Virus record (IMG/VR): IMGVR_UViG_3300037421_000080
Location: 42,086-106,085 of that record
From: a virus
Taxonomy: Duplodnaviria > Heunggongvirae > Uroviricota > Caudoviricetes
Strand: one strand, 5' to 3'
Length of the DNA stretch: 64,000 nt
Shown: positions 1 through 64,000 of the stretch, one piece after another
Layout of the letters: every line of letters begins with the position of its first letter
Position numbering within the stretch: position 1 is the first letter of the stretch
Translations under genes and position numbers: made by a program
Notes under the pieces: model-generated
The model's input: only the letters and a program-made list of their open reading frames with translations
The model's database searches: none
What the model was told of the DNA's origin: nothing

Positions 1-1
1 C

Positions 2-247
2 ATGAGACTGAGCCTGTTCAGCCAGCAGCGTGGCCCGACTGGCGCTGGGGTCCAGACTAACTACAAGGAAGTAAGGTTCCCGGCGGTGTTTCTCGATGAG
101 GAGCCGTTTCGCTGGCCGCTGGGTACGGAGGCCAGCATTGTGGATATCAAGTGGCGAGCAGTCCCGTATACCCCGATGAACTTGTCGGGAGATGTTTCTG
201 CTCTCAGCTCCGGGGTCTATACCTGGCAGTACAATCCGACAAATTAA
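2..247 (+). CDS. 3' end of an upstream structural gene (partial; start outside window)
   Basis: Open frame from the window edge ending at TAA 245-247. Same strand and context as the tail genes. Confidence 0.35.
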   Translation: MRLSLFSQQRGPTGAGVQTNYKEVRFPAVFLDEEPFRWPLGTEASIVDIKWRAVPYTPMNLSGDVSALSSGVYTWQYNPTN

Positions 248-264
248 GGTAAGGAGATATACAC

Positions 265-891
265 ATGTCTGTTGCAGGAAGAGATTTTCAAATCCCAGGC
301 GAAAGTCTTGTATTCGTCAAAGGAAATGTTGTCTCCTACATCTCCGGTATGCTCGCCCTGGGCTTGGCGACTGACCAGATCACCGTCTCTCCGGAGTTCA
401 AGCATACGGATCTGGTGGTCAACGCCTGTGGCGAAGGCGTTCCCGATGTGCAGTGGATGCTGTCCGCCGTCAATATCTCGATGAATCTCATTCATTTTGA
501 CCAAACAGTCCTACAGGAGTGCATCCGCCTGTCGATGGGCGGGCAGGGGGCGATAGCTGCGCTAAATGCCGGGACCGATGGAACGATGGCACGGGCCGGT
601 CAGCGCCTGGGTGGAGGCTTCGCTAGGTTCGCCTCTGGGAATATGCTGATCGGACTCAATATCGTCTCTCCTGTTCAGGCCAATCCCTACCGTTTTCATT
701 ATTGCTACTTGGCTGGAACTCCAGTTGTGCTGCCCCTTGGGGTGGACGCGCAGGTGGCCCAATGCAATTGGAGATGTATACCATATTGCGTCGATCCGTT
801 TGGATCACTAAATGCTACCGACGGAACAACTAGCGGCACCGGTGCATTGGGATATAAGCTCTGGGATCATACGCTCGACGTGACGGTTTAG
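265..891 (+). CDS. putative major tail (tube) protein / major structural protein
   Basis: 208 aa. Very strong SD (AAGGAGAT, 7 nt spacer) and a hairpin immediately downstream. Position upstream of chaperone-frameshift and tape-measure genes. Function is positional inference only. Confidence 0.5.
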   Translation: MSVAGRDFQIPGESLVFVKGNVVSYISGMLALGLATDQITVSPEFKHTDLVVNACGEGVPDVQWMLSAVNISMNLIHFDQTVLQECIRLSMGGQGAIAALNAGTDGTMARAGQRLGGGFARFASGNMLIGLNIVSPVQANPYRFHYCYLAGTPVVLPLGVDAQVAQCNWRCIPYCVDPFGSLNATDGTTSGTGALGYKLWDHTLDVTV

Positions 892-906
892 TATAATCAA
901 CGGAAA

Positions 907-931
907 GAGGAACGGTCGTAACCCGTTCCTC
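907..931 (+). terminator. perfect 9-bp stem / 7-nt loop hairpin after the major tail gene (terminator/attenuator candidate; no U-tract)
   Basis: gaggaacgg-tcgtaac-ccgttcctc, 16 nt after the stop at 891. Confidence 0.3.
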
Positions 932-968
932 GATCCTAAACAACCTCTAGCTGAAAGGGAGCCAGAAG

Positions 969-1505
969 ATGTCTGAAAGCAATTATACCGAAATTCGATT
1001 TCGGAACCTAAAGTTTCTTGGATTTCCGAATCATGCGGTGGGGACAGATGCGAGTATTTGGTCGAAAGCGAAAAGATGGAAAGGCGGCAAGAAGTGGAAG
1101 AGGATGAAGATCAACAAGTGGGATAGGTATTGTACAGTGGTTTTGACCTATAAAGGGATCGAGAAAACATTCGGAGTCGCTGGCCTAGTTCTTCTTGCTT
1201 TTGTAGGGCCTAAACCGGAAGGCATGGTGATCAGACACTTTCCTGATCGAAACATAGAAAACAACTGCCTTGAGAATTTGAGCTACGGAACTCCGAAGCA
1301 GAATGGGGAAGACATGGTTGTCCACGGAATGAGCTTGAGGGGGGAGAAGAACCCCAAGGCAAAGTTGACTAAGGAAGAAGTTCTGGAGATACGTCAGCTC
1401 TATGCTACGGGCCGGTATTTTCAAAAGGATCTTGGCAAAAGGTTTGGGGTAGGTCAGGACATAATCAGCAGTATCCATCTGCGGAAGATTTGGAAGCATA
1501 TTTAG
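969..1505 (+). CDS. HNH homing endonuclease
   Basis: His-Me finger motif HFPDRNIENNCLENL...N. C-terminal NUMOD-like helix typical of phage HNH_3 endonucleases. Local GC clearly lower than the surroundings. Confidence 0.8.
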   Translation: MSESNYTEIRFRNLKFLGFPNHAVGTDASIWSKAKRWKGGKKWKRMKINKWDRYCTVVLTYKGIEKTFGVAGLVLLAFVGPKPEGMVIRHFPDRNIENNCLENLSYGTPKQNGEDMVVHGMSLRGEKNPKAKLTKEEVLEIRQLYATGRYFQKDLGKRFGVGQDIISSIHLRKIWKHI

Positions 1506-1514
1506 GAGATTTTC

Positions 1515-2036
1515 ATGTTCGGCTGGCTGAAGTCGTTGTTCCTCAAGGACCAGGATCGGTGGGATCTCTATTCTCCGAGAGAGAGACTCATCTATTCCTT
1601 CTCAGACGGCCGCACGATCCGCAAGGCTGACCCGATGGCCCTCTACAAGCGGTTCGCTGAGAAGTCGGTAGACCTCTCTGTTGCTTACAAGGTAGCGAAC
1701 TCCCTACATAAAGACGCCCCCAAGATGCATGACAAGCTGATGGAAGGATTGAGGGCAGTCTTCAGCCTGGAGCCGTACTCCGACAAGACGGGGGGCCTGA
1801 CAGATCCGGAGGTGGAAGACCTGTTCGGGCACTTCATGGCCTACTGCGAGCGGGTAAAAAAAAATTCCAAGATATCTGCGATTCCGTCAATGGCATCGAC
1901 GGATTCCGGGCCTACCTTGGCGTCCGAAGGCTCAGCTTCCTCCAGTTCTTTGCCTACTGGCTCAATCGGAGAAGGTCTGGATATCGCTTCTCCGACGCCG
2001 TCGCCACCGGAGTCGAAATCGCCCTCGGATCTTTAG
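1515..2036 (+). CDS. tail assembly chaperone (G-like; zero-frame product)
   Basis: Position between tail tube and tape measure. Contains slippery A_AAA_AAA. Zero-frame C-terminus is low-complexity S/P-rich. Confidence 0.5.
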   Translation: MFGWLKSLFLKDQDRWDLYSPRERLIYSFSDGRTIRKADPMALYKRFAEKSVDLSVAYKVANSLHKDAPKMHDKLMEGLRAVFSLEPYSDKTGGLTDPEVEDLFGHFMAYCERVKKNSKISAIPSMASTDSGPTLASEGSASSSSLPTGSIGEGLDIASPTPSPPESKSPSDL

Positions 2037-2139
2037 ATCCGGGTCTGGAGTTCTATCGTGCTGTATCCGATGGCGAGTCAGAGGCCATTCTGATGAAAGC
2101 AAAAAGAGACGCTGCTAGGATGGCGAGAAACAGAGGCTA
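1515..2139 (+). CDS. tail assembly chaperone GT-like fusion (join 1515..1861, -1 shift, 1862..2139)
   Basis: -1 frame from the slippery site ends at TAA 2137-2139, 5 nt before the tape-measure start. Classic G/GT arrangement. Confidence 0.45.
1856..1862 (+). other. -1 programmed ribosomal frameshift slippery heptamer A_AAA_AAA
   Basis: X_XXY_YYZ heptamer in frame of the 1515 ORF. The -1 frame stays open to 2139 and gives a natural-looking sequence (..FRAYLGVRRLSFLQFFAYWL..). Confidence 0.5.
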
Positions 2140-2143
2140 ATTT

Positions 2144-3454
2144 GTGGACTTTCCGGACCTTCTCAAGAAGCTGGAAGACTTCGGCAAGAAATTCGACAAT
2201 GGCGTCGAAAACCTTGCCAGGTTGTTCCTACACCCGGAGAAATTGTGGACTGGTCTTTCGTCTGGTCTGTCCAAGTTTAGTCACCAGGTAGGGCAGCATC
2301 TAGGAGGTGGCTCTGGTTTACCTCAACCTCAAGGAGGCTCTCAGGGTGGTGGGGCTCCCAATCTATGGGAGATCCTGAGGAGGGCGAATCCCAATCCGCA
2401 GCCGCCTCCGGATCCTTCCTACTTCAAGAAGCTGCTTGAGGGCTTTGGGAAGGCCATGCAGGCGACTCCAACAGAAAGGAGACAGCTTCGAGGAGCGGAG
2501 AAGGAGAGGGCTAATGCTGAATCGGAGGTGGAGCTAAGCCAGAAGAAGGTGAAGCATGCTCAGAAGTGGCTCGCTCGGGCTCAGTTGATCTCCCCCGAGC
2601 AGACGAAGTCTGCACAAGAGTCGCTGGAGCATCATCTAATAGGGCTGGATGAGGCCAAGTCAAAGGCGAAGAATGCACGTGATAATTATGCCCAGGCTCA
2701 AAGGTCCCAGTCCACCTTCGGGAAGATGGCGGGTAAGCTGGCCACAGGAGCAGAGTTCGCTACCCAGGCTGGCTTCGGTGGGATTGGTGGTTACCTTACG
2801 AAGCAGGCTACTTTTGCCCAGGCAGCCACGGGTGATCCGATGGCGATTGCCAGGTCTGCCGGAATTGCAATAGGGGGTGTGAGAGGCGCTGCCAAGGCTG
2901 GAGTTGGGGCAGCAACCAGCGAGCATGCGGACGAGGCGTTTGCTGGCGTGTTCAAGGGGTTGGATAAATTCTCGGATGCCTTGGGACCGGCTGGGCTGCC
3001 ATTAAAGGCGGTGGGGATGCTGGGAGAGGCTGTGTTCGGGACGGTTGGAAGTATTAGAGAGTGGGGAGACCATCTCCACCAGGCCAATATGCAGTTCGCG
3101 GAGTTCTCTGGAGGGATGGCTGCTATCCAAGCACAACAAACGGCAGCTGATATTGAATATTCTCAAAGACGTGGCGATGCTAGAGCAGCCTCTGCCGGGG
3201 TCCTTGCGAACCAGAGGAATGTGACTAGGAGCACCTGGGCTCCACTAGAGGATGCCTTTGCAGATTTCAAGAACAATTTGGGAGCAAAGCTTCTAAGCAT
3301 TATTGATGACATAGGAAGTGGAGTGAAAGCGATTCTGGACTTTCTACACATCCATCTGCCTCAGGAGGAGGCTTTGCCTGAATCGACCAGAGAGGCACTG
3401 ATGCGCCAGATGCAGGAGCTTCAGGATTTCGGCCTTGGCGGGGAGGAGGATTGA
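2144..3454 (+). CDS. tape measure protein (short, 436 aa)
   Basis: Follows the chaperone frameshift gene. Coiled-coil N-half and Gly/Ala-rich hydrophobic segment (GFGGIGGYLT...AIGGVRGAAKAGVGA) typical of TMPs. Confidence 0.5.
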   Translation: MDFPDLLKKLEDFGKKFDNGVENLARLFLHPEKLWTGLSSGLSKFSHQVGQHLGGGSGLPQPQGGSQGGGAPNLWEILRRANPNPQPPPDPSYFKKLLEGFGKAMQATPTERRQLRGAEKERANAESEVELSQKKVKHAQKWLARAQLISPEQTKSAQESLEHHLIGLDEAKSKAKNARDNYAQAQRSQSTFGKMAGKLATGAEFATQAGFGGIGGYLTKQATFAQAATGDPMAIARSAGIAIGGVRGAAKAGVGAATSEHADEAFAGVFKGLDKFSDALGPAGLPLKAVGMLGEAVFGTVGSIREWGDHLHQANMQFAEFSGGMAAIQAQQTAADIEYSQRRGDARAASAGVLANQRNVTRSTWAPLEDAFADFKNNLGAKLLSIIDDIGSGVKAILDFLHIHLPQEEALPESTREALMRQMQELQDFGLGGEED

Positions 3455-3455
3455 G

Positions 3456-4817
3456 ATGGCTTCTTTAATATATAACTCGGTGACTCTTCCCTATGTGGAT
3501 ACTGTCAATTTCAATGAAGTTGCCAGATCGGATGAAAGCAACACGGACTGGTACTTGACTGAGTTTGATATCCAGGTTCAATCCATTATCAGCCCCGCAT
3601 ACCTCTCTGTACTAGCCGCCGATGTATTTGGTTCTTTCTCAAATTCATCAAACCCCTGGAAAACGGCTGACTTGCTGGATATTTTGCGAGCACGCCTGTT
3701 GGAACGGAGACGGCCTTTCTCTTTTATTGTCAATGGTGTGAATGCCATTCCCCAGCCTCCTGTGGGCAATCGTGGTTCTGTGGACATAGACAATGGTCCG
3801 ATCCCTCAATCCTGCAATATCATCGCTCTTCCAGCTGGCAGCTTTCTGATCCAATATAGCATCAAAGCTTCTTATTGGGAGAACAACCTGAAATCGTCTG
3901 GTGTTCCCCACGTTACGAACATCAATGGCAATCCTATCCTGTACAACCGCTGGTCCGAATCCCAGACAATTGACAATTGCAACTATTCGACTTTCTCTCG
4001 GGAAGGGAAGTTTGTCATTAGATCAGACAACTCCGATGGGCAAGGGCCGGATTTTTACCGCAACAAAACATCGTTCCTCGGCATTCCTGATGGATGTGTG
4101 AGAGTCTCCTCTTACTACAAGCTTGACCCGAATGGCTTGGCGATGGACTATGCTATCACAGACAAGGAAGTCTACCGCAAGCCCCCCGACCCGGCCTCCG
4201 AAGCGAGAGGATGGGTCCAACAGGATCTGTCTCCATTTGGGGCGAAAAGGGTAATTACCTCCTACTGCTGGCTCAAAGGGAGCAAGACAGCAAACCAGGG
4301 TAGGCTAATGTCGAGAGCTATACGGCATTGCATGTCCAAGATTCTCTCCTGCACGTTCACTCCTGTGGTTATCCAAGAACCGGCTTTCCCTGGCGATCCG
4401 GGAACGACGAGGACTCATATAGCTAATCTCATCCCCATCCGGGATGTCATCAAGGCAGACACTTTTGAGAACATTGTGGAATGCACTTTGTCGGTGCTGG
4501 CCACTATCACGGTGCCTCCTGGAGTGGCTGTAAATAGATTGCTGGGGGGATTGGATCTTTCTGTCTCCGATGTACATGGAGGTCAAGGGATGTGTAGTCC
4601 ACCTAGAGATGACGACCCAGATTATCTTCCAATCATTGGCCAGTACGGAACTTACCAATTAGCGCAGAATATAGTCGGCGGAGTGTTACAAGCGGCGGCC
4701 TATTGGGATCCCTCTTTGAATAACTTTGTATCTGCATCCCAGAGGAAAGTGGTAGGCACAAATGTGTTCGTTCCTGGACAGCTAGGCAAAGTAGCAGATT
4801 CACGAAGGACTGGTTGA
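3456..4817 (+). CDS. tail protein (distal tail/baseplate candidate)
   Basis: ATG at 3456 with GGAGGA SD right after the TMP stop. The ORF-track start at 3435 overlaps the TMP. No family recognised. Confidence 0.5.
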   Translation: MASLIYNSVTLPYVDTVNFNEVARSDESNTDWYLTEFDIQVQSIISPAYLSVLAADVFGSFSNSSNPWKTADLLDILRARLLERRRPFSFIVNGVNAIPQPPVGNRGSVDIDNGPIPQSCNIIALPAGSFLIQYSIKASYWENNLKSSGVPHVTNINGNPILYNRWSESQTIDNCNYSTFSREGKFVIRSDNSDGQGPDFYRNKTSFLGIPDGCVRVSSYYKLDPNGLAMDYAITDKEVYRKPPDPASEARGWVQQDLSPFGAKRVITSYCWLKGSKTANQGRLMSRAIRHCMSKILSCTFTPVVIQEPAFPGDPGTTRTHIANLIPIRDVIKADTFENIVECTLSVLATITVPPGVAVNRLLGGLDLSVSDVHGGQGMCSPPRDDDPDYLPIIGQYGTYQLAQNIVGGVLQAAAYWDPSLNNFVSASQRKVVGTNVFVPGQLGKVADSRRTG

Positions 4818-5440
4818 TGCCTATTTTTCCGTCTCTTAACAGCGGTGTGCAGGCAGCTCCGCCGGCTGTTGGAGTAAAAGCTGCTGAAGTCAGTGTAGGC
4901 AAAGTCACAAATAGTGACATTGGGTTGGGAACCTATCCGAGCGTGATGGCCGCCGACCCTGGTCTTCATCCAGACTATGATATCTATTCGAGGTATGTCA
5001 AGGACAGGCATCGTTGGTATGGAGGAGTATCCTCACCAGGTGGTTTCCAGGGGAACTCCGCTGTGGTATTCCAACTGGCGGCACCAAAGCTTTTCTGGAT
5101 TTGTTATTGGACTGGATTGAAGGTGGGATACCAGCCCAAGATTCCTGACATTGTCCCTGTCGATCCAAAGTGGGTATTGATAGACGAAGAGTACACTTTG
5201 CACAATGTGGATACGGCGGGAAATGACTTCTCTCCGCTGTACCGGATCAGCGGGGTCTATATGTATGGTCACTTGAGTCCGGACCCGGAGACATTGAACA
5301 ATGCTCGATTTGGGATTCCGCCTTACTTGGCGAACGTATTTGATCGTACAATGCCTGTAACTTTGCGAACTGCGAATTTGATAGACGGAACAGCTACCTC
5401 GAAAATTCCAGGATTAGGAACTGTCGGCCTCGCGAAATAG
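4814..5440 (+). CDS. hypothetical tail-module protein
   Basis: Start overlaps the preceding stop (TGATG). 208 aa. Confidence 0.5.
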   Translation: MMPIFPSLNSGVQAAPPAVGVKAAEVSVGKVTNSDIGLGTYPSVMAADPGLHPDYDIYSRYVKDRHRWYGGVSSPGGFQGNSAVVFQLAAPKLFWICYWTGLKVGYQPKIPDIVPVDPKWVLIDEEYTLHNVDTAGNDFSPLYRISGVYMYGHLSPDPETLNNARFGIPPYLANVFDRTMPVTLRTANLIDGTATSKIPGLGTVGLAK

Positions 5441-5452
5441 AGGAGATAGATT

Positions 5453-6802
5453 ATGGCTACTAATAGATGGCTTGGCGGAGCGCCCCTCAATGCTCAGGTG
5501 AATCAATATGCAATCAGCGGCACTGGTGGAGGCACCGGGTTCACTGCCGGGGACCAGGTCACGTTCACCTATCTCAACGTTAATTACCCTAGTAACTCCA
5601 TAGCTTTCCCCTATACTTTGTCTACCGCCGATGTTGCGACTATTGGGGCCGTGATTTCCGGCCTGATGGTTGCCTACAACACTCTTCCTGCAGCCAACTA
5701 CCCCCAGTTCACGGAGCAGATTGCTAGCGGTTGGCAGTCTAGCGGAACCCTTCTCCTGATCGCCAACACGCCGGGCAAGCAATTCCGCTGCAATATATCC
5801 ACCAATAGCGCCACTGGAAAGATAGACAGGGTCGCGTCCTCCTCCGGAACACTCTTGACTCTCAATCAAGGGCCAAATGACTACGCCGTCAGCGGAAACT
5901 GGTCGCTGGGCGCTTATCCTGTTTCCGGCTCCGTGGTCGTGCTGGACCAGCCTGGAGCAATCAAGTACAATCTGGAGGCATCCTCGGGTGTTGTGTTTTC
6001 CGGGCTGGCTATCTTGCCAGGATTCTCCGCTGCTGGGAACTCCCAGCTTGGCTTGCTTCAGGTGAACGTCGATAACTCCCCCTATACCTATCCCGAGTAC
6101 CGCTCCACTTATCTGCGAGCGAACATGCAGATCCTGACCGTGAATACCGACGCTACACTCATGCGGATCGACCTGCAATCTGGATATGCGCCAGGTCCGG
6201 TGTCGGGGGCCTGCCTCGCGACCATCCTCAACACAGGGACGGGAACGGAGGCCAATCCAAACATGGAAGCTCTAGCCCTCAAGGGTCCCAATATATGGAA
6301 CACGATGAATGTGCTTGGTGGACAGGTGGGGAGTTGTGTTCTGGAAGGGGAGATCGCTGGCTTCTCCAATCTTCTAGTAGATGGTGGGGCAGCCGTCCGC
6401 TGCGGCGATGGCGTGACTTTCACCACTCCGGGGCTTGTAACGGTCAATAGTGGCTCTCTCCAGATCAATTCAGCAGCAGCTTCTGTGATTGTCAATGGCG
6501 GTAGCGTGATTGTTGCTGGGGTTGGGGCATACACCACGATCAGTGTCTGGGCCAATAGCACGTTGGCCTATGCTGCAACAGGCGTTATCACTACCCTGAA
6601 TGTCGCGGGAGCTGTTACGATCTCCCCGCCGCAGGCAACTAACGTGGTGGTCACTAATACCAACTTGTATGGTGCTGGCAGCTTGACCTACAACAGCCAC
6701 TTTGTAACGCTCACAAATCCAGCCAAGCTGGTAGGCACGAGCTTGCAGCAGTTTACTCTCAATATCGGAATCAATGCCTCTGTCCAGACGGCTGGACTGT
6801 GA
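5453..6802 (+). CDS. tail fiber/spike-like protein (beta-helix-like repeats)
   Basis: AGAGGAG SD. Repetitive Thr/Val/Gly/Asn-rich strands (..VTISPPQATNVVVTNTNLYGAGSLTYNS..) typical of beta-helical receptor-binding proteins. Confidence 0.5.
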   Translation: MATNRWLGGAPLNAQVNQYAISGTGGGTGFTAGDQVTFTYLNVNYPSNSIAFPYTLSTADVATIGAVISGLMVAYNTLPAANYPQFTEQIASGWQSSGTLLLIANTPGKQFRCNISTNSATGKIDRVASSSGTLLTLNQGPNDYAVSGNWSLGAYPVSGSVVVLDQPGAIKYNLEASSGVVFSGLAILPGFSAAGNSQLGLLQVNVDNSPYTYPEYRSTYLRANMQILTVNTDATLMRIDLQSGYAPGPVSGACLATILNTGTGTEANPNMEALALKGPNIWNTMNVLGGQVGSCVLEGEIAGFSNLLVDGGAAVRCGDGVTFTTPGLVTVNSGSLQINSAAASVIVNGGSVIVAGVGAYTTISVWANSTLAYAATGVITTLNVAGAVTISPPQATNVVVTNTNLYGAGSLTYNSHFVTLTNPAKLVGTSLQQFTLNIGINASVQTAGL

Positions 6803-6808
6803 TGAACC

Positions 6809-9373
6809 ATGCCAAATGCTCCTCCTTCGTTTCTGTTGACCTTCGCCGGCGTGCCCTTCGTTGCCGACAAGCCCACCAATTTCAATCTTGATATGGTGGA
6901 GGCATACCGTCGCCCAGACCAGGAGCCGGATCTTACCCACACTATCTCCCAGGATCTCATCGAGGAGATCGAGCGCCTTCTGAATACCCGTTACTTTCAG
7001 GACGTAATCGCGGAAGACAGTCGGCCTGGTGCTCCTCTGGATACTCTGGCAACCAGGGCTCCGGCCTATGAGCGAAATCCGTCTGACATCCACATTGGGG
7101 ACTGGTTCTACCCGACGGGTGCTCTCCGCTGGTCCACGTTCCGGGGCCTGATGACTTCCTCTCAGGTCAAGGCAGTTCTACAAGCCACTTGGGGCTCTCC
7201 CCTCAATACCCAATCCTCCTTGCAGGCTCCTGGCGGCCTGTTTGTGATGAACTTCTCCACACAGGGGCCTCCCCTTGCTCTGCCTCCGGGGAATACAATC
7301 CCGGTGCAGGGTTACTCCATCTCCTCCCCGATGTATATGCTTCCGCCCCGACCTCTGGGGGAACAAGGGACTACACTGAGTCAGGCTATCAAGGGCGGCG
7401 GAAGTCTGGATGGCCTCTACCTCATTACACTAGTTGATGAGCGTTACTTCTGGCGTCGACACCCGATCTCCTTCGACATCGACCAGAACTTCACATGGGC
7501 TGGAGTCCTCAAGACCATAGCGAACACTTTGGGGATTTCCCTATCCTATCAGTCCATTCCTGCTGCCTATGGGAGACCTGAGTCCGACTCCCAGCTTGAT
7601 GTCTCCTACGGCCCAGCCCCGGTGCTTCTCAACGCTATTGCCTGCACTCTTGGCTTGGTGCTGGTGCGGAGCTTGAATGCGACCTACCAGTTAATGTCCG
7701 CTCCGACCAGCTACAAGATCCTCCAGGCTAATCGAGGGCTAGCCCAGAACGTGGTGCGGGATGCAGGCGGAGATATCTTCGCTTCCGGAACTCTCTTGCC
7801 CGCTGGAGATTTGACCTACTCTCGTAATGCGATCATCCCCTCTTCTGTCAAGGTCACGTTCCCGATCTATGTTTACACGGATCAGAGTGGAGGCACGATA
7901 ACCCAGGGCGGTGGAGGAGCAGGACAGATAGGCCCGGTCCCTCACTACATGAATCCCCGCTATCAGAATCAGAGGCAGACAGTCTGGTGGGAGGATGACT
8001 ACGGTGGGAACTATACAGTCGATGTCCCTCTGCTCTCCGGGGGCTTGCAGTTCGCTCCCTACTATCTGCCTATTTCTGGAGTCTTCAATTCTGGCCTGAT
8101 CGGGGTTCTGGATGTAGCCAATGCCTTCTCCGGAGGGATCGTCAGCGGCGGCTCCTGGACGAACATATCCGGCGGAGCTAATACGACCACAACCTGGAGA
8201 CCGATCCAGACGATCTCCACGACTGCCAAGGCTCTCTACTCAGGCGAGACGGCTCCTACTCCCGTCAACGCCAGTGGGTTGATTGCAGCCGCAATGCAGG
8301 TCGCCCAGGACTTCTACGGCTGGCAAGCTGGCGTGGCCCTGGACGAAGCCTACCCTGGCACGGTCGCGTGGCAGCCAGAGGGTGGGCACGATATCCTCTG
8401 GCAATGGTCTGAGCGGGAGAACCGAGTCTGTACCCGTGTGTTCAAGGCTCCCTGGAACCAATACCCGTCCCAGCTCCAGTTCTCTCACGCCGAGCTAGTG
8501 AGCGGGCAGGCTGCGAGCGGAAGCCTGGTTCCCTACACCACGATACCTGGAGGCGTTGGGGGTCGGTCTGTGGCCCAGACGTGGCGGGACGCCCCCGCGT
8601 TTGCCAGCGGGGCGCCTACCACGCCCCTGATCGGAGGCAGCGGAAACATCGCCGCCCACGGGGCCGCCCTGGCGATGGCCAGCGGGGACTACTTCGCCTA
8701 CTTCGAGTCCCTTGACAAGTTCCCCACTCAGAACCGCTGGAAGGGCTGGGTCGGCAACGAGAAAATCCTGTTTGAGGGGACCTCCGGGCAGGGGGCGGAT
8801 CCGGGGCTCGGGGCCAACCCGATCCTCAGCGGCTACGGCTACAGGGTCAATATCGTGCAGAGGGGCATCGACGGGACGGTCCAGGTCCCGCACCTCGGGG
8901 CCGGGACAGTCAGCCAGACTATCCACGAGTATGTCACGCAGGCTCTGCCCGACACGGCCTACGGGGTTAACCTGGTCTCCCTGGAGCCCGGCCTGTTCGC
9001 CTACCCGCAGGAGGCGACCAGCGGGGGCATCGCCGGGGTGCGCATCGTTTGCCCCAGCCAGGTCGTCAAGGTCTGCGACGGGGTCGGGTTCACCCTGAGC
9101 GGCATCACCTACTACTCGGGCCGGGTGCAGAGGTTCGACTCCGTCCAGACCAGCGGGAACCAGTTTCTGAGCGGGGAGCTCTGCTGGGTGCTAGATGTCA
9201 TGTACAACCCCCTGAGCTCGGGACGGAACTATGTGGGTAAGATGTCCGACTACTTCGGGTTCACCAAGAGCGCTCCAGGCAAGAACGTGCCGACGGCTCC
9301 ACTCTACCTGGTTCAGCACGGGGTGATGAACGTCATCTGCGACGTGACCAGCGGATTGGTTGTGTTTCAATAA
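6809..9373 (+). CDS. large tail/baseplate protein (854 aa)
   Basis: Long ORF in the tail module. No family recognised. Confidence 0.55.
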   Translation: MPNAPPSFLLTFAGVPFVADKPTNFNLDMVEAYRRPDQEPDLTHTISQDLIEEIERLLNTRYFQDVIAEDSRPGAPLDTLATRAPAYERNPSDIHIGDWFYPTGALRWSTFRGLMTSSQVKAVLQATWGSPLNTQSSLQAPGGLFVMNFSTQGPPLALPPGNTIPVQGYSISSPMYMLPPRPLGEQGTTLSQAIKGGGSLDGLYLITLVDERYFWRRHPISFDIDQNFTWAGVLKTIANTLGISLSYQSIPAAYGRPESDSQLDVSYGPAPVLLNAIACTLGLVLVRSLNATYQLMSAPTSYKILQANRGLAQNVVRDAGGDIFASGTLLPAGDLTYSRNAIIPSSVKVTFPIYVYTDQSGGTITQGGGGAGQIGPVPHYMNPRYQNQRQTVWWEDDYGGNYTVDVPLLSGGLQFAPYYLPISGVFNSGLIGVLDVANAFSGGIVSGGSWTNISGGANTTTTWRPIQTISTTAKALYSGETAPTPVNASGLIAAAMQVAQDFYGWQAGVALDEAYPGTVAWQPEGGHDILWQWSERENRVCTRVFKAPWNQYPSQLQFSHAELVSGQAASGSLVPYTTIPGGVGGRSVAQTWRDAPAFASGAPTTPLIGGSGNIAAHGAALAMASGDYFAYFESLDKFPTQNRWKGWVGNEKILFEGTSGQGADPGLGANPILSGYGYRVNIVQRGIDGTVQVPHLGAGTVSQTIHEYVTQALPDTAYGVNLVSLEPGLFAYPQEATSGGIAGVRIVCPSQVVKVCDGVGFTLSGITYYSGRVQRFDSVQTSGNQFLSGELCWVLDVMYNPLSSGRNYVGKMSDYFGFTKSAPGKNVPTAPLYLVQHGVMNVICDVTSGLVVFQ

Positions 9374-10572
9374 TGCCTAGGATCACGGGATACGACCAGG
9401 CCACCTTCCCCGGCTGCTGCTGCGGCATACCGCCGAGCAGCGGCCTCGGTCCTCCGGGTCCGTGCTGTGCGGAGGTCTTGTGTTCCAGATGCAACGGCAG
9501 CTTCGCCAATACGTGCACCCTCCACGTGCCATTAGGCACATTCAACGCCACCGGCGACGCCAACCTGGACGGGGACTACACCCTCTACTTGATCCCCGTC
9601 GGCTTCGGGGTCGTGGACTGCGGCCAGTTCCCGCCCGGATCCCCTCCCGCCCTCTGGTGCTCCGGACCGGGGCAGTGCGGAGCGTCCCAGTGCCCTACCT
9701 ACGTCTCCCCCGAATTCAATGCGGGGGCGTACAAGGCGTTCTGGTTCCTGGCCTGCACCTACCCGATCGACGCGAACTTCTTTGCGTTTACCGGCAATGG
9801 TCCGGATCTTGGAAGCGGCTGGTGGCTCTCCCTGAGCATCTACACCGCTGGCCACCTGACGTGCGGCTCATACGGGGGCCCGGGGAGGGGCAACGATGAG
9901 ACGTTCTTTCAGACCTACCCAAACTTTGCCTGGAAATTTCCAACAGAGTCTGGTTGGGCTTGCAACAACGGCTCCAATCTCATGACGGCGATCGACGGAA
10001 CAGCATTTCCGGGTTGGTCGTTCGCCCCTTGGGATTTCCTGAGCGCCTATGTCCCCGGCAATTTAACTGTAGTGACCAAGGCCGGCAGCGCCTCCATGCT
10101 GGCAACTTTGGGGGGAACAAACGTCGATCTCAACCCCAACGGGGGGGTATTTCCCGATACGGTCTACCTAACGGTCACCAACCAGACCGGGTTCCCTTGC
10201 AGCATGTCCGGATCGTTCGCCCTGGCCAGGGAGTTCAGCAACGGGAGCTTCCCGAACTACCCGTCGTGGGTGGACGGAAGCCCCCCCTTCGCTGGGCCGC
10301 CTTGCCCCTCCTTTTTGGGGAGCCTCTGCACCGATTCAAACAGATGCGTCTATACGGTCGAGTTGACCTGCGGCTGCCCAGACGGGCCCTATGCACTTAA
10401 CATTTTCTCGGACAGCGGGGCGGGACCAGTTCTGATGGCCTCCTTCGCGCAGACCGGGCAGGAGTGCAACCCATTCATGATCTTGTTCGACTACAGCAAC
10501 GCCCCTACTACTACCGTTGACTGCCTGGGCAACCCCGTGGTCTTTACTTTCAAGGGATTAATCACCGAATGA
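9373..10572 (+). CDS. Cys-rich tail-associated protein
   Basis: TAATG start overlap. About 25 Cys. Several N-x-S/T motifs. Confidence 0.5.
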   Translation: MPRITGYDQATFPGCCCGIPPSSGLGPPGPCCAEVLCSRCNGSFANTCTLHVPLGTFNATGDANLDGDYTLYLIPVGFGVVDCGQFPPGSPPALWCSGPGQCGASQCPTYVSPEFNAGAYKAFWFLACTYPIDANFFAFTGNGPDLGSGWWLSLSIYTAGHLTCGSYGGPGRGNDETFFQTYPNFAWKFPTESGWACNNGSNLMTAIDGTAFPGWSFAPWDFLSAYVPGNLTVVTKAGSASMLATLGGTNVDLNPNGGVFPDTVYLTVTNQTGFPCSMSGSFALAREFSNGSFPNYPSWVDGSPPFAGPPCPSFLGSLCTDSNRCVYTVELTCGCPDGPYALNIFSDSGAGPVLMASFAQTGQECNPFMILFDYSNAPTTTVDCLGNPVVFTFKGLITE

Positions 10573-10940
10573 AACTCTTGCCCCCCTGCGAGCACAACCC
10601 CCTTCAAGCCCTAGTCGGGCCCTGGTCAGAGAAGCAGTGCCGGGTGTGCTGGAAGTTCCTGAATAGCGAGCGCCACCGCAGTCGCTGGGAGCAGCTGGCC
10701 GCCGAGCAACGGGGCGGACCGAGCCTGCTGAAGAGGGCTGGCCACTTCGCGCTGGCCGTGGGTAAGCACCTGCTCAACGGCATGAGGCTAGTCAGCACCG
10801 AGACGTACACTAGCCGGATGTCCATCTGTAAGCAGTGCCCCATGCTCAAGGCGGGCACCTGCCTGCACGGCAGCTGCGGCTGCGCAATCGCCAACAAGGC
10901 CCGCTGGGAGAGCGAGAGATGCCCGATCGACAAATGGTGA
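10569..10940 (+). CDS. small Cys-rich zinc-ribbon protein
   Basis: ATGA overlap with the upstream gene. EKQCRVCW motif shared with the next gene, plus a C-terminal Cys cluster. Confidence 0.45.
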   Translation: MKLLPPCEHNPLQALVGPWSEKQCRVCWKFLNSERHRSRWEQLAAEQRGGPSLLKRAGHFALAVGKHLLNGMRLVSTETYTSRMSICKQCPMLKAGTCLHGSCGCAIANKARWESERCPIDKW

Positions 10941-11959
10941 TAAGCCGCCCCTGTCGGTGCGACAACGCTATTGTGGGACCATATTATCTCGGCCAGTGCA
11001 GGATATGCTGGATCTGGAAGCACGAGGGGGCGCTCGGTCATAAATATCGGGAGGCGTGGAAGTTCTTCCTCTGGGACCAAGAGGGGGAGGGCTCCCCGCG
11101 ACGGATCCAGACCCTCCAGTTCAGCAGCGACTATCAGAGAATCAACCCCTCCCTGTCCTGGCACAAGGGCAAGCTCTGGCTGGCGTGGAGGCACGGGTGG
11201 GGATACGCCCAGATCGGCCTAGCGGAATTGAATCCAGACACCTGGGAAGTGTCCCACGAGCGGATCCTGGATGGACCGCGCATCACCGAGGACCAGCTGG
11301 GGAGGGAGGACCCCCGCCTCTGGCTCTGGCAGGGGAATCTGCACGTGACCTACTCGGGGCTGGAGAACGTCAGCAACGGCATGAGGACCAGCGTCTGCTC
11401 GGCCAGGATCGACAGGGAGCACCACCTGGTCGAGTCTCGTTACGAGCACTACGACAACCGGACCAGCTGGGAGAAGAACTGGGGGTTCTTCACCCAGGAC
11501 GAGAGGCGGTACTGCGTCTACAATATCGCCCCGCACCACGTGTTCCGCATGGACAGGAAGGTGACCGAAGAGTACAGGACCCCCTTCTCGCCGGCCTGGC
11601 ACCCCTGGAGCCTGCGCGGCGGTGCGAGCCCCTTGCTGGTGGGAGACGAATACTACTCCTTTTTCCACGGGGTCTGCCTCAGGGGGAGAACCGCCTACTG
11701 CGTGGGCCTTTACACTTTTGACGCCGAGCCCCCCTTTCGGCCACGGCGGATGGTCCAGTACCCCCTACTGCTGCCCGAGCTCAGGGACCGGGGGGGCAGG
11801 GGGTGCAAGGACGTGATCTACCCTGGCGGCGCCGTGCTGCACCGGGGGCTGTGGCTGATCGCGGCGGGGTACTACGATCGCGAGTGCCGCATGTACTCTC
11901 TGGACGCCCAAGAGGTGGAGGAATTGCTCAAGCCCATCCCCGAGGAGTATCTGCGATGA
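10934..11959 (+). CDS. GH130/DUF377-like beta-propeller glycoside phosphorylase/hydrolase-like protein with N-terminal zinc ribbon
   Basis: ATG 10934 overlaps the upstream stop. EDPRLW..Y motif and C-terminal GGAVL.RGLWLIAAGYYD block resemble GH130/DUF377 proteins. Confidence 0.4.
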   Translation: MVISRPCRCDNAIVGPYYLGQCRICWIWKHEGALGHKYREAWKFFLWDQEGEGSPRRIQTLQFSSDYQRINPSLSWHKGKLWLAWRHGWGYAQIGLAELNPDTWEVSHERILDGPRITEDQLGREDPRLWLWQGNLHVTYSGLENVSNGMRTSVCSARIDREHHLVESRYEHYDNRTSWEKNWGFFTQDERRYCVYNIAPHHVFRMDRKVTEEYRTPFSPAWHPWSLRGGASPLLVGDEYYSFFHGVCLRGRTAYCVGLYTFDAEPPFRPRRMVQYPLLLPELRDRGGRGCKDVIYPGGAVLHRGLWLIAAGYYDRECRMYSLDAQEVEELLKPIPEEYLR

Positions 11960-12615
11960 ATCTGCCACCGATGTACTGCATCACCTGTTCGGCTTCCGGC
12001 AGGACCGAGCGGACGGCCAGCCACTTTCAGCAGCACGGGTTGGACGTGACTTTCGTCGAGGGGATCCAGGGGTCCAAGTGGGGGCTACGGACCGTTCTGG
12101 AAGCCAACCCCGAGGACGGCTACATCATGTCGGCGGGGAACGTGGGCTGCACATTATCCCACTACATGCTCTGGCAAGCCCTGTTTCTGCTTGGAGTAGA
12201 GGCGGCGCTCATCTTCGAGGACGACGTGAGATTGGAGGTCGATTTCAAGAAGAGATTACAAAGAGCGCTGGGTCTACTGCCCGAGGATTGGCAGATGGCC
12301 TATGTCGGCTCGTTCGGGACGGAGTTCAAACCCATCCAGTGGGCCAGACCCCCCTGGGCCAGAGTTCTTGATCCCTTCGGCTTGCACTGCTATCTGGTGA
12401 GGAGATCTGTCCTCCCCATCCTACTTGAAACTAACCGAGAAGCCCGAACGCACATCGACATCCAAATCATTGAGAACAGTTTCCCCCGCTTGAGCTACTA
12501 CGTCTGCTGGCCGTCGCTGGCGGGCCAGCATAGTGGCGAGGGAAATTGGCCCCACACCACGGGGGATAACCTCCTGCCGTTCCCCGGAGAGAACCGTGCT
12601 CCAGCAGTGCCTTGA
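11956..12615 (+). CDS. glycosyltransferase family 25 (LPS/LOS-type)
   Basis: ATGA overlap. N-terminal I.L..A.ER......L...GL...F pattern and GCTLSHYMLWQ..IFEDD block characteristic of GT25 (Lic2A/LgtB-like). Confidence 0.65.
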   Translation: MNLPPMYCITCSASGRTERTASHFQQHGLDVTFVEGIQGSKWGLRTVLEANPEDGYIMSAGNVGCTLSHYMLWQALFLLGVEAALIFEDDVRLEVDFKKRLQRALGLLPEDWQMAYVGSFGTEFKPIQWARPPWARVLDPFGLHCYLVRRSVLPILLETNREARTHIDIQIIENSFPRLSYYVCWPSLAGQHSGEGNWPHTTGDNLLPFPGENRAPAVP

Positions 12616-13192
12616 GTCCATCGAATACGGCTGGTGCTCCATACAGAAGGCTCGTGAGTTGTGCCGCTTGATCGTCAAGACGAAGCCCGAGCTGGTCGTC
12701 GAGATTGGGGTATTCGGGGGGAAGTCCCTGGTGCCCCAGGCTCTGACCATGAAGTGGATGGGTCGAGGCAAGATCGTCGGGATCGACCCCTGGAGCAGAG
12801 AGGAGGCTCTGGTTGGCGACGAGGGCGAGGGGCACGCGAGGTGGTGGAGCGGGCTGGACTTTGAGGGGATCTACCGGTGTTGCCTCCGGGCGATCGAGAA
12901 CCACCAGGTCCAGGGCCACTGCGAGCTGCTGCGAATGACCAGCGAGCAGGCGGCTCTCAGGTTTTTACCGAGCAGCATAGACATCCTCCACATCGACGGG
13001 AACCACAGCGAGGGGGCGAGCTGCCGCGACGTGGAGCTGTGGGTCCCCAGGCTCAGGGGCGGTGGCCATCTCTGGTTCGACGACGCGGATTGGGCGTCGA
13101 CCCAGAGGGCGGTGGCCGTACTCAATAAGAAGCTGTCAAGAATCGAGAACGTAGGAAACTGCTTCCTCTATCAAAACATGGGGTCGCCATGA
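12596..13192 (+). CDS. class I SAM-dependent methyltransferase (TylF/MycF-like, Methyltransf_24)
   Basis: GTG start candidate at 12596. ELVVEIGVFGGKSL SAM-binding motif and IDILHIDGNHS..WFDDADW block typical of sugar O-methyltransferases. Confidence 0.55.
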   Translation: MLQQCLESIEYGWCSIQKARELCRLIVKTKPELVVEIGVFGGKSLVPQALTMKWMGRGKIVGIDPWSREEALVGDEGEGHARWWSGLDFEGIYRCCLRAIENHQVQGHCELLRMTSEQAALRFLPSSIDILHIDGNHSEGASCRDVELWVPRLRGGGHLWFDDADWASTQRAVAVLNKKLSRIENVGNCFLYQNMGSP

Positions 13193-13404
13193 TCATCGGT
13201 CTAGGCACTGGCGAGAAGGCTGTTTGCAGTTTATGCAACCTACCCATTAAGGGTATACTGGAATCGGACTTAAAACGCAAACTGAGGGAGCATCTGTCCA
13301 TCTACCACGGCAGAATGATGGTAACGATCAAGGAGCGGAAGGACGGAAACTGGGAGATGCATGGCATCCGCTGGAAGCATGACATGGACCGAGAGGGCCG
13401 CTAG
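13189..13404 (+). CDS. small hypothetical protein (CxxC)
   Basis: ATGA overlap. 71 aa. Confidence 0.4.
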   Translation: MIIGLGTGEKAVCSLCNLPIKGILESDLKRKLREHLSIYHGRMMVTIKERKDGNWEMHGIRWKHDMDREGR

Positions 13405-13754
13405 TGGCAGACCCGATCTATACCGACTACATTATGGCGATCGAGGAGGACTCGACCCTCTACTTCTCTGGGAATACTTCTGTTGGGGACGTTTCCTATC
13501 GCTTCCAGGCTATGCGACGGTTCAATGGCGTCTCTGGCCTGATAGCTCTTTATGTCTCGCCAAACAACAACGGTACTTCTGGAATCACGATCACCAACAG
13601 CGGCCTCGGACTCATGTCCTTCTTCATACCCGCCCTGTTCACCAGCGGTTGGGACCCAGGGGCCTATGCCTACGACCTCCAGGAAACCAGCGTAGGATCA
13701 CATGAGACGCTCCAGGAAGGCTACTTGTTAGTGGAGCCGGATACAGGAATCTGA
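13404..13754 (+). CDS. stand-alone fiber-domain protein (paralog of a domain inside the 1659-aa fiber)
   Basis: GTG start overlapping the TAG stop. The YRFQAMRRFNGVSGLIALYVSPNNNGTSGITITNSGLG..PGAYAYDL block aligns with MQFQAKHRFEGNSGLIECFGAPGYNGISGIAVINSGLG..PGSYAYDL in the giant fiber. Confidence 0.5.
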   Translation: MADPIYTDYIMAIEEDSTLYFSGNTSVGDVSYRFQAMRRFNGVSGLIALYVSPNNNGTSGITITNSGLGLMSFFIPALFTSGWDPGAYAYDLQETSVGSHETLQEGYLLVEPDTGI

Positions 13755-13757
13755 TCT

Positions 13758-16700
13758 ATGGCGACATTCGGGAATACAGCAGTTGGCGGATCTCAGGACG
13801 TCTATCCTATCGCCAACTACCTCTTCGCCTATGGGCCGTTCGTGCCCGCTGGTAATGGCACGATCCAGTCCCTTTCCATCAACATCAAGGACGTGGGAAC
13901 TGCATCAAACATCCAGTTGGCCCTCTATACAGGCAGCTCTACAGCTCCGGATACAGGCACGTTGGTGGCCAAGACGGCCAGCATAGCCATTGCCACTGGT
14001 CCGAACACAGGCGTCACGCTAACTACCCCGGCGATCACCGGCGGGATGAATTACTGGATCTGCATTGAATCGGACGGGACCTGCCATCCAGCTAGCACTT
14101 CCGGCTTCGGGCTTGGCTATGAATCCTATGCCTCGTCGGCATTTGGCGTTTGGCCAGCCATGATGCCGACGACCTCGTTCATCACCCACGATCTTGCTAT
14201 CACTGTCTATGGAACCTACACTCCGACCTCTGGGATTGTCCTCAGTCCAACTACGCTTGCTAATGGGGACAACGGCACGCCCTATCTCCAGACGCTTACT
14301 GCAACAGGCGGAACAGCTCCTTACGCCTTCACGCGAACAGCAGGGACACTACCTACTGGGGTAGTGCTGAGCACTGTCGGTGTACTGAGCGGAACGCCGT
14401 CCTCTACGGCTGCTTTCACATTCACAATAACAGCTACGGACAACGTTTCTGCGACTGGCCTCCAGGCGTATACCGTCACGATCAATGCAGCGGTGTCGAT
14501 AACGACGGCTTCCCCGTTGACGGGTGGTAACACAGGAGCGGCCTACAACCAGACTCTCGCAGCTACGGGAGGCAGTGCTTCCTACACATGGTCCACGACG
14601 AGTGGTACGTTGCCTACAGGAATAACCCTGAGCACGGCGGGAGTGCTGAGCGGCACGCCTACCGTAGTAGGGGTCTACACATTCGTGGCGACAGCGACGG
14701 ATACATTGGGCGGAGTCGGCAACAAGAGCTTCTCGCTGACCATCACGCAAGTTATCTTGCTGTCTCCAACTATGCTGCCTTCCGACACAGTCAATACTGC
14801 CTACAACCAGACGCTCACGGCTTCCGGTGGAACAGGACCGTACACCTTCGCCAAGACAGCTGGAACTCTGCCCACGGGCATCACTATCAGCACAGCAGGA
14901 GTGCTGAGCGGTACGCCTACTGTCCTAGGGATGTTTACCTTCACGATCACTGCCACGGATAGCCTCTCTGCCACTGGAGCCCAAGCTTACACGGTAAACA
15001 TCAATGCGGGGAAGACGGTCCTGCAAGCCTCCGACTTCACTTACCAAGGATTTTACTTTATCCCAGGCGACGACAGAGCTTACAATGTTGGCCTGACTCA
15101 TCGCTATGTGAATAATCAACTTCAACTTCTCATGGAGGATTTTAATAGTTACCAGTTTGATATAGTCGCTTTCACCTTACCGAGCGGGGGATTTGGTTCT
15201 ACCATCACTGATCCTTTCCTGTACAGATGGCCTGGTGCGGCCGTCTGGGCTTTTAAGCCAGCCACTCATGCTTCAAGCCACTTCACGAACATCTGGTACG
15301 AAGACCTGGGCAGTGGCAACAATCGGCTCTGGGGCAGCCAGGGGATTGTCTATCCGACCACTGGTGTGGATCCCACCGTCGGGCCTTACAATTCAGATTT
15401 CCTCTGCGAAGCGATCAGCGTCCGAACTTTGCACAATGACAACACAGTGACCGGAGCCGCAGGGCTCTGGGGCCTCCAGGATCCCTACAACGACACCTTC
15501 AAATTGGGCGGACCGAACAACGCAGGAATCAGCCAGCGGTGTCTCTATGGTAAAGTGCAGCCAATTCCCAGCTGGTTCCAGACTCTTTACAGTGTGCCTC
15601 CCTACTTGCTGGGAGCAGGCGGGCAGGCATCTTTGGCGGCACAGGCAGGTATCTGCTCTTTCGGCTTGTTTCTAGCAGCGGTTCCCCTCCTGACCACTTA
15701 CGTGCCGCCCTTGAACTATTCCTATGGAGGATACAACGGAGACGGAAGCGATTGGGTTGTTCCATCTACCGACTTCAAGATACTGGCCGACCATCGACTA
15801 GGCACCAGGCAGGGCGACTGGTACATAACACCGGGAACTCCGAGTACGTTCGATCGTGGGATCAAGATCACTTCGGAGCTGAACTACTATGACCACTCGC
15901 CGGGGGGGACTCAGGCTTACTACTTTGCCTTTCCCACATCGAACACAGCGACGATAACCAGTGATAATCCTGCGAAAGTGATATTCAACCTCCCCCAGCC
16001 CACGCCTCCTTATTTGCCATTCGTTGCTGGTGATTTCATTTACGTTCACGGCTTCTTACCTGTAGCGATCGCATCTGTAACCGATGCTCGCAACGTCACA
16101 CTGGTCTCCTCCTATGCTGGTGCTCCTCTGACGAACGTTGAGTGGGGCTTCCTTTGCAATCCAGCTAACTTGCTAGCCAATGGGGCGCAATGGACCTCTC
16201 CAGCCCCAGACGGATTCAACCGCTGGGCAGAGACCGATAGCTACTTCGGAGGAGCTGAATGGATTGACGGGTCCACCAAGACAGGCATTGTCTGTGTCGG
16301 ATCCTTCTCCAAAGGCAAGCAGTGGTATCCCTATGGATCACCTGAATCCGACGACAGCGGATTTGAGATTCATGTCTACGATCCAGCCGATCTAGGATCT
16401 GTGCTTGCAGGCAGCAAGAATCGCTGGAATGTGCAGCCTGCTTCCATGAAGGACATCACTGGAGACTTCCACGATAAGCTCGTAGGAGGAAGTCGCAACA
16501 CAAATATCTCTTGCCCGGTGGGCCAGACATTCGTTCCAGGGGTTGCAGATCCTACAATCGGAACATTGTACGTCTTAGTGAATGGTTGCTCTCTTGGGGG
16601 CAACCTCGGATCTATCCTGCTGGCCTACTCAGTCAACATGGGAGCCAGTGCCATCTCCCTCAGTCCATCTTCTTTGGTTAGCTGGACAATCAGCAAATCC

Positions 16701-18737
16701 GGCTACAGCCAGACAATCACCGCATCTGGTGGGACTTCGCCCTACACCTACGCGATCACTTCCGGCAATGCGCCCACGGGCTTGACTTTTAGCACTGCTG
16801 GTGTCTTCTCCGGAACGCCTACCGCTGCTGGCACCTTCGCCTTCACCGTCACCGCTACGGACAACGCCTCCCTAACCGGGAGCCGGAACTATAGCATCGT
16901 AATCAACCCAGCCATCGTCGTAGTGCCCACCAATCTTCCTGTTGGGACAGTCAGCGTCTCCTACAATCAGACTATCTCCACTACAGGGGGTACAGGGCCA
17001 TTTACATTCGCCAAGACAGCCGGCACGCTGCCAACGGGCCTGAGCATAAACGCCTTCGGGACATTGTTTGGGACTCCTACAGTCGCGGGCAGCTATACCT
17101 TCACAATCACAGCGACGGACACTCCGGGGGCTACCGGAGCCCGAGCCTATACAGTCGTCATCAACGGCCTGGTCATTACTCCAACATCTCTTCCCAACTG
17201 GACTGCGGGCAAATCAGGCTATCTCCAGACCCTCGTTGCCACGGGCGGGACCCCGGCCTACACCTATGCCACTGGAGGGCTACCGACTGGACTGACCCTG
17301 GTTGGCAGTACAGGAGTAATCTCTGGAACTCCCACAGTTGCCGGGACCTACCCCTTCACGGTGACAGTGACGGATTCCCTCTCTGTCATAGGATCCCAAA
17401 ATTACAGTGTCACGATCAACGCAGCGATTGTGCTAGCGCCCACAACCCTTCCAGCTGGGATCACTACAATCCCCTACAGCCAGACGGTGGCAGCTACGGG
17501 AGGGACAGGAACACTGACATTCTCTGTAACGGTGGGAGCCTTGCCAACTGGTCTGACCATAAGCACTGCTGGCGTCATCTCCGGGACCCCGAACGCAGCG
17601 GGTGCCTTTCCGTTCACGATCACTGCTACAGACACAGTTGGCGCTACGGGCATCCAGGCGTATTCAGTAGCCATCACGGTCATCCCGCCTCAGCCTGCTC
17701 CACCCATTGTGACACAGTATGTCAACTATGTCATGGTGCAGGGGACGGATACCGTCCTGCTCTACTCTGGAACTTCTCCTGTCGATGGATTCTCAATGCA
17801 GTTCCAGGCCAAGCACCGGTTCGAGGGGAACTCCGGACTTATCGAGTGCTTCGGGGCTCCGGGCTACAACGGCATCTCTGGCATAGCCGTAATCAACAGT
17901 GGGCTAGGGCAGGCTCAGATCATCCTGCCCAACTGGATGACCAGCGGTCGACCTCCTGGATCCTACGCTTATGACTTGCGGAGGACGGACGCCGGGAAGC
18001 AGAGGATATTGGAGATCGGGCTGCTGGAGATCCTGCCTAACACTAGCAATACGCCCGATCCTCCTAGAGTCATTCCAGCTGGATCGACTGTCCTCGTCTG
18101 GGACTCCTTGCAGGACATCGACGGGACTCTGCTTCTCAACCACGGAACCCAGTTCGGGCCTAGCTGGTATGCACCTTTTGGCGGAGCGGGGAAGGGCTTC
18201 GTCATCAAGGACAACCGCTGCTATTACACATTCGTGCAATCATCGGCGGCTGCCCTAATCAATGTGAACAACGCTCCAGTCAGTAATGTGGGGGGTGTCT
18301 CTGTCCCCGCGAACTGCACAATGGCGGTCGTAATCAACTTTGGTGGGAACCCAGCTACGGATATTGAAGTCATTGCTGTGGAGGACAGTCTGACCATTCC
18401 GGGCGATGGGATATTCATAAGGTTAAACTCTGGAACGAACAAGTTCGATATCTATGATGGGACTGCTGCTACGGTTCTGATCTCCATCCCGTTTACCGTG
18501 GGGCTCTACACGGATTATACGATCTCAGTCACCACTGCTGGATTCAATCCTCTGGCTCCGCAGCAGGGGGGCGGAACTATTACTGCTACGATCAATGGAG
18601 GCAGTAAGATCATCGCGACAGCAGCAAGCCGCATTGGGAGCACCAGTTATGGGTCCGGGTTTGGGGTTGGAGTGTCTCTGTTCTCCAGTAACAGCAACGG
18701 TGAGAACTTCCGGGTCTTGTCCATCGTACAGCCGTAG
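13758..18737 (+). CDS. giant tail fiber/adhesin with tandem putative-Ig (Cadg/He_PIG-like) repeats
   Basis: 1659 aa. At least 10 repeats of ..TLPTG(L/I)TLSTAGV(L/I)SGTPT..G.Y.FT.TATD.. Confidence 0.7.
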   Translation: MATFGNTAVGGSQDVYPIANYLFAYGPFVPAGNGTIQSLSINIKDVGTASNIQLALYTGSSTAPDTGTLVAKTASIAIATGPNTGVTLTTPAITGGMNYWICIESDGTCHPASTSGFGLGYESYASSAFGVWPAMMPTTSFITHDLAITVYGTYTPTSGIVLSPTTLANGDNGTPYLQTLTATGGTAPYAFTRTAGTLPTGVVLSTVGVLSGTPSSTAAFTFTITATDNVSATGLQAYTVTINAAVSITTASPLTGGNTGAAYNQTLAATGGSASYTWSTTSGTLPTGITLSTAGVLSGTPTVVGVYTFVATATDTLGGVGNKSFSLTITQVILLSPTMLPSDTVNTAYNQTLTASGGTGPYTFAKTAGTLPTGITISTAGVLSGTPTVLGMFTFTITATDSLSATGAQAYTVNINAGKTVLQASDFTYQGFYFIPGDDRAYNVGLTHRYVNNQLQLLMEDFNSYQFDIVAFTLPSGGFGSTITDPFLYRWPGAAVWAFKPATHASSHFTNIWYEDLGSGNNRLWGSQGIVYPTTGVDPTVGPYNSDFLCEAISVRTLHNDNTVTGAAGLWGLQDPYNDTFKLGGPNNAGISQRCLYGKVQPIPSWFQTLYSVPPYLLGAGGQASLAAQAGICSFGLFLAAVPLLTTYVPPLNYSYGGYNGDGSDWVVPSTDFKILADHRLGTRQGDWYITPGTPSTFDRGIKITSELNYYDHSPGGTQAYYFAFPTSNTATITSDNPAKVIFNLPQPTPPYLPFVAGDFIYVHGFLPVAIASVTDARNVTLVSSYAGAPLTNVEWGFLCNPANLLANGAQWTSPAPDGFNRWAETDSYFGGAEWIDGSTKTGIVCVGSFSKGKQWYPYGSPESDDSGFEIHVYDPADLGSVLAGSKNRWNVQPASMKDITGDFHDKLVGGSRNTNISCPVGQTFVPGVADPTIGTLYVLVNGCSLGGNLGSILLAYSVNMGASAISLSPSSLVSWTISKSGYSQTITASGGTSPYTYAITSGNAPTGLTFSTAGVFSGTPTAAGTFAFTVTATDNASLTGSRNYSIVINPAIVVVPTNLPVGTVSVSYNQTISTTGGTGPFTFAKTAGTLPTGLSINAFGTLFGTPTVAGSYTFTITATDTPGATGARAYTVVINGLVITPTSLPNWTAGKSGYLQTLVATGGTPAYTYATGGLPTGLTLVGSTGVISGTPTVAGTYPFTVTVTDSLSVIGSQNYSVTINAAIVLAPTTLPAGITTIPYSQTVAATGGTGTLTFSVTVGALPTGLTISTAGVISGTPNAAGAFPFTITATDTVGATGIQAYSVAITVIPPQPAPPIVTQYVNYVMVQGTDTVLLYSGTSPVDGFSMQFQAKHRFEGNSGLIECFGAPGYNGISGIAVINSGLGQAQIILPNWMTSGRPPGSYAYDLRRTDAGKQRILEIGLLEILPNTSNTPDPPRVIPAGSTVLVWDSLQDIDGTLLLNHGTQFGPSWYAPFGGAGKGFVIKDNRCYYTFVQSSAAALINVNNAPVSNVGGVSVPANCTMAVVINFGGNPATDIEVIAVEDSLTIPGDGIFIRLNSGTNKFDIYDGTAATVLISIPFTVGLYTDYTISVTTAGFNPLAPQQGGGTITATINGGSKIIATAASRIGSTSYGSGFGVGVSLFSSNSNGENFRVLSIVQP

Positions 18738-18747
18738 GATTTGAGTT

Positions 18748-21700
18748 ATGGCCAAGCTATCCATAGTCGCCGGAGCGACCTCTGAGACGGTTGATATATT
18801 CATCCAGGACAGCCGGCAGACAGTAGTCACCGGACTTCCTGGCCTGGTGTACAACTCCTCTGGCTTGACCTGTTATTACAACTTCCGCCGTGGAGCTTCT
18901 ACCTCTGTCACGCTGGTAACTCTTGTAGCAGCTACGTCAGCTTGGTCGAGCGGTGGTTTCAAGGAGATTGATTCCACAAATCAACCAGGGAAGTATCGCT
19001 TCGACATCCCCAATGCCCTCCTGGCCTCTGGGAACGGCCGCTACGTCGGCATCTACTTCCAAGGAGCGACGAATATGTCCCCCTGCTGGATAGAGATTGA
19101 GCTGACGGGACCAGACAACCAAGTAGCCACGAACTTCGGGCTGAGTGCTCTGCCGACTGCGAATCCAGGTGGATCGGGTGGGTTGGTAATTGACGGAGTC
19201 AATACGGCGGCGATCTCGTTCACTGCCGGTGTAACATTCAGCAACGCAGGAGGCGACGTTTTCACTATCACTAGTTCTGGGGGCAATGGCAACGGAATTG
19301 TGGTGGCAGGGAATGGATCAGGCAATGGCCTTAAGGTAACGGCAGGAGCAACCGGTACAGGGGCAATCTTCAATGGCGGGGCTACTTCGGGTGATGGGGT
19401 TGATATTATATGTCCAGCAAATGGCAGTGCAGCACTATCAATATTAGGCAATGGAGGGAATGCGGATGGTATGGTAGTCCAAGGCCACGGATCTGGAGAT
19501 GGAGCTCTTTTCAACAGTGGGGGCTCTGGGGGTAATGGCATCACTTGCCAGGCGCATGGCACAGGATCAGGCATCAGCGCTTTAGGAGGCACTGGAAATA
19601 CTGGGGATGGTATTCGGGCTAACACCAACTCGACCACGGGTCACGGAATCAATGCTATTGGTAATGGTGCGGGTCACGGATTCAAGAGCACTGGGGGAGC
19701 GACTGGATCAGGCATTAACGCCATTGGAGGAGCTACCTCCGGCCCAGGATTGACAATTACAGGCACAAACGACACTGCGATTTCAGTGGTAGCTGGAGGC
19801 ATCGCAGGAAATGGATTGTACATCGCTGGATCTGGTAGTGGGTCTGGCATCTATTGCACTCCTGGCTCCACAGGTGCCGGGATAGTTTTGTTAGGCGGAT
19901 CCTCTTCCGGTCAAGGAATGGTCATCGTCACTGCTTCTGGGAATGGTATCGACATCACCCCAGTTGGAGGGCATGGCGTCAATGTGGTAGCGAACGGTTC
20001 AGGAAATAACGGACTCAATCTTGTAGGAGCCGGAACAGGATCAGGCATCAAGACGGATAAAATCACAACCTCCGGGGCAGTCGTTTTCGGCTCCTCATTT
20101 ACTGTTACAACCACAACCACATTAACTGGAGCCGTCTCTGCCGCAGCTGGCGTAACATTCAGTAACGCATCCGGAGACGCTTTTGTTTGTTCTAGCTCTG
20201 GAGGAAATGGTAACGGAATTAACATCTCCGCTAACGGTTCTGGAACAGGAGTGAAGGTAGCAGCAGGAGCTACAGGTATCGGATTATCCGTAGCGGGGGG
20301 CAGCTCTTCCGGAGTAGGCATTTCTGTCACCACTACTTCTGGCAATGCAATTAACGTTCTGCCGACTGCTGGGCATGCTCTCGTATTGACGGCTAATGGC
20401 AATACAAAATATGGACTTCGAGCAACTGGCGGTTCCGGGGCAGCTAGCTACGGGGCAATCTTTGCCGCAGGAAGTGGATCAAATGGGGGAGGCATAAGCA
20501 TTGTTGGCGATGGAGGTGGGGATGGAATTGATATTTTAGCAGGTAGCACTACTGGTATCGGGGTGTCTATTGCTGGTGGGGGCACTTCTGGGGTGGGGTT
20601 GAGTATCACTACAACTTCCGGAGACGGGATCTCTATCTTGCCCACAGCGGGCCATGGGATTACAATAACGGCAAATGGCAACAAGAATGGTTTGAACATC
20701 TCTGGATCTGGATCAGGTCATGGCATCATATCCACAGCCGGAGCTACAGGCAATGCTCTCACTCTAGTTGGAGGTGGAACATCTGGGGACGGGCTCAACG
20801 TCACCACCACTCTCGGCCACGGCTTCAACATAACTGCCTCTGGCTCCGGTAAGCATGGCATCACTTCCACAGGAGCCGTCGCCGTCACCACCAGTCCAGC
20901 TGGACATGGCCTCAACCTGGTTGGTGGAGCCTCCTCGACCGGAGCTGGCGGGGCCGCTGGAATAGGCTTGAAAGCTATTGGCGGAGCAGGATCCGCCTCC
21001 ACCAACGGGGCTGGGGAGGGTATTACGCTCCTTGGTGGCGGAACCACCACCGTCTCCGGAGCGAATGGCCTGTCCTCTACTGGAACAGGGAACCTCAATG
21101 GCTTCTCTCTGGTCGGGGCCGGGACGGGCGTTGGCCTCTCAACGACTGTGAGCTTCGGCGCTGCCCTTGCCTCCACCTTCTGGAAGGATATAACAGCTTC
21201 CGACTTCTCGACTTTGAATAGTCCGGGCAACATCCTGGTGAACCAGCTGGGGGGCACATTCACCACGACCTCCTCCAGTATCTTCAACGCTGCCTCCCTC
21301 CAGAATGCTCCAACAGGCGGAGGTGGATCGACAGCCTTCGCTATCTGGTCTGACCTGCTTACCAATCCGGAGTTTGCCGTCCCCGGCAGCGTCGGGCAGC
21401 AGGTCGCCCTGTCCCTACCACGCATCACTCCGGGGGCCGTGGTAGTCAATAGCTATCTCGGGGCTACGGGAACAATCACGATCTATCGCTCCAGCGACAA
21501 CTTCGCCGCCGACGGCCGGTCCCTGGACATTCCAGGACCCAGTGTCAACTACTGGCCAAGCCTCTCCGGAGCTACTATAGCCCTGTATGTGGATGGCAGC
21601 CAGCTCTGTGTTGGGTCTGTGGTGACTCCGACGGGGAACCAGGTGATCCGCTTCGAGCCGAGTGCCCTCCAGACGGGCAGGTTCGCCCCGACAGTGCATT

Positions 21701-21792
21701 CCTATGTTGCCTGGGCGACACTCACTGATGGCCACTTCGTGCCTCTGGCCAGCGGACAGTTCGTGGTGCTCAACTCTCAGGGTGGGCCTTGA
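18748..21792 (+). CDS. tail fiber with long glycine-rich periodic repeats
   Basis: 1014 aa. Dozens of GNG.G..V.A.GSG.GL.. units. Opposite-strand ORFs here are shadow ORFs. Confidence 0.65.
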   Translation: MAKLSIVAGATSETVDIFIQDSRQTVVTGLPGLVYNSSGLTCYYNFRRGASTSVTLVTLVAATSAWSSGGFKEIDSTNQPGKYRFDIPNALLASGNGRYVGIYFQGATNMSPCWIEIELTGPDNQVATNFGLSALPTANPGGSGGLVIDGVNTAAISFTAGVTFSNAGGDVFTITSSGGNGNGIVVAGNGSGNGLKVTAGATGTGAIFNGGATSGDGVDIICPANGSAALSILGNGGNADGMVVQGHGSGDGALFNSGGSGGNGITCQAHGTGSGISALGGTGNTGDGIRANTNSTTGHGINAIGNGAGHGFKSTGGATGSGINAIGGATSGPGLTITGTNDTAISVVAGGIAGNGLYIAGSGSGSGIYCTPGSTGAGIVLLGGSSSGQGMVIVTASGNGIDITPVGGHGVNVVANGSGNNGLNLVGAGTGSGIKTDKITTSGAVVFGSSFTVTTTTTLTGAVSAAAGVTFSNASGDAFVCSSSGGNGNGINISANGSGTGVKVAAGATGIGLSVAGGSSSGVGISVTTTSGNAINVLPTAGHALVLTANGNTKYGLRATGGSGAASYGAIFAAGSGSNGGGISIVGDGGGDGIDILAGSTTGIGVSIAGGGTSGVGLSITTTSGDGISILPTAGHGITITANGNKNGLNISGSGSGHGIISTAGATGNALTLVGGGTSGDGLNVTTTLGHGFNITASGSGKHGITSTGAVAVTTSPAGHGLNLVGGASSTGAGGAAGIGLKAIGGAGSASTNGAGEGITLLGGGTTTVSGANGLSSTGTGNLNGFSLVGAGTGVGLSTTVSFGAALASTFWKDITASDFSTLNSPGNILVNQLGGTFTTTSSSIFNAASLQNAPTGGGGSTAFAIWSDLLTNPEFAVPGSVGQQVALSLPRITPGAVVVNSYLGATGTITIYRSSDNFAADGRSLDIPGPSVNYWPSLSGATIALYVDGSQLCVGSVVTPTGNQVIRFEPSALQTGRFAPTVHSYVAWATLTDGHFVPLASGQFVVLNSQGGP

Positions 21793-21799
21793 TTAGGAG

Positions 21800-22510
21800 A
21801 TGAAAATGCCGAGCAAAGGACTAGGGAGTCTGCTAGGTAAGCTAGTCAATCGCCTTCGCAAGCAACCGAAGCCTCCTCCAGTCTCCAAGAAGCCCATCAA
21901 GATCGAGGACGTGAGTCCTTTCGGGGGCAAGTTCGTGGGGCATCGGGGCTATGCTCTCGGGAGCACGGAAGAAGGGAAGATGGATCTATCCCCAGAGAAC
22001 AAGGCCAAGTGGAAGCAGGTATCAAGGGAGTCAGCGGAAGGATTCCTGAACGGAGAGCCTCTTTTTGTCCACTCAACCAATGTGGTCGCAGCGCAGTATT
22101 ATGCCGATGAGAACAAGATGCAGGTGGAGTTCAAGGGGGGCTCTGCCTATCTCTATAGCAATGTGAGCTTGGAGGAGGCATGGGACTTCCTAGAGGCTGG
22201 CAGCAAAGGATCTTGGATCTGGGATAAGCTAAGGGTGCGGGGTAGTAAGACAGCACATCGCAAACCTTATACAAAGATCAAGACTGGCTTCAAGGATCCT
22301 GCTAAGCTAGCGGAGCAGAAAGCCAGGGAGCGTGCTAAGTCCGATGCCAAGGCCAAGAAGGAATTTGACAGACTCTCCCGTCAGGTAGACGACGCTGCTT
22401 TCAAGAGGGCTCAAGCGGAAGCCATGAGAGCAGAACGAGCAGATGCAAAGGAGAATGCTGCCAATGCTAGGGCTCAGGCCGAGTTCAATCGTCGTCTGTT
22501 GAACGGGTGA
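21800..22510 (+). CDS. KTSC-domain protein with Lys/Ala/Glu-rich C-terminal tail
   Basis: AGGAGATGAAAATG SD. Block LFVHSTNVVAAQYYADENKMQVEFKGGSAYLYSNVSLEEAWDFLEAGSKGSWIW matches the KTSC domain. Confidence 0.55.
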   Translation: MKMPSKGLGSLLGKLVNRLRKQPKPPPVSKKPIKIEDVSPFGGKFVGHRGYALGSTEEGKMDLSPENKAKWKQVSRESAEGFLNGEPLFVHSTNVVAAQYYADENKMQVEFKGGSAYLYSNVSLEEAWDFLEAGSKGSWIWDKLRVRGSKTAHRKPYTKIKTGFKDPAKLAEQKARERAKSDAKAKKEFDRLSRQVDDAAFKRAQAEAMRAERADAKENAANARAQAEFNRRLLNG

Positions 22511-22513
22511 TGC

Positions 22514-23371
22514 CTAATAGCACGCCGTGTCTACCACTTCCCCACCAGCCCTCGTGCTGAGAGGGATCGTAGCTGCTGCTCCTCTATATCCTATCCATCG
22601 TACTGACCCATCCACAAAGGCCCAATTCCCGCCATCTCTATGTGGGCTCCAGAAGTGGGTAGAAGCGCAGGGATCCTCGTACTCCCCAGGTCCGTACACA
22701 TTAGGACCGGGACATGGCCCGTAAATGGGCACGTTGCTCTGGGTCGCCATCAGGTTATCGTAATCGCTGAAGGCCCACCAGCCCCAATACAGCTCCGGAG
22801 AAGGCGGTCTCTCGCCGATCATCAGAGTGGTTGAGGCACCGTCCCTCACATCCAGCAGCCTGATCCCCTTCGCCAGACTGGTATCAAATGCTCCGTTCGT
22901 TGGAGTAGCATCGCAGTTCATCGTTGTGCCCACCACACCGCAGTAACTAGTCATTCCAAACGTGCCTGTCTCCGCCCAGCTCGTTCCAGAGAAGCCGGTC
23001 ACCAGATCACGCGGATCGCTGGGGCACAGGAGCAGTGGGATCGCATTGCCGGAGAAGACCATGAAGGATACGTCATCCAGAGTGTAGTCCTGGAGATCCT
23101 TTTGGTCGATGAAGGGCAGGAGCCTCCACATCCAGCCCCGCCTATCGGTGAAGAAGCCTGGGTCGTCCCTTGCTGGCGGAAAGTAGCTGAACTGGTCGTG
23201 ATAGGCGTGAACGGCCATTGCGAGCTGCTTCATGCTGCTTTGGCAGGTGCAGCGGTTGGCTGCTTCCCGTATCTTCTGGACGGCAGGCAGGAGCAGGCCG
23301 ATCAGGATCGCTATGATGGCGATGGAGACGAGAAGCTCGAATATCGTGAAGGCAGGTCGAAGGATAGGCAT
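22514..23371 (-). CDS. DUF1559 / prepilin-type N-terminal methylation-domain protein (Planctomycetes H-X9-DG family)
   Basis: N-term FTIFELLVSIAIIAILIGLLLPAVQKIREAANR = class III signal/pseudopilin helix. C-term H..HRDGGNWAFVDGSVRWI = H-X9-DG motif. Confidence 0.75.
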   Translation of the reverse strand: MPILRPAFTIFELLVSIAIIAILIGLLLPAVQKIREAANRCTCQSSMKQLAMAVHAYHDQFSYFPPARDDPGFFTDRRGWMWRLLPFIDQKDLQDYTLDDVSFMVFSGNAIPLLLCPSDPRDLVTGFSGTSWAETGTFGMTSYCGVVGTTMNCDATPTNGAFDTSLAKGIRLLDVRDGASTTLMIGERPPSPELYWGWWAFSDYDNLMATQSNVPIYGPCPGPNVYGPGEYEDPCASTHFWSPHRDGGNWAFVDGSVRWIGYRGAAATIPLSTRAGGEVVDTACY

Positions 23372-23459
23372 TGAGGATCTCTCCGAAATAAGGTAGGCGA
23401 GAGCGAAGGGATTCGGAGAGGGAGGATTTTCATCTCGCGGGGTTTCGTTTCTCCTTTCT

Positions 23460-23489
23460 ATTGTATTTGATCGGGATAGGTTGGGTCAA
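23460..23489 (-). promoter_or_regulatory. sigma70-like promoter (TTGACC-18-TACAAT) for the DUF1559 gene
   Basis: On the minus strand: cgaTTGACCcaacctatcccgatcaaaTACAATag, about 90 nt upstream of the start codon. Confidence 0.4.
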
Positions 23490-24214
23490 TCGGTAGGAAC
23501 TTCTATCTTCAAACTCCACTCAAAGTGAGTCATCGGCAGCCATCCCTGGACGTAGACCGTATTGAAGAAGGCCGTGAAGGGAACAGGGAATTGCCAGTCC
23601 GCGAACTGTTTCAAGCCCTTGACCAGATCAGGATCCTCGGTGACTTTCGTTCCCAAGAGATCGTCCAGCTCTTGAGATATTTTGCTCTTCGTGACTCCAG
23701 ATTCAATCAATATGACATCAAGGATGGCAACTAGCCCGTAGAGGAGATGCTCCGTTCCGACATAGTTGTTGTTCCTACTGGAAGCGAAGTGCAAGGCATG
23801 CTCAATCACTTTTTTGGAAAGAGGCCCTTGGGGCAGCTTGGAGAAAATACCACCTTCCTGTTTTACAGGCAAGTAGCTCTCTGGCTTCCTTTCTCGGCAT
23901 GCCTTCTGAGTCAATTCTGGAGAGACGCCCATTCTTCGTAGGAGCGTTCCACCTACGCTGTTCTTGTCGTCACAGATGCCGTAGAGGATATGATTTGGTT
24001 GCACGGCGGACCAGCCCCATTCCTTGGCGACCTGGTTAGCCTTCTGCATCACCTTGCGGGCACGGTCGGTGAAGCGTTCGTACAAGTTTGTTCTCCGAAA
24101 ATGAGACCCGATCCCGCCAGCATATTTTCCCCTGCCGCGAAGCTGGTTTGGAGCCAGCTTTACTAGAACAGAGTTATTTCGCTGGCGGGGCAGCATGGTG
24201 AGGGTCCAGCCCAC
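23486..24214 (-). CDS. Clp N-terminal (Clp_N) double-repeat domain protein
   Basis: ERFTDRARKVM...EWGWSAVQPNHILYGI and a second repeat LSKKVIEHALHFASSRNNNYVGTEHLLYGLV match the ClpA/ClpC N-domain repeats. No AAA+ module. True start may be internal. Confidence 0.55.
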   Translation of the reverse strand: MGWTLTMLPRQRNNSVLVKLAPNQLRGRGKYAGGIGSHFRRTNLYERFTDRARKVMQKANQVAKEWGWSAVQPNHILYGICDDKNSVGGTLLRRMGVSPELTQKACRERKPESYLPVKQEGGIFSKLPQGPLSKKVIEHALHFASSRNNNYVGTEHLLYGLVAILDVILIESGVTKSKISQELDDLLGTKVTEDPDLVKGLKQFADWQFPVPFTAFFNTVYVQGWLPMTHFEWSLKIEVPTD

Positions 24215-24274
24215 AATCGCCCTGTCCGCAGGACCGGTGACCGCAGACAGGGTTGAGCCCGCACTTTGATTCCG

Positions 24275-25924
24275 TTATTCAACTGCAAAGTTCGAGATCA
24301 CAGTTGGCGTATCCGTGGAGAAACCTACACAATCAAGCATCCCCGAGTCGGATGGATCCGCCAGGGAGAATCCGTTGGAGGTCATGCCCACGACTACCAG
24401 CTTGGCCGGAATCCCCATCTTCTGGCGATACTGGTCCAATGCTTGGACTGGTTGGATTTCACCGGCCCATGTCTCGCTATCGGTGTAGATGCAGAACACA
24501 TCCACCTTCAGCTTCTGGTCCATCGCGTAGAGCATCGGTAGGGCGCAGTCGGTCCCGCCCATCGGTAGGGCAGCCATCGCCCGGCAAACATCGTCCAGCC
24601 GTTGGCGCGGGGAGATCGGCAGCGTGGTGATTCCGTTGTTGTACCCCATGCTGGAATACTGGCCCCGGCCCCCGTTGCGGCACCAGCCGTTGCTGGTGAA
24701 TGCGACGAAGGCGTGCTGGGGCTCCACCGCCGCAGTCACCAGGGCCATCGCCCCGCTGGCGACGCGGGCGCTCAGGAAAGTTCCGGCGATATGAGATCCT
24801 TCCATCGACCCGGAGACATCTAGGGCCAGCAGCCACCGCTTATTGGTGGGCTCTACAGAATCGAACGCCAGGTAAAAGGCGCCGTCTAGGGCGTCCACTA
24901 CCTGGGCCACTGGGCTCCATGTGTTCTGCCCCTTCTCTCCCCGGCCCTGAGCATAGGTTTTCAACGCCAAGAGAAGAGCCATCGGATGGACGCGGGCCTT
25001 GCGAATCCACTCCTTGTTTGACAGAGAGGAAACCACCTTGGCGGTCCCATCGGAGAGCGGATCCAGCAGACCAACTCGCGTCATGGTTGCCAGGTTGCGA
25101 ACCAGGGCCGTCAGGGGCATCTTCTCCAGCAAGGCTTCCCAGACGCTGGCTTCCGTCAGAAACTGCGTCGGGATGCACTCGCGGGGCAAGTTGTATTCCC
25201 GGATTAGCTTGCAGATCTCTTTCTTGTCCTTGGAGCGCTTGGCCTTTTCGAATGCCCAAATGATCTTGAGGGCATCTTCCGGATGCTCCTCCTCCCCGAT
25301 TCTCTCCCAGCCCTTGACTGCCCAGTGGAAGATGGAGTTCATCGGTTCGTTTGCCTGAGCATGGCAGAGGCGCAGAAGATCTCGATGGCTCCAGCCGTTG
25401 CGATTCTGGTACTTTACGACTCCATAGGCCAATTTATCCGGAGCCTGGGACGTGTACCATCCAGCGACCATCGAACGCAGGGAGCGTCCCCAGCCCCGGA
25501 AGTTCTGGACGGCCTCACAGAACTGGAAGATATGGGTTCCAATGCGGCAGATCTTCGGCAGAGCCTCCGCTACTCCGAACGTAGCTGCCTTTTTGTGGCC
25601 TGCTGCCATCGCCAGGGCGAAGATAGCTGGATCGTTTTTGGGGGCTTTGCCTCCATCGCTAATCTCCACGATCCGTTTGACAACGCGAGCTCCGTCTTCG
25701 TCGAGTAGCTTCTGGACGACCTTGGCGTTTTCGATGGTGAGCTTCTTCTCGGAAGCATAGAAGCTACCTTGGCTCGCGCCCAAAATGAGGAAGCGATCCA
25801 ACCGCTTCCAATCATCGACGGCGAAGGAGTAGCCCCCGGCCGAGTTCTGGACCATCGGCTTTCCCGGGATCGGCTCCGACTGAGGAGTAACGCGGGTGGA
25901 GAAGTGCTTGCTGTAAACGGTCAT
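24275..25924 (-). CDS. rsr: Ro60-like (Rsr) TROVE + vWA/MIDAS protein
   Basis: N-terminal TROVE block MVQNSAGGYSFAVDDWKRLDRFLILGASQGSFYASEK..VVKRIVEIS..PKNDPAIFALAMAA. C-terminal vWA with DVSGSMEG MIDAS. Start chosen at ATG 25924 (AAGGAGG SD) rather than the upstream in-frame Met. Confidence 0.75.
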   Translation of the reverse strand: MTVYSKHFSTRVTPQSEPIPGKPMVQNSAGGYSFAVDDWKRLDRFLILGASQGSFYASEKKLTIENAKVVQKLLDEDGARVVKRIVEISDGGKAPKNDPAIFALAMAAGHKKAATFGVAEALPKICRIGTHIFQFCEAVQNFRGWGRSLRSMVAGWYTSQAPDKLAYGVVKYQNRNGWSHRDLLRLCHAQANEPMNSIFHWAVKGWERIGEEEHPEDALKIIWAFEKAKRSKDKKEICKLIREYNLPRECIPTQFLTEASVWEALLEKMPLTALVRNLATMTRVGLLDPLSDGTAKVVSSLSNKEWIRKARVHPMALLLALKTYAQGRGEKGQNTWSPVAQVVDALDGAFYLAFDSVEPTNKRWLLALDVSGSMEGSHIAGTFLSARVASGAMALVTAAVEPQHAFVAFTSNGWCRNGGRGQYSSMGYNNGITTLPISPRQRLDDVCRAMAALPMGGTDCALPMLYAMDQKLKVDVFCIYTDSETWAGEIQPVQALDQYRQKMGIPAKLVVVGMTSNGFSLADPSDSGMLDCVGFSTDTPTVISNFAVE

Positions 25925-25968
25925 GCTAGCCTCCTTCGGCTGTAAAAGGAGAAAGAGAAGTATTCCCA

Positions 25969-26260
25969 TGGACAAAAACTTGTATCAAGGGGGTATCTTA
26001 ACAGGATAACCTTGACAACAAACGGCCCATAGGGAATGTCAAAAAGCGAGGACAAGTTTTTGCAATGGGGTACATTTTAGCAGATAACCCATTACTCCGG
26101 CCCTCACGAATACGCGATCAAATAGTGCGGACAAAAATTGCCGTTGGGTATGCCGGGACTTTCACCCAGCTGTCTTTTTGCAGAAGATAACCAACATGCG
26201 TCCGGCCCACACAAGCTTCGTTGTTTCAAAATAGCACGGACAAAAGTAGATGTCCGGTTT
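25969..26260. repeat. tandem array of ~78-bp imperfect repeat units (3 full + 1 partial) with conserved blocks GGACAA..TTG..GGGTA..GATAACC..CGGCCC
   Basis: Units start about 25972, 26052, 26130 and 26238. Noncoding, immediately 5' of rsr on the minus strand. Confidence 0.5.
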
Positions 26261-26291
26261 TACTGTGCAGCCATCACACTCCAGCTAGTTA

Positions 26292-26337
26292 CCCAGCTGC
26301 CGGGAATCGAACCCGGTCTAGTCCTTTTTCAGAGGAG
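26292..26337 (-). ncRNA. tRNA 3'-portion-like element: anticodon-type stem-loop (CU-GAA-AA, Phe-like), 4-nt variable region, T-arm (CCGGG-TTCGATT-CCCGG) and 7-nt 3' acceptor strand, but no 5' acceptor/D-arm partner
   Basis: Manual fold of the minus strand. Candidate attP-type tRNA fragment, tRNA pseudogene or Y-RNA module. Confidence 0.3.
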
Positions 26338-26362
26338 AACAGACACCAAACGGCCCGTGCAT

Positions 26363-26453
26363 TGGGGGCAATTGGGATCGAACCGATAATCCTGGACTTC
26401 GACTCGGTTTCCCGAATAAGCTAGTGTTCAGGTGCCCTACCAGGGCTGCCCCC
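26363..26453 (-). ncRNA. tRNA-like structured RNA candidate (possible Y-RNA-like tRNA mimic)
   Basis: 91 nt with a perfect 7-bp acceptor-like terminal stem GGGGGCA/TGCCCCC, a T-arm (ATCGG-TTCGATC-CCAAT, one C.A mismatch) abutting the 3' strand, a D-like hairpin GCCC-tGGta-GGGC and an internal GAAA tetraloop hairpin. No anticodon arm. Confidence 0.35.
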
Positions 26454-26839
26454 TGAAAATCCTCGGTAACTTTGGAAAGCAGATCCAGCGTAGGTTTTCA
26501 ACAAAGCAAGGCGCAGATAAAGTTCGCCAGTGGGTTTTACTGAATTTCTCTACGCTTTCTCCGATTCCCTCAGTCGCCGAAGTTGGGAAATCTCCCGCTC
26601 ATCAGAGATAATCCACTGACATCGACCCCGTACCTTGCAGTCGCGGTTCTGGGGGATGCTCCCAGCAGTCCAAGGTTATGAGCCTCGAATGGGCACTGGC
26701 CCAACCGCAGTCAATTGGCGGACAAGGTAATGCTAGAGGAGTAACAGCCAAGGTAATCCTCTAACTCCGGCCCGCCAGTATTCCATTATAGTATGACACC
26801 GAAACGGCGAAAAGGTTATGGGTTTCTTTCCTTTTTTTA

Positions 26840-27025
26840 TTATCGGCTCTGCTCCAAATCAGCCAAACGACGGTTGAAGAAAGCGATCGTCGTCTTCAAG
26901 TTCAAGATCTCCATCTGCTTCTTACGCTCTGGGTACAGCAGATTCTCTAGTCTTTGCACTTCCTTCTCCAGCTCGTCGACTCTGCGTCGGTGGGGGCAAT
27001 TAGGATCGCCGCAATCTCCGAACAT
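26840..27025 (-). CDS. small Cys/His zinc-binding protein
   Basis: 61 aa, CGDPNCPH motif. Confidence 0.4.
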   Translation of the reverse strand: MFGDCGDPNCPHRRRVDELEKEVQRLENLLYPERKKQMEILNLKTTIAFFNRRLADLEQSR

Positions 27026-27207
27026 TATAGGTGCTCCGCAGCAAGCTTCTTCTTGCCTTTGTCCGTGATCCGCCAGCTGAGTTCAACTAGTCCTTCCTTA
27101 GCCATGTCTTTTAGATGAGCTAGCTCGATCTCGTCATACTGGTCGTTATCGACACAGCCCTGGCACTCAACCAGTTCTTCAAGAATGGCTAGGTCTTCAA
27201 CTTTCAT
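27025..27207 (-). CDS. small hypothetical protein
   Basis: 60 aa. GGGAGTAGAAAATG SD. Confidence 0.4.
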   Translation of the reverse strand: MKVEDLAILEELVECQGCVDNDQYDEIELAHLKDMAKEGLVELSWRITDKGKKKLAAEHL

Positions 27208-27213
27208 TTTCTA

Positions 27214-27390
27214 CTCCCTCAACAAAAAATTAGGCCATGGCTCGACTACTTTCACGGTGATTTGATAAGTGTTGATAAACGTAGATGAAACCACCACGCA
27301 GTTCGTTTGTTCGAAATCGGCACTAAGAACCTCCATCGCTCCGTCAATCAAATCTCCGAGCAGGATATGAGGCTTCGTGAGGCTGACCAT
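27214..27390 (-). CDS. small hypothetical protein (58 aa; below the ORF-track cutoff)
   Basis: ATG 27390. Stop overlaps the SD of the next gene. Manual translation MVSLTKPHILLGDLIDGAMEVL... Confidence 0.3.
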
Positions 27391-27392
27391 AG

Positions 27393-27950
27393 CTACTCCA
27401 ATTCAACAACGCGGCCCACCTCAAGCCCCGCATCCTGCGTGAACAGGATCATCTGTATCTCCTTCGACAACTCCAGGATCATGGCCCGGAGCCGCTTCCT
27501 GTACATTGATCCATGAAGGTGTACGAAGGGTTCGTCCATTGCAAGGAACTGCCTCCGCTTTGGCTTGGCCAGCTTCAGGCACGCGAGTTGCAACGCAAAA
27601 GCAGCCACGCACACTGTCCCGCCGCCTGCCTCGTTCAGTGGATCCTCCAGCACTAGGTCATCCCGCTTGAACGTGAGCACGGCATCGGTCTTGCCTCTCT
27701 TGCGCTCGAACTTGATCTCAAATTGGTAACTCTCGTCCCCGAAGATCGCCTCCAGGCACTTGGTCACGACGGAGGCGATTTGACGATGGGCGCTGGCCTG
27801 GATCGTCTCGGCTACTCGCTGGGCTATCTCTTGGGCGGACAGGATCGCTACGACCTCGTCCTCTGCCTTCTCAAGCGCCTCCTGCTCACGCTGGGCTGTA
27901 CGCTCAGCGAGGCGGAAATCGGCAAGGAAGGAATCAAGAGGGTTGTTCAA
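27393..27950 (-). CDS. SbcC/Rad50-like ATPase, C-terminal half (coiled coil + signature + Walker B/D-loop)
   Basis: AGGGTVCVAAFALQLACL (degenerate signature, SGG..ALAL.LA) followed by QFLAMDEPF (Walker B). Coiled-coil N-terminus. Confidence 0.55.
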   Translation of the reverse strand: MNNPLDSFLADFRLAERTAQREQEALEKAEDEVVAILSAQEIAQRVAETIQASAHRQIASVVTKCLEAIFGDESYQFEIKFERKRGKTDAVLTFKRDDLVLEDPLNEAGGGTVCVAAFALQLACLKLAKPKRRQFLAMDEPFVHLHGSMYRKRLRAMILELSKEIQMILFTQDAGLEVGRVVELE

Positions 27951-28123
27951 GCTTGGTCTCTTCTATTGCTTTGCCAGCCATATAATCAGAAACAGCGACC
28001 CACGCGGCGACCCATCCAGCGGCAAAAGCGTCCGCCAGATCTGGATAGGTGTCCCGTGGAATGTTCATTAGCCACTTATCGTAGGCTTCGGATTCAGTTT
28101 GTGAGGCCATCGAATTCTCCTAG

Positions 28124-28339
28124 TCAGCACGAGCACCTCCACCCGCCATCTACACTATCGTCCTGCACATCCTCACTCCCCTCTTCCGCCACCATTTTGC
28201 CTCTGATGTACTCTGCGGCAGCCTCCCAGCCAGCAGCGAATGCTTCCTTCCTAATGGTGCTGAATTCTTCGTCCCAATATTCTCCTTCTTTTCCAAACCA
28301 CTTCCGGAACGCCTCTTCCCTCGGTGGGAACTTTGTCAT
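28124..28339 (-). CDS. small hypothetical protein
   Basis: 71 aa. Confidence 0.35.
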   Translation of the reverse strand: MTKFPPREEAFRKWFGKEGEYWDEEFSTIRKEAFAAGWEAAAEYIRGKMVAEEGSEDVQDDSVDGGWRCSC

Positions 28340-28348
28340 TTGAATCCT

Positions 28349-28606
28349 CTAATCGGAATCGCCATCATACTCGTTTGGGTAGAATGGCTCGTCGTGCTCT
28401 GGAAAGTTCGGATCGGAGTAATCGTCCCGATGGTACTCCTCGTAGGCGTCCCTGGCCTCCTTCTTCATCCGCTCGCAGCAGTCTGGAGGGTCGCGAACTA
28501 CTCGACCACAATATGGGCAATAGTCTCGCTCATCCAAAGTTATATCAGGCACGGATCTTCTCCTTCCTCTTGGATCTGAAAGCTTGCTCGGCCTTCTGGT
28601 ACTCAC
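28349..28606 (-). CDS. small zinc-ribbon protein with acidic tail
   Basis: 85 aa. CPYCGR..C motif. Confidence 0.4.
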   Translation of the reverse strand: MSTRRPSKLSDPRGRRRSVPDITLDERDYCPYCGRVVRDPPDCCERMKKEARDAYEEYHRDDYSDPNFPEHDEPFYPNEYDGDSD

Positions 28607-28796
28607 GCTCCAGCTTCTCTTCTTCTTTCTCCAGCTTCTTGTCCAGCTTCTCCGCTGCTTGGAGGTCGGGGCAGTTGAACGTCTCCTTCAATCGAGCAGC
28701 GATCTGGTTGAGCGAGCCCTGGGCCTGGTCCGCCTGCCGCCGCTCCTCCTCCACTTCCTCCTTGAGGCGGAGGAAGGTTTTGGGATCAAGAGGCAT
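28545..28796 (-). CDS. small coiled-coil protein
   Basis: 83 aa. Overlaps the previous gene by about 60 nt, so the start is uncertain. Confidence 0.3.
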   Translation of the reverse strand: MPLDPKTFLRLKEEVEEERRQADQAQGSLNQIAARLKETFNCPDLQAAEKLDKKLEKEEEKLEREYQKAEQAFRSKRKEKIRA

Positions 28797-28896
28797 TTTT
28801 CTTGAGTTTCATACCAGTTGGCCCACACTCCGTTCAGGGATTCGAGAAAGTGGAGGATCGGCTCGTCGGGGATGTCCTTGCATTGGATCGTTTTCT

Positions 28897-29811
28897 TCAC
28901 TTGTCCATGTTCCTTATAACGATCTCCCGGACCCTCTGCGGCACGCCCACCAAGGCTCGTTCCATCGCCTCTCGGAAGTCCAGTACCACGTCCGACAGAC
29001 TCCCCAGCTCCTCGATGAAATCATCCATGCCGGGGGAGGATTCCGGCATCAGCTCTTCCTTCTTGATGAGGATGTCTTTGGAGCAATCCAACTTGTATCT
29101 ACTTATGCTATTATCGGGATGGATAAGCCCCACGCTAGGCTCGTGCTTGTCCTGGTCGGAGCGCCGTCTCATAAGCGATCCGTTATTCCAGATCGTGGCC
29201 CCGCTCCTCAATCTCTGGCTAAAATGGATGTGATTGTCTCCGAATAGAAGCACATCGTACCCCTTGAATTTTTCCAGGCAGTTCTGGAGATTCTGGTCTT
29301 CGCTGGCGTCCTTGTGGTTTGTTCCGACAGTCCAGAGATAGCTGTGGACGACCGCGATCTCCATGACGGCATGGCTGCGATTCTTGAGGGGCGTGATTGG
29401 GAAACCGAACGGGAAGGCGTGAAGGCGGAGCACTCTGCCTCCCTTGGCGGGAACCTCAATGGGCTTGCCGGGGCGGAGGTGGTGGAGAACTCCAGCTTCT
29501 ACTAAGGTCCAGTAGGCGGATCGTTTGAGATCCTTGTAAGAATGGTTGGGCATCTCGTGGTTGCCACAGATGGAATAAGCTTCGGGAAGGTTCTTGATCG
29601 TCCAGTTGATCGTCTCAGCGGGGGTGTTGTATCTATCAAAAACGTCCCCTGCGATCAAGAGATGGCAATCGTGCTCTTGCTTCAGTTTAGCTAGCTCCAG
29701 CAGCGGCCGCTTCATTGCTTCCTGCCAATCGGGCTCCTCCGATCGGGCGATGGGGGGCCTCTGGCAGATGTGCAGGTCGGCGCAGGAAATGGCAAGAATT
29801 TCTTCACTCAT
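28897..29811 (-). CDS. sbcD: SbcD/Mre11-like metallophosphoesterase nuclease
   Basis: Calcineurin-like motifs CADLH (I), AGDVFD (II), GNHE (III), GDNH (V). Confidence 0.75.
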   Translation of the reverse strand: MSEEILAISCADLHICQRPPIARSEEPDWQEAMKRPLLELAKLKQEHDCHLLIAGDVFDRYNTPAETINWTIKNLPEAYSICGNHEMPNHSYKDLKRSAYWTLVEAGVLHHLRPGKPIEVPAKGGRVLRLHAFPFGFPITPLKNRSHAVMEIAVVHSYLWTVGTNHKDASEDQNLQNCLEKFKGYDVLLFGDNHIHFSQRLRSGATIWNNGSLMRRRSDQDKHEPSVGLIHPDNSISRYKLDCSKDILIKKEELMPESSPGMDDFIEELGSLSDVVLDFREAMERALVGVPQRVREIVIRNMDK

Positions 29812-30140
29812 GGATCTTCTGGGTCTATATGGAAGTCAGGTCTAACTACCAGGGGCATTATCCTAGCCCATTTCTTCCTGTCTGCTTTGTGCTTCTCTTG
29901 CAGCTCCGTCAGCGACGTTCCGAGGACTCTCGCAGCGTTCATCATCGCCTCCGCCCAAGTTGTCTCATTACTGGAGTCTTCGCACAAAGCAGCGATGCTG
30001 GCGGCAAGGGCGATATTGGCCTTTTCCAGACCAATGGCACATTCAATGAATTCAATCATATCAATTCTTGGAATCAGCATTAAGGCTCCTGTTAAGCCTT
30101 TTGCTTTTTCCAGGCAGTCTTCAAAACTGGGGATAGTCAT
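29808..30140 (-). CDS. hypothetical protein
   Basis: 110 aa, ATGA-coupled. Confidence 0.45.
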   Translation of the reverse strand: MTIPSFEDCLEKAKGLTGALMLIPRIDMIEFIECAIGLEKANIALAASIAALCEDSSNETTWAEAMMNAARVLGTSLTELQEKHKADRKKWARIMPLVVRPDFHIDPEDP

Positions 30141-30448
30141 AGGTCTAATTCCTTGAGCAGATTATGGACTTCCTCCCAAGTCCTGTTTGGATCGTCGTTC
30201 CATAGGACAAGATGATAAGAATAACTCAGATGGTTCATAATTCGAAGAACTGCCTCCTGCCTCTCTTTAGTCGAAAGCCCATAGCAGTAACTCAGCGCCG
30301 CTGTAAGACAATAAGAATAGGGAGAGTCAGATGAGTTGCAAGTGAGTTCTCCTGTCTTTGTCCTAGCGTTTGTGAATTGCGTCCACTTCTCCGGCTTGTC
30401 TAGCAGTTCCCATGCTTTCACTTCATCCTCCCCCCGCAGATCGGGCAT
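30137..30448 (-). CDS. hypothetical protein
   Basis: Start moved to the internal ATG 30448 to limit overlap with the upstream gene. Confidence 0.4.
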   Translation of the reverse strand: MPDLRGEDEVKAWELLDKPEKWTQFTNARTKTGELTCNSSDSPYSYCLTAALSYCYGLSTKERQEAVLRIMNHLSYSYHLVLWNDDPNRTWEEVHNLLKELDL

Positions 30449-31311
30449 AGTCCGCCGGATTTCTCCTTCAATTCTTTCTCTAGCCCTTCTGCCTCCTGCT
30501 TCCGTGTTAGTATCTCCGTGCTGCATTTATCCCAATATCCCATCAGACTATTCAGTTCATCCCGCTGCCTCCGTACGGCGATTAGCTTCTCCCCTGCCTC
30601 CACCGCTGCTCTACCCAGCTCTCCTATCTCGGCGGCGTCCTCTAGCGTCTCCTTGGCCTTTCTAGCTTGTTCCAATATCCTAGCTAGCTCTTCCCGCCTC
30701 GACGAGCAATCCCGCCACTCCTGTTCCTTCTCCTCCACCTCCTGCCAGTCCCTCTCCGCCTCCAGCACCCAGGCTAGCTCCTCTTTCTGCTTCTCCGCTG
30801 CTTTCAATCTGGACTCAGAGACACTGACGACCGACCGGGCCTGCCTTAGCTCGGAAGCCAGATTCGCCAGGGTAGAGTCGATCAGGGACAGGTTGACGAT
30901 GGCATTAAGCTGGCGGGAGACCTCTCCGGCTGTGTCGCTGAAAAAAAAGCTGGAGGCGTGTTGAGACTGGAAGTTGCCCTCATCGACGTTCAGGAAGTTG
31001 GCTATCTCCTCTGGCACATCCTGCCCAAAAGCTGAAAACGACTTCTCACCGATGTTATAGAGGTTCGCCCCCTTGCCCCGTTCCCTTGTCACCCATTTGC
31101 CATCCGCCTTGAGGGATACGGAGCAGTCCTTGGAGCCCTTGCGGATGAAGGAGTCGCCGGTGGGACGGTTGAGGCATACCCATCGGATAGCACGGAAGAT
31201 GGAACTTTTTCCCCGATCTGACGATCCCGATATGACTGAGATATTTGGATCGAGGGTAAGCTCAAACTTTTTATGCTTCTGGAAGTCTTCGAGGATGAGC
31301 TTCTCGATCAC
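30418..31311 (-). CDS. SbcC/Rad50-like ATPase, N-terminal half (Walker A + coiled coil ending in CxxC zinc hook)
   Basis: ISGSSDRGKSSIFRAIRW (Walker A). Long coiled coil. Terminates ...GGLCPICGGRMK (hook CPIC). Confidence 0.6.
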   Translation of the reverse strand: MIEKLILEDFQKHKKFELTLDPNISVISGSSDRGKSSIFRAIRWVCLNRPTGDSFIRKGSKDCSVSLKADGKWVTRERGKGANLYNIGEKSFSAFGQDVPEEIANFLNVDEGNFQSQHASSFFFSDTAGEVSRQLNAIVNLSLIDSTLANLASELRQARSVVSVSESRLKAAEKQKEELAWVLEAERDWQEVEEKEQEWRDCSSRREELARILEQARKAKETLEDAAEIGELGRAAVEAGEKLIAVRRQRDELNSLMGYWDKCSTEILTRKQEAEGLEKELKEKSGGLCPICGGRMK

Positions 31312-32687
31312 TTGCTTCCCTTGTTTAGCATGGGACTGGGAACTAATAGGGTTGGCATTGGGCCAGTGCCGCCCCCAGTGAAGTACGACTGGGGCAGCTT
31401 CCCATCCCAGGACTTGAGTCGATTCATCTCCAGGTCGATCTGCTTGAGGGTCAGATAGAAGTCCCTGTCCTTGGCGGCACGCTCTAGCTCGTAAGCCTTC
31501 GCCTCGGCAATCAGCTTGATTCCGTCCGCCTCTGCCTTCTTGGTCTTGAGGATAGCATCGGCCTTGCCCTGAGCCTCCAGGATCACCGTTTTGTTCCTCT
31601 CCACCTGAGCATTGGTCCCAGCGATGGCCACGGACTTCTCCTGCTCCGCGTTAAACACCTTGACCATCGTGTCGATGATGGACTTGTCCTTGTAGACAAA
31701 GCCGCCTGTGATGCCGAGGTTGGTTATCATCAGACCTCGCTCTTTGAAGAAGTCGCTCACAGCCTTGGTGGTCTTGTTGATGTGCGGTGTGGCATTCTTT
31801 CGCAGCTCGTCCATCGGCAGGTCAGTGACTTCTAATCCGAACACCGCTTGCAGCTTTGACCGGACCTCTGAGTCCATCACCTTCTCAAGAGAGCCATTGG
31901 GGTAGTTGTGCAGGAACTTCACGGCATCGTCCCGATTCGCTATGCGGGCAGTAATCGTCCAGCCGGTAGAGAACTCTACCTGGTCGGAAGTCATCACCCA
32001 GACAGCCTCGTTTTTGTTCGATGTACCTGTGTTTGGATCGGCAGTCCACTCCCTAGTAACCGGGGACTTGTCCACCTTGATGAGCAGGGCAGCATCCCGC
32101 CATTCCCCGTTGTTGCTAGACCGTCCTAGCTGGACCCATTGCTGGGGGAGCTGGACTTGCTTTGTGTAGACGAGGTTCGCCTTGAGGTACTCCTCATTGC
32201 TGCTGGTCGTCTGCTTTTTGCCGTCCCCGGTGAGGGGCAGCATGAAGGCTTCCTCGTTTGACTTGATGGTCTCCAGTTTTACTGGCTCGAACGGCTTCAC
32301 GCAGCCAGTCCCGGACAGGGGCAGAAGGCCAACGAGGACGAACAACGCGAGTTTCTTGGCCATGTTTCTGATGTCCCCCAGAAAAACGAAGAAGCACATG
32401 AGTGCGACGATACCCCACCCGGTAAGATACAGGTAATTGATCGTTAGATGCTCTCTCATCTGATCTCGCTGAGCAGCTACGCCCTTGCTCTCATCTAGCT
32501 GTTGCAAGGATCTCTCCGTCCTGTCCACTTGCTGGTCCTGCAAGTACAGGAGAGAGCCAACGGCATAGCCTGCGACCAGCACTATGCAGATAACGAACTT
32601 CTGCCAGTTTTCTACGAAGTAGATCATTGTTCCACCATCTTTCTGACTTGATTCAAAGCACAGTACCAGCCAACTGGCACGTTGCAA
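31308..32687 (-). CDS. SPFH/Band-7 domain membrane protein (possibly an N-terminal TM protein + lipoprotein fused in one ORF)
   Basis: Internal signal-peptide-like MAKKLALFVLVGLLPLSGTGC. C-terminal HflK/C-like A/E/K-rich helix. Confidence 0.5.
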   Translation of the reverse strand: MQRASWLVLCFESSQKDGGTMIYFVENWQKFVICIVLVAGYAVGSLLYLQDQQVDRTERSLQQLDESKGVAAQRDQMREHLTINYLYLTGWGIVALMCFFVFLGDIRNMAKKLALFVLVGLLPLSGTGCVKPFEPVKLETIKSNEEAFMLPLTGDGKKQTTSSNEEYLKANLVYTKQVQLPQQWVQLGRSSNNGEWRDAALLIKVDKSPVTREWTADPNTGTSNKNEAVWVMTSDQVEFSTGWTITARIANRDDAVKFLHNYPNGSLEKVMDSEVRSKLQAVFGLEVTDLPMDELRKNATPHINKTTKAVSDFFKERGLMITNLGITGGFVYKDKSIIDTMVKVFNAEQEKSVAIAGTNAQVERNKTVILEAQGKADAILKTKKAEADGIKLIAEAKAYELERAAKDRDFYLTLKQIDLEMNRLKSWDGKLPQSYFTGGGTGPMPTLLVPSPMLNKGSK

Positions 32688-32824
32688 TTCTCATCCTGAG
32701 CAAACTTGGAGTCATCTATGCCTTTTACTATCGTCCGCACCAGACGCTTCAGCTCGCAGTGCTCTCGCCAGAGATTATCCACTTGGCTGCCGTGGTTGGG
32801 GTAGGATCCGCTAATCTGGGCCAT
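32624..32824 (-). CDS. small hypothetical protein
   Basis: 66 aa. Confidence 0.35.
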   Translation of the reverse strand: MAQISGSYPNHGSQVDNLWREHCELKRLVRTIVKGIDDSKFAQDENCNVPVGWYCALNQVRKMVEQ

Positions 32825-33458
32825 CGAACTTTGCCTTTATCCATTCAGGATCTACGATTCTCAAAAATTCGGATAGAGGGAAAACAAGCAAGTCCTCGTT
32901 AGTTCTTTCGAGGAAGGCATAGGCAGCATCTATCTCGCCATCCAAATCCTCATACTCGTCACAAGGAAGCTGGCTAAATTCCTTCCAAGGCGTTATCGCT
33001 AGCGCTTCCCTTCGGTCCCTCTGGATTATCAGTAGCCAGGAAATCGACTTTGCAATAACAGCTTCCTTGGCGATCTTCTCGATCCACTTCTCGTACTGTT
33101 GCTTCTTACCACGCTTTGGTTTGTCTAGGATGTCCTGGATCGTGCAGCGGGAGTACCCTCTCTTGATTTCCACCGTGAACGCCTTGAGGAAGGGGATACC
33201 GATAGGGTCTACAGCGCATAGATCGCCTATCTGGTTGAATGTCTGCTGGTCATTCTTGCGGCGGGAGGTGGCCCTACCTCCCGATTGAGAAGTACGCCAG
33301 AAGATGTCGTCTCTTGGCACATCGAGATCCTGGGTCCACCACAGACTGAGGGTTTTGGCGAGCCGTCTCTCGAAGTCTGCTCCCTTGCTGGCTTTCAAAC
33401 TTTTCCCCTCTCGATGGCCTGAGTGGTGATTAACTCTACGTGGTGGATCTTCTCCCAA
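32811..33458 (-). CDS. PD-(D/E)XK-type nuclease (Holliday-junction-resolvase/VRR-NUC-like candidate)
   Basis: GD...(17)...EIK motif (IGDLCAVDPIG..FTVEIKRGY). Confidence 0.35.
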   Translation of the reverse strand: MGEDPPRRVNHHSGHREGKSLKASKGADFERRLAKTLSLWWTQDLDVPRDDIFWRTSQSGGRATSRRKNDQQTFNQIGDLCAVDPIGIPFLKAFTVEIKRGYSRCTIQDILDKPKRGKKQQYEKWIEKIAKEAVIAKSISWLLIIQRDRREALAITPWKEFSQLPCDEYEDLDGEIDAAYAFLERTNEDLLVFPLSEFLRIVDPEWIKAKFDGPD

Positions 33459-33613
33459 TCAAAACTTGGCCCGCTGATCCAATTTGTAGGGGCATACCAG
33501 CGAAGCCCCTTTTCATTGCTTCCTACGGCGCAGACCGAGAGGTCTTCCGGGTCTTCTGACCAGTAAATCCGGTACAGCCCGTGTTTGACACGTTCTATCT
33601 CATCCTTGTTCAT
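33395..33613 (-). CDS. small hypothetical protein
   Basis: 72 aa. Confidence 0.35.
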   Translation of the reverse strand: MNKDEIERVKHGLYRIYWSEDPEDLSVCAVGSNEKGLRWYAPTNWISGPSFDWEKIHHVELITTQAIERGKV

Positions 33614-33792
33614 TCAAATATCTCCATAACGAGCCAGGATCCAAACAGAGCGGCGATGATCGAGGGAATGACTATCGCCAGGCCCCAACCGGTGCCGAAC
33701 TTCTTGTCAATCTCTTCCACATGTCTACCGATGAAGAAGCCAATGATTGCCATCGCTACAGTCAGAACCCCAGTGGAGAAGAGAGGCTTCAC
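33610..33792 (-). CDS. small two-TM membrane protein (holin-like topology)
   Basis: 60 aa, two hydrophobic segments. Confidence 0.4.
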   Translation of the reverse strand: MKPLFSTGVLTVAMAIIGFFIGRHVEEIDKKFGTGWGLAIVIPSIIAALFGSWLVMEIFE

Positions 33793-34109
33793 TTCTTCTC
33801 CTCTGCCTCCAGGCGAGCCAGCTCCAGATGAAGATCCTTGATCCGGTCCTTCCGCCTCTTCAGCTTCGCTACTTCCTGGTGGGCTTTCAAATCGGCCAGT
33901 GAGGATGGAGCGTAATAGCCATCTGGCTTCCCTTGCTTTGGCTCAGGAGGCATACTCTCCCAGGGGATATCCAATTGTTCCACTTCATAGCCTAGCAACT
34001 TCAGGGCAGCAGCGATGTGTCTGTAATCAGTCAGCTTGCCGAGAAGCTTGTCACCTTGATAGATCGCGGTGTTGGCATAGAAACTGACCAAGGTGATCTT
34101 GGGGTTCAT
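33789..34109 (-). CDS. hypothetical protein
   Basis: 106 aa, ATGA-coupled. Confidence 0.45.
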   Translation of the reverse strand: MNPKITLVSFYANTAIYQGDKLLGKLTDYRHIAAALKLLGYEVEQLDIPWESMPPEPKQGKPDGYYAPSSLADLKAHQEVAKLKRRKDRIKDLHLELARLEAEEKK

Positions 34110-34588
34110 GAATCCTCCCCCAGCAGCTCTACTGTGTTCTCAAATATACGGATTATCTGAGGGCTCAGCTTGAACCGATCCCTGTTCAATTCAATGCTCT
34201 TACGGATGTTCCCGTCGTGGTGCCTCTTCGATGCAGCGGCCCAATCCGCGAACATCTCCAGCAGATCAATGAGGTTCATCTCATCCACCCCCTCCTTGAA
34301 ATGCTCTGGGTGGTGTCGATTGTGGGCGTAGTGATGCGCTAAGGCCGGAGCCATCGCCTTCTTGAATCCCTCATACTCGGGACTACCATAGGTCGAGGTT
34401 TGCAGCTTCGGGGTGTACTCCGTGAAAGCAGCCACTTCGGGAGGGGCCATCTTGGACTGATCGTGCCTCTCGCATCGGTTAAGCAGTTCCTTGATGAATC
34501 CATAGAGGAACTTCTGCACTGTTTGGATGTGTCTCATGGTCTCATAGTTAGTCGCTCGTTGCTCTAGGCTATCGTTGAATCGGCTCAT
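34106..34588 (-). CDS. hypothetical His-rich protein (HD..K / H..H.NRHHPEH motifs)
   Basis: 160 aa, conserved-looking His cluster. Confidence 0.45.
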   Translation of the reverse strand: MSRFNDSLEQRATNYETMRHIQTVQKFLYGFIKELLNRCERHDQSKMAPPEVAAFTEYTPKLQTSTYGSPEYEGFKKAMAPALAHHYAHNRHHPEHFKEGVDEMNLIDLLEMFADWAAASKRHHDGNIRKSIELNRDRFKLSPQIIRIFENTVELLGEDS

Positions 34589-35688
34589 TATTCACCATAC
34601 CTGTTCTTTCGATCTATTGAACATGCCTCTTCGATCTCGTCCCACACACCTTTTACTATCACCTTGAGCTCGTCCTCTCGACCCTCCTTCTCTATCTTCC
34701 TAGCCAGGCCGTCGATGCTGCCCTCCCATTTGAACTCGGGAGCCTTGATCTTGAGATTATCATCCTTGCTGCCCTCCTCGCCTTTGCTGCTGGGCCAATG
34801 CTTCTCCTCGACTAGCCAGTGGATACTGGTGCCGGTGTTGTCTATCCCATGATTCGGATAGAACCGGATGTCCACAGTTCTGTCCCTACCGAACAGCCTG
34901 GTCTTCTTCACGTGAACCCGAACAACCGAACCAACTACCCTCTTCTTCCCCATGGCCGACTTCTTAATTTTCCATGCCACGGAGAACCAGCATTCGACCA
35001 CGGCGAAGAAGGTCAGGGATCTCCCCCCGTTGCGAGTCTTGGGGTTGAATTGGGATCCAAAGCCAATGTTGTCCCTCGTCTGTTTAATCATCACAAGGAT
35101 ACTGCCGGGGCCTTCTAGGGCATTGTAGCTGGATCTCAGCCTCTGGGAGTTCTCCTTCGCTTTCCCAGCCCCGCCATAGCTTCCTTTCACCTTGCCATCT
35201 TCCTGCATTCTGGCCTTCTTGTTGCTCCTGGTCTTCCTGTCCTCGTTCTCGTCGCTGAGAGCGTCCTCGCTATCCAGCACTTCTATAAACGGCTTACCTT
35301 CGTCGGCCAAGTCTATGATGTGATCATAGAATTCTTGGATGGTCTTGGAGGAGCCTCCCTTCGGTTCTTGCAAGCGATCAGCCAAGCCCCCGAAGAACTT
35401 TCGTATGCTCATGCGAGCACCGCGTTCTGGGTTGTTGTGAATCAACTTATGCTTGGAGAAGGAGGGATTGATCGCGGCTTCTGCTAAAAGCTGGAGTGCT
35501 ATCCACGTTTTCAGCGATTGTGAGTCACCTACCATCAACATATAATCTTTTTTGCTTATGCACCAATCCGGATCCCCCGAGCATGCTAGATTGAACATCC
35601 AAACCCCGCTAGACAGACGGTCAGAGTCCACCTTCTTCTTCCTGGGCATCGCCTTGAGCTGGGCCTTCATCGCTTCGAGTTCGTTCAT
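34588..35688 (-). CDS. RecA-family recombinase-like protein (Sak4/UvsX-like, degenerate Walker A)
   Basis: MLMVGDSQSLKTWIALQLLAEAA (P-loop-like), FIEVLDSEDAL (Walker B-like), GSILVMIKQTRDNIGFGSQFNPKTRNGG..LTFFAVVECWF (RecA L2/strand-like). Confidence 0.4.
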   Translation of the reverse strand: MNELEAMKAQLKAMPRKKKVDSDRLSSGVWMFNLACSGDPDWCISKKDYMLMVGDSQSLKTWIALQLLAEAAINPSFSKHKLIHNNPERGARMSIRKFFGGLADRLQEPKGGSSKTIQEFYDHIIDLADEGKPFIEVLDSEDALSDENEDRKTRSNKKARMQEDGKVKGSYGGAGKAKENSQRLRSSYNALEGPGSILVMIKQTRDNIGFGSQFNPKTRNGGRSLTFFAVVECWFSVAWKIKKSAMGKKRVVGSVVRVHVKKTRLFGRDRTVDIRFYPNHGIDNTGTSIHWLVEEKHWPSSKGEEGSKDDNLKIKAPEFKWEGSIDGLARKIEKEGREDELKVIVKGVWDEIEEACSIDRKNRYGE

Positions 35689-35900
35689 GCTTCAATCTCG
35701 ATCTTCCCGTCTTTATCAGGAGCTGGGATAGGCCCCCAGCGCTCTCCTGTCCATTCCTCTCTGTACTCTGGGATTTCAGAACTGCCTGTATAAACACACT
35801 GGAACCCGTCATCAAAATAGATTACAAATGAATGTCCAGCGGGATTTTCCCTCCACCAGTACCAGCCCGGCTTCGTGGGGAATTCTTTGGTCCAGTTCAT
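35685..35900 (-). CDS. small hypothetical protein (PGWYWW motif)
   Basis: Start set at ATG 35900 (ATGA overlap with the upstream gene). Confidence 0.4.
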   Translation of the reverse strand: MNWTKEFPTKPGWYWWRENPAGHSFVIYFDDGFQCVYTGSSEIPEYREEWTGERWGPIPAPDKDGKIEIEA

Positions 35901-36100
35901 ACCCTTCTCCTCCCTGCCTGATACTCTCTGCATCCATCCTCTCTCTTCTTCCTCTCTTCCTCGGGGTCCCGCACGAACAGCCACTTTCCATTCACGAACA
36001 CTACGGGCACTAGCTTCATGTTGACTATCCGAGCGGATTTCAGGGCGGGCGATAGATGGTTGAACTCAGCTTGAGTCATCTCGATGGAATCGGTCGGCAT
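35897..36100 (-). CDS. small hypothetical protein
   Basis: 67 aa. Confidence 0.35.
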   Translation of the reverse strand: MPTDSIEMTQAEFNHLSPALKSARIVNMKLVPVVFVNGKWLFVRDPEEERKKREDGCREYQAGRRRV

Positions 36101-36250
36101 GCTACACTCCTTTGTAAAGATAAGACTGGCAGTACCCCGATTACAGCTGCCGCTTGTATCCGTCGCATGCTAGCTTGACCGGACCATGCAAGAGCTGGGC
36201 TCGGGACTGCCTTCTCGTGAGTCGGAATACATCCGATAGACTGCCAGCCA

Positions 36251-36321
36251 AGGCCCCCAGAAGGATTTGAACCCTCGCATCCTGGATACAAGCCAGGCGC
36301 TCTACCTCTGAGCTATAGGGG
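36251..36321 (-). tRNA. tRNA-Thr (anticodon UGU)
   Basis: Manual fold. Acceptor GCCCCUA/UGGGGGC 7 bp, D-arm GCUC-AGAGGUA-GAGC, anticodon arm CCUGG-CUUGUAU-CCAGG, variable AUGC, T-arm GAGGG-UUCAAAU-CCUUC, discriminator C. CCA not encoded. Confidence 0.8.
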
Positions 36322-36397
36322 CAAACAGCGGAGGCTAGTAACCAGCCGCCCCCGCTGAGTCCTGTACAGACACAATCTGAACAGAGACCGGTTCGTA

Positions 36398-37723
36398 TCA
36401 ATCGTCGTCCTCATCGAGAGGATCGTCCAGGTCATCGTCTTCTTCGTCCCTGGCTTTCTTCTTCCGGGCAGGCGGCGAGTCCTCATCATCCAAGTCATCG
36501 GTACCAAGATCGTCATCATCCTTGACAGCAGCCTTTTTCTTCTTGGGGGCAGGAGCATCGTCCTCCTCGTCCTGGGTCTTCTTCTTGGCCCTGGCGGGAG
36601 GAGCATCCTCGTCCTCATCTTTGGGAGTTGCCTTGACCTTCTTTTTCTTCTGGACATCGGAGGGAGCAATTCCATTCACCACGTCCCCGTCCAGATCGTC
36701 CTCCAGCTTGAGGCTGGTCCCATCCCCGGAGATCTTGAGTATCTTGTGCTCCCGGCCTTTGTAGATGACCATCTCGTCTACTTCCAGGTCGAGATCCTCG
36801 GCAGTAGGATCTTTTGCCTTTCTCTTGGAGGACTGGGCTTCGCTATCGCCTGCGTCGTCCTCCTCGTCCTGGGTCTTCTTCTTGGCCCTGGCTGGTGGGG
36901 CACTGTCTTCATCATCGAGCTTGCGACGCTTGGAGGATTGATCCTCCCCGTTTTCTTCTTTTGGCTTCCTCTTGGTGCGGCCATCAAGCATTGCCTCCAC
37001 CTCATCATAGCCGGGGTCGATCAGGCAGGCATCAAGGCAGGGCGCTGAGTCGAGGAGCTTCTCCGGGTATTCATAGTCCCGAGACTTCAAGTCAATGCGA
37101 GTGGCGGCGTTGTAGGTCTGTCCGTTTCCTCTGGGCAGCGGCTTGACTACCATCCTGGCCTTGTATCCCTTGTCCAGAGTGAAAGGATGATCCTCCCACT
37201 CGACGCTGTTGATTGCATCCGCCATGACCTCGGCGAAGCCCTGCCCCCGATTCTTGTCGTGGGTATCCAGGAACTTCGGCTTGTTCTTGGCGTCGCCCGG
37301 CTTGTCGTTTACCAGCCATACGTGACGGGTCTTATCCCGGAGAGCATCCCGAAGATCGGGATCCATTGTGCCGCCTTCCTTGCGAAGCTTATCGCAGATA
37401 GCACATGGTTCATTGAAGCAGAAGGCCCGGCAGGCAATGGGCTTGCTCTTCCCGGAGATGTCCGGTATCCAGTGGACCTTGTAGGTCATCTCAAAGACCT
37501 CAAAGCCCTCATCAGCCCCTCTCTCGGCCATCTTCTCTCGGACGGCACCAGCCCTGGATGGCATGAAGTCGAGCTCGTGCGTGCCCTGCTCCAGTTTGTA
37601 CCTCTCGTATCCTTGCGGGATGCGGATGCAGGATTCTTGCCCGCTATCCTGCTGCTTGACCCAATCACTGGCGCTCTGGCGCCTTGATTCCCTTTTCTCT
37701 CGCTCTCTTCGGTCTACTGGCAT
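36398..37723 (-). CDS. putative ssDNA-binding protein (gp32-like zinc motif) with highly acidic, triply repeated C-terminal tail
   Basis: H-x12-C-x3-C-x4-C-x2-C cluster (HWIPDISGKSKPIACRAFCFNEPCAIC). C-terminus has 3 copies of (D/S)(A/S)PPARAKKKTQDEEDDA and ends DEDDD. Confidence 0.4.
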   Translation of the reverse strand: MPVDRREREKRESRRQSASDWVKQQDSGQESCIRIPQGYERYKLEQGTHELDFMPSRAGAVREKMAERGADEGFEVFEMTYKVHWIPDISGKSKPIACRAFCFNEPCAICDKLRKEGGTMDPDLRDALRDKTRHVWLVNDKPGDAKNKPKFLDTHDKNRGQGFAEVMADAINSVEWEDHPFTLDKGYKARMVVKPLPRGNGQTYNAATRIDLKSRDYEYPEKLLDSAPCLDACLIDPGYDEVEAMLDGRTKRKPKEENGEDQSSKRRKLDDEDSAPPARAKKKTQDEEDDAGDSEAQSSKRKAKDPTAEDLDLEVDEMVIYKGREHKILKISGDGTSLKLEDDLDGDVVNGIAPSDVQKKKKVKATPKDEDEDAPPARAKKKTQDEEDDAPAPKKKKAAVKDDDDLGTDDLDDEDSPPARKKKARDEEDDDLDDPLDEDDD

Positions 37724-37737
37724 AGCGGAATTCTCCT

Positions 37738-38082
37738 TTAGGTGGTAGAAGTGGCTTCTTTCGTGTTCTTGTCATATTCGGGGCAGACGGCGAAGAAGAC
37801 CTTGCGGCGATCTTCCTTGCTCATGCTGAAACCTATTTTCTTGAGCAGCTTTGAGGCAGCGAGTTTCCGCCCGGTTCTCTTGCAGAAGTTATCTTTCAGG
37901 GAACAGATTGCTTGGGCATTCCAAGAGGACAAGTAATCCCCATTCCCAAATGTTGCTACCGACCGCACCCATGCCTCGGTGAGTCTTCTGGGCTTTCTCA
38001 CCTCGTCGTACTTGGCCTCTACGTCCTCATGGTCGTGCCGGACTCCAACTACCATCTCTTGGCCATTCAGTTGAAGTTTCAT
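37738..38082 (-). CDS. hypothetical protein
   Basis: 114 aa. Confidence 0.45.
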   Translation of the reverse strand: MKLQLNGQEMVVGVRHDHEDVEAKYDEVRKPRRLTEAWVRSVATFGNGDYLSSWNAQAICSLKDNFCKRTGRKLAASKLLKKIGFSMSKEDRRKVFFAVCPEYDKNTKEATSTT

Positions 38083-38618
38083 TCCTTCCTCCGGTTGAAA
38101 GCCTTATCGGCTTTAGCATCTTTGTACTCACGGGGCTGCTTCGGAGCAGCCCAGTAGTCGCTAAGGAGAAGCTCCACCGCCTTCTCGATCATGCTCTTCC
38201 TCTGGCGGTAGCTCTCCACCACGCCCTTGGCGACGCTCTCCTTCTCGTCCGTCTCGATGCACTTCTGCTGGGCTTCCCGGATTGTGTTAAGCATTCTAGC
38301 ATGAGCCTTACGGTAGCCGTCCTGGGTGATTATCGCAGCCTCGATCTCCTTCTCCCGGCCTTTGTCCAGCCCATAGCTCTGAGGGTCAGCACGGATGTCC
38401 AGGTTGATCTTCGCCTCTTCCCCCTCGAACCGGGCCTTGGCCTCTGCCTTCACCAGCTCTAGATTCGCCTTGGCCTCCGCCGCCTCCCGCTCACAGCGAG
38501 CCAGGATGTCGGCGTGCTCTCGGAAGAGCTGCGGTTGCTTGGCGACCTCCTCGTCTAGGCGGAACTTGTCAATCTCAAGGAGCTGGAAGGCACGGTCGTG
38601 TTCTGGCATTCTATTCAT
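38079..38618 (-). CDS. hypothetical coiled-coil protein
   Basis: 179 aa. Confidence 0.45.
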   Translation of the reverse strand: MNRMPEHDRAFQLLEIDKFRLDEEVAKQPQLFREHADILARCEREAAEAKANLELVKAEAKARFEGEEAKINLDIRADPQSYGLDKGREKEIEAAIITQDGYRKAHARMLNTIREAQQKCIETDEKESVAKGVVESYRQRKSMIEKAVELLLSDYWAAPKQPREYKDAKADKAFNRRKE

Positions 38619-38785
38619 CCCTTCTTGATTCGATGTAGCGGATTGCTTCCTCAGCCGATTTGAAGGCCGGAGGGAAACGGGGGCCTACATAGAATGATGC
38701 TCTCCATATCCCACAATCCTTCCACACGTCATAGAGAAAGCACATCCAGTATGTAGAACTGATTTTCCTCCAATTATTTTCCATC

Positions 38786-38998
38786 TCAACACCCGAGCGT
38801 ATTGTGGCAATAGTAGCAGCAGGACCCGGTTATGGCCGATGCCGACTGAGTTCTCCCACATCTAGAGCATCTCATTCCAGGACTGCCATCTGGCCTTCGA
38901 TTGTTCTCGTTTCGCTCGCGCTCCCTGCGAGCCTTCTCGACTTCAATCGGATCGAAGGCATTATCTTCTTTCCCCCAGTTCATTTCACTTCCCCGCAT
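38786..38998 (-). CDS. small zinc-ribbon protein
   Basis: CSRCGR...CCYYCHNTLGC. Confidence 0.35.
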   Translation of the reverse strand: MRGSEMNWGKEDNAFDPIEVEKARRERERNENNRRPDGSPGMRCSRCGRTQSASAITGSCCYYCHNTLGC

Positions 38999-39209
38999 AT
39001 TCGTGCATTGTTTCTATTGTTTTCTGGATCAAGCTTCGCACTGATTCGCTAGTGAATTCTTCCCCCGAATTCTCGCAGACCAGCCAGTAGGGATCGTGCT
39101 CCGGGCCGAAGAACTGGACTAAGTAGGTGCAACCCTTTGGCACGATCCGGTCCAGAACCTCGCCGATGACTTCTTTCAGTTTTATCTCTTCCCGCCGTTT
39201 CATTCTCAC
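38985..39209 (-). CDS. small hypothetical protein
   Basis: 74 aa. Confidence 0.4.
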   Translation of the reverse strand: MRMKRREEIKLKEVIGEVLDRIVPKGCTYLVQFFGPEHDPYWLVCENSGEEFTSESVRSLIQKTIETMHEYAGK

Positions 39210-39442
39210 TTCCTCGCATCTGGGAATTTTTCCATCAAGGCAGCGTAGTTCCGGCAGATGGCCAGGTAGGTCTCCCGATCCAGATCGGCGGCGAAGGAGG
39301 CATCGGCCATTTGCATGATCATGTTGAACTGGCCGCCCTTGCGAACCCGCTCATACTTGGTGAAGTCTTCTTTCGTGATTTCTTCAAACGATTTCATCCC
39401 TTCCTCTTTTCTGTAGCCAAAGTGTTGATGGAAGCCAAGCAT
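39206..39442 (-). CDS. small hypothetical protein
   Basis: 78 aa. Confidence 0.4.
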   Translation of the reverse strand: MLGFHQHFGYRKEEGMKSFEEITKEDFTKYERVRKGGQFNMIMQMADASFAADLDRETYLAICRNYAALMEKFPDARK

Positions 39443-39666
39443 TATTTTTCCTCCAGCAGCCGTCCGACGTTAGGCATATCCCAGATATCCTTGTGCTCTC
39501 CCAAGAGTTTCAGAATTCCCTTGATCGAATCGTTGAAACTCTGGTTCCCGCGGACCTGCTCCAACCGGAGGAAGAGCGATTCGATGTCTTGCTGCTTGAG
39601 GCCATGCTTCTTGGCCCAGCTCACTATCGTCGCCAGGACACCGACGGAAGTTTGCTTGCTGATCAT
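39442..39666 (-). CDS. small hypothetical protein
   Basis: 74 aa. Confidence 0.4.
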   Translation of the reverse strand: MISKQTSVGVLATIVSWAKKHGLKQQDIESLFLRLEQVRGNQSFNDSIKGILKLLGEHKDIWDMPNVGRLLEEK

Positions 39667-39839
39667 CTCGCTTCCCTCTCCTTGAGAACTTTCTTTGCTT
39701 GAGCCACGGTAGATGCATAAGCAAGCTTGATAGCCTCCTCAACAACTGCTCCTGTGGTAAGCCCAGCCTTTACGCCACGCAAGCGAATAGCCATCTGAAT
39801 CTCAGGGGGAATATCCACAATCATTCGGATGCGTTTCAT
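39663..39839 (-). CDS. ribbon-helix-helix (CopG/Arc-like) DNA-binding protein, 58 aa (below the ORF-track cutoff)
   Basis: Manual translation MKRIRMIVDIPPEIQMAIRLRGVKAGLTTGAVVEEAIKLAY... ATGA overlap with the downstream gene. Confidence 0.45.
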   Translation of the reverse strand: MKRIRMIVDIPPEIQMAIRLRGVKAGLTTGAVVEEAIKLAYASTVAQAKKVLKEREAR

Positions 39840-39858
39840 GCCCTATTATCGTAGGTTC

Positions 39859-40803
39859 TTAGCGCCCTTCAAGTACCTCATAGCATGCTCGCACCAATCC
39901 GCCTCTGCCTGATTGGAAGAAGTCAGCCTCAAAGGAATAGAGGATTTTACAGCACCATTTCGAGTTCCGTCCCGCCTTCAAGATCTCCGTTGTAGCGCAG
40001 GCAAGCACCATCCGCCTCAGCTGCTCCGGGTCTTCTCCCTCCAGTCCTTTGAGGATCTCAGCCACAGAAGACCACGTGCTCTTCTCCCAAAGGAGCGCCT
40101 TCACTAGATCGAAGGCAGCTCTCTTGGTGTCTGTCTTCGCTATGGCATCCAGCTGATCCTGCTCCGTGGGCAGGCCGGAGATTTGGTGAAGGAGGACGAG
40201 GGCCTTGCGAGCGGAGCCTTCGGAGTTCTCGGCGATCAGAGTTGTCACTTTTTCTGGAAGAGTCAGTTGCTCCTCTTCGACTACTCTAGCTAAGATTTGA
40301 AGTATGCTCTTCTCGTTGAGGGGTTTCAGGTTGACAATTGTGCAGCGGCCCCGAACTGCCTTGATGACTTTGTCTGGATCAGTGGTAGCTAGCAGGAAGT
40401 AGACGTGAGAAGGGGTGTTCTCCAGAATATCCAAGAGGGCTTGCTGTGCGAATTGTGCTCTCGACAAAGCCTGGACTTCCTCTAGCAGCCACACTCGACA
40501 CGGCCCTGCGAAGGGCGAAAGAGCCATTCGGGATTCTATTTCCCGAACAGCGGTGATGGGCTTCTCAACCGACCCGCAGTTCACTATCGCAAAGTCAGCA
40601 TCGCTACAGCCCAGCTTCACTCTGATGATTTTGGCCAGGGTCGATTTGCCGACTCCCGTATTTCCAGCGAGCAGCAAGACGTGAGGGAGCTTCCCCTTCT
40701 TCAGCATATTGAAAAGACATTCAACTGCTTCGTTTTGGCCTACCACGTCCTTGAACTTGGTGGGTCGCCACTTGCGATACAGTTCCGTCGCTTCCTTACT
40801 CAT
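39859..40803 (-). CDS. AAA+ clamp loader subunit (DnaX/RFC-small/gp44-like)
   Basis: WRPTKFKDVVGQ..LLLAGNTGVGKSTLAKI (Walker A), clamp-loader box organisation. Confidence 0.7.
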   Translation of the reverse strand: MSKEATELYRKWRPTKFKDVVGQNEAVECLFNMLKKGKLPHVLLLAGNTGVGKSTLAKIIRVKLGCSDADFAIVNCGSVEKPITAVREIESRMALSPFAGPCRVWLLEEVQALSRAQFAQQALLDILENTPSHVYFLLATTDPDKVIKAVRGRCTIVNLKPLNEKSILQILARVVEEEQLTLPEKVTTLIAENSEGSARKALVLLHQISGLPTEQDQLDAIAKTDTKRAAFDLVKALLWEKSTWSSVAEILKGLEGEDPEQLRRMVLACATTEILKAGRNSKWCCKILYSFEADFFQSGRGGLVRACYEVLEGR

Positions 40804-41060
40804 CTTTTTCTTGCCTCGACGAGGTCGATATTGCTTCCATCACAATCTGGACAGATAGCGTATGCACTTACTTTAGGATCTGGTAAGCCGGGGCCAGAGA
40901 AGCAGCCTCCCGCGATCCCGCCGCAGTCTTTGCATACCTTCCGCCAAAACTTTACTCCGGGGCCGGAAGGGAAGGAGACCTCGGTGTATCCGTCCTGGCA
41001 CTTGTCACAGCCGGAATTGCAGTGGGGGCATTTGGCCTTCAAGAGAGCCTCATGATCCAA
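40800..41060 (-). CDS. small Cys-rich zinc-binding protein
   Basis: CPHCNSGCDKC..CKDCGG..CPDCDG. Confidence 0.4.
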   Translation of the reverse strand: MDHEALLKAKCPHCNSGCDKCQDGYTEVSFPSGPGVKFWRKVCKDCGGIAGGCFSGPGLPDPKVSAYAICPDCDGSNIDLVEARKR

Positions 41061-41065
41061 GTCAA

Positions 41066-41287
41066 TCAGTTTGATTCCACCACTTCCTTCTCAATTTTGT
41101 TGGCCAACTCACGCAGCAGCTCCACTTCGTACAGAGGATCGAATGGCGAAGAGTGCATCACTCCTTCCTTGTGCCAGAGGATGATCGTGAAGTCCGCGTC
41201 CTCGGGAATCTTGTCCACAATGTACTCAGTGAGGCGATCCATGTACTTGTCTTTCTGCTTGTCGGACATCCTTGAAAAGAGTCTCAT
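41066..41287 (-). CDS. small hypothetical protein
   Basis: Start set at ATG 41287 (ATGA-coupled). The ORF-track start at 41371 would overlap the upstream gene by 88 nt. Confidence 0.35.
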   Translation of the reverse strand: MRLFSRMSDKQKDKYMDRLTEYIVDKIPEDADFTIILWHKEGVMHSSPFDPLYEVELLRELANKIEKEVVESN

Positions 41288-41505
41288 TCCAGTAACTCCG
41301 TGAGACATTCTTCGACTTCTTCCTTGCTCGGGTAACCGAACAGCCCAGCGGTGCTCCAGAGAGATGCCCAATCCAAAGCATGAGGATCTCGCATCTGTAA
41401 TTGAATACTTCTACGGGCTAAATCCTTGCTGAGAAACGCAGCTAGGTTTTCTATGAAAACCTCTTTCCTTCTGCACTTCTCTTTCAAAGCTTTAGACATT
41501 GTCAT
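41284..41505 (-). CDS. small hypothetical protein
   Basis: 73 aa. Confidence 0.4.
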   Translation of the reverse strand: MTMSKALKEKCRRKEVFIENLAAFLSKDLARRSIQLQMRDPHALDWASLWSTAGLFGYPSKEEVEECLTELLE

Positions 41506-41777
41506 TCCGCGTCTTCCTTTCCAAGAGGGTTTATTGCCCCGTCAAAGTCCATCTGCCCGACTGCCCATCCCAAGTTGTATGTCGGGTCACCGAGGAACTC
41601 GATTGTTGGCAGCTTACTTTTGTCTAATACTGGTGGATCTCCTTCTCCCTTAGCTGCCTTGTATCCCTTCTCGAACTCCTTCGTCTTGCCGTTAGCGACG
41701 GGACAGTGGAATTCGTGCTTTCCATCGGAATGAAGGCAGAATCTACATGTGAAATCCATCACTCTACAACCTCCCAT
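41502..41777 (-). CDS. small Cys/His-rich protein
   Basis: 91 aa. Confidence 0.4.
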   Translation of the reverse strand: MGGCRVMDFTCRFCLHSDGKHEFHCPVANGKTKEFEKGYKAAKGEGDPPVLDKSKLPTIEFLGDPTYNLGWAVGQMDFDGAINPLGKEDAE

Positions 41778-41989
41778 TCGCCAAGATAGTCTTCGTCATA
41801 CAGGTGCATACACTGATTCTGCACTATGCCAGGATGCCCTGGAACATCCCGATACTCAACGAACTTGCTCTTATCAGTGTTGTAGGGGTTGTAGACGATC
41901 CAACCTACTGGATATTGATTACCGTGCCAGCTAATCGGCCTCACTTTCTTCCCTTGCTTGGCGAGAGTCAACGCTTCGATGATGTTCAT
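41759..41989 (-). CDS. DUF2829-like protein (Tad2 anti-Thoeris family candidate)
   Basis: N-terminus MNIIEALTLAKQGKKVRPISWHGNQY matches the DUF2829 M.F.EAL.ALK.GKKV.R..W pattern. 76 aa. Confidence 0.4.
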   Translation of the reverse strand: MNIIEALTLAKQGKKVRPISWHGNQYPVGWIVYNPYNTDKSKFVEYRDVPGHPGIVQNQCMHLYDEDYLGEWEVVE

Positions 41990-42357
41990 TTCTTCTCCTT
42001 GAACAAGTACACCTTGGTCTTGATACCCGCCTTCTTCGCCATCTCGATTGTGGACTTTGTTCCAGGGCTAGTTCCCGACCAGAACGCCACGACGCATCCC
42101 TTCCCCTCCATCATCGCTATCATCTCCGCGTTTCTCACTATCCCAGCTTGCTTGCCCTTCTTCCACTCCGGATGGTGGATTGACTGCATAATCCTTCGCT
42201 CGAAGCACCACTTCTCCGCGAGGTTGTCCGCACCCCTGGCCCCTCCGTGGATCACCAGGATCTTTTTCTTGTCTAGCTTGGAGGTCAAATGGTCCAGCGT
42301 CTTGGCGAGGAAGTCGTAGTCATCGAAGGATCTGGAGCCGCAGACGAGAAGTTTCAT
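41986..42357 (-). CDS. DUF2493 / SLOG-family Rossmann protein
   Basis: MKLLVCGSRSF..ILVIHGGARGADNLAEKW..AGIVRNAEMI..VVAFWSG.SPGT...I..AKKAGI matches DUF2493 throughout. Confidence 0.65.
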   Translation of the reverse strand: MKLLVCGSRSFDDYDFLAKTLDHLTSKLDKKKILVIHGGARGADNLAEKWCFERRIMQSIHHPEWKKGKQAGIVRNAEMIAMMEGKGCVVAFWSGTSPGTKSTIEMAKKAGIKTKVYLFKEKK

Positions 42358-43707
42358 CAGAAGCCAAACCCCCGAGCTAGTTCTGCTTTCTTCAAGCGCC
42401 GATGCCCCATTTCAATGTATTCCTCTGATAAGTCTATCCCGATAAACCTCCTACCGCGAGTGATCGCTACAATGCCTGCGGTTGCCGATCCCGAGAATGG
42501 ATCGCAGATAATCGCTGGCACCGGATCACTTGCGTTGCATTTGCAAGTGGGCTCCCATCCAATTGTCTTCGTGGTCGAAACGTGACGTTCGAGGTCACGA
42601 TTGCCGATTACAGAACCTAGGGTAGTTTTGGTTGAAGTTCCGGACCTTTGGAATCTTGGATCCAATTGTCCTATTTTTCTGTTTTTGAGTATCTCTTTGA
42701 TCTTGCTTTCCCTTCCCGGCCGAGTAGGAGTGCGAGTCTTTTCTAGTATTCGCTTCCACGGGGATCCACAGGCTTTGCAAATTCCTTTTTGGCTAGATCC
42801 CGCCAAAATACAGCGCAACGCAAGCTTTTTGGGGAAGGGAGCGAAGTGGGCCTCCTTCAAGCCGCCTTCATGAGACATGTGCCAGACATCACGACAGAAA
42901 CTTTTGTTTTGGTCGTTTGGATCATGCTTGGTTCCTATTCCTCCGGTAATGAACCCATTCTTTTTCAACTCGACCTTCTTGTTGTTGCCGGCACTTCTCT
43001 CCCAATTCCAGTTGCTCTTTGACCTCTCCATAATCGCCACGTGGTCGAAGTAGTATTTAGACTTCTTGGCGAATAGGAATATGTGTTCGTGGGATTTAGT
43101 ACAGCGATTCGTTACGCTCTCAGGCATGGCCCCGGCTTTGCTCCAGATGATTTCTTGGCGGAGGATCCAACCGTCAGCTTGCATTGCGAAAGCAAATCGC
43201 CAAGGAACGCCTATTAGGTTTCCCGATTGTAAATCACCGAGCAAAGGCAGATGATTGTCGTTATCCTCTCCATACCTTCTACCAACATTTCCACTTTGTT
43301 TGGTTCTTTTTGAAGAAGAATTGTAGCTGTCACCGAGATTCACCCAACATGTCCCAGTGGGATGAAGAACTCTACAAATCTCCCGAAATATCTCGACTAG
43401 CTTTTGTACGAATTCTTCGGGAGTTTCTTCTTGGCCCAGTTCAAGTGGTTTATCCGGATGATCGTCGGGGAGATAACTACGAAGACGCCAGTCAATAAGG
43501 GGGACTAGTAACGACACAATTTACACTTTCATCAGGTAAAGTTTTCAACATGTCGATAACGTCCCCCTGGAGCAACCTACTATGCTTCGTTCGGCGCTCT
43601 TTCATGATATCACCTCCTTTCTGGAGCGTAGAGTGCTTGGTCTTCCTTACGATGCCTTTGGTGCCCACACACCCTCCCGAATTTCGTGCCAAGGGGCTTT
43701 GTTCCAC
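42357..43707 (-). pseudogene. DNA N6-/N4-methyltransferase (DPPY, ParB-MTase type) interrupted by a +1/-1 frame change right after the SPPY motif
   Basis: N-piece 43492..43707 ends ..DESVNCVVTSPPY*. Continuation 42357..43517 in another frame carries ...DPFSGSATAGIVAITRGRRFIGIDLSEEY (motif I region). C5 run and TATTGAC at the junction. Confidence 0.55.
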
Positions 43708-45143
43708 CAGTTACCTTCCGGGAAGACCGGTGAGCAGTCCACCTCCGCCTTCAGAGGCACTATTATCCAGGGCCAAGCCTTCGGGAGATCCACCGTCATC
43801 ACCTGCTTAGTCAGATTGAGGAACTCCTGGGTCTCCTCCTCCGGCACGTCGCCCAGCACGCAGTCGTGCACCTGGGACACGATCAGGGACCTCATCTTCC
43901 TCTTCCGCAGTATCTTCTGGATCCGGATGATGCACCAGAGCAGGCAGTGGAATGCTGGGCCCTGCACAAGGTAGTTGAGTATCTGATTCTTGGTGTATAA
44001 TCCTTCTACCACGAACCCAGTTATCAGTCGGAAGTAGCCGTTCTTGCGGTAGTCTTCCAGTACCAGGTCGCTCTTCTCGCGATAGACGTGGAAGTCTTCC
44101 TCAAACTTCAGCTCCATCTTTCTGAGATGGTACTCGAAAGTTCCAGGCAGAGGCGGCGGGGCATCCTTCTTGGTGCTACATGGTCCTAGCTCGGAGATGC
44201 CCTTCTGGGATAGCCACTCTTTTAGTGCTATCCCCTCGACTTCCATCCCAGCATCGTCCAGGCATGCCCAGACTGCCTTGGCCATCTTCTTGTAGTACGA
44301 ACCGTAGAGCTTGGGAAACACGAATCCATCCTTGCCCTTGTACCTCGTTTTTTTAGTGATCTGACTACCCTTGCACAGGAACATCTCCGCTGCCTTGTCG
44401 CGATGGATATCCGCCTTCGGGTCAGAGGCGTAGTGAATCATCTTGGGGTCCTCCCAAATGCAGGCCGCAAGATTCCACTCATGTGAGCCAAAGTCTATTT
44501 CCGCGAATCGACAGCCAGAGCGGGGGATGAATGCTTGCCTTGTTATCTTTCCCTGATCGCTATCTCGACCGGGGCAATTCATCAAATTGGGAGATTTTGA
44601 CGAGCTCCTATAACTACGAGCTCCACCTTTCTCTTCCTCGTCCCCCCCAGTGAGATTGAAGAAGGCATGGACCAGACTATCCACTGCCTCCCGACGGATG
44701 CTCTTGAGATAGTCGCAGGAGGTCTTGTAATCACCAGCCTTCTCCATCTCACGGAGGAAGGGAATGTTCATCTTGGCGAGAGCTGCCTTGTTCACCTGCG
44801 GCCTGGCGCCCTGCTTCAGCTTCCCCTCGCTGTCGTAGCTCTTCTCGGTGTAGCTCTGGCATTTGTAACCGAGGACGTTGAAGAGCATATGTCCCAGCTG
44901 CACGGGGCTGTCCAGGTTGGCCTTCTGCCCGTACACCTTCTGCCACTTGGTGAAGATCTCGTCTTGCTTGAGCTTGTCCTGGAGACGGCGGATTTTGGAT
45001 TCGGTCCAGGATATAGCACGCTCAAGGTACTCTGTGTCGACACGGATTCCGGCTGCTTCTACCTCCGCTAGCACAATCGAGCCTTCGTGAAAGAGCTGAT
45101 ATGCGGTAGGAGAGGCGACGACTTGTTTCATTGTTTTGGCCAC
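43647..45143 (-). CDS. family A DNA polymerase, polymerase (fingers/palm) domain only
   Basis: Motif A EIDFGSHEWNLAA, motif B TRYKGKDGFVFPKLYGSYY, motif C VHDCVLGDV. Confidence 0.75.
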   Translation of the reverse strand: MAKTMKQVVASPTAYQLFHEGSIVLAEVEAAGIRVDTEYLERAISWTESKIRRLQDKLKQDEIFTKWQKVYGQKANLDSPVQLGHMLFNVLGYKCQSYTEKSYDSEGKLKQGARPQVNKAALAKMNIPFLREMEKAGDYKTSCDYLKSIRREAVDSLVHAFFNLTGGDEEEKGGARSYRSSSKSPNLMNCPGRDSDQGKITRQAFIPRSGCRFAEIDFGSHEWNLAACIWEDPKMIHYASDPKADIHRDKAAEMFLCKGSQITKKTRYKGKDGFVFPKLYGSYYKKMAKAVWACLDDAGMEVEGIALKEWLSQKGISELGPCSTKKDAPPPLPGTFEYHLRKMELKFEEDFHVYREKSDLVLEDYRKNGYFRLITGFVVEGLYTKNQILNYLVQGPAFHCLLWCIIRIQKILRKRKMRSLIVSQVHDCVLGDVPEEETQEFLNLTKQVMTVDLPKAWPWIIVPLKAEVDCSPVFPEGNWWNKAPWHEIREGVWAPKAS

Positions 45144-45475
45144 GCCTTAGCCCAAGCCTCGTCCGAAATCGCGTGCGGATCTTTGTCCAACACTACGCTC
45201 TGCAAATCTAGGAAGTGCTGAGTAGTATCCGTAAGGGTCAAATGCCCCTCTCGGATCTCGATATGGAACTTGCCAACTTTCTCTATCTCAATAGTCGCCT
45301 TGAGTCCTTCGAGGATGTGAGTCCGCAGTTTGCTATTCATCTTCTTCCTCTCCACGAGACCTGTTCCCAATATGCCTACTAATCTTTGCGAGTATTTCAT
45401 CATACAGTCCGCGAGGCATGTCAGTAGCGATCTCGACCAGGTCGCCCTTCTCGTTCCACAGCCGCAGAATCCCAA
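45128..45475 (-). CDS. hypothetical protein
   Basis: 115 aa. True start may be internal (MMKYSQ..). Confidence 0.4.
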   Translation of the reverse strand: MGFCGCGTRRATWSRSLLTCLADCMMKYSQRLVGILGTGLVERKKMNSKLRTHILEGLKATIEIEKVGKFHIEIREGHLTLTDTTQHFLDLQSVVLDKDPHAISDEAWAKAWPKQ

Positions 45476-45523
45476 TACAGCTGCCCGGCCAAAGCTTCTT
45501 GAGATCGCGGTAAGGGGCTATCT

Positions 45524-45766
45524 TCACGGCTTCTTCCTCATCTTCACTACCCACTCCGTTGCCTGGTTGTGGTCCATCTTGTCTACGATCGAGCTAAGGA
45601 CTGCAATGGCGCAGGGGCCGCAGAAGTCAACAGGCTCGCACACGTCTTCCATACCGCCAGCAGCATCTGCTCTGCGATCCACTGTGGCGTAAATCGTCTT
45701 CCCTTCGCAGTCCTTGTCGATGCGCTTGCCGCAGCGGTCGCATTCAAATATCTTTCTAGTGCTCAT
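45524..45766 (-). CDS. small zinc-ribbon protein
   Basis: CDRCGK...CGPC. Confidence 0.4.
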   Translation of the reverse strand: MSTRKIFECDRCGKRIDKDCEGKTIYATVDRRADAAGGMEDVCEPVDFCGPCAIAVLSSIVDKMDHNQATEWVVKMRKKP

Positions 45767-46115
45767 CCAGCATCTCCTTGATCCGGGGCGGCTGCCATCC
45801 TTCCGGCTTGAGCCTCTTGCCGTCCTCCCGAATTGGACCGGTGGTTTTCAACATGTTCGTCCGGTGGACTTCGTTGAAGAATGGCTCCAGGTCGATGCCA
45901 AAAGATACGGCCGTGCCAAACACGACGTAGAGGAGATCGCACATGCCGTCAATGGCTTCGACTAGATCGCCGTTCTTGATAGCGTTCACAGTCTCGATTG
46001 CTTCCTCATGAATCAGATTGGCTCTGAGTTGGGGAAAGCGGATTCCGGGAGATTTGCCTATCTCGCAATTCGTCGCTGCGTGGAATTCCTCGACCTGCTT
46101 TTGCATCGGATTCAT
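45756..46115 (-). CDS. MazG-like all-alpha NTP pyrophosphohydrolase
   Basis: Start set at ATG 46115 (ATGA overlap). EEAIE..D..EA.D...DLLYVV pattern. Confidence 0.5.
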   Translation of the reverse strand: MNPMQKQVEEFHAATNCEIGKSPGIRFPQLRANLIHEEAIETVNAIKNGDLVEAIDGMCDLLYVVFGTAVSFGIDLEPFFNEVHRTNMLKTTGPIREDGKRLKPEGWQPPRIKEMLDEH

Positions 46116-46366
46116 GAGTTCTCCCTGATCCACTTTTCTACTTCGTCCGTTACTTCGAGATATTCTCGGCTCGGGGTCATTGTAATTTCCTGACCAGGAA
46201 CATAGGCTGCCCACACTTTGTCTCGTAGAACTTTTGGAAGTTTGAACCAATGCTCTTTGCATCCCCACATGGCAGGCGGACATTGCTTAGGACATCCAGG
46301 CCAGTGACAATGGTGATTCCGGAACTGCTTCTGCTTGCGGACGTAGTTGGCCTTGGATTCTTTCAC
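46112..46366 (-). CDS. small Cys/His zinc-binding protein
   Basis: GTG start. HHCHWPGCPKQC..C.EH. Confidence 0.4.
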   Translation of the reverse strand: MKESKANYVRKQKQFRNHHCHWPGCPKQCPPAMWGCKEHWFKLPKVLRDKVWAAYVPGQEITMTPSREYLEVTDEVEKWIRENS

Positions 46367-46835
46367 TTATGATATTCCTTCTCTTCGTCCTCGGCCCATG
46401 CCCTAGCCTCCACTTCCGCCTCTTCCCTCGTCTCGTACTTCCCGGAGCGGGCACCTTTACTAGTTGCAGCGTCCAAAGGACCACAGGGCTGTTTGCTCAG
46501 TACCCTGCCGCCCACTCCGGGGATTCACGTCACTGAGCGTATAGCTTCTCTGCGACGGTGACAATCCGAACAGTTACAATAGTAGTCATGCTCCATCTCC
46601 ACATCACCTCCTCAAAATCACCTATGTACGCGGTTGACGCTTTCCCTAACTCTTTGTTTTTCAAGCTAGTTACTACAATTTTACGCTCGTATTAGGTAGT
46701 ATCCAGCCTATCCTTGGTATGGTGGTAGGAAGAGGTGGTGGGTGGCATAGTCCATACAGTCCCGTTGTAGTATGGTGAACTGGGAGTCAATCTGGGCTCT
46801 GGTGGTCCAGTCGCTACTTGGGGCTGTGAGCTTCA

Positions 46836-48083
46836 TCATGTTTTCGCTAGGTCTTTCGGGAAAAGGTCAATTCCCATCTTCTTCGCCTGCCTCACCCCCA
46901 CGAACCATTCCAGCAAGGCATCGGTTCCGCAGTACATCAGCATCTGATCCAGCGGCACCTCTCGTATCCGGTTATGCTCATTCGACCCACTAGACTTGAA
47001 GAAGGGCTTCATCCTCCCTTTACCCGCCACATAGCCCAGGTTCACAAATGTCTGGAACTCAAGACTCGCCACGCCCATCCTGTTGTCCAGCACATGGGCT
47101 CCAATCATCCCACACCACACCCAGTTCTTCACCCGCACTCCCTGCCGGAGCAGCCAGCGGATTTCGTGTTTGATGTTGAAGCCGATCTTGGGCACGTCGG
47201 AGCGGATGAAGTCCAGCGTCGCCTCTATCGCCCGCCCCTGCCACGGATAGGCTATCGAGGTCCGCCCGTCGCTTATGGCACAGCACAGGATGAAGGAGTC
47301 AGCTCTATCCGGCTTCAGGGGGCTGTTCTCGATGTCCCACGCCAGCGGCCTGCCGCTCTCCATCATCTCCTGGATCGCGTCTGCTGCCTCGTCGTCCTTG
47401 TAGATCCGCCTGACCTTGGATGGATAGTCGGGCAACGCTTTCCAGGGCTTCTCCATCTTCTTGCAGGCAGCCTCCAGGTGCCTCTCGAACAGGAGCTTCC
47501 TTACCTCATTCTGCTTCTTGCTGCCATAGTCGTCTCGGAGGATGTAGGAGGGATGCCAGGTGGGACACACCCAGGCATTGATCTGCTGACACGGTATCCG
47601 CCAGCCATCCCAGCGGGAAATCATGCCCACGTTGCTGCCCCAGAGCCAGCCCAGGATTGACTTCACTGCCGAGCCGCCCAGGGGGATGATTACGTTGGGC
47701 TTTAGCTCCTGGATGGTTTTTACAACATTGGGCCTGCAAAAACTGATCTCTTTATCAGTGGGGGTGCGGTTCTTGCCTTCGCGTGTCATGGGTCGGCAGA
47801 TGCAACTGTTGTATAGCCAGCAATCTCGGTCCATGTCCACATCGAATTTCTCTAACGTCTCTTTGAGGAGCTGCCCAGACTTGCCAATGAAGGGACGGTT
47901 CTGTTCAGATTCGTTGTACCCAGGGGCTTCGCCACATATAAGTATTCGTTTATACCCCTCCCCAAAGACTTTCATCTTCGGGGACTTGCAGTGACGATAG
48001 AGTCCGCACGAGCCACACTGAGCAACTAGCGGAATTGTGACCCTGCCAGAATCAGCGAGGGGCTGGGGGAAGAAGCCTCTCAT
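46836..48083 (-). CDS. DNA polymerase N-terminal module: UDG family-4-like domain fused to 3'-5' exonuclease domain
   Basis: ILICGEAPGYNESEQNRPFIGKSGQLL (UDG-4 motif) then LAWDIEN (Exo I, DxE). Ends where the pol-domain gene begins. Confidence 0.6.
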   Translation of the reverse strand: MRGFFPQPLADSGRVTIPLVAQCGSCGLYRHCKSPKMKVFGEGYKRILICGEAPGYNESEQNRPFIGKSGQLLKETLEKFDVDMDRDCWLYNSCICRPMTREGKNRTPTDKEISFCRPNVVKTIQELKPNVIIPLGGSAVKSILGWLWGSNVGMISRWDGWRIPCQQINAWVCPTWHPSYILRDDYGSKKQNEVRKLLFERHLEAACKKMEKPWKALPDYPSKVRRIYKDDEAADAIQEMMESGRPLAWDIENSPLKPDRADSFILCCAISDGRTSIAYPWQGRAIEATLDFIRSDVPKIGFNIKHEIRWLLRQGVRVKNWVWCGMIGAHVLDNRMGVASLEFQTFVNLGYVAGKGRMKPFFKSSGSNEHNRIREVPLDQMLMYCGTDALLEWFVGVRQAKKMGIDLFPKDLAKT

Positions 48084-48292
48084 TAATCATGTTCCCAATC
48101 GCCGAGCTTTGCGTCTGCTGTCGAATAGACATAATAGCAGCCATTGACAACATACCTCGGAACCCCTCTGGATCTCTGATTCCTCGTCGGTTGCAGGCAT
48201 TCCAATCGTATCGGCGCTTTTCCGGTTTGCTTTTCCCAAGCTTCCCATACAGTTAGAGCTGGCCTTTTTGTTGGCTTCGTAATGTGCGTCAC
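48083..48292 (-). CDS. small hypothetical protein
   Basis: 69 aa. Confidence 0.35.
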   Translation of the reverse strand: MTHITKPTKRPALTVWEAWEKQTGKAPIRLECLQPTRNQRSRGVPRYVVNGCYYVYSTADAKLGDWEHD

Positions 48293-48657
48293 ACCAGGCC
48301 CACTCCGTCCAATTTCAACAACTCAAGAAGCCGCTTGTTATCCCGTTTCAACGTCTGGATTTGCTGCTCCTGAGTCCGCAGGCACCGGATCAAGTCGGTG
48401 AGTTCGATAGGTAAGAAATCCATCGAGGAAGTGAGTGCGAATATCTGATTAGACTCGTCCGGGATGTAGCGACCCTTGAGGGAGATATACTGCTTCCGCT
48501 TCCCGCTTGAATCATAATCCCCAGTCTCCAGCTCTAGGCAAAGGCCGTACATGAGATGAGGAATCAAGCTACCGATGGCAGGCTCTGGCCAGTCCCTTCC
48601 GCTAGGAGGCATATCTATGCGGATCCGTGCCGTGACTGTGCTGGCGATGATGTCCAT
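48289..48657 (-). CDS. hypothetical protein
   Basis: 122 aa. Confidence 0.45.
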   Translation of the reverse strand: MDIIASTVTARIRIDMPPSGRDWPEPAIGSLIPHLMYGLCLELETGDYDSSGKRKQYISLKGRYIPDESNQIFALTSSMDFLPIELTDLIRCLRTQEQQIQTLKRDNKRLLELLKLDGVGLV

Positions 48658-48658
48658 C

Positions 48659-48865
48659 TCACTCCCCGATATGCTCGAACTCCATCAGCATCCGCCTGAT
48701 CTCCATCTCGCTCTTCTCAGCTTCCTTGAGCAGCCAGCGGGCGGAGTCGGAAAGGAACTTCACCTCGGCGCAAATAGAGCAGTATCGGTTCTTACAGCGG
48801 AAATCATCGAAGATCAGGCTCTCCAGATAGTCCCTCTCATCATCGGTCATCCGATTCCTCCTCAT
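48659..48865 (-). CDS. small hypothetical protein (CxxC)
   Basis: 68 aa. Confidence 0.35.
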   Translation of the reverse strand: MRRNRMTDDERDYLESLIFDDFRCKNRYCSICAEVKFLSDSARWLLKEAEKSEMEIRRMLMEFEHIGE

Positions 48866-49946
48866 TCTCTTGTTCCGGCTCCTCTGTCTGGGCTCTTTCC
48901 TCTTCCTCAGCCTGCTCCTCAGGTCGTGTCAGCACGGCCACCCAGGCGAACTTCCCCGCTCCGTTCACCTTGATCTTGTCCTGGCTGATCTCGCATTGGG
49001 GATACTCCCGAGCCAGCTTGATCAGCAGGTTCGGAGCAATCACGAAGTCTATCGGAGGACCGGCGTACTTGGCTCGCTTAGGCTCTGTATGGGAGCCTGT
49101 GATCCCAATGCCCTCCACCACTACTCGATCCGGTCGCAGCTTCACCGTGACGTAGTTGAACTCGCCGTTCTCCGAGGAGAAGATATTGGCTCGCTCCGTC
49201 GCATCTACCAGCTTGTTGGGCAGATGGCTCGCAACCCCTTTCATTGAGAACATCTCGGTCAGCTCGGGGAAGTCGTCGATGAACCGTCGGCAGGAGAGCA
49301 TGACACCTTCTGCACTCCGGAAGTGCAGCCAGCCGTCCGTCACGGCCATCTCCACAGGGGCTATCTTATCCAGCTCCGAGATGGACTTGCTCCGCACCAG
49401 CACCGATTCCTCTACGCCCGTCTTCAGGGTCCAGCGACAAGCCTGGTAGTTATCGCAGGTCTCTACCCACTTGGGATGGACGTGGACACAGGTCAGACCT
49501 GCACCGTGCTTCTCGTCGGGCCGGGCGCACTGGCTGACGACTCGGATAGCCTCCGCGAACTCGGGGTGGAGGGGTTTCCACTCCTGCGGCTTGTCCACAG
49601 CCCGGACCAGATCGAGGAGGGAGGTCTCCTGCTCTAGCAATAGGGAAGACTTCTTCCCGCCCTTGCCGTTGAGGATCAGCTTATCCTTCCTCATTTCCAG
49701 CGTCAATTCAGCATCCTCCAGGCGTCGCAGGAGCTCTGATAGGGGACGGGCCGAGACAGCTCCCGTGAACTCCGCTGAGAGCATGCTAGGTCCTCTACAG
49801 GCCGTTTCCTCGTTGCAGGTGTAGACCTTCCCACCTCGGAAGACGTAGCACGAGCTCTGCTGGGTCTTGTCCTTGTTAGTTAGGCCGGGCTGCATCACTT
49901 CGAGATGGCGGAGGAACTCCTCGCGGTTCACTTTCAGAGTGGTCAT
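48840..49946 (-). CDS. dnaN: DnaN-like beta sliding clamp with acidic C-terminal tail
   Basis: N-terminus MTTLKVNREEFLRHLEVMQPGL resembles the DnaN start. ..EMAVTDGWLHFRS corresponds to the ..ATDGHRLA motif. Three-domain length. Confidence 0.55.
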   Translation of the reverse strand: MTTLKVNREEFLRHLEVMQPGLTNKDKTQQSSCYVFRGGKVYTCNEETACRGPSMLSAEFTGAVSARPLSELLRRLEDAELTLEMRKDKLILNGKGGKKSSLLLEQETSLLDLVRAVDKPQEWKPLHPEFAEAIRVVSQCARPDEKHGAGLTCVHVHPKWVETCDNYQACRWTLKTGVEESVLVRSKSISELDKIAPVEMAVTDGWLHFRSAEGVMLSCRRFIDDFPELTEMFSMKGVASHLPNKLVDATERANIFSSENGEFNYVTVKLRPDRVVVEGIGITGSHTEPKRAKYAGPPIDFVIAPNLLIKLAREYPQCEISQDKIKVNGAGKFAWVAVLTRPEEQAEEEERAQTEEPEQENEEESDDR

Positions 49947-50106
49947 CAGCTTTCCTCAAGTCGGTTCTTTCGCTGCGGTTGATCGTAACGCTTCGGGGAG
50001 CCTGGATGCCTATCCGTATCTTGTTGCGGTCGATGTCCGTGATGGTGACAACGATGTTGTCGCCAATGCAGATGGATTCACCAAGTTTGCGAGTTAGGAC
50101 CAGCAT
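49876..50106 (-). CDS. csrA: carbon storage regulator CsrA homolog
   Basis: MLVLTRKLGESICIGDNIVVTITDIDRNKIRIGIQAPRSVTINRSE is near-consensus CsrA. Confidence 0.8.
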   Translation of the reverse strand: MLVLTRKLGESICIGDNIVVTITDIDRNKIRIGIQAPRSVTINRSERTDLRKADDHSESEPRGVPPPSRSDAARPN

Positions 50107-50134
50107 GTCTTCTCCTTCCGTGGTTAAAAGCTCC

Positions 50135-50734
50135 CTATCTACTATCGGGGATAGGAGTATACCGCCAGCGGGAGGTCAGCTGCCAGGACCTGTTGTTTTT
50201 CTGGGGAGAGTACTCAATCTTGATAGGCACAGTAGCGAGCAAACCGAGGAGGTTCCCAACCAGAAAGCCCTTCCCTTCCAGGAGGACAAGAGGCTTCTTC
50301 CAGTACTCCCCGGAGCTAAAGCGCCAGACAGCCTCGGGATGGCGCTCCTTGAGTGTAAGAAAGGCTTCGGCCTCCACGAATACTCGCAGATCGCCGCTTC
50401 GGAGGGAGACCAGCTGGTTAAACTCGTCCCCACCTACGAACTTGGCTCGCTCTACCTCGCAGGTGAGTCTTCTGGGGAGAATATCCCCCAAGCTCATTGG
50501 AGTGGCCTTGGCATACTCTGTGTCGGAGATTAGAGCATCCCAGTGCTTCTGTTCTATAGAGCTACGTTCCTTGTTTGACAGGCGAGTCAGGAGCATGTCG
50601 TCAGAGAGGAAGCCTGTCTCCTGGGCTGTCTTGAGCAGGCGACAGCGCATCTCACTGGGCTTGGTGAGAATGGACTTCAACAGTTCCTCGAAGGACTTGG
50701 CCTTCTGGGGAATTGAGTTGGCAACTTTGATCAA
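50135..50734 (-). CDS. hypothetical protein
   Basis: 199 aa. Confidence 0.45.
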   Translation of the reverse strand: MIKVANSIPQKAKSFEELLKSILTKPSEMRCRLLKTAQETGFLSDDMLLTRLSNKERSSIEQKHWDALISDTEYAKATPMSLGDILPRRLTCEVERAKFVGGDEFNQLVSLRSGDLRVFVEAEAFLTLKERHPEAVWRFSSGEYWKKPLVLLEGKGFLVGNLLGLLATVPIKIEYSPQKNNRSWQLTSRWRYTPIPDSR

Positions 50735-50980
50735 TTAGCACACCTGTTCTTGGAGTGTTCCCCAGCACTCACCGCAGAGTAGCCAGCAGTTCGAGCAGCG
50801 GAAGGCATTCATCTCAGGGGAGGAGGCGCCTACTCCAACTTCTGTCCCAGTGTTCGGGCAGATCTGGCTGACAGGAACCGGATTCTGTAGCTGGCGAGTG
50901 AATGGCTTGTGGCAGCGGCAGCAGGTGGTTTGCTCAGCCATTGAGTAGCTCCTTGATCTGACTTCTGATCTCTTTTCCAT
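50735..50980 (-). CDS. small Cys-rich protein
   Basis: CCRCHK..C...CSNCWLLCGEC. Confidence 0.35.
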   Translation of the reverse strand: MEKRSEVRSRSYSMAEQTTCCRCHKPFTRQLQNPVPVSQICPNTGTEVGVGASSPEMNAFRCSNCWLLCGECWGTLQEQVC

Positions 50981-51458
50981 CTATTGGTTTCAATTTGAAT
51001 TTCTGGGCGATTCTCTTGATCTTGCTCTCCCGACCCTTGAGCCAGATCTCATTCTGGTGACTGTTTCGCTTCTTCCTTCTCCTCGCTAGCTCCTCTGGAG
51101 AGCAATCCAGCAGGAACAACTTTAGCTTTACACACTCGATGTTCTGGACTACATCAAGAAAGCTCTGACCGAAGAGACGATCCCCCTCGAACAATACCGT
51201 CCAATCAGGGTTGTGTTTGGCCCAATGATGGAGAACCTTCACTGCATCGGGCTGAACAGACATAGATAGCCGATCCGTCCCAGCGAAGACATTCTCTCCC
51301 CGGTAGTCGCCCAGGACGAACACCTTGGCATCTTCTATGCGGCCGTAGACTAGGGAGCCGATCTTCTCATGCTTGATAGGGCCGAGGAGCTCGATGAGAG
51401 AACGCATCAGCGTGGTCTTGCCGCAGCCAGGATTGCCTCCGATGCCGATCACGATCAT
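50934..51458 (-). CDS. P-loop kinase-like protein (Walker A GGNPGCGKTT; nucleotide/DNA-base kinase candidate)
   Basis: 174 aa, N-terminal P-loop, small kinase-fold size. First gene of the enzyme cassette. Confidence 0.55.
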   Translation of the reverse strand: MIVIGIGGNPGCGKTTLMRSLIELLGPIKHEKIGSLVYGRIEDAKVFVLGDYRGENVFAGTDRLSMSVQPDAVKVLHHWAKHNPDWTVLFEGDRLFGQSFLDVVQNIECVKLKLFLLDCSPEELARRRKKRNSHQNEIWLKGRESKIKRIAQKFKLKPIDGKEIRSQIKELLNG

Positions 51459-52390
51459 CTGGTGAGATCCCCCATCCGTATTTTCTTGGCTCGGGCTAGC
51501 TCCTCAGCAGCAGAGCCGCAGGAAACCATGCCTTGTCTGTAATAACAAACAAGGCTGATCCGTTCAAAGGCTCCCTCTATCCCAATCAGTGGGGTGTTCC
51601 CATGCCACTCATGGACATCCGCCAAGAGCAGACTTCGTGTCCTCATATCCACCGCTACTCGGTACTTCGGAAAGCAGAGGTAACAGCCAGAGTAGTGCCC
51701 TGCCCGGAGAGCCGTCATAACCCCGAAGCCCTCGGTCAGATCACCCTTGTCTTTATGCAAAGCTGTGACCCAATTCTTGTTCACTGTGATTGTGGTGAAG
51801 GCGGTCTTATGAATCACGAAGTCTGGAGAGGTCTGCTTCACTACCTTCAGCTGGGCAGCATAGCGGCCTGGAACGTTCTTCTTGAATGCCTCATCTATTG
51901 CTCGGATCAAGGGCATGGCAGCTTGGAACTTCTCCGGTTGGTATAGATTGAAGGCTGTCAGGCGACAGTAGGGAATGCGAGGATAGCGATCATAGAAGCC
52001 GATGATGCCACTATGGACCGCTTGAGCGTAGTTCGTGTTGGAGACAGTGCCATCTTGTTTCATCGGTCGAAGTCTGGTCCCATCCATGACAGCAGCCTTT
52101 TTGGCTCGATTCCCTTTCCGCTCAGAGACCTTCTCTGGAATGATCCCAGCAGCCATCCCTCTGTTCTCACTGGTGCTTGCTGCTTTCCGTAGACCGGGGA
52201 AGGCAGCCTTGCAAGCAGGAGCAGGGAGAATGTTATGGAGATGGATGAGGAGAACATCACCATTGGGCTTGAGGACTTTCACATCGTCCTCTGCGATGAG
52301 CCGATCGTAGTGAGATTCGTCGAGGAAGGTGCCTGCCAGTTTATCTATTTCCTCATCAGGCAGAGCGTGATTCAACTTTATCGTTTTCAT
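51455..52390 (-). CDS. hypothetical protein with HxD...H...R pattern (possible 2OG-Fe(II)/TET-JBP-like dioxygenase)
   Basis: ALHKDKGD (HxD) then HEWHGNTP and a distal R (RISLVCYYR). Weak, by-eye only. Confidence 0.3.
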   Translation of the reverse strand: MKTIKLNHALPDEEIDKLAGTFLDESHYDRLIAEDDVKVLKPNGDVLLIHLHNILPAPACKAAFPGLRKAASTSENRGMAAGIIPEKVSERKGNRAKKAAVMDGTRLRPMKQDGTVSNTNYAQAVHSGIIGFYDRYPRIPYCRLTAFNLYQPEKFQAAMPLIRAIDEAFKKNVPGRYAAQLKVVKQTSPDFVIHKTAFTTITVNKNWVTALHKDKGDLTEGFGVMTALRAGHYSGCYLCFPKYRVAVDMRTRSLLLADVHEWHGNTPLIGIEGAFERISLVCYYRQGMVSCGSAAEELARAKKIRMGDLTR

Positions 52391-53051
52391 TCTTCAATTC
52401 CCGATATGCTCGCTTCAACACTTTGAACACAGTGTCTGTCAACGTCTTGGTGCCATAGTGCCCACCCAAGTATTTTACTATCTTCTCGAAGGCCCCAATA
52501 TTGTCAGACGAAAGGAACAGCTGGATCATGCGCACATGAGAGGGCTGTAGATCAGGTAATGACTCTGGAGTAAGCTCCCCATCTCCCTCTACATCCAGTT
52601 CCAGATCATCGGGGTTCAGTCCTCCCTCAGCTACCTTGGAGAAGAGCGAGGCTAGTGCCTTGTTCCCCGTTGTAACATCCCTGATGAGGCTAGCGAACTT
52701 CCCCTTGTTCGTTGTAGCCATTGTACCTACAGAGTCATAGGAGGCGAGTAGCTTCTTGGCCTCTTCCTCTGTCACGTCCAGGACTGCGACGTGTACCTTC
52801 TGGTTGGGAGGGTACTCCTCCTGGCGTAGATGGCCGTCGATCAGCATGAATGTTCCGTCAGGCAGCTCGCGAACGATCTGGATACCTGCAATACCGATTT
52901 CGGAGAGGAGGCCACGGAAGGCTTCTCGCTGATCTTCCGGATGTTCTCTCCAGTTCCATGGGCAGGCTCTCAGCTCTCCCGCCTTGACGCGGACCACCTT
53001 CTTGATGCGATCCCGAATCATCATTTTGTGTTCCTTTGGAATGGGAGGCAT
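52356..53051 (-). CDS. ParB/Srx-like nuclease-domain protein
   Basis: FMLIDGHLRQEE ParB N-domain motif. Confidence 0.5.
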   Translation of the reverse strand: MPPIPKEHKMMIRDRIKKVVRVKAGELRACPWNWREHPEDQREAFRGLLSEIGIAGIQIVRELPDGTFMLIDGHLRQEEYPPNQKVHVAVLDVTEEEAKKLLASYDSVGTMATTNKGKFASLIRDVTTGNKALASLFSKVAEGGLNPDDLELDVEGDGELTPESLPDLQPSHVRMIQLFLSSDNIGAFEKIVKYLGGHYGTKTLTDTVFKVLKRAYRELKNENDKVESRSA

Positions 53052-53869
53052 TTACCTAGTTTGTCCGCCAAAGGCCCCCATCCAACTAAAGCATGTTTCA
53101 GCTCTCTAGTATCTATCCCAATGGGGTAGTGGCCGTGTAGATATGATTTCATCTTACAAAGTATGGTCTCTGCTTCCTGTGTTCCACAAGGCCGATCAAA
53201 ACTGGGGGGGGCTAATCTGTGTTGGAATTGTTTATTGAGCCAGCCCACAGTTTCTTTGAGAACCCATTCAGGTTTAACTATTTTTGCTCCCTCTGCTGGC
53301 TCTTTGTAGAAGTTCAGGTCGTCAATGCTGAACTCAATCGAGACACCCATCACTCGCTCTAGCAAATCTCCCATCTTGAACGCAATCCAGGGGCCGTAGA
53401 GAGGCCAGCCTAGTATCCACTTCTTTAGTGTAACAAAATCCCCCGAATCCTCCAAGGACTTTATAGCTAGGCCGGGAATCGGGAACTTCTTTCTCATCCA
53501 ATTGATAGAATGTTGTGAAGCATTTCCTCGGAAGTGCCGTCTCTCTCTTCCCCTCGGCCACTTCTCATCTTGGAACTTCTGGACAGTGTCCCAAAAGTCC
53601 TCAGAATCCGCGATTTTGGAGGCGACACCAGCATGGTAGCACATGCTATAGGCCAATAGCCAGCGACGGAGTAGCTTAGGCCCGAGCTCCGCCTTGTAGA
53701 GGATGACATACACTGGATCCAGGTCTAGTGTATCCAGCAAGGCGTTGCCAAATTCCAATACTGTCATGCGCTTGTTTTCAAAGAACATCAAGGAGCTTCC
53801 TGGCTGCAAATCCGGCAGCAATGGTGCCAAGCTTCCCAGCACCAGTGACAGCCCAGGTTCTGGGTCCAA
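53021..53869 (-). CDS. hypothetical enzyme-like protein in cassette (aGPT-pyrophosphorylase-like role is conjecture)
   Basis: 282 aa, no motif recognised. Confidence 0.45.
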   Translation of the reverse strand: MDPEPGLSLVLGSLAPLLPDLQPGSSLMFFENKRMTVLEFGNALLDTLDLDPVYVILYKAELGPKLLRRWLLAYSMCYHAGVASKIADSEDFWDTVQKFQDEKWPRGRERRHFRGNASQHSINWMRKKFPIPGLAIKSLEDSGDFVTLKKWILGWPLYGPWIAFKMGDLLERVMGVSIEFSIDDLNFYKEPAEGAKIVKPEWVLKETVGWLNKQFQHRLAPPSFDRPCGTQEAETILCKMKSYLHGHYPIGIDTRELKHALVGWGPLADKLGKCLPFQRNTK

Positions 53870-54602
53870 TTGATTCCATCAGGCAGGGATCACTGCCATT
53901 CTTCTTGCAGTAAGGGCGGAGGCCTAGCTTGGTTTTCAACAGCGGTAGGGGAGCAGGCAATGCTTCTTGACAGCGATCAAGGCACTGCTTTGTTCTCACT
54001 TGGGTCCAGTTGGCATGGAGGAGTGCGGAGCCATCCCCTATCCAAATCTCCTGAGGGCCTTGCTGGTGGGCAACGATCTGCTTGTACGGAGCCCAGGGCT
54101 TTATAAATGGTGAAATCTGGCCTGACAGCCTGAATGATACACCCTGCTTGGGCGTAGCTTTGATCGCTTTGGCCAGCTCTCCAATCCAGCATCCAGTGGC
54201 TAGAACCAACAGCCTTCCTTGGTACTCCGAGCCATCGGTGCAATACACAACTGGGTGTTCCTCTGATGTTTTGATCTTGCTTGCCTTGGCCTTTGTCTTG
54301 GGAATAGAAACTACCTTGTCTGTATCTACTCTCCAGACAGTTTCTTGGATCTGCTTGGGCCAGATGGTGAACTTCCTCTCAATCAATCCCCAGACATCAT
54401 CCAGCAGCTCCATTGCTGATTCAGACTCTTCTTTCTGCATGCTTGCAAACCAAGATGGCTTGAGGTGCCCTCCTGAAGGTCCAGTACCTGCCATGGGGCG
54501 ACCGTCGTCTAGCAACAATACCTTGGCTCTACTCTTTCTCAAGGCCAGTGTAATGGTGGAACCAATGATCCCCCCACCAACCACGATAGCATCGTACATC
54601 AT
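53778..54602 (-). CDS. FAD-dependent oxidoreductase (DAO/glycine-oxidase-like, short)
   Basis: N-terminal YDAIVVGGGIIGSTITLAL dinucleotide-binding motif. Confidence 0.65.
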   Translation of the reverse strand: MMYDAIVVGGGIIGSTITLALRKSRAKVLLLDDGRPMAGTGPSGGHLKPSWFASMQKEESESAMELLDDVWGLIERKFTIWPKQIQETVWRVDTDKVVSIPKTKAKASKIKTSEEHPVVYCTDGSEYQGRLLVLATGCWIGELAKAIKATPKQGVSFRLSGQISPFIKPWAPYKQIVAHQQGPQEIWIGDGSALLHANWTQVRTKQCLDRCQEALPAPLPLLKTKLGLRPYCKKNGSDPCLMESIGPRTWAVTGAGKLGTIAAGFAARKLLDVL

Positions 54603-54607
54603 TATTC

Positions 54608-55774
54608 TCAGATGAAGCGGTCGAACTCGCCCACTGATACTATCGGCATCCCAGCCTCCTGCTTCCTCTTGATCTCGATGGCTTCCAGATTTGTATTGTG
54701 CCTCAAGCAGTGGAAGTTGCAGTGTTTGGAAGGATCAAGATACTCCATCACCCGCTGACGCAGTGCACCATCCCAGGCCTCCTTGAAACTCTGGTTGACT
54801 ATACCCCCTACCTTCATCCTCTCCTTGCCACGCCAGTAGGGGCAGACGAATATCCCGGTTGGAGTAACAGTTGTTCTCAGATGGGTTGATGGGCATTTGC
54901 AATAGTCTTTGGATTGAGGCACCTCAACTCCATCCAGGGAGGGTTGTAGGTTGATCGCACGGATCACCTTGAACTTGTCTGTCTCCAGAGAGTCTAGGGA
55001 GGCAACTTCCCGAGCAGCCTGCTCCATCAAGTGCTTTGGGTGCTTCACCAAAGCATGATCCACGCCTTCCCGAAACTGGTAGGAGGGCTTGACCTCAAAG
55101 TAGTCGCACCCGATCTCCCTGGCCAACAGGGCTGCGGCATAGATCTCCCCGATGTTGCTCTCAATATCCCTGCCATCTGCCGGAGTCTGAATCAAGAAGG
55201 AGAAGCCCAGCTTGCCCTTCTTCTTGGCAGCCAGCAACCTCATATTGCTGACAACTTTGTCAAACTTGCTCTTCCCAGTTCCTCCCTTGGTTGGCCTGAG
55301 TACGCTAAACATCCGCTCCGTAGCAGCATCCATCGAGACACGAGTCCACTGTGCATACTCGGAGATAGGCCCCAAATATCTGTCGATGAAGCTGCCATTT
55401 GTTGTGATCCCGATGTGCACATCATTCTTCCCCAGCAGCTCGATAAGCTCTCCGGACTTTCGGTGGGCCAGGGGCTCACCTCCACCAATCAAAATAACTG
55501 CTTTCACTCCGCAGTCAATGAATTCTTGTCCTAGCTTCATCAAGCGTTCATCGGAGAAGCGGTTACCTAGAGCGATCACATCTTCGCTAATGCAACCAGG
55601 GCAGGCCAAATCACAAATCGCTGTTGGGTCTAGCTCCACAACAAACGGTGAATCGTTTCCCTCTTCCCAATCTGTATTGCTGATTCTCTCCAAGACTGGG
55701 AGCTGGTAGAGCTTGTTATTGAGCTTCATGATATCAGACATTTTGCTCTTTCTCCTCCTTTGATTGTCAGCCAC
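54608..55774 (-). CDS. radical SAM enzyme (with C-terminal Cys-rich auxiliary region)
   Basis: CDLACPGC (CxxxCxxC) and VILIGGGEPL glycine-rich SAM motif. C-terminal CKCP...CPYW...CNFHC cysteines. Confidence 0.8.
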   Translation of the reverse strand: MADNQRRRKSKMSDIMKLNNKLYQLPVLERISNTDWEEGNDSPFVVELDPTAICDLACPGCISEDVIALGNRFSDERLMKLGQEFIDCGVKAVILIGGGEPLAHRKSGELIELLGKNDVHIGITTNGSFIDRYLGPISEYAQWTRVSMDAATERMFSVLRPTKGGTGKSKFDKVVSNMRLLAAKKKGKLGFSFLIQTPADGRDIESNIGEIYAAALLAREIGCDYFEVKPSYQFREGVDHALVKHPKHLMEQAAREVASLDSLETDKFKVIRAINLQPSLDGVEVPQSKDYCKCPSTHLRTTVTPTGIFVCPYWRGKERMKVGGIVNQSFKEAWDGALRQRVMEYLDPSKHCNFHCLRHNTNLEAIEIKRKQEAGMPIVSVGEFDRFI

Positions 55775-56661
55775 TCTTCGATATGATCCTTCACCACGTC
55801 AGCTGGGTTGTGGTGGGGGGATGTGTAGAAGAATCCCTCATCTAGCCAAGGATCATAGGGCAGTGGCTTCGGCCAGGCACGGGATTTGAAGTCGAACTCA
55901 CGGAGCAGATCCTTGGCAGACAGACTGCTGCCATCGAAGGAAGCTTCCAAGAACAACTTACACCACAGGACCGAGTTCAGCAGCTCCTCAGGCGAGTCAG
56001 GCATAAAGAAGTGCCTGAACTCCACCGTGTCCGTCTGGAGCATCTGGCGCAGATTCACACAGGGCCGAGGCGTAAGAGCCCAGAGAAGCTTGCCTGTCTT
56101 CTCATGTTTGACCTCCGCCTCGAAGAACTCCTTCGAGGAGGCTGCCTGCATCTGGAGTGCTAGTCTGCTCTTTGGTACCAGTGTATGATGGTCCTTCTTA
56201 CGAACCCGGTGGCACAGCCTCTCTCCCTTGGAGGCGTGGAGCGACGGGACGGGTATTGGATCAATGACGGGAAGTAGTTCAGGCATGACCTGATGGACAA
56301 AAGCCTGGAGTCTCTTTAGCCTCTTCAGATCTTCCCTTAGCCCAGGTACGCGGACGTTGACGTTAAGTCCTGTGCGATAGTTGTGAGTAGCTTCCGGCCA
56401 GCGCTTCTTGATCAAGACCATCTGGTCCGATGGCCCGCTCGGCTCAAGAGATGGCCTTGTTAAGATTTCACCACCAAGATGGTATGACTTCCCCTTTCCA
56501 TCGACAGCCACACCGTTGGAGTTGACACTGGTGTAGTTGCCGTCATCAATTGCCATCCCAAAGGGAAGAGGATCTAGGCGAGGCCAATCGATCATTTCTA
56601 ACTCACTGCCGTAAGTCATGCGTTTCTTTTCGGTGCAGACGTATTTGTGACTGGTGGCCAA
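55726..56661 (-). CDS. amidoligase-like (GS-like carboxylate-amine ligase, Amidoligase_2-like) protein
   Basis: N-terminal YGSELEM (G.E.E) motif and size (~300 aa). Weak, by-eye only. Confidence 0.3.
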   Translation of the reverse strand: MATSHKYVCTEKKRMTYGSELEMIDWPRLDPLPFGMAIDDGNYTSVNSNGVAVDGKGKSYHLGGEILTRPSLEPSGPSDQMVLIKKRWPEATHNYRTGLNVNVRVPGLREDLKRLKRLQAFVHQVMPELLPVIDPIPVPSLHASKGERLCHRVRKKDHHTLVPKSRLALQMQAASSKEFFEAEVKHEKTGKLLWALTPRPCVNLRQMLQTDTVEFRHFFMPDSPEELLNSVLWCKLFLEASFDGSSLSAKDLLREFDFKSRAWPKPLPYDPWLDEGFFYTSPHHNPADVVKDHIEEWLTIKGGERAKCLIS

Positions 56662-56735
56662 GTCTTGTCCCCTTGTGAAGAGAGGGGGCGCTTACTTCGG
56701 CCCCCTCTCTTCTATAAACCACATTCCCCGGGCTG

Positions 56736-58805
56736 TTACTTGTTCCGAGGGGCATTGGGCTTCAGGCCCCACTTGCCATCCTCTTCAACAAGCCACTCCC
56801 CGAGGCCATCATTCCTCTGGGCCCAGAACTTGAGATGGCGTACCACTCGCGCTGGCTTGAGTCCGCACTCCTCGGCGATCTTCTGGGGGGTTCGCTTGTT
56901 ACCAGACAACGCCGCATTGATCAGGGCCGGATCCTTTCCAAGCTGGCACCCAAAGCGATCCCGTTCAGCGCTTTCCTTTTTCTCTTTAGGAGCCTTCTTC
57001 ACCTTCGGCTCCTTGGCAACCTTGGCGGGCCGCTCCTTCTTGCCCTTGACGGCCTTCCCGTTGCTCTCCCCGTTGGAAGTAGCATACTGGATCGACCGCC
57101 CCTCCCCTGCTGCCTTGCCGATGGCGACCATGAGCTTGTAGTCGTCACTGCCCTCTTCGGGCTGGGTCCAGTCCTCGATGAGGGCCTGGAAATCCTTGCC
57201 GTCGTTCAGCTTGGCCAGCAGTCGCTCGGGAGACATCTCCTCGGCAGCAGCCACATTGCCAATCGCCCGGAGCATCCGTCGAACACTTTTCTCCTGAACC
57301 TGCATCGTATCCTCACTTTCGATGAAATCCGCGACTGGTGTATTATCGGTCGCAGAGAGCCTTGGAACCAGGCGGCTGAGCCCATTGCTCTCCGCCAAAT
57401 TGACAACTTGCTTTGCGTTGCTTTCACTTTCCTCGCGGCCCATCGTCTCCCGCAGGTGGGCCTCAGCGACCTCGAATGCTCTGGCGAGGGATTTGAGGTC
57501 GCTCTTGTTGACAATCCGCTCGCTGGTGGCCATCTTCGCCATCACCGTGAACCGGCTTTCCGGTCCAGTCACGCGAGCGACCCGATAGCGGCCGCACGTG
57601 CTACGCCAGATATCATATTGAGCGTGCCCATTTTGGAAAGTATCCTGTTCCGGAATCTCACTCCAGGACAGCAGGGCAGGGGGCGGATTGACGCCCTGCT
57701 TGATCTGGCGCTTGGCGTTGAGGATTGCCTTCTCCAGGCGCTGGGGAGTGAGCCATGCCCTGGCAACCCCGGACTCAGACAGGATAACGTCCGCATCGGT
57801 CCGCTCCAGGACAGCACCACCGTGCGACCAGACCAGAGCATCCACTTTCTCCTGGATCTCGCGGCGGGTGAACTTGTTTAGCTCGCTGTCGAAGTTGGGT
57901 CTGCCTTCTATCTCGCGATCGTCAAGATCGTATTCGTCGTCTTCTTCGTCCTCGACAAAATCCGCTTCAGCCTTCTCCAATGCTTCCCGGATCTGCCCGT
58001 CCTCGACATCGTCGGCGGGATCGTTGCCGTCCACGAAGTCTGGCTCCCCCTTTGACACAGCCGCTCGATCGGCGGAATGAAGCCCACAATCTTCGATAGT
58101 TTCATCGGAATCTTCGACGAAATCAGGCCCGTCTCTCTCAACAAATTTATCAGCAAGTTCGTTTAGGGATTGCTCTTTGATGATTACATCAGCAATATCC
58201 CCTAATTCGCCATCGCATAGATCATCGACTTTGGGGATGGTAGTAAGATCTGAAAAAGTCTTGCCAATCGCTTCTTCCAATTCAGCCATTAGCGGCTGGT
58301 CTTCCATCTCGCTAGGGTCGAGTTTGGAATCGGGCGTGCGGTTGGCGAAGTCTTCCAGCATCCCCTTGTCCGGATCAAGCTGGGTCAATGGCTTCTCGAA
58401 GCTCATGCTAACCGCGACAGGAGCGTCGTCGGCTAGCGCCTCTTCAATAGCCGCCTGCTTCTGCTCCTCGGTTAGCGGGACAGGGATACTTTCCTGCTCA
58501 TCGCCGGGATACGGAGGGCCAACTCGAGTGGGTGTCTCAATCACGTAGGTCTGCCCTACGTCACCACACATGTCTGGCAAATGCCCCGCGTCCTTCGCCA
58601 GGATCTCCTGGGCCTTGGCCTTGCACTCTGGCACGCTGCCCCGGAATACCTCCGTGCCGTTCTCCAGCAGCCGGTAGCCATCTCGCACCCGGCGGATCTC
58701 CCAGGGGCCAGAGCGATAGCCTCGCTCAAAATCAGGGTGCTTCTCCCATACGATCTCAGTCATCGGAATCACTTCCTTTCTAACTTTGCCGTTGTGAAAA
58801 TCCAA
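56736..58805 (-). CDS. large acidic protein (689 aa) with repeated PDFVED-type acidic motifs and a Lys-rich segment
   Basis: ..GPDFVEDSDE..EPDFVDGNDP..EADFVEDEEDDEYDLDD... C-terminal half contains a KKERPAKVAKEPKVKKAPKEKKE basic patch. Confidence 0.55.
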   Translation of the reverse strand: MDFHNGKVRKEVIPMTEIVWEKHPDFERGYRSGPWEIRRVRDGYRLLENGTEVFRGSVPECKAKAQEILAKDAGHLPDMCGDVGQTYVIETPTRVGPPYPGDEQESIPVPLTEEQKQAAIEEALADDAPVAVSMSFEKPLTQLDPDKGMLEDFANRTPDSKLDPSEMEDQPLMAELEEAIGKTFSDLTTIPKVDDLCDGELGDIADVIIKEQSLNELADKFVERDGPDFVEDSDETIEDCGLHSADRAAVSKGEPDFVDGNDPADDVEDGQIREALEKAEADFVEDEEDDEYDLDDREIEGRPNFDSELNKFTRREIQEKVDALVWSHGGAVLERTDADVILSESGVARAWLTPQRLEKAILNAKRQIKQGVNPPPALLSWSEIPEQDTFQNGHAQYDIWRSTCGRYRVARVTGPESRFTVMAKMATSERIVNKSDLKSLARAFEVAEAHLRETMGREESESNAKQVVNLAESNGLSRLVPRLSATDNTPVADFIESEDTMQVQEKSVRRMLRAIGNVAAAEEMSPERLLAKLNDGKDFQALIEDWTQPEEGSDDYKLMVAIGKAAGEGRSIQYATSNGESNGKAVKGKKERPAKVAKEPKVKKAPKEKKESAERDRFGCQLGKDPALINAALSGNKRTPQKIAEECGLKPARVVRHLKFWAQRNDGLGEWLVEEDGKWGLKPNAPRNK

Positions 58806-58986
58806 AACAACCCAGGGTCTCCGGTGAGGCTAGTTCCTGAATCGAAGCGCACTTTTCGTCATCAAGTGCCTCTTCCAAAAACAACTGAGCGACCTCCTCG
58901 TCCTTGAAGGGACCATAGACCTTCGCCCCTCCTTGTTTCTTGCTGATAGCCACATTCACCACAAATTGCTTGCTCATCGGAATCAC
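58780..58986 (-). CDS. small hypothetical protein
   Basis: 68 aa. Confidence 0.35.
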   Translation of the reverse strand: MIPMSKQFVVNVAISKKQGGAKVYGPFKDEEVAQLFLEEALDDEKCASIQELASPETLGCFGFSQRQS

Positions 58987-59019
58987 TTCCTTTCGTTCGA
59001 GAGCGATTTCAAGTTTAGC

Positions 59020-59187
59020 CTACTCCAGAAACGTGACTTTCCCAGGCTGCGGGACGGTGCAGCGATATGCTTTGCCGCACTTCTTGCAGCCGTGGTTCCT
59101 CGGCCGCTCCCGCAGCTTGGCGAACCGGTGGGTCACTTTGACCGTCTCGCCACAACAGGGGGTTCTGCCTTCGATCGGGTTCTTCAT
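59020..59187 (-). CDS. small zinc-ribbon protein (55 aa; below the ORF-track cutoff)
   Basis: Codon-by-codon manual translation MKNPIEGRTPCCGETVKVTHRFAKLRERPRNHGCKKCGKAYRCTVPQPGKVTFLE. Replaces the Gly/Arg-rich 59015..59437 shadow ORF. Confidence 0.35.
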   Translation of the reverse strand: MKNPIEGRTPCCGETVKVTHRFAKLRERPRNHGCKKCGKAYRCTVPQPGKVTFLE

Positions 59188-59223
59188 TGGACATCTCCTG
59201 TTTGATTATCGGGTGAATGTTCA

Positions 59224-59559
59224 TCACACAACCAAGATTTGAACACCAAGCTCCCGAAGACTCTTCAAAGCTGCCTGAAAAGCCTCTTCCCGTTCGGGAA
59301 CAGCCCAAACCTCGACTTCGTACAAGCGGCTCTGGTCTTCCTTCGGGATAGACACCCGGCACGATCCTAAGCCATGCCCACCGACGCTTCCTTCCAAGAC
59401 GAAATCCTTTTCCGTGACCGAGAACCCCGCGTCCCACGGCATCGGGATGTCCTCTATCGTAGGTCGGATGTCAACTTGGGCCGACTCGAACAGATTCACG
59501 ATGATCTCGTCGGGGATGGGCTTGGCGTTGTCGAACACTAGTCGGCAAGTCGTTGTCAT
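59224..59559 (-). CDS. hypothetical protein
   Basis: Start at ATG 59559 with AAGGGAG SD. Conserved upstream motif at 59589-59636. Confidence 0.45.
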   Translation of the reverse strand: MTTTCRLVFDNAKPIPDEIIVNLFESAQVDIRPTIEDIPMPWDAGFSVTEKDFVLEGSVGGHGLGSCRVSIPKEDQSRLYEVEVWAVPEREEAFQAALKSLRELGVQILVV

Positions 59560-59588
59560 CGGGTTCACTCCCTTTTGGGCGACCTTTC

Positions 59589-59636
59589 TTGTCTCCACTA
59601 TCTTATTCGCTGGCCGCTTCGGGGCATTTGATCGTG
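59589..59636 (-). promoter_or_regulatory. conserved upstream element GATCAAATGC-N12-AGCGAATAAGATAGTG (copy 1)
   Basis: Near-identical copy at 60096-60145. Both lie about 30-80 nt upstream of minus-strand start codons. Confidence 0.4.
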
Positions 59637-59638
59637 GG

Positions 59639-59860
59639 CTAGAAATACCGACCAACTTTTGCTTTTTTGTATACCTGTACGCCTGTTTCGGTCATCCGCA
59701 CCCTCCCCTGGTGCTCCTCGACGATTCCCTCGGTCTCCAGTGCGTCCCAGTCGCTCCGAGACGCGTCGCAGCGTCGAAGAAGGATATCTAGGAGGCTGGC
59801 CTCCATGTCTCGCCGTATAAGCGACCGTAGGAAGCACAGCTGGGGGGTTGAGAGGGTCAT
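59639..59860 (-). CDS. small hypothetical protein
   Basis: 73 aa. Confidence 0.4.
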   Translation of the reverse strand: MTLSTPQLCFLRSLIRRDMEASLLDILLRRCDASRSDWDALETEGIVEEHQGRVRMTETGVQVYKKAKVGRYF

Positions 59861-59876
59861 GGGGTGCTCCTAGCTG

Positions 59877-60068
59877 CTACCGTTCGGAGCGAATCGTAAC
59901 GCGATCGTCGGTCTCGACACCGGTACTGCCGTGTGTTTCCGACTTTCCGTCGTATCCGTGATGGGGCGCATCCCAGATCAACGGCCGCGAAAACAGCTTT
60001 TGCACAGCCCGTTGGGCCGCCATCACAGTTGCAAACCGCCGACCCGGAAGAAAAGTCGTTTTCCACAT
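59877..60068 (-). CDS. small hypothetical protein
   Basis: 63 aa. Conserved upstream motif at 60096-60145. Confidence 0.35.
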   Translation of the reverse strand: MWKTTFLPGRRFATVMAAQRAVQKLFSRPLIWDAPHHGYDGKSETHGSTGVETDDRVTIRSER

Positions 60069-60095
60069 CTCTCGTCTCCCCTGGGCGATCCCTTT

Positions 60096-60145
60096 GTTTC
60101 CTTCACTATCTTATTCGCTCACTGGTCGGGAGCATTTGATCCCTT
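60096..60145 (-). promoter_or_regulatory. conserved upstream element GATCAAATGC-N13-AGCGAATAAGATAGTG (copy 2)
   Basis: See copy 1. Confidence 0.4.
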
Positions 60146-60312
60146 TGGGGATTTTCTTTCTCATCCGGGCCTTTCGACGCCTCTGCTCCTCGCGGAACTG
60201 CTTCACGTCGTAGGCCCGGTTCCGCAGGACGGCTTCGTGGACCGACTTCCAGTAGGCATCTATCTCGGCTTGCGTTTTGGGGACCATTAGATTTGCTTAT
60301 ATTGCAAGGAGA

Positions 60313-60504
60313 CTAGTTCTGCTCCGCCTCTTCCCTCAACTCAATCTTTCGGCTGTCGATGAGGCACTCCCCTAGCCGCACCAGGACAGCCATCGGGCAG
60401 TCCTTCGCCATCTCTTCCAGCATGTGGCGGACGACACGCTCGGAAAACTTTTCAGAGGGAGCCCTACGAACGTGCTCAGTAAAATCTCTCAGGCGGTCAG
60501 TCAT
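60313..60504 (-). CDS. small hypothetical protein
   Basis: 63 aa. Confidence 0.35.
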   Translation of the reverse strand: MTDRLRDFTEHVRRAPSEKFSERVVRHMLEEMAKDCPMAVLVRLGECLIDSRKIELREEAEQN

Positions 60505-60713
60505 GGGGTTCCTCGTAGCGGATTACGCCTCACGGGACGATCTTGCAGCCGTCCAGCAAGCCGTCGTCGGGGAACTCAATCTCACCATGCCAGTCGATCT
60601 TGAAATCGTCCAGCCAGTGAGGGAACTCCTCGTCGATGGGTGGGATCTTCTCGCTAATGAGCGTGACGTAGATCGTGCGGACGGGGGCGAAGGGGATGGG
60701 GAGTAGTCATCGG

Positions 60714-60977
60714 TCATTTGCCCATCGCCTTCATTGCTGCGTTCCAACCTTCCTCGAAGCAGATTTCGCCGAAGTCGAAATTCATCAGCTCTTCAGGATT
60801 GCTCTCTTTCCATTCATTGATCGCTTGCTCCAGCTCTTTGCTCCAGAATGTGGACCGGACGGCGTGCTCGTCCCGAAAAAGGTCGATGGCTCGATTCTCT
60901 TCTTCGGGTAGGGGAAATACGATGATTCTTCTGCCGTTTTTGTCTCTGGTTATTTGGTACGACTTGCTCAATATCAT
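60714..60977 (-). CDS. hypothetical protein
   Basis: Start at ATG 60977 with GGAGAG SD. The ORF-track start at 61046 would overlap the helicase gene. Confidence 0.45.
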   Translation of the reverse strand: MILSKSYQITRDKNGRRIIVFPLPEEENRAIDLFRDEHAVRSTFWSKELEQAINEWKESNPEELMNFDFGEICFEEGWNAAMKAMGK

Positions 60978-60985
60978 ATTCTCTC

Positions 60986-62389
60986 CTAAAAAACGCTGTG
61001 GACTGCTGGGTTGGCAATATCGAGGCAGGAGGCAGCATAGCAGCATCGGCTCTCCAAGAACCTGCCTCGACGGCGAAGCATACAGTTGATCCGGATGATC
61101 CCCTGCTTCCTATCATCCTCCGTCGTGTTGATGCCGTACATCGCCGTGCAATAGGCATTCTTGGCCTTGCTTCCGGAGAAGTGCTTCTTCTTAAGGAAGG
61201 GGGCATTGTATGCCTCTGCGTTGCCCTGGGCCGCCGTGACCAGACAGATAGGGAATTCTTGGCTCAACGCCCGGAGCTTCTTGTGGATGTGGACGATTTG
61301 CTCCCGCTCCTCCCGGAGCCAAGAGGGGGCTGCTAGGATGTCTGCATAGTCAATCACCACTATTTCCGGGGGCCAACCTTGCCTAGTTAGGCTGCGGACC
61401 TGGGAGCGTATCTCTTCGACCTTGAGCGTGGACGTTGGGAAGCATCCCAGCTTCCAGTAGGAGTCAAACGATTTGATCCTCTTTTCACAGGTGTAATTAG
61501 CCCTCTCCACCAGATCCCTCCACGTCAGACTCTTCTCATAGATTCTCTTCTCGGTGACTACTCGGCCTTCTGGTTTGCCGTTATCATTCGAGATGAAGAT
61601 ATCAGTAGGGTAGTCAATCTCTCCGGCATGGATAGGGCGCCCACACATTCGGATCATGAACCGCTCCATTGCTTGGTCGCGAGTCATATCCCCGGCCTCG
61701 AAGTATAGCGCTCGCCTTCGCTGGCACGCCGCTCGATAGATCACATCGTGGAGCATGAACGATTTCCCTGCCTTGTCGCTTCCGGTGAAAATGACGAAGG
61801 CGTTCTTGCAGAAATCTCCCCCGAATAGATCGCCAAGGCCCTCTGTGTACTCTACAACGGGATCCGCTTTGCTGTATTCCAAGCAGGACCGCATTGCGTC
61901 CACATCTTGAAGCACGTCGATGAATGGGCTAGCATCCTCGCTTTCCAAGGAGAAGGAAGAGAGGCGCTCGCTTGCCTTGACATAATCTTTGTTCTCAAGG
62001 TCTGTTGCCACAGATTCGTTTAGCTTCTTAATCGCAACCTCCTTAAAATGAGACTTTGCTTGATCTACAGCAAAATCAATGTTCAAGTCGGGAGGGGGCA
62101 GGTAGTTGTTATTTAAGGATCTTAAGTATGCCTCCAACATCTCCGATTCTTCCTTCGCCATCTTTCTGGCCTTGTCCCGAAAGATGCGTTCGATGTTGCT
62201 CTTTGGCGCTTCTCCGTATTGTTCATAATGTTCAATGCACCACCGAGCTATTTTGTTTACCGTCTTGTTCTTGAAGCATTCTTTGCTCCACACTGGAATT
62301 ATACGCGATAAAACGTCGTTGGATACCACCATGTACGTCAAAACGGCATTTTCCTTGTCGGAATTGTATTCCTCGATTCTAAGCTTCAT
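60986..62389 (-). CDS. dnaB: DnaB-family replicative helicase
   Basis: Walker A FVIFTGSDKAGKSFMLHDV. Walker B IVVIDYADIL. Overall size and order of the DnaB C-terminal RecA-fold motifs. Confidence 0.7.
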   Translation of the reverse strand: MKLRIEEYNSDKENAVLTYMVVSNDVLSRIIPVWSKECFKNKTVNKIARWCIEHYEQYGEAPKSNIERIFRDKARKMAKEESEMLEAYLRSLNNNYLPPPDLNIDFAVDQAKSHFKEVAIKKLNESVATDLENKDYVKASERLSSFSLESEDASPFIDVLQDVDAMRSCLEYSKADPVVEYTEGLGDLFGGDFCKNAFVIFTGSDKAGKSFMLHDVIYRAACQRRRALYFEAGDMTRDQAMERFMIRMCGRPIHAGEIDYPTDIFISNDNGKPEGRVVTEKRIYEKSLTWRDLVERANYTCEKRIKSFDSYWKLGCFPTSTLKVEEIRSQVRSLTRQGWPPEIVVIDYADILAAPSWLREEREQIVHIHKKLRALSQEFPICLVTAAQGNAEAYNAPFLKKKHFSGSKAKNAYCTAMYGINTTEDDRKQGIIRINCMLRRRGRFLESRCCYAASCLDIANPAVHSVF

Positions 62390-63667
62390 CTAATCAATCT
62401 CCTTGATTGCCTTGGCGTAGGAATCCCATTTGCCCGAATGGCCGCAGTACTCAATGGACTGCCTTCTGCCCCAGCTCTGAAATCGCTTGTGCTCGAAGTC
62501 GAAGATCTCCCGTTTAAGGTCTCCATCCCAGCCATCCCATCCAGCATTCTTCTCATGCAGCGTGCGAAACCACCACTCGACGAATCCAGGAGGCATGCAG
62601 TAGGATAGGTTCTCGATGAACCCAGCTAGGTTCTCCGGCGGGTTCTTGAGCAGCGGGTCTGCCTTCTTGCCGAACTTGCGGAGGTTGTCCAGTGAGGTCT
62701 GTACAACGAAGGGTAGGTCTTGGGTCTGGGGCCATGCTAGATCGGAGATGCGTTCCAGAATCTCCTTAGCGTCCGGGGAAAGAACCACTTCCGTAGGGAG
62801 ATAGAGATCTGCCTTGTCCTCTATCCACTGAAACACTTTTCTTTTGCAGAAGTCGTCGATGGAATCTAGATGGGGTAGCTTTTTGCTCTTGTAGCAATCC
62901 ACGAACGTCTCACAGCATTTGATGGCTCTTTCAATCCGGGGGAAGTCCTTGATCCTTTTTTGAAGAACGGAGAGCTTCCTACATCCAGAGGATTCGGAGT
63001 TGTGGTTCCACCCACTCCGGGAAGAGCCATTCATCTTCTTTACTACTTCATAGATTCGGCGAACGGCCTGTTTCATCTCCGTGGAATATTCTACCTTTGG
63101 AAGAAGCCCATTCAGAGCAGGGGGATCGGAAGCTCGCAGCTTCCCTTCTTCCTTTTTTCTAGATACTACGTTAGTAGTATCTTTATTCACGGCGTAAAAA
63201 CCCCCTGGCCGCTCAGGGTAAAAACCCCCTGACTGGTCCGGGTGTTTTCCCGCCGACTGGCTTGTGCTCTCTTCGAGGTCGTCCAGGTCGGTTTCTAGCT
63301 TCTCAATGTTGATGTGGAGCCAGCGGACACCGGGGATCCCATGCCTAATTCTAATGACGTACCGCTTCTTCTTTAGCGCTTCGATGTGATATTTCTGCTC
63401 CTCGGTTGTCCATTCTAATTGGGAGTCTTTTAGGAATCCTTCCGTGCATTTGAAGAACTCCTTCTTGACGCCTTCTTTGTACTCGATATCTTTTTTGGTG
63501 GTGCTTGGGAGTGATGCGATATTGATTATGTCTTGCAGAAAGAGAGCGGTTGTTTTGTTCATCAGTTTTGTATAGGGGCGGAAGAACAGGAAGTAGTTTA
63601 ATGCGCTCTTCGCCCGTTGGATATGTTGCCGGTAGACTGATTGGGGAATAGAAGATTTGTCAGGCAT
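62390..63667 (-). CDS. hypothetical replication-module protein (no primase/loader motifs recognised)
   Basis: 425 aa directly upstream of and abutting the helicase gene. GAGGAGAAAATG SD. Confidence 0.5.
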   Translation of the reverse strand: MPDKSSIPQSVYRQHIQRAKSALNYFLFFRPYTKLMNKTTALFLQDIINIASLPSTTKKDIEYKEGVKKEFFKCTEGFLKDSQLEWTTEEQKYHIEALKKKRYVIRIRHGIPGVRWLHINIEKLETDLDDLEESTSQSAGKHPDQSGGFYPERPGGFYAVNKDTTNVVSRKKEEGKLRASDPPALNGLLPKVEYSTEMKQAVRRIYEVVKKMNGSSRSGWNHNSESSGCRKLSVLQKRIKDFPRIERAIKCCETFVDCYKSKKLPHLDSIDDFCKRKVFQWIEDKADLYLPTEVVLSPDAKEILERISDLAWPQTQDLPFVVQTSLDNLRKFGKKADPLLKNPPENLAGFIENLSYCMPPGFVEWWFRTLHEKNAGWDGWDGDLKREIFDFEHKRFQSWGRRQSIEYCGHSGKWDSYAKAIKEID

Positions 63668-63826
63668 TTTCTCCTCTGGGACAGGATAAAGGCCGTCAAG
63701 GTCGGCCGTTGAGCAGGGACAAAAACGGAGTTGGGGCGGGCTTGTCCCAGAAGCCCTTTTCAGGATTCTGCTGGCTGGCCGACCAGCAGGCCTTAGCCCC
63801 CTCCCTTAGCCGCCGTAACCTTTCTT

Positions 63827-64000
63827 GATTATACCCTACTTGGTAGGGGTTGGATCAAGCTTATTTTCGCCTGCCGGTTCCAGCGACTTCCGGTACAGAT
63901 CGTCCAGCTGGCTCAGCAGCCAGAACACACTGGAGTTGCTCGCCTCGAACGACAACACCAGATCGCCGCAAGGGATGCTCAGCCTCCCGCTCCACAGCAC
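63827..64000 (-). CDS. 3' end of a minus-strand gene (partial; start outside window)
   Basis: Open frame from the window edge to TAG at 63827-63829. Translation ...FWLLSQLDDLYRKSLEPAGENKLDPTPTK. Confidence 0.35.

What the first reader, a model, noticed from the sequence alone, without database searches (positions are those of the whole stretch)
25969..26260. Tandem array of four ~78-bp units with conserved sequence blocks in the 870-bp noncoding island 5' of rsr
Units begin about 25972, 26052, 26130 and 26238. Each contains GGACAA(A/G)..TTG..GGG(G)TA, and the first three also contain (A)GATAACC..N..CGGCCC at fixed spacing. The periodicity and block conservation suggest repeated small-RNA genes such as a Y-RNA-like array, reiterated promoter/operator units, or a replication origin with large iterons. 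The fourth unit carries a perfect dyad CGGACA-N9-TGTCCG. A related dyad GGGACAA-N19-TTGTCCC recurs at 63697-63729, upstream of another minus-strand gene.
Basis: seen in the sequence. Interest (0 to 1): 0.6.

Follow-up and report, generated by a model that had tools for sequence, protein, structure and literature searches.

The report
Y RNA gene cluster beside Ro60
The repeated blocks are the conserved stems of five or six small "Y RNA" genes, partners of the Ro60 RNA-binding protein, lined up on the minus strand just upstream of a phage-borne Ro60 (rsr) gene; this is a new example of a known kind of system.

Summary
The conserved blocks are real and far beyond chance, but they are not a DNA tandem repeat. 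Read on the minus strand (the rsr strand), GGACAA and CGGCCC become UUGUCC and GGGCCG. These are the two strands of the bulged Ro60-binding helix of Y RNAs.

A covariance model built only from 75 relatives in other genomes finds six modules in the 64-kb window. All lie on the minus strand within 25964-26779:
- Y1 26779-26714
- Y2 26633-26509 (weak)
- Y3 26362-26232 (YrlA-like, with a permuted tRNA-like domain)
- Y4 26214-26123
- Y5 26109-26044
- Y6 26034-25964, ending 40 nt before the rsr ATG

Y1 and Y2 were missed. Two degenerate tRNA-like elements lie between modules.

The six copies keep 95% of stem pairs, with compensatory changes at 13 of 19 pairs. In 160 rsr loci from bacteria and viral contigs, 216 of 218 model hits lie on the rsr strand, with up to 7 per locus.

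The iteron and operator readings are rejected, and the dyad near 63.7 kb is unrelated. The module consensus (GGGCCGAAG..UGGGUUAUC..CCCA..CUUGUCC) closely matches the nematode sbRNA consensus. Expression and Rsr binding are untested.

The parts
24275..25924 (-). rsr, a Ro60 orthologue (549 aa). The ATG at 25924 is preceded by GGAGG.
   Evidence: Pfam TROVE (E 3e-48) and vWA_Ro60 (E 5e-62). A 549-aa protein 100% identical is in the public collection, named 60 kDa SS-A/Ro ribonucleoprotein.
25964..26034 (-). Sequence GGGCCGUU..GGUUAUC..CCCCUUGA..UUUUGUCC. It ends 40 nt before the rsr ATG.
   Evidence: Model R2, built without window sequences: 29.1 bits, E 1.2e-4 over the whole window. Fold -25.8 kcal/mol, z -3.6.
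26044..26109 (-). Sequence GGGCCGGAGUAAUGGGUUAUC..CCCCAUUGCAAAAACUUGUCC.
   Evidence: R2 51.8 bits, E 5e-10. Rfam sbRNA RF01656 20.5 bits. Fold z -3.6.
26123..26214 (-). The insertion carries a degenerate T-arm-like hairpin, GGGUGAAAGUCCCGGCA.
   Evidence: R1 30.1 bits although not in the seed. R2 33.1 bits, E 1.4e-5. The hairpin is 76% identical to the T arm of Y3 (family D4).
26232..26362 (-). Ro-binding stem GCACGGGCCG/UUGUCCGUGC and upper stem GGUGUCUG/CCGGACAUC. The permuted tRNA-like domain has a T arm CCGGGUUCGAUUCCCGG, a 7-bp acceptor-like hairpin CAGCUGG-GUAA-CUAGCUG, and a degenerate D arm GUGU-GAUGGCU-GCAC.
   Evidence: R2 28.3 bits, E 1.8e-4. T arm matched by tmRNA/tRNA-type models. 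Collinear alignment with YrlA-type modules of relatives. Fold.
26363..26452 (-). tRNA-like element B, in normal (unpermuted) order. It has a 7-bp acceptor stem GGGGGCA/UGCCCCC, a T loop UUCGAUC and an abnormal anticodon region. Weak call.
   Evidence: Read from the sequence; acceptor and D stems appear in the MFE fold, z -2.6. ARAGORN calls it only at a 60% threshold. No Rfam tRNA hit at E<=10.
26509..26633 (-). Y2, a candidate sixth module (weak). Sequence GGGGUCGAUGUCAGUGGAUUAUC..CCCACUGGCGAACUUUAUCUGC. The C-G pair of the bulged helix is replaced by U-A. A longer basal stem GCAAGGU/GCCUUGC extends it to 26503-26638.
   Evidence: R2 18.3 bits, E 0.041 over the whole window and 7.7e-4 in the 1.2-kb search without filters. 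The MFE fold keeps the basal and upper stems.
26640..26709 (-). tRNA-like element A, a compact cloverleaf filling the gap between Y1 and Y2. The anticodon-type loop is CUCAUAA. The D and T loops are not canonical.
   Evidence: ARAGORN calls tRNA-Met(cat) at an 80% threshold but not at default. MFE equals the centroid and is a cloverleaf, -29.5 kcal/mol, z -2.3.
26714..26779 (-). Sequence GGCGGGCCGGAGUUAGAGGAUUACC..UCCUCUAGCAUUACCUUGUCCGCC.
   Evidence: R2 54.5 bits, E 1.2e-10. Rfam sbRNA RF01656 32.1 bits, E 2e-4. Fold z -3.8.
26785..26790 (-). TATAAT, a -10-like hexamer 6 nt upstream of the 5' end of Y1. There is no good -35. This is a possible promoter of the array and is inferred only.
   Evidence: Sequence read. 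The hexamer-pair scan did not list it.

Best explanation
The 915-nt gap upstream of rsr encodes, on the rsr strand, five clear Y RNA modules and one weaker one, separated in two places by degenerate tRNA-like elements.

Shown here:
- Each module pairs its 5' and 3' ends into a stem. The stem contains the conserved helix GGGCCG(G/U)/UUGUCC, with G-U pairs and a bulged C. This is the same layout as the Ro60-binding helix GGUCCGA/UUGACC of animal Y RNAs.
- Above it sits a second, covarying stem. It is capped by (G)GUUAUC in Y4-Y6, with variants in Y1-Y3.
- The structure is conserved, and the motif follows rsr in strand and position in other genomes.

Inferred from established knowledge of Y RNAs (Chen et al. 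2014, PMC4201824; Thermus phage phiLo, PMC12135203):
- Each RNA binds the ring protein Rsr/Ro60 through the bulged helix.
- Its distal loop or tRNA-like domain recruits or gates a partner such as host PNPase, changing which structured RNAs are degraded.
- Six different distal ends would give six differently specialised particles.

Also inferred:
- The array is transcribed with rsr from a promoter near 26790.
- It is cut into individual RNAs, with the tRNA-like elements serving as RNase P/Z-type processing signals. Precedents are the D. radiodurans Yrn2-tRNA-Yrn1 precursor and the M. smegmatis YrlA-YrlB precursor.

The window itself looks like part of a large phage, probably of a planctomycete. 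The system would therefore act on host RNA metabolism during infection.
For: 1. rsr is confirmed.
2. The composite motif occurs 5 times in 810 nt on the rsr strand, against 1.5 expected in the whole window.
3. Model R2 was built from 75 modules of other genomes with no window sequence. In 128 kb of window sequence (both strands) it finds only six hits. All lie on the minus strand at 25964-26779, with E from 1e-10 to 0.04.
4. Among the six window copies 94.6% of stem cells pair, against 39-48% when partners are slid by 1-3 columns. Thirteen of 19 pairs have changes on both sides, and 0 of 500 shuffles reach this.
5. Among the 75 relatives 91.2% pair against 38-46% slid, and 16 of 19 pairs have double changes.
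6. In 80 genome loci 73 of 75 hits are on the rsr strand. In 80 viral contigs 143 of 143 are. The median distance is about 300-360 nt upstream of rsr.
7. The Rfam nematode sbRNA (Y RNA homologue) model hits Y1 (32.1 bits, E 2e-4) and Y5. It exceeds its gathering score on modules of relatives.
8. Y3 has a T arm, an acceptor-like hairpin and a D-like arm in the permuted YrlA order. It aligns collinearly with relatives' modules that give sub-threshold Rfam YrlA hits.
9. Each module folds better than its shuffles, with z from -1.9 to -3.8 for Y1 and Y3-Y6.
10. No ORF was called in the gap on the public contigs.
11. Phage context is indicated by PHROG and Pfam hits.
Against: - There are no expression, end-mapping or Rsr-binding data.
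- Rfam Y_RNA (RF00019) and YrlA (RF02553) give no hit in the window even at E<=10. The sbRNA hits are below that family's gathering score.
- Y2 is weak (18.3 bits) and both tRNA-like elements fail default tRNA detection.
- Alignments A3 and A5 were fitted to the model, which favours pairing. The slid control only partly corrects this.
- The R1 seeds were chosen partly by requiring the motif and flanking complementarity.
- Model E-values are rough because calibration was shortened.
- The nearest Rsr relatives are only about 65% identical, so no orthologous copy of each individual module is available.
- Promoter, co-transcription, processing and the PNPase partner are inferences.
Confidence: 0.85

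Rival explanations
1. The modules are not released as free small RNAs. They form a long structured 5' leader of the rsr mRNA, and Rsr binds this leader to control its own synthesis or mRNA stability.
For: Y6 ends only 40 nt before the rsr ATG. No convincing terminator separates the array from rsr. The only terminator-like hairpin, at 26256-26237, is explained by the Y3 stems. All modules are on the rsr strand.
Against: In the three species studied experimentally, the RNAs upstream of rsr are processed into stable Rsr-bound Y RNAs (PMC4201824). In relatives, modules also occur downstream of rsr: 12 of 73 same-strand genome hits and 35 of 143 viral hits. A leader cannot explain those. The tRNA-like elements between modules suggest processing. 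The two readings are not exclusive.
Confidence: 0.1
2. The blocks are DNA-level repeats: iterons of a replication origin, or reiterated operator or promoter units bound by a protein.
For: Short blocks recur at roughly 80-nt spacing in three units. One promoter-like hexamer pair lies inside Y6, at 25988-25959 on the minus strand.
Against: No tandem repeat is detected. The copies share only the helix-forming blocks. The rest differs but keeps complementarity, with 13 of 19 pairs showing compensatory changes among the six copies. A DNA-binding site would not preserve pairing. The motif follows the rsr strand in 216 of 218 cases elsewhere. Promoter-like sites are not enriched: 3 found against 1.5 +/- 1.1 expected.
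Confidence: 0.02
3. The region is a decayed tRNA gene island, made of pseudogenes left from the tRNA clusters that flank rsr in related phages, with no present function.
For: A T-arm sequence and two degenerate cloverleaf-like elements are present. Relatives carry dense tRNA arrays next to rsr.
Against: The six modules match a non-tRNA hairpin model with the Ro-binding helix, which tRNA genes lack. Pairing is maintained by compensatory change, which indicates selection. Decay would not explain the invariant GGGCCG/UUGUCC.
Confidence: 0.03

Closest known systems
Deinococcus radiodurans Yrn1/Yrn2 locus (Chen et al. 2000; Chen et al. 2014, PMC4201824)
   Same: Several ncRNAs are encoded just upstream of rsr on the same strand. 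Both strands of the animal-type Ro60-binding helix are retained. A tRNA element lies between Y RNAs in one precursor (Yrn2-tRNA-Asp-Yrn1). One RNA carries a T arm and another is a plain long hairpin.
   Different: Here there are six modules instead of two accepted Y RNAs, in a phage-like genome. The intervening tRNA elements are degenerate rather than a real tRNA gene. The tRNA-like domain of Y3 is in the YrlA (permuted) order, not the Yrn1 order. The Rfam Deinococcus_Y_RNA model gives no hit in the window.
YrlA/YrlB of Salmonella, Mycobacterium smegmatis and mycobacteriophages (Rfam RF02553; PMC4201824)
   Same: They lie within 4 kb of rsr on the same strand. One RNA per locus (Y3 here) carries a T arm, an acceptor-like hairpin and a D arm in permuted order. 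The 7-bp acceptor-like stem resembles M. smegmatis YrlA. Further short hairpin Y RNAs accompany it, and processing from one precursor upstream of rsr is reported in M. smegmatis.
   Different: The Ro motif here is GGGCCG(G/U) with a recognisable 3' strand, not GNCGAAN0-1G with only the 5' strand. The D arm of Y3 is degenerate. RF02553 gives no hit in the window at E<=10 and only 30-51 bits (gathering score 69) on relatives.
Animal Y RNAs and nematode stem-bulge RNAs (Rfam RF01656; Kowalski & Krude 2015, PMC4726728)
   Same: The conserved layout is nearly the same. The RF01656 consensus is ..CGGUCCGGaG....UGGGUUAUC...CCCA....CACCAACUUGACCG... The consensus of the modules here is ..CGGgCCGaAG....UGGGUUAUC...CCCA....CaacaACuUGcCCG... 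Both include the UUAUC motif that the review reports as needed for sbRNA activity in DNA replication assays.
   Different: The host is a phage or bacterium, not an animal. Genes are clustered and probably co-transcribed, not single RNA polymerase III genes ending in a U tract. Window modules score 32.1 and 20.5 bits, below the gathering score of 38. The Rfam Y_RNA model does not hit. A role in chromosomal DNA replication is not expected.
Thermus phage phiLo Ro60 with Yrl1/Yrl2 (PMC12135203)
   Same: A phage-encoded Ro60 has Y RNA-like genes directly upstream. Binding to the phage Ro60 and formation of a complex with host PNPase were shown in vitro.
   Different: phiLo has two RNAs identified through a CGAA motif. 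Here there are six modules with the GGGCCG/UUGUCC helix plus tRNA-like elements. Nothing has been tested biochemically here.

Membership tests
Bacterial/phage Y RNAs (Rsr-associated ncRNAs, sensu Chen et al. 2014) | Encoded within about 4 kb of a Ro60/TROVE gene, on the same strand | tested here: met
   All six modules are on the minus strand, 40-855 nt upstream of the rsr ATG.
Bacterial/phage Y RNAs (Rsr-associated ncRNAs, sensu Chen et al. 2014) | 5' and 3' ends pair into a long stem carrying the conserved Ro60-binding motif (GGUCCGA-like, bulged helix) | tested here: met
   GGGCCG(G/U)/UUGUCC with a bulged C is present in Y1 and Y3-Y6. Y2 has the compensated variant GGGUCGA/UUUAUCU. Stem pairs are 94.6% paired among the six copies.
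Bacterial/phage Y RNAs (Rsr-associated ncRNAs, sensu Chen et al. 2014) | Structure conserved by compensatory change across species | tested here: met
   Among 75 modules from 49 loci of several phyla, 16 of 19 pairs have double changes and 91% pair, against 38-46% when slid. Caveat: the alignment was fitted to the model.
Bacterial/phage Y RNAs (Rsr-associated ncRNAs, sensu Chen et al. 2014) | Bound by Rsr in vivo and dependent on Rsr for accumulation | not testable with these tools
   This needs immunoprecipitation or Northern blots in wild type and an rsr deletion.
YrlA (Rfam RF02553) | Score at or above the Rfam gathering cut-off (69 bits) | tested here: not met
   No RF02553 hit in 25800-27000 at E<=10 or in the whole window at gathering threshold.
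YrlA (Rfam RF02553) | Permuted tRNA-like domain: T arm, acceptor-like hairpin, D arm | tested here: inconclusive
   Y3 has a canonical T arm (GGGUUCGAUUCCC), a 7-bp hairpin and a 4-bp D-like stem whose loop contains GG. The D arm lacks the conserved GUAGCUCA..GAGC seen in relatives.
YrlA (Rfam RF02553) | GNCGAAN0-1G motif near the 5' end | tested here: not met
   Modules carry GGGCCGG or GGGCCGU. Only Y2 (GUCGAUG) comes close.
Nematode sbRNA / animal Y RNA (Rfam RF01656, RF00019) | Score at or above the Rfam gathering cut-off | tested here: not met
   RF01656 scores 32.1 bits (Y1) and 20.5 bits (Y5) against a gathering score of 38. RF00019 gives no hit at E<=10. Modules of relatives do reach 38.1-42.8 bits on RF01656.
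Iterons / replication origin | Several near-identical direct DNA repeats at regular spacing | tested here: not met
   No tandem repeat is found. The best direct-repeat family is 30 nt at 63-73% identity with spacing 79 and 109. Variation is compensatory for RNA pairing.
tRNA genes | Detected by ARAGORN or the Rfam tRNA model at standard thresholds | tested here: not met
   The only tRNA in the window is at 36252-36322. Elements A and B are called only at 80% and 60% thresholds.

The most novel reading that the evidence does not exclude
The short modules here, and their many relatives next to rsr in bacteria and phages, may be true homologues of animal Y RNAs and nematode sbRNAs rather than convergent look-alikes. 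They share the Ro-binding helix, the adjoining stem and the UGGGUUAUC motif. If so, that motif, known so far from eukaryotic DNA replication assays, would be an ancient Ro60-linked feature. Phages carrying rsr with arrays of up to seven Y RNAs inside tRNA islands would be plausible vehicles for spreading the Ro60-Y RNA pair. In addition, degenerate tRNA-like elements may punctuate such arrays as processing signals.
Probability: 0.35. Interest if true: 0.6.

Novelty: new member of a known kind. Interest (0 to 1): 0.4.

Why it matters
Y RNAs next to bacterial and phage rsr genes are known, so the basic finding is ordinary once the strand is read correctly. Three points give it some value.
1. Standard annotation misses these genes. 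No Rfam family reaches its threshold in the window.
2. The array is large (five or six modules) and sits in a phage-like genome. Six different distal domains on one Ro60-binding scaffold offer a compact system for asking what the variable end of a Y RNA recruits.
3. The module consensus shared with 200-odd relatives is very close to the nematode sbRNA consensus, including UUAUC. [quoted passage not shown] These sequences make that statement testable, along with the function of the UUAUC motif outside eukaryotic replication.

Tried and rejected
- Tandem Repeats Finder on 25800-27000 found nothing.
- The Rfam scan of the whole window at gathering threshold found only one tRNA.
- Rfam Y_RNA, YrlA and Deinococcus_Y_RNA gave no hit in the region at E<=10.
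- My first flank-complementarity filter for modules was off by one base and returned junk. It was corrected.
- A search for closer relatives, to obtain orthologous copies of each module, failed. The best Rsr relatives are about 65% identical. The two public contigs carrying the identical protein are the same sequence with 0-1 mismatch. Two of three look-ups of near relatives returned no DNA, and the third has a different context.
- A DNA search of the array against GenBank phages found no match.
- The dyad at 63716-63748 was rejected as a seventh module, because it has no model hit and no GGGCCG strand.
- CUGAUGAG inside Y2 was considered as a hammerhead core and rejected. No Rfam hammerhead hit appears, and no GAAA follows the would-be stem II.
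- The tRNA-like element A does not align convincingly with the element after the first module of the Gemmataceae relative L001.
- The reviews by Sim & Wolin (2018), Boccitto & Wolin (2019) and Sim et al. (2020) were not available. I therefore could not check whether the similarity to sbRNAs or large Y RNA arrays has been described there.

Full report
**What is in the sequence**

The gene at 24275-25924 (minus strand) is a Ro60 orthologue. It has Pfam TROVE and vWA_Ro60 domains, and an identical 549-aa protein is on record as a 60 kDa SS-A/Ro ribonucleoprotein. Between its ATG and the stop of the next minus-strand ORF (26840) lie 915 nt without a called gene.

On the + strand GGACAA occurs at 25970, 26050, 26129 and 26238, GATAACC at 26005, 26083 and 26186, and CGGCCC at 26023, 26098 and 26203. 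There are further copies at 26720 (GGACAA) and at 26351 and 26768 (CGGCCC).

This is not a tandem DNA repeat. Tandem Repeats Finder reports nothing. The best direct-repeat family is 30 nt at 63-73% identity with spacings of 79 and 109.

**Reading the other strand**

On the minus strand, which is the rsr strand, the blocks read GGGCCG ... (G)GUUAUC ... UACCCC ... UUGUCC. GGGCCG and UUGUCC can pair as G-C, G-C, G-U, C-G, a bulged C, then G-U. This is the layout of the Ro60-binding helix of Y RNAs (GGUCCGA/UUGACC; PMC4201824).

The composite GGGCCG-N20-140-TTGTCC occurs five times on the minus strand within 810 nt. About 1.5 are expected in the whole window on both strands. Each unit folds into a stem, internal loop and stem hairpin, with z-scores from -1.9 to -3.8.

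A permissive Rfam scan gave no Y_RNA or YrlA hit. It matched the nematode stem-bulge RNA family RF01656, which are Y RNA homologues, at 26779-26715 (32.1 bits, E 2e-4) and 26108-26046 (20.5 bits). Both are below the gathering score of 38. It also matched a tRNA/tmRNA-type T arm at 26316-26300.

**Comparative test**

I fetched 80 rsr loci from bacterial genomes and MAGs. They include Gemmataceae, Chloroflexota, Armatimonadota, Myxococcota, Verrucomicrobiota and others. Many carry the same composite motif just upstream of rsr on the same strand.

A first covariance model was built from 16 short modules, three of them from the window. It found 75 matches in these loci, 73 on the rsr strand. On that alignment 91.2% of stem cells pair, against 38-46% when the partner is slid by 1-3 columns. 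Sixteen of 19 pairs show changes on both sides, and no shuffle of 500 reaches the observed values.

A second model, R2, was built only from those 75 foreign sequences. Searched over the whole window on both strands, it returned exactly six hits, all on the minus strand inside the gap:

| Module | Coordinates | Bits | E-value |
|---|---|---|---|
| Y1 | 26779-26714 | 54.5 | 1.2e-10 |
| Y5 | 26109-26044 | 51.8 | 5.2e-10 |
| Y4 | 26214-26123 | 33.1 | 1.4e-5 |
| Y6 | 26034-25964 | 29.1 | 1.2e-4 |
| Y3 | 26362-26232 | 28.3 | 1.8e-4 |
| Y2 | 26633-26509 | 18.3 | 0.041 |

This detection does not depend on the window's own sequences.

Among the six window copies 94.6% of stem cells pair (39-48% slid), and 13 of 19 pairs have compensatory changes. 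Copies that diverge in sequence while keeping pairing point to selection on an RNA structure, not on a DNA site.

Caveats. The alignments are fitted to the model. The first seeds were picked partly by motif and flanking complementarity. The E-values are rough.

**Anatomy, 5' to 3' on the minus strand**

- **Promoter-like hexamer.** A TATAAT hexamer lies at 26790-26785, six bases before Y1. It has no good -35, so a promoter is only inferred.
- **Y1** is a 66-nt hairpin.
- **tRNA-like element A** fills 26709-26640. Its minimum-energy fold is a cloverleaf with an anticodon-type loop CUCAUAA. ARAGORN calls it only at a lowered threshold.
- **Y2** is the weak candidate. Its helix reads GGGUCGA/UUUAUCU, that is, the C-G pair replaced by U-A with the bulged C kept. 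It has a long basal stem and the upper stem GUCAGUGG/CCACUGGC followed by AUUAUC.
- **tRNA-like element B** fills 26452-26363. It has a 7-bp acceptor stem and a UUCGAUC loop but an aberrant anticodon region.
- **Y3** follows directly. It contains a T arm (CCGGGUUCGAUUCCCGG), a 7-bp hairpin with a GUAA loop and a D-like arm, in the permuted order that defines YrlA RNAs. It aligns collinearly with modules of relatives that give sub-threshold Rfam YrlA hits.
- **Y4** carries a degenerate copy of that T arm (family D4).
- **Y5 and Y6** are plain hairpins.
- **rsr.** Y6 ends 40 nt before the rsr ATG, and no convincing terminator intervenes.

Unit 4 is the 3' end of Y3. Its 'perfect dyad' (actually N8) is made of the 3' strands of Y3's two stems. 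The second dyad is really at 63716-63748. It has no model match and is an ordinary intergenic hairpin.

**Context**

The window is probably part of a large phage or similar element.
- PHROG and Pfam hits include a UvsX-like recombinase, a clamp loader, a split family-A DNA polymerase, a DnaB-like helicase, a DNA methyltransferase and a DpdA/queuine-transglycosylase-like protein.
- Most large ORFs have no match.
- A planctomycete-type DUF1559 gene and the nearest Rsr relatives (Planctomycetota, Gemmataceae) suggest a planctomycete host. This is an inference.

Ro-like proteins are annotated in 358 GenBank phage records, none above 48% identity to this one.

In 80 IMG/VR viral contigs with an rsr relative, R2 finds 143 modules in 61 loci, all on the rsr strand. 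Loci carry one to seven modules, and four loci have five or more. Modules lie mostly within a few hundred nt upstream of rsr, and some just downstream. Six modules is therefore at the high end but not unique. In many relatives the rsr-Y RNA cluster sits inside tRNA gene islands.

**Mechanism**

Shown here: the structure, its conservation, and its strict association with rsr.

Taken from established knowledge:
- Y RNAs bind Ro60/Rsr through this helix and use the other end to tether or gate partners.
- The best characterised partner is PNPase, in the D. radiodurans and Salmonella RYPER complex (PMC4201824; PMC4726728).
- A phage Ro60 with two upstream Y-like RNAs forms such a complex with host PNPase in vitro (PMC12135203).
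- Upstream Y RNAs are cut from polycistronic precursors in M. smegmatis, and in D. radiodurans a tRNA lies between them.

I therefore infer one transcript from about 26780 through rsr. It would be processed at the tRNA-like elements and module ends into six Rsr-binding RNAs with different distal domains, which would retarget host RNA decay during infection. Expression, processing, binding and partners are all untested.

**Comparison and novelty**

This is a new member of a known kind. It differs from Rfam YrlA: it has no hit, it carries GGGCCG with both helix strands instead of GNCGAAN0-1G, and it has a degenerate D arm. It resembles the D. radiodurans class, in which both strands of the animal-type helix are kept.

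One point seems worth a specialist's look. The consensus of these modules is CGGgCCGaAG....UGGGUUAUC...CCCA....CaacaACuUGcCCG. It nearly coincides with the Rfam sbRNA consensus. The sbRNA model exceeds its own gathering score on modules from Armatimonadota, Verrucomicrobiota, Gemmataceae and two viral contigs.

GGUUA(U/C)C is present in 57 of 75 relatives. From my own memory of the sequences, not checked here, human Y4 and Y5 carry the same GGUCCGA..GUGGGUUAU layout.

A review states that bacterial Y RNAs are not homologous with vertebrate ones, and that UUAUC matters for sbRNA replication activity. I found no paper in the held library linking the two, but the main reviews of bacterial Y RNAs were not available.

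Noticed in passing
window 26640-26709 (-) and 26363-26452 (-): Two degenerate tRNA-like elements fill gaps between Y RNA modules. Element A folds as a cloverleaf with the loop CUCAUAA. Element B has a 7-bp acceptor stem and a UUCGAUC loop. Neither passes standard tRNA detection. They may be processing signals or decayed tRNA genes.
   Followed up: partly
window 23486-24214 (-) and 22514-23371 (-): Directly downstream of rsr on the same strand lie a protein with Clp_N repeats and a planctomycete-type DUF1559/N-terminal-methylation protein. Both are unusual cargo for a phage-like region and hint at the host.
   Followed up: no
window 43647-45143 (-) and 46836-48083 (-): A family-A DNA polymerase appears split into two ORFs about 1.7 kb apart. 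Each matches a different part of PHROG 17.
   Followed up: no
window 51455-52390 (-) and 54608-55774 (-): A queuine tRNA-ribosyltransferase/DpdA-like protein and a radical SAM protein may be 7-deazaguanine DNA modification genes.
   Followed up: no
On the minus strand it is followed by a second, terminator-like hairpin (GGCCG-N7-CGGCC then UUUAU). It has no similarity to the Y RNA model.
   Followed up: yes
L062, L068, L023, L127, L101 (whole loci); L109 6433-6657: In related bacterial and viral contigs rsr and its Y RNA modules sit inside dense same-strand tRNA gene arrays. One viral contig also carries a permuted tmRNA nearby.
   Followed up: partly
L016 3390-3459 and 2555-2626; L072 561-630; L001 3108-3171; L129 4766-4838; L143 2723-2796: The Rfam nematode sbRNA model RF01656 scores at or above its gathering cut-off (38.1-42.8 bits) on bacterial and phage sequences next to rsr. 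These would be reported as nematode sRNAs by a routine Rfam annotation.
   Followed up: partly
window about 26600-26610 (-), inside Y2: CUGAUGAG, the hammerhead-core heptamer plus G, occurs in the Y2 loop. No Rfam hammerhead family hits at E<=10 and the rest of the core is missing, so it is probably chance.
   Followed up: yes
window 36252-36322 (-): A single standard tRNA-Thr(UGU) gene (68.6 bits) is the only canonical tRNA in the 64-kb window.
   Followed up: no

What the first reader, a model, noticed from the sequence alone, without database searches (positions are those of the whole stretch)
26363..26453. 91-nt tRNA-like element with perfect acceptor-type stem and T-arm but no anticodon arm (Y-RNA-like tRNA mimic candidate)
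On the minus strand a perfect 7-bp terminal helix (GGGGGCA...TGCCCCC, then A) encloses a D-like hairpin GCCC-uGGua-GGGC, a GAAA-tetraloop hairpin, and a T-arm AUCGG-UUCGAUC-CCAAU stacked directly on the 3' acceptor strand. No anticodon stem-loop can be drawn. Bacterial YrlA-type Y RNAs contain exactly this kind of tRNA-like module (acceptor/T/D elements with the anticodon arm replaced) and are encoded next to rsr, which lies 440 bp away on the same strand.
Basis: seen in the sequence. Interest (0 to 1): 0.65.

Follow-up and report, generated by a model that had tools for sequence, protein, structure and literature searches.

The report
tRNA-shaped Y RNA next to rsr
A 91-base RNA gene beside the Ro60 (rsr) gene has the two ends and elbow of a tRNA, but its anticodon arm is replaced by a hairpin that looks like a Ro60-binding site, so it is probably a compact member of a widespread class of tRNA-topology Y RNAs that I did not find described in the papers I could read.

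Summary
At 26363-26453(-) there is a perfect 7-bp acceptor helix, discriminator A, a short D-like hairpin with a GG loop, a GAAA-capped 42-nt hairpin and a T arm with a consensus T loop (one C·A mismatch in the stem). It lies 439 nt upstream of rsr on the same strand. It is not a tRNA: ARAGORN and Rfam do not call it. It sits inside an array of about six Y-RNA-like hairpins. A genuine YrlA-like RNA with a closed acceptor starts 2 nt after it. Across 245 Rsr loci I found more than 180 same-strand elements with true tRNA topology whose anticodon arm is a closed hairpin. That hairpin carries the Ro-binding motifs in reversed order (UUGCC-loop-GGGCCG, then UUAUC) and shows strong covariation. The flagged element maps onto compact members of this family: a C bulge, a CGAAG/CUU core, compensated helix pairs, and AUUAUC abutting the T stem. 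A short-form covariance model built without it ranks it first in the window (38.8 bits). Real tRNAs can score as high, and the hairpin alone scores only 6 bits, so membership is probable, not proven. It most likely acts as an Rsr-tethering tRNA mimic matured by RNase P and RNase Z, which would also free the neighbouring YrlA.

The parts
26363..26453 (-). The whole flagged 91-nt tRNA-topology element
   Evidence: Sequence. Full-length match to the family models: R1 30.8 bits and R3 38.8 bits, the top hit of the window.
26447..26453 (-). Acceptor 5' strand GGGGGCA
   Evidence: Forms 7/7 Watson-Crick pairs with 26364-26370. Locus L100 797-902 has the identical acceptor.
26363..26370 (-). Acceptor 3' strand UGCCCCC plus discriminator A (26363); no CCA is encoded
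   Evidence: The only real tRNA gene in the window also lacks an encoded CCA.
26434..26446 (-). D-like hairpin GCCC-UGGUA-GGGC, joined to the acceptor without the U8/N9 linker; the loop keeps the GG
   Evidence: The GG is invariant in all 16 short-form relatives (A5). The same linker-less design occurs in L100, L074, L161 and L166; L171 has a 1-2 nt linker.
26391..26432 (-). 42-nt closed hairpin replacing the anticodon arm. It has a base stem CCUG/CAGG, a second stem AC/GU, an asymmetric internal loop, and a terminal 6-bp helix capped by GAAA.
   Evidence: Constrained fold. It aligns in the same register to the family Ro-type hairpin in R1, R2 and R3.
26397..26403 (-). GUCGAAG, which matches the published Rsr-recognition motif GNCGAAN0-1G / CGAA. 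C26401 is the single bulged C, and GA pairs with the UU of CUU (26418-26420).
   Evidence: Motif definition from PMC4201824 and PMC12135203. Descriptor match with a 6-bp helix.
26385..26390 (-). AUUAUC, the family's (G/A)UUAUC motif (YrlA's YUAY), here overlapping the T-stem 5' strand
   Evidence: A2/A5 consensus GGUUAUC. L009 also has AUUAUC. Compact relatives join UUAUC directly to the T stem.
26371..26387 (-). T arm AUCGG-UUCGAUC-CCAAU (C·A mismatch at the third pair)
26234..26360 (-). Neighbouring YrlA-like Y RNA of normal topology: Ro stem GCACGGGCCG.../...UUUUGUCCGUGC, V hairpin, T arm CCGGGUUCGAUUCCCGG, closed acceptor CAGCUGG-GUAA-CUAGCUG, and D-like hairpin. It starts 2 nt after the flagged element's discriminator.
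   Evidence: Fold. Rfam tmRNA/permuted-tmRNA T-arm hits. GGTTCGATTCC match.
26715..26779 (-). Y-RNA-like hairpin 1 (GGGCCGGAG ... CCUUGUCC)
   Evidence: Rfam RF01656 (nematode stem-bulge RNA), 32.1 bits, E 2e-4. Pattern match. Fold.
26125..26212 (-). Y-RNA-like RNA 3 (GUGUGGGCCGGA ... UUUUUGUCCGCAC)
   Evidence: Fold.
26046..26108 (-). Y-RNA-like hairpin 4
   Evidence: RF01656, 20.5 bits. Pattern match. Fold.
25962..26037 (-). Y-RNA-like hairpin 5, directly upstream of the rsr ribosome-binding site
   Evidence: Pattern match. Fold.
24275..25924 (-). rsr (Ro60 orthologue, 549 aa)
   Evidence: Pfam TROVE 3.9e-48 and vWA_Ro60 5.7e-62. More than 8000 homologues.

Best explanation
The element is a compact, divergent member of a large family of Y RNAs that keep true tRNA topology. 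They have an open 7-bp acceptor stacked on a T arm, a D-type hairpin that supplies the GG for the elbow, and a closed hairpin in place of the anticodon arm. That hairpin carries the Ro60-binding bulged helix.

Proposed mechanism, inferred except where marked. The element is transcribed with the other Y RNAs as one array upstream of rsr. RNase P cuts at G26453. RNase Z, or an equivalent 3' pathway, cuts after discriminator A26363, because no CCA is encoded. This releases a 91-nt L-shaped RNA and at the same time creates the 5' end of the YrlA-like RNA that starts 2 nt downstream. The hairpin limb (C bulge, CGAAG paired to CUU, 6-bp helix, GAAA cap) docks on the outer face of the Rsr ring as in other Y RNAs. 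The tRNA elbow and acceptor end form the exposed effector module, which could be recognised by tRNA-binding enzymes and possibly receive CCA.

Shown here: the sequence anatomy, the genomic context, the existence and covariation of the family, and the register in which the element aligns to it. Inferred: transcription, processing, Rsr binding and the effector role.
For: Context: the element is on the same strand as rsr, 439 nt upstream. It lies inside an array of Y-RNA-like hairpins that share GGGCCG...UUGUCC; 3 pattern matches were found against 0.36 expected, and Rfam stem-bulge-RNA hits support two of them.

Family: a descriptor scan and model R1 find 97 hits of at least 60 bits in 80 genome loci (61 of them are seeds), 63 in 85 metagenome and nearest-relative loci, and 27 in 80 viral loci. 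Nearly all are on the rsr strand. Real tRNAs reach at most 55.9 bits.

Family structure: 93.9% of cells are paired against 81.8% in shuffles. There are 267 double-change cells against 56 in shuffles, and the slid controls pair at 33-50%. The hairpin-only alignment gives 93.3% against 84.4%.

The element itself: R1 gives 30.8 bits, full length. R3, a short-form model built without it, gives 38.8 bits, E 2e-7, rank 1 in the window, above the real tRNA-Thr at 26.2 bits. All three models place CUU-AUUCGG/GAAA/CCGAGU-C-GAAG in the Ro-helix register with standard pairs. GUCGAAG fits GNCGAAN0-1G and CGAA.

Its deviations from GGGCCG are each seen in relatives and are compensated. GAGCCG with U:A at A4 pair 26-50 occurs in 9 sequences. 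GGGUCG with U:A next to the bulge occurs in L164.

The Ro-helix descriptor matches 51/76 seeds and gives only 3.1 hits per 128 kb of shuffled sequence, yet it hits this hairpin with a 6-bp helix.

Compact relatives share the same design. L100 has the identical acceptor and a Y RNA starting 2 nt after it. Others are L171, L074, L161 and L166.

Precedent: D. radiodurans makes a Yrn2-tRNAAsp-Yrn1 polycistron, and M. smegmatis YrlA is cut by RNase P and receives CCA.
Against: The hairpin alone is not recognised. Model R2 does not find it with default filters and gives only 6.2 bits with filters off, which is not significant at window scale.

Scores of 31-39 bits on R1 and R3 are within the range of ordinary tRNAs (up to 55.9 and 45.2 bits). 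The covariance models therefore do not discriminate membership.

The element lacks the family's most conserved blocks: UAGCUCAG..GGUAGAGC and GGGCCG. All five clear Y RNAs of the same array keep GGGCCG, so the cognate Rsr may not accept GAGUCG.

The T stem has a C·A mismatch and overlaps the UUAUC motif.

The tRNA-like fold is not the MFE.

The only other copies of the locus are 100% identical, so there is no conservation or covariation evidence for this particular compact variant. There are no expression data.
Confidence: 0.55

Rival explanations
1. It is purely a processing signal. The tRNA-like acceptor/T minihelix exists only to recruit RNase P and RNase Z, so that the polycistronic Y-RNA precursor is cut into units, in particular to make the 5' end of the adjacent YrlA-like RNA. 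The excised 91-mer would be a by-product that does not bind Rsr. The hairpin would be just a stable spacer.
For: The discriminator is 2 nt from the first base of the YrlA Ro stem. L100 has the same arrangement. Elements are packed 4-10 nt apart in L161 and L164, like tRNA operons. No CCA is encoded, as in the window's real tRNA. A real tRNA plays this position in D. radiodurans. The hairpin is not significantly family-like by R2.
Against: A pure RNase P/Z handle needs no C-bulge/CGAAG/CUU geometry and no (A/G)UUAUC motif. Both are present in the family register. Long-form relatives conserve the Ro-type hairpin strongly, so the class as a whole is more than punctuation. This reading is not exclusive with the best explanation.
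Confidence: 0.25
2. It is a decaying copy (pseudogene) of a long-form tRNA-topology Y RNA or of a tRNA. It was shortened by deletions in the D arm, the hairpin and the variable region, and no longer functions.
For: U8/N9 and most of the D arm are missing. GGGCCG is lost. There is a C·A mismatch in the T stem. UUAUC is fused to the T stem, as if about 8 nt had been deleted between two AUC repeats. Model scores are low relative to bona fide members at 60-114 bits.
Against: Every helix is still intact: 7/7 in the acceptor, 4/4 in the D-like hairpin, and 4+2+7 pairs in the hairpin with a GNRA cap. The differences from relatives in the Ro helix are compensated rather than disruptive. Independent lineages carry similarly compact versions of 96-106 nt, which argues for a selected short form.
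Confidence: 0.15
3. It is a real but aberrant tRNA gene, or a tRNA 3' fragment kept as a phage attachment site.
For: It has a perfect acceptor, a consensus T loop and discriminator A. The window looks phage-like and phages often carry tRNA-derived att sites.
Against: It has no anticodon arm. ARAGORN is silent and Rfam tRNA gives no hit at E<=10. Both acceptor strands are present, so it is not a 3' fragment. It is embedded in the Y-RNA array on the rsr strand.
Confidence: 0.03

Closest known systems
YrlA (bacterial tRNA-like Y RNA; Chen et al. 2014 PMC4201824; Wang et al. 2018 bioRxiv 10.1101/312249)
   Same: Both are encoded near rsr on the same strand. Both have a tRNA-like T loop and a D-loop GG for an elbow, a GNCGAA-type Rsr motif, a YUAY/UUAUC motif between the Ro stem and the T arm, and an acceptor-like helix.
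   Different: The topology is the circular permutation. YrlA has its ends in the Ro stem and a closed acceptor (T comes before D). This element has open acceptor ends and a closed Ro-type hairpin (D comes before T), like a real tRNA. The published papers call YrlA a 'circularly permuted tRNA'. The form seen here is the non-permuted one.
[quoted passage not shown]
   Same: The end product has an open 7-bp acceptor with tRNA-like 5' and 3' ends attached to a Ro-binding stem. It shows that tRNA enzymes act on Y RNAs.
   Different: There the open acceptor is produced by cutting a closed loop, which gives a two-piece RNA. Here a one-piece RNA with that architecture is encoded directly.
D. radiodurans Yrn2-tRNAAsp-Yrn1 polycistron (PMC4201824)
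   Same: A tRNA-shaped unit sits between Y RNAs upstream of rsr and is co-transcribed with them. tRNA processing would separate the Y RNAs.
   Different: That unit is a genuine decoding tRNA. This one has no anticodon arm.
b7a-tRNA (Burroughs and Aravind 2016, known to me only as cited in 10.1101/312249)
   Same: It is a predicted tRNA-like ncRNA of RNA-repair loci that is occasionally encoded next to Rsr.
   Different: It is described as strongly resembling an authentic tRNA. I could not read the paper, so I cannot say whether it includes a Ro-type hairpin. This is an untested lead.
tRNA-like processing modules such as mascRNA at the MALAT1 3' end and the MHV68 tRNA-miRNA units (from my own knowledge, not checked here)
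   Same: These are non-decoding tRNA-like structures used to recruit RNase P or RNase Z so that a neighbouring ncRNA gets its end.
   Different: They are eukaryotic or viral nuclear systems and have no link to Ro60. An Rfam mascRNA hit at 16.7 bits falls on the neighbouring YrlA T arm, not on this element.
Metazoan Y RNAs / nematode stem-bulge RNAs (Rfam RF01656)
   Same: They share a bulged-C helix GGNCCG(A)/UUG(N)CC and a (G)UUAUC motif. Neighbouring hairpins in the array hit RF01656.
   Different: Those are simple stem-loop RNAs with their ends in the Ro stem and no tRNA module. The flagged element itself does not hit RF01656.

Membership tests
tRNA (Rfam RF00005 / ARAGORN) | A 7-bp acceptor helix with a discriminator, stacked on a 5-bp T stem with a T-loop consensus | tested here: met
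   The acceptor is 7/7 Watson-Crick, the discriminator is A, the T loop is UUCGAUC and the T stem is 4/5.
tRNA (Rfam RF00005 / ARAGORN) | An anticodon arm (5-bp stem, 7-nt loop with U33) | tested here: not met
   A 42-nt GAAA-capped hairpin stands in its place.
tRNA (Rfam RF00005 / ARAGORN) | Detection by tRNA models | tested here: not met
   ARAGORN finds only tRNA-Thr at 36252-36322. Rfam gives no hit at the gathering threshold or at E<=10.
tRNA (Rfam RF00005 / ARAGORN) | U8/N9 linker and a D arm with a 7-11 nt loop | tested here: not met
   The D-like hairpin follows the acceptor directly and its loop is 5 nt, though GG is kept.
YrlA (Chen 2014) | Encoded within about 4 kb of rsr on the same strand | tested here: met
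   It lies 439 nt upstream on the same strand.
YrlA (Chen 2014) | The GNCGAAN0-1G motif in the Ro-binding stem | tested here: met
   GUCGAAG at 26403-26397. It lies on the 3' side of a closed hairpin rather than near the RNA 5' end.
YrlA (Chen 2014) | Module order 5'-Ro strand, V, T, closed acceptor, D, Ro strand-3' | tested here: not met
   The order here is acceptor 5', D, closed Ro-type hairpin, T, acceptor 3'. The neighbour at 26234-26360 does have the YrlA order.
YrlA (Chen 2014) | Binding to Rsr; psi55 and D modifications | not testable with these tools
   This needs RIP/EMSA and modification mapping.
tRNA-topology Y RNA family defined here (alignments A2/A5, models R1/R3) | Open acceptor plus T arm, on the same strand as rsr and adjacent to it | tested here: met
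tRNA-topology Y RNA family defined here (alignments A2/A5, models R1/R3) | A closed hairpin with the 3'-type strand YUUGYC, a loop, the 5'-type strand GRGYC-G with a bulged C, and then GNNG pairing back | tested here: inconclusive
   The geometry is present with compensated pairs and a descriptor match. The sequence is divergent: hairpin model R2 gives only 6.2 bits.
tRNA-topology Y RNA family defined here (alignments A2/A5, models R1/R3) | The (G/A)UUAYC motif after the hairpin base stem | tested here: met
   AUUAUC at 26390-26385, as in L009.
tRNA-topology Y RNA family defined here (alignments A2/A5, models R1/R3) | Canonical UA + GCUCAG..GGUAGAGC D arm | tested here: not met
   It is replaced by GCCC-UGGUA-GGGC. 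Reduced or missing D arms also occur in L100, L171, L074, L161, L166, L164 and L097.
tRNA-topology Y RNA family defined here (alignments A2/A5, models R1/R3) | A covariance-model score above what ordinary tRNAs reach | tested here: inconclusive
   R1 gives 30.8 bits; members score at least 60 and tRNAs at most 55.9. R3 gives 38.8 bits, rank 1 in the window against tRNA-Thr at 26.2, but tRNAs elsewhere reach 45.2.

The most novel reading that the evidence does not exclude
The flagged RNA and the more than 180 relatives found here would define 'tRNA-topology Y RNAs'. These are one-piece RNAs with genuine tRNA ends, D and T arms, whose anticodon stem has been converted into a closed Ro60-binding helix. 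They would be the non-permuted counterpart, and plausibly the ancestor, of YrlA. YrlA would arise from them by reading a tandem array out of register. Consistent with this, junctions between adjacent normal Y RNAs in this window score as permuted units. The RNAs would be matured, and possibly CCA-tailed, by the tRNA machinery. They often sit inside large tRNA arrays that surround rsr in bacteria and phages.
Probability: 0.4. Interest if true: 0.8.

Novelty: new variant of a known kind. Interest (0 to 1): 0.62.

Why it matters
Y RNAs are thought to descend from tRNAs. The published model derives YrlA from a dimeric tRNA transcript, because its T arm precedes its D arm. An abundant, covarying class that keeps the normal tRNA order and simply carries the Ro60 site where the anticodon arm should be would make that origin directly testable. 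It would also show how tRNA-processing enzymes can punctuate Y-RNA arrays. There is a practical consequence too: Rfam's tRNA model scores long-form members at about 50 bits and ARAGORN calls parts of them as tRNA-Leu or tRNA-Met, so they are probably mis-annotated as tRNAs in many genomes. For this window, it means the rsr locus of a probable large phage encodes a diversified set of about seven Ro60 partner RNAs with three different architectures.

Tried and rejected
1. Public detectors. ARAGORN, and Rfam 15 at the gathering threshold and at E<=10, find nothing on the element.

2. A true tRNA or a tRNA with an intron was rejected, because there is no anticodon arm.

3. Close relatives for covariation. 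The only other contigs with the same Rsr (L168, L169) are 100% identical over the locus. The next Rsr is only 65% identical. Two JGI contigs of the nearest relatives could not be fetched.

4. Hairpin-only model R2 did not find the flagged hairpin.

5. Models R1 and R3 do not separate the element from ordinary tRNAs.

6. blastn of the 870-nt array against 50,697 phage records gave no match. Actinophages carrying Ro (Sixama, JayJay) have no tRNA-topology members, only tRNAs and weak hits upstream of Ro in JayJay (about 24 bits) that may be its YrlA.

7. Literature. I found no paper describing an open-acceptor Y RNA. Burroughs and Aravind 2016 and the two Wolin reviews were not available, so prior description cannot be excluded.

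8. The promoter/terminator scan gave nothing decisive for the array.

Full report
**Observation.** On the minus strand, 26453->26363 reads GGGGGCA GCCC-UGGUA-GGGC A CCUGAACACUAGCUUAUUCGG-GAAA-CCGAGUCGAAGUCCAGG AUU AUCGG-UUCGAUC-CCAAU UGCCCCC A.
- The 7-bp terminal helix is perfect.
- The T loop matches the tRNA consensus, but the T stem has one C·A mismatch.
- The D-like hairpin follows the acceptor without a U8/N9 linker.
- No anticodon arm can be drawn.
- The ORF at 24275-25975(-) is Ro60/Rsr (TROVE 3.9e-48, vWA_Ro60 5.7e-62). Its likely ATG is at 25924, behind a GAAGGAGG Shine-Dalgarno sequence, 439 nt from the element.
- A strict descriptor (Watson-Crick 7-bp acceptor stacked on a T arm with G53-C61 and a consensus loop) hits only this element in the window. 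It hits 0.02 times per dinucleotide shuffle.
- Thermodynamics alone is weak evidence. The MFE is -36.0 kcal/mol, z = -2.4, and that fold lacks the T arm. The tRNA-like fold is -34.7 kcal/mol with the acceptor and T arm imposed.

**Not a tRNA, and not seen by public models.** ARAGORN calls one tRNA in the window, tRNA-Thr at 36252-36322. Rfam 15 finds only that tRNA at gathering thresholds. A permissive scan of 25900-27000 (E<=10) returns nothing on the element. That scan does return informative hits around it:
- Two matches to the nematode stem-bulge RNA family RF01656, at 26715-26779 and 26046-26108.
- tmRNA/permuted-tmRNA/mascRNA T-arm matches at 26265-26353.

**Surroundings.** The 870 nt between an upstream small ORF and rsr form an array of Y-RNA-like units on the rsr strand. 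All share a 5' GGGCCG(G/U) and a 3' UUGUCC. The pattern gives 3 matches against 0.36 expected, and the folds are.
- Hairpins lie at 26715-26779, 26125-26212, 26046-26108 and 25962-26037.
- A weaker candidate lies at about 26505-26634 (GGGGUCGAUG...).
- The unit at 26234-26360 has the full YrlA architecture described by Chen et al. 2014: Ro stem, V hairpin, T arm CCGGGUUCGAUUCCCGG, closed acceptor-like hairpin, D-like hairpin, Ro stem.
- The flagged element ends 2 nt before this YrlA-like RNA begins.

**Relatives.**
- The Rsr protein has more than 8000 homologues. Apart from identical copies, the closest is 65% identical.
- I fetched 80 loci from GTDB genomes, 80 from metagenomes, 7 from the nearest relatives and 80 from IMG/VR.
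- A descriptor for acceptor plus T arm that ARAGORN does not call found about 100 same-strand elements of 100-140 nt next to rsr.
- Their sequences show a tRNA frame: acceptor, UA, GCUCAG..GGUAGAGC D arm, AGGUC, T arm and discriminator. The anticodon arm is replaced by a long closed hairpin that reads ...CCUUGCCC-loop-GGGGCCG(N)(N)GG...GAUGG-UUAUC.
- These are the Y-RNA Ro-binding strands in reversed order, so the family is a circular permutation of YrlA. Put differently, YrlA, which Wang et al. 2018 call a circularly permuted tRNA, is the permuted form of this family.
- Long forms carry an extra small hairpin whose 7-nt loop often reads CUNNUAA. Short forms (103-109 nt) lack it.

**Family statistics.**
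- On a 61-sequence MAFFT alignment (A2), RNAalifold recovers the acceptor, the D stem, the hairpin stems and the T arm.
- For my 31-pair structure, 93.9% of cells pair against 81.8% in shuffles. There are 267 double-change cells against 56, and slid controls pair at 33-50%.
- Acceptor and T pairing were partly imposed by the descriptor. The D stem (98.8%) and the hairpin stems were not. Examples are pair 47-100 (AU 17, GU 13, GC 12, CG 11) and pair 52-93 (CG 38, UA 15).
- Model R1 finds 97 hits of at least 60 bits in the genome loci (61 are seeds), 63 in the metagenome and nearest-relative loci, and 27 in viral contigs.
- Genuine tRNAs reach at most 55.9 bits.
- Rfam's tRNA model scores long-form members at about 50 bits. 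ARAGORN called internal pieces of some as tRNA-Leu or tRNA-Met.

**Where the flagged element fits.**
- Acceptor and T stem: its acceptor and T-stem 5' strand equal those of short-form members L003, L007 and L009 (GGGGGCA / AUCGG). L100 797-902 has the identical acceptor, GGGGGCA/UGCCCCC.
- Compact relatives: versions of 96-106 nt exist in several lineages, namely L171 (viral), L074 (Gemmataceae MAG), L161, L166 and L100. In most the D-like hairpin follows the acceptor directly, and in all five UUAUC(G/A) abuts the T stem, as in the window.
- Hairpin mapping: the base stem is CCUG/CAGG and the second stem is AC/GU. An asymmetric internal loop follows. Then come U:G, a bulged C, and the helix AUUCGG/CCGAGU capped by GAAA. 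The 3' strand reads GUCGAAG.
- Motif: this satisfies the published Rsr motif GNCGAAN0-1G and the CGAA motif used for Thermus phage Yrl RNAs.
- Deviations from GGGCCG: each one occurs in relatives and is compensated. GAGCCG with a U:A pair occurs in nine sequences (A4 pair 26-50). GGGUCG with U:A next to the bulge occurs in L164, one of the closest Rsr relatives.
- Descriptor: a family-derived pattern (TT, helix of at least 4 bp, loop, helix, C bulge, G, 6-16 nt, TTA[TC]C) matches 51/76 seed hairpins. It gives 3.1 hits per 128 kb of shuffled sequence. It hits the flagged hairpin with a 6-bp helix.

**Model tests, stated plainly.**
- R1 aligns the element full length at 30.8 bits (E 3.5e-6), but the window's real tRNA scores 35.1. 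The tRNA frame dominates that model.
- A short-form model R3, built from 16 relatives without the window sequence, ranks the element first in the window: 38.8 bits, E 2e-7, with a posterior of about 0.93. tRNA-Thr scores 26.2.
- Ordinary tRNAs in tRNA arrays nevertheless reach 45.2 bits on R3.
- A hairpin-only model R2 (76 sequences) misses the flagged hairpin with default filters and gives 6.2 bits with filters off, in the expected register.
- Membership therefore rests on architecture, register, motifs, compensated pairs and context, not on a decisive score. I put it at about 0.55-0.65.

**Mechanism.**
- The polycistronic arrangement has precedent. D. radiodurans transcribes Yrn2, tRNA-Asp and Yrn1 together. 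M. smegmatis YrlA is cut by RNase P and receives CCA.
- The element has everything RNase P and RNase Z read: a 12-bp acceptor/T coaxial stack, a T loop, a D-loop GG for the elbow and a discriminator. It encodes no CCA, like the window's real tRNA.
- Cleavage after A26363 would leave the YrlA-like RNA with a near-mature 5' end. L100 shows the same 2-nt junction to a Y RNA.
- I therefore propose a dual role: a self-excising unit that punctuates the array, and a compact Rsr-tethering RNA whose exposed module is a tRNA elbow and acceptor end.
- The rivals are punctuation only (0.25), a decaying copy (0.15), and an aberrant tRNA or att fragment (0.03).

**Context and novelty.**
- The window is probably part of a large phage genome. 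It carries a family-A DNA polymerase and a DnaB-like helicase. Most large ORFs have no Pfam or PHROG match, and there is a single tRNA. A planctomycete-type DUF1559 gene sits nearby.
- Rsr homologues occur in at least 272 IMG/VR contigs and in 358 deposited phages, mostly actinophages. The two actinophage loci I examined (Sixama, JayJay) have no tRNA-topology members. This may explain why the class is absent from the papers I could read.
- Those papers describe YrlA as a permuted tRNA and propose a dimeric-tRNA origin.
- I could not read Burroughs and Aravind 2016 (b7a-tRNA) or the Wolin reviews, so prior description cannot be ruled out.
- I rate the finding a new variant of a known kind.

Noticed in passing
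window 25962-26779 (-): The whole rsr upstream region is an array of about six or seven Y-RNA-like units that share GGGCCG...UUGUCC. They come in three architectures: simple hairpins, a YrlA-like RNA, and the tRNA-topology element.
   Followed up: partly
window 26632-26712 (-): This segment folds (MFE equals centroid) into a cloverleaf. It has a 7-bp closing stem, a GGGC-CAGU-GCCC hairpin with no linker, a 7-bp stem with the anticodon-like loop CUCAUAA, and a 5-bp stem with a non-consensus loop AGCAUCC. The z-score is only -1.0 and neither ARAGORN nor Rfam calls it. It may be a second degenerate tRNA-like unit.
   Followed up: partly
window 26505-26634 (-): A candidate further Y RNA with GGGGUCGAUGUCAGUGGAUUAUC at the 5' side and CCCACUGGCGAACUUUAUCUGC at the 3' side. 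Its fold z-score is -0.2, so it remains unverified.
   Followed up: partly
loci L013, L025, L026, L027, L032, L037, L040, L041, L064-L066, L069-L071, L079 (and the deposited Gordonia phage Sixama, L250): In many relatives rsr sits inside or next to a large same-strand tRNA gene array, with up to 29 tRNAs within +/-4 kb. tRNA-topology Y RNAs are interspersed among the tRNAs. I found no paper linking tRNA arrays with Ro60.
   Followed up: partly
alignment A2 columns 105-125 (e.g. L006 2193-2313, L007 3042-3168): Long-form family members carry a small hairpin before the T arm whose 7-nt loop often reads CUNNUAA (CUCAUAA, CUAUUAA, CUGAUAA and others). This looks like an anticodon loop with U33, U36, A37 and A38. 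MAFFT aligns it poorly (61% paired). Its meaning is unknown.
   Followed up: no
window 26165-26288, 26083-26150, 26005-26070, 26186-26258 (-): Models of the permuted family score the junctions between adjacent normal-topology Y RNAs, meaning the 3' half of one unit plus the spacer plus the 5' half of the next (18.5, 16.1, 16.0 and 10.5 bits). This is what one expects if one topology can arise from the other by reading a tandem array out of register.
   Followed up: partly
window 26349-26371 (-): The element's acceptor 3' strand UUGCCCC, followed by the next RNA's GGGCCG, mimics a Ro-type helix across the junction (R2 7.1 bits, local match). This may be coincidence, or it may be an alternative pairing in the precursor.
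   Followed up: no
loci L012 1321-1441, 1489-1609, 2401-2528; L164 2476-2599; L048 3286-3409; L003 3288-3363; L007 3096-3168: Rfam's tRNA model scores long-form tRNA-topology Y RNAs at 50-52 bits, above its gathering cut-off. ARAGORN calls internal pieces as tRNA-Leu(cag) or tRNA-Met(cat). Such RNAs are therefore probably annotated as tRNAs in public genomes.
   Followed up: partly
window 43647-45143 (-), 60986-62389 (-), 13758-21792 (+), 22514-24214 (-): The window looks like a large phage. It has a family-A DNA polymerase, a DnaB-like helicase and huge Ig-domain ORFs, and most ORFs have no family match. Yet rsr is flanked by a planctomycete-type DUF1559 protein and a Clp_N-domain protein. 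The host is probably a planctomycete.
   Followed up: partly
locus L163 (P0009 contig), 2054-2983 and flanks: In one close relative rsr is preceded by a GIY-YIG/NUMOD3 homing-endonuclease-like gene. It is surrounded by T5orf172, ParB_N and integrase genes, and tRNA-like elements lie downstream of rsr. This is another mobile-element context.
   Followed up: no

Follow-up and report, generated by a model that had tools for sequence, protein, structure and literature searches.

The question raised by this locus is whether a virus encodes one Rad50/SbcC-type ATPase as two working polypeptides, or whether the two ORFs concerned are what is left of a broken gene. Both possibilities were contained in the original prediction, which favoured a natural Rad50/SbcC in halves that flank the gene for SbcD/Mre11, with the zinc hook as the point of division. 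The locus lies in the window, i.e. the whole 64,000-nucleotide stretch of viral DNA (Caudoviricetes) that was analysed, and all of the ORFs and motifs for which coordinates are given below are on its minus strand.

The N-half of the Rad50/SbcC-like ABC ATPase (30418..31311; 297 aa) comprises lobe I, a long ascending helix and a C-terminal CxxC hook. Its Walker A motif or P-loop, GSSDRGKS (residues 29-36, within GSSDRGKSS; 31204..31227), has G34 and K35 invariant and G29 and S36 at least 90% conserved among 57 homologues, and in the Q-loop region NFQSQH (residues 113-118; 30958..30975) Q115 and Q117 are conserved to the same degree of at least 90%. In the predicted structure the arm helix spans residues 141-178 and 180-284 by DSSP, ~144 residues, and the zinc-hook motif CPICG (residues 289-293; 30433..30447) follows five residues ahead of the stop codon, the C-terminus reading ...GGLCPICGGRMK and then stop; both of its cysteines, C289 and C292, are invariant, with P290 conserved to at least 90%. 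Matches were found to Pfam AAA_23 (5e-10), to PHROG families annotated as ‘exonuclease’ (7e-25) and ‘SbcC-like’ (4.5e-10) and, as the top NCBIfam match, to Rad50 (2e-12), and the coil with its CxxC aligns to the hook regions of the Rad50_Halo (318-458 of 883) and sbcc_Staph (397-524 of 1007) models. The AlphaFold model is confident (pLDDT 91) and its top Foldseek match is the Rad50 fragment 1f2u_A (2.4e-7), with SMC and RecF scoring as well as Rad50 at the level of the fold of this lobe.

The C-half (27393..27950; 185 aa), which starts with the TTG at 27950, the first start codon past an in-frame stop, consists of a descending helix of ~70 residues (4-73) and lobe II. The equivalent of the signature motif is GGG (residues 109-111, in AGGGTV; 27618..27626), with G110 present in 180/186 and G111 in 181/186 family members, and the Walker B motif FLAMDE (residues 135-140, in FLAMDEPF; 27531..27548) retains D139 and E140 in all 186. 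At the H-loop position (residue 172; 27435..27437) the histidine is replaced by Gln; across the family this residue is H in 127/186, D in 41, Q in 6, N in 6 and G in 5, so that about a third of the family lacks the histidine. ATP may be turned over slowly or by a different catalytic route. The C-half matches phrog_15167 ‘ATPase’ (8.5e-12), and the profile of its family gives an end-to-end alignment to 3qkr_B, a C-terminal fragment of Rad50 (query 29-181, E 0.0019). The AF2 model (pLDDT 93.7, pTM 0.78) has Rad50 chains as its top Foldseek matches, in the range of ~1e-6 to 1e-7, namely 5dac_B (2.9e-7), 9a9j_B and 1ii8_B. Profiles and predicted folds thus match Rad50 N and C fragments, not unrelated families, and indicate that the two proteins are complementary lobes of one Rad50/SMC-type head.

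Between the halves lies the gene for an Mre11/SbcD-type metallophosphoesterase nuclease (28897..29811; 304 aa; Metallophos, 1.2e-7). All seven sequence matches of its family profile in the PDB are Mre11 chains (~1e-3), and the five calcineurin-like phosphoesterase motifs (DxH, GD, GNH[DE], H and a GHxH-like motif) are present, with D12, H14, G55, D56, G83, H85, H156, G191, D192, N193 and H194 invariant in 42 sequences. Its C-terminal tail, F..EL..LG...LDF..A....L, is also conserved (F279 to at least 90%) and looks helical from its sequence. Every coordinate and motif in the original prediction was borne out for these three genes: the Walker A and coiled coil that end at the hook, the coiled coil with signature-like AGGGTV and Walker B, here a 70-residue helix, GGG and DE, and the assignment of the middle gene as SbcD/Mre11. 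The surrounding genes form a recombination and replication block, with a PDDEXK nuclease, a RecA-like protein, PolA and a clamp loader; RecA and PDDEXK neighbours are likewise found at the related locus L001.

Rad50 belongs to a wider group of SMC-like proteins, and the module could instead be another SMC-like phage system, i.e. a Lamassu/LmuB-like or other ABC-ATPase involved in defence, counter-defence or DNA sensing, and not a recombination or repair SbcCD. The top PADLOC match of the N-half is in fact the Lamassu SMC-like protein LmuB (2.1e-14, residues 2-294, covering head and arm), with which it shares an SMC/Rad50-like head fold, and the C-half matches mad3 (2.9e-8). The C-half has no match to the LmuB models at E<=0.01, however, and no LmuA or LmuC match was found for the module among the PADLOC models, so that the operon with LmuA effector and LmuC kleisin-like protein that is typical of Lamassu in cellular defence islands is not seen on these viral contigs. 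None of the PADLOC defence models matches the obligatory partner, a phosphoesterase of Mre11/SbcD type, PHROG places the N-half with phage exonuclease/SbcC and NCBIfam with Rad50, and the terminal CxxC aligns with Rad50/SbcC hooks. The setting is viral, with the RecA-like and PDDEXK recombination neighbours inside the replication block, and cellular genomes are nearly devoid of the split Rad50 family (2 loci among 185,579 species genomes). We regard a role as an SMC-like system of this kind as unlikely, although it is the alternative that survives best.

The same arrangement recurs well beyond the window. Across 67 distinct viral loci, which share only 35-55% identity, the order N-half, nuclease, a small helical protein that we call cc80, C-half never varies; all four genes are on one strand and they often overlap. 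Median gaps along this order are -7 nt, 164 nt and 2 nt; N-half and nuclease adjoin or overlap in 45/67 loci and cc80 and C-half adjoin in 37/67. The N-half ends in a terminal CxxC in 61 of its 62 homologues, and the split point falls 2-42 residues past this motif (median 6), the tail being at most 12 aa in 106/118. This recurrence of gene order and terminal CxxC exceeds chance, and the invariant GK of Walker A, DE of Walker B and nuclease motifs indicate that the catalytic residues are under selection.

The protein cc80 (28545..28796; 83 aa) is one of six small ORFs between the halves (30137..30526, 29808..30140, 28545..28796, 28349..28606, 28124..28339 and 27934..28110), where the original prediction had counted five and overlooked this conserved part of the system. 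Proteins of this ~80-aa helical family lie between nuclease and C-half in all loci with enough sequence, and a 54-member alignment gives the consensus ..Y..LK..V......ADRA.GAL......LK.EFGC....EA..LL......F..KW. No detectable homology of cc80 to anything was found, and it has no match in Pfam, PHROG, NCBIfam or the PDB; it probably belongs to the complex. The other five ORFs are inserts: two (29808..30526), a DUF6197 protein (30137..30526, 2.9e-10) and a 110-aa ORF (29808..30140), stand between N-half and nuclease, outside the conserved cassette, and the three between cc80 and C-half (27934..28606) have no match among the genes of the related loci L001 and L003.

The most likely explanation for these observations, which we hold with good confidence, is a naturally multi-chain SbcCD or Mre11-Rad50-type DNA-end-processing module of a virulent phage, in which the Rad50-like ATPase is assembled from separate polypeptides. 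The N-half would contribute Walker A, Q-loop, ascending arm helix and, at its extreme C-terminus, the CxxC zinc hook, and the C-half the descending helix, signature motif, Walker B and D-loop region. The proximal part of the N-half helix and the 70-residue C-half helix would pair antiparallel, bringing lobes I and II together as one ABC head, and two such heads would sandwich two ATP molecules, with two terminal CxxC motifs sharing one Zn2+ and so tying the distal arms. The nuclease would dock on the heads and the arm base through its own helical-looking C-terminal tail. The cc80 protein would be a stoichiometric third subunit, translationally coupled to the C-half, and would pack on the distal arm, where no partner strand is attached covalently. 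The suggestion that each half gives one arm proved too simple: the two arms cannot in general pair antiparallel, one to one, along their full length, because the helices measure ~144 versus ~70 residues and the N-arm varies across the family in length classes ~42 aa apart while cc80 and the C-half remain constant.

This mismatch of arm lengths might be taken to suggest that the halves do not pair at all and that each acts alone or with another partner, e.g. with the N-half serving as a hook protein that lacks a head and the C-half as a regulator that resembles a degenerate ATPase, the more so as their pairing is something that we infer. Binding and hydrolysis of ATP require both halves, however, because Walker A is on the N-half and Walker B and signature are on the C-half; the halves strictly co-occur in fixed order, and their predicted folds are the two parts of a single domain. 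We consider independent action very improbable.

That the ORFs are the non-functional remains of an sbcC gene into which other genes have recently been inserted, breaking it, the alternative put forward at the outset, might seem to be favoured by the several small, non-conserved ORFs between the pieces in the window and by the change of the H-loop His to Gln. Many of the 67 loci have the four genes adjoining without inserts, however, and the relatives are consistently split: all 62 N-half relatives (294-433 aa) and all 118 C-half relatives (121-233 aa) are stand-alone proteins. An exhaustive HMM search for C-halves returned 1,042 clusters (50% identity) at E<=1e-30, and 149 of the best 150 of the 1,042 cluster representatives are stand-alone proteins of 169-276 aa, the single longer one having an internal low-complexity insert and no fusion. 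No fused member, and no intact single gene, was thus seen among the 62 N-half and 118 C-half relatives or the best 150 of the 1,042 C-half clusters. Conservation of the split and of cc80 in >1,000 related virus protein clusters means that the arrangement is functional and not the product of gene decay. The remnant hypothesis was accordingly rejected as hardly conceivable, with both ORFs intact, Walker B DE kept in 186/186 and the arrangement found in 67 distinct, divergent loci with invariant catalytic residues.

Joining of the halves during or after translation (split intein, ribosomal bypass or RNA splicing) into a normal single-chain Rad50 would have precedent, inteins, introns and translational bypass being known in phage replication genes, but it is just as implausible, as ~2.5 kb with the separately needed, conserved nuclease gene and other ORFs intervenes, there is no room for intein halves because the N-half stops 5 aa past CxxC and the C-half begins at the first start after an in-frame stop, and the termini of the homologues are equally short.

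Considered as a member of the Rad50/SbcC group, the family has an N lobe with Walker A and Q-loop, a C lobe with signature, Walker B and D-loop, a CxxC at the far end of the arm, for which zinc binding is predicted, and a genetic partnership with an Mre11/SbcD nuclease in 67/67 distinct loci; what it does not have is a single fold-back polypeptide with equal helices, its genes being separate and its helices of ~144 and ~70 aa. Bacterial SbcCD and T4 gp46/gp47 share with it an ABC ATPase with N-terminal Walker A and C-terminal signature and Walker B, a helical arm that bears the zinc-hook motif CPxCG and, as partner, a phosphoesterase nuclease in which all five Mre11/SbcD motifs are present, and like them it sits in a phage recombination/replication module. 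Unlike these systems, this family makes its ATPase in more than one chain, cut 2-42 residues past the hook, has the additional conserved 80-aa helical protein, a short arm (~144 aa) of quantised length and no conserved H-loop His. The nuclease gene also lies between the ATPase pieces, unlike that of SbcCD, the gene order in E. coli being sbcD-sbcC (PMC5105663).

The best structural matches, chain for chain, are engineered two-chain Rad50 catalytic domains, made of the N and C fragments of P. furiosus Rad50 (1F2U, 1II8 and 3QKR in the PDB): 1f2u_A corresponds to the N-half and 1ii8_B, 3qkr_B and 9a9j_B to the C-half. Co-expressed Rad50 N and C fragments have been used for crystallography, and these entries show that two polypeptides can come together as a Rad50 head. 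Those fragments are laboratory truncations without arm and hook, whereas the split in the window is natural and evolutionarily conserved and leaves the hook, with the entire ascending arm, on the N chain.

Distant cultured Bacillus phages carry the N-half, a small helical protein and the C-half too, showing that the split is ancient. They are encoded by BC1852/BC1854/BC1855 in phBC6A51 and by gp32, gp34 and gp35 in the Bacillus phage vB_BboS-125; in the Bacillus phage 0305phi8-36 the N-half is in gp8 (2e-50) and the C-half is gp5 (2e-27), with the 92-aa helical gp7 between. The three N-halves match at 2e-49, 2e-50 and 5e-53 and two of the C-halves at 1e-25 and 2e-27, and the small proteins are analogous to cc80. 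The vB_BboS-125 halves are also separated by gp33, a protein with an AP2 domain that may be a homing endonuclease. Mre11-Rad50 fusions have been described in Mimivirus R555 and 0305phi8-36 gp8 by Yoshida, Claverie and Ogata (2011, PMC3175470). They state of the 0305phi8-36 protein that a P-loop segment ‘was not observed’ in it and report no separate gene encoding this segment; in that phage the nuclease is the upstream part of a fusion with the N-half, whereas in the window it is encoded between the halves.

Phage ‘genes in pieces’ have been described for NrdA of Aeromonas phage Aeh1, which is split by a homing endonuclease (PMC3045599). In both cases the phage makes an essential enzyme as two polypeptides, which come together non-covalently in NrdA and presumably also in the Rad50-like ATPase, but the Rad50 split is ancient and family-wide instead of lineage-specific, the conserved intervening genes are the enzyme’s partners, and the window has no endonuclease gene between its two halves of the ATPase. 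No published description of a split phage Rad50/SbcC system was found in the literature; in this family of viruses an ATPase known as a single long chain is made from separate genes, cut just past the zinc hook.

The split ATPase is encoded by two minus-strand genes, an N-half of 297 aa (30418..31311) and a C-half of 185 aa (27393..27950), between which lie the minus-strand genes for a 304-aa Mre11/SbcD-type nuclease (28897..29811) and for an 83-aa helical protein, here called cc80 (28545..28796). The original prediction described a Rad50/SbcC ATPase divided at its zinc hook, and its coordinates and motifs held up on re-reading. It also placed five small genes between the halves; small ORFs are indeed present there, but six were counted, of which one (cc80) is conserved. 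Five small ORFs are present besides cc80 and the nuclease, and in this version of the cassette all three junctions have such additions. One, an 85-aa ORF at 28349..28606 (-) that contains a Cys cluster (CPYCGRVVRDPPDCCERM), is located between cc80 and the C-half; it shares 62 nt with the end of cc80 and is without a family match. An apparent paralogy of the 71-aa and 58-aa small ORFs lacks significance (E 4.1, with 41% identity over 29 aa). Read from its first ATG (30526), a DUF6197 ORF shares 109 nt (30418..30526) with the end of the N-half gene; its true start is probably further downstream, as the Pfam match begins only at residue 38.

The N-half starts with the P-loop GSSDRGKSS, continues to the Q-loop NFQSQH and finishes with the tail GGLCPICGGRMK. 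It matches AAA_23 in Pfam (5e-10), a phage ‘exonuclease’ PHROG (7e-25, with only positions 5-231 of the 491-position model aligned) and an ‘SbcC-like’ PHROG, and its top NCBIfam match is Rad50 (2e-12). The coil and CxxC align to the mid-model hook region of Rad50_Halo (318-458 of 883) and to the hook region of the staphylococcal SbcC model (397-524 of 1007). AlphaFold, run with the family alignment, gave a model of pLDDT 91 in which the lobe I strands precede two helices (141-178, 180-284) and the tail with CxxC, and for which Foldseek ranked the Rad50 N fragment 1f2u_A first in the PDB (2.4e-7).

The C-half carries AGGGTV at the signature position and FLAMDEPF as Walker B, and it cannot be extended upstream because TTG 27950 is the first start codon past an in-frame stop. 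Among PHROGs it matches stand-alone ‘ATPase’ proteins of 211 positions (8.5e-12), and a profile built from 48 relatives aligns from end to end with the Pyrococcus furiosus Rad50 C-terminal fragment 3qkr_B (query 29-181, E 0.0019), its stretch from Walker B to the H-loop also aligning with many ABC transporters. The AlphaFold model (family alignment; pLDDT 94, pTM 0.78) shows a helix at 4-73 followed by lobe II strands and helices; Rad50 chains 5dac_B, 9a9j_B and 1ii8_B lead the Foldseek matches in the PDB, with the SMC head fragment 5h66_B at rank 2. Three things therefore carry the Rad50/SbcC label: hook motif, sequence profiles and the nuclease as partner. Walker B DE is present in 186/186 family members, and the ABC H-loop histidine is not conserved: the window C-half has Gln at this position (residue 172, 27435..27437), and the family has H in 127/186, D in 41, Q in 6 (the window included), N in 6 and G in 5. 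A metagenomic relative of 356 aa (P0212) contains a low-complexity insert of ~170 residues, which separates its long helix from the first beta-strand.

The nuclease has a Metallophos match (1.2e-7); a profile built from 42 relatives retrieved only Mre11 chains from the PDB, and the metal-binding motif residues are invariant throughout these relatives. The cassette sits in a phage recombination/replication block with a PDDEXK nuclease, a RecA-like protein, PolA and a clamp loader, and one related locus (L001) likewise has RecA and PDDEXK neighbours. A single tRNA-Thr (TGT) lies within the block of the window (36252..36322 (-)). It is the company of this nuclease, which has no match among defence models, and the setting in viral recombination that make a defence-type SMC-like system such as Lamassu an unlikely identity for the locus, even though the top PADLOC match of the N-half is LmuB (2e-14).

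The division of the ATPase is a conserved design across the family. All 62 N-half relatives are 294-433 aa long, and 61/62 carry CP[LITV]C a few residues before the C-terminus, the tail past CxxC having a median of 6 residues (118 sequences); C-half relatives are 121-233 aa in 118/118 cases. An exhaustive profile search with the C-half, covering 1.84 billion cluster representatives, returned 4,331 proteins at E<=1e-3, of which 1,042 reach E<=1e-30; among the best 150, 149 are 169-276 aa, and the remaining one is longer and contains low-complexity sequence inserted within the C-half, with no fusion. No fusion of the two halves, or of cc80 to either half, was found among these relatives, the longer outliers having low-complexity tails or inserts. 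In IMG/VR, a C-half relative is encoded on 379 viral contigs, from which 80 loci were fetched for comparison of gene order, together with three from ENA and JGI. Wherever the upstream sequence sufficed, the four genes follow one another on a single strand as N-half, nuclease, ~80-aa protein and C-half. Among 67 distinct loci, the median gap is -7 nt between N-half and nuclease (<= 30 nt in 45/67), 164 nt between nuclease and small protein (<= 30 nt in 29/67) and 2 nt between small protein and C-half (<= 30 nt in 37/67). The half-heads, the hook motif at a free C-terminus, the Mre11-type nuclease and the small helical protein are co-inherited as a compact cassette. At one locus (L088:7518-8974) the nuclease gene is present as two ORFs (208 and 113 aa) ~490 nt apart, which could be an insertion, an intron or a sequencing break.

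That the N-half and C-half do not pair is very improbable, as the ATP site cannot form from either half alone and the two strictly co-occur. The original prediction had allowed that the pieces might instead be remnants of a disrupted gene, a reading refuted by the conservation of the split and by the invariant catalytic residues: the Walker A GK of the N-half, the Walker B DE and the nuclease motifs are all retained at pairwise identities of only 35-55%, which excludes recent pseudogenisation and leaves a broken, non-functional gene with next to no likelihood. Post-translational or translational joining into a single chain is just as hard to credit, since intein halves have no room and 2.5 kb, including needed genes, separates the pieces. 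With Rad50/SbcC models matched by the N-half, the Rad50 C-terminal fragment 3qkr_B by the C-half, complementary lobes, and a split in place of a fused gene in every viral relative examined, the observation is real and its main interpretation, a natural division of Rad50/SbcC at the zinc hook, is right.

The family is nearly absent from 185,579 species genomes, where two MAG contigs were found. DNA of 27000..32000 had no match among cultured phages; tblastn gave no match with the C-half, and with the N-half only remote matches. A DUF1559 / SBP_bac_10 protein (22514..23371 (-), 6.8e-31) belongs to a family that is greatly expanded in Planctomycetota, which would hint at the host of the window virus. 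Nearby is a phage-encoded Rsr/Ro60 orthologue (24275..25975 (-); NCBIfam RNA-bind_Rsr, E 1.4e-151), adjoined by an ORF-poor stretch of ~850 nt (25976..26840). On the strand of the Rsr/Ro60 gene this stretch has sub-threshold Rfam matches to nematode sbRNA, a class of Y-RNA homologues, at 26715..26779 (32.1 bits, E 1.8e-4) and 26046..26108, and a match to the tRNA-like fragment of tmRNA lies at 26265..26316; from these matches, the stretch is a candidate for encoding Y-RNA/YrlA-like RNAs.

The small protein cc80 is present in all related loci with enough sequence and has the consensus ..Y..LK..V......ADRA.GAL......LK.EFGC....EA..LL......F..KW. Judging from its sequence, it appears to consist of two long helical segments with a short connecting loop. 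No match was found in Pfam, PHROGs, NCBIfam or the PDB, a word-index homology search returned only cc80 itself, and its profile gave nothing but coiled-coil noise against the PDB (best E 0.011). Hhalign probabilities against the N-half and C-half profiles are below 5%, so cc80 is no detectable copy of either arm.

Distant cultured phages of this split family likewise encode a small protein between their halves. In phBC6A51 the N-half (BC1852, 518 aa, ending CPLC) is accompanied by a 77-aa protein (BC1854) and a 211-aa C-half (BC1855, annotated ‘Chromosome segregation ATPases’), with an SbcD gene downstream; vB_BboS-125 has N-half gp32, small protein gp34 (78 aa) and C-half gp35; and 0305phi8-36 has N-half gp8, with the nuclease fused to its front, small protein gp7 (92 aa) and C-half gp5. 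The three N-halves match at 2e-49, 2e-50 and 5e-53, and two of the C-halves at 1e-25 and 2e-27. In Tunturiibacter phage Tunturi_5 the N-half ends in CGKCG, and next comes a 97-aa protein of this small type; its gp179 was rejected as a C-half and by eye resembles a secreted protein. By eye, the small proteins of these cultured phages have a common layout of helix, G-x-(T/P) turn and helix. Comparison with cc80 gave E 0.03-0.15 in tiny databases, a similarity that is suggestive only; they look analogous to cc80 and are possibly homologous. In vB_BboS-125 the gene for an AP2-domain protein, gp33 (L007:6392-6964), separates the N-half gene from that of the small helical protein; gp33 is possibly a homing endonuclease, and its position would agree with endonuclease traffic where the ATPase is split.

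Counted from a conserved ID motif up to CxxC, the N arm of the window protein has 143 residues. In the N-half alignment (A3, loci L001-L088), arms fall into classes of ~143 (36 sequences), ~185 (65), ~225 (7) and ~260 residues (1), differing in steps of ~42 residues, or six heptads, with a proline loop in the extra modules of the longer classes. The N-halves of Bacillus and Tunturiibacter phages contain tandem ‘ERLxVP’ or ‘LxVPD’ modules. The C-half helix (~70 residues) and cc80 (~80 residues) stay constant in length while the N arm varies, and the C-half can therefore cover only the proximal half of the N arm. For arms of the short class, the ~74 distal residues equal cc80 in helical length; a test of length covariation rejected the general rule that cc80 and C arm add up to the N arm, which holds in this class only and fails in the longer classes and in the Bacillus phages, whose arms are ~310-340 residues.

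In the most likely assembly, the N-arm helix would pair through its proximal part with the helix of the C-half, and this antiparallel neck would unite the two lobes in one ABC head; two-chain Rad50 constructs, the best structural matches of the halves, are joined in this way. ATP would engage two such heads, and a zinc ion could be common to two terminal CxxC motifs. The conserved helical tail of the nuclease may provide its attachment to the ATPase, and cc80, presumably coupled to the C-half in translation, might pack either on the distal arm, which has no partner, or at the N/C junction. Like T4 gp46/47 and SbcCD, such a complex would serve to process DNA ends, hairpins or concatemer junctions. 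A more speculative proposal, which we consider possible though rather doubtful, is a Rad50-like arm of three chains, in which cc80 would replace the missing distal descending strand or form a four-helix rod with two N-arm ends, capped by Zn(Cys)4. In the short class the lengths would agree with this, a 144-aa ascending helix facing the 70-aa C-half helix plus ~75 helical residues of cc80; N-half, cc80 and C-half together amount to 297 + 83 + 185 = 565 aa, close to the length of T4 gp46. If such an arm exists, the SMC-like ‘ring’ would have non-covalent seams at the hook and mid-arm where it could open, or be assembled around DNA, and each ~42-aa step would be a self-contained insert or would lengthen a parallel N-N stalk.

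In comparison with SbcCD and Mre11-Rad50, the phage system would work alike and shares most family features, but it departs from their defining single-chain, equal-arm architecture and is without a conserved H-loop histidine. The closest precedents are the laboratory two-chain Rad50 heads (1F2U, 1II8, 3QKR), the split NrdA of Aeh1 among phage ‘genes in pieces’ (PMC3045599) and the Mre11-Rad50 fusions of Yoshida et al. (PMC3175470). In the latter, one P-loop segment ‘was not observed’ in the 0305phi8-36 protein; in our analysis that segment proves to have a gene of its own, gp5.

Full-text searches, which covered literature that is not subscription-only, gave no account of SbcC or Rad50 as split or bipartite, and papers on SPN3US and jumbo phages mention separated sbcC and sbcD genes and nothing more. 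What is new is a widespread, naturally multi-chain Rad50/SbcC that is cut at the zinc hook and has an additional conserved subunit. To our knowledge, every Rad50/SbcC and SMC protein studied keeps head and hook or hinge on a single chain, which ascends the arm and returns; to the specialist, the conserved cut at the hook is the surprise, whereas the enzyme class and likely biological role are familiar. How signals travel along the arm and whether covalent continuity is needed at the apex are open mechanistic questions, and a large natural family with a hook at a free C-terminus and a small obligatory helical subunit would offer a ready-made system to probe what arm and hook must accomplish, its small, separately expressible parts being suited to structural work. 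Thousands of metagenomic genes and some of cultured phages, labelled ‘exonuclease’, ‘chromosome segregation ATPase’ or ‘hypothetical’, can now be assigned to one SbcCD-like machine.
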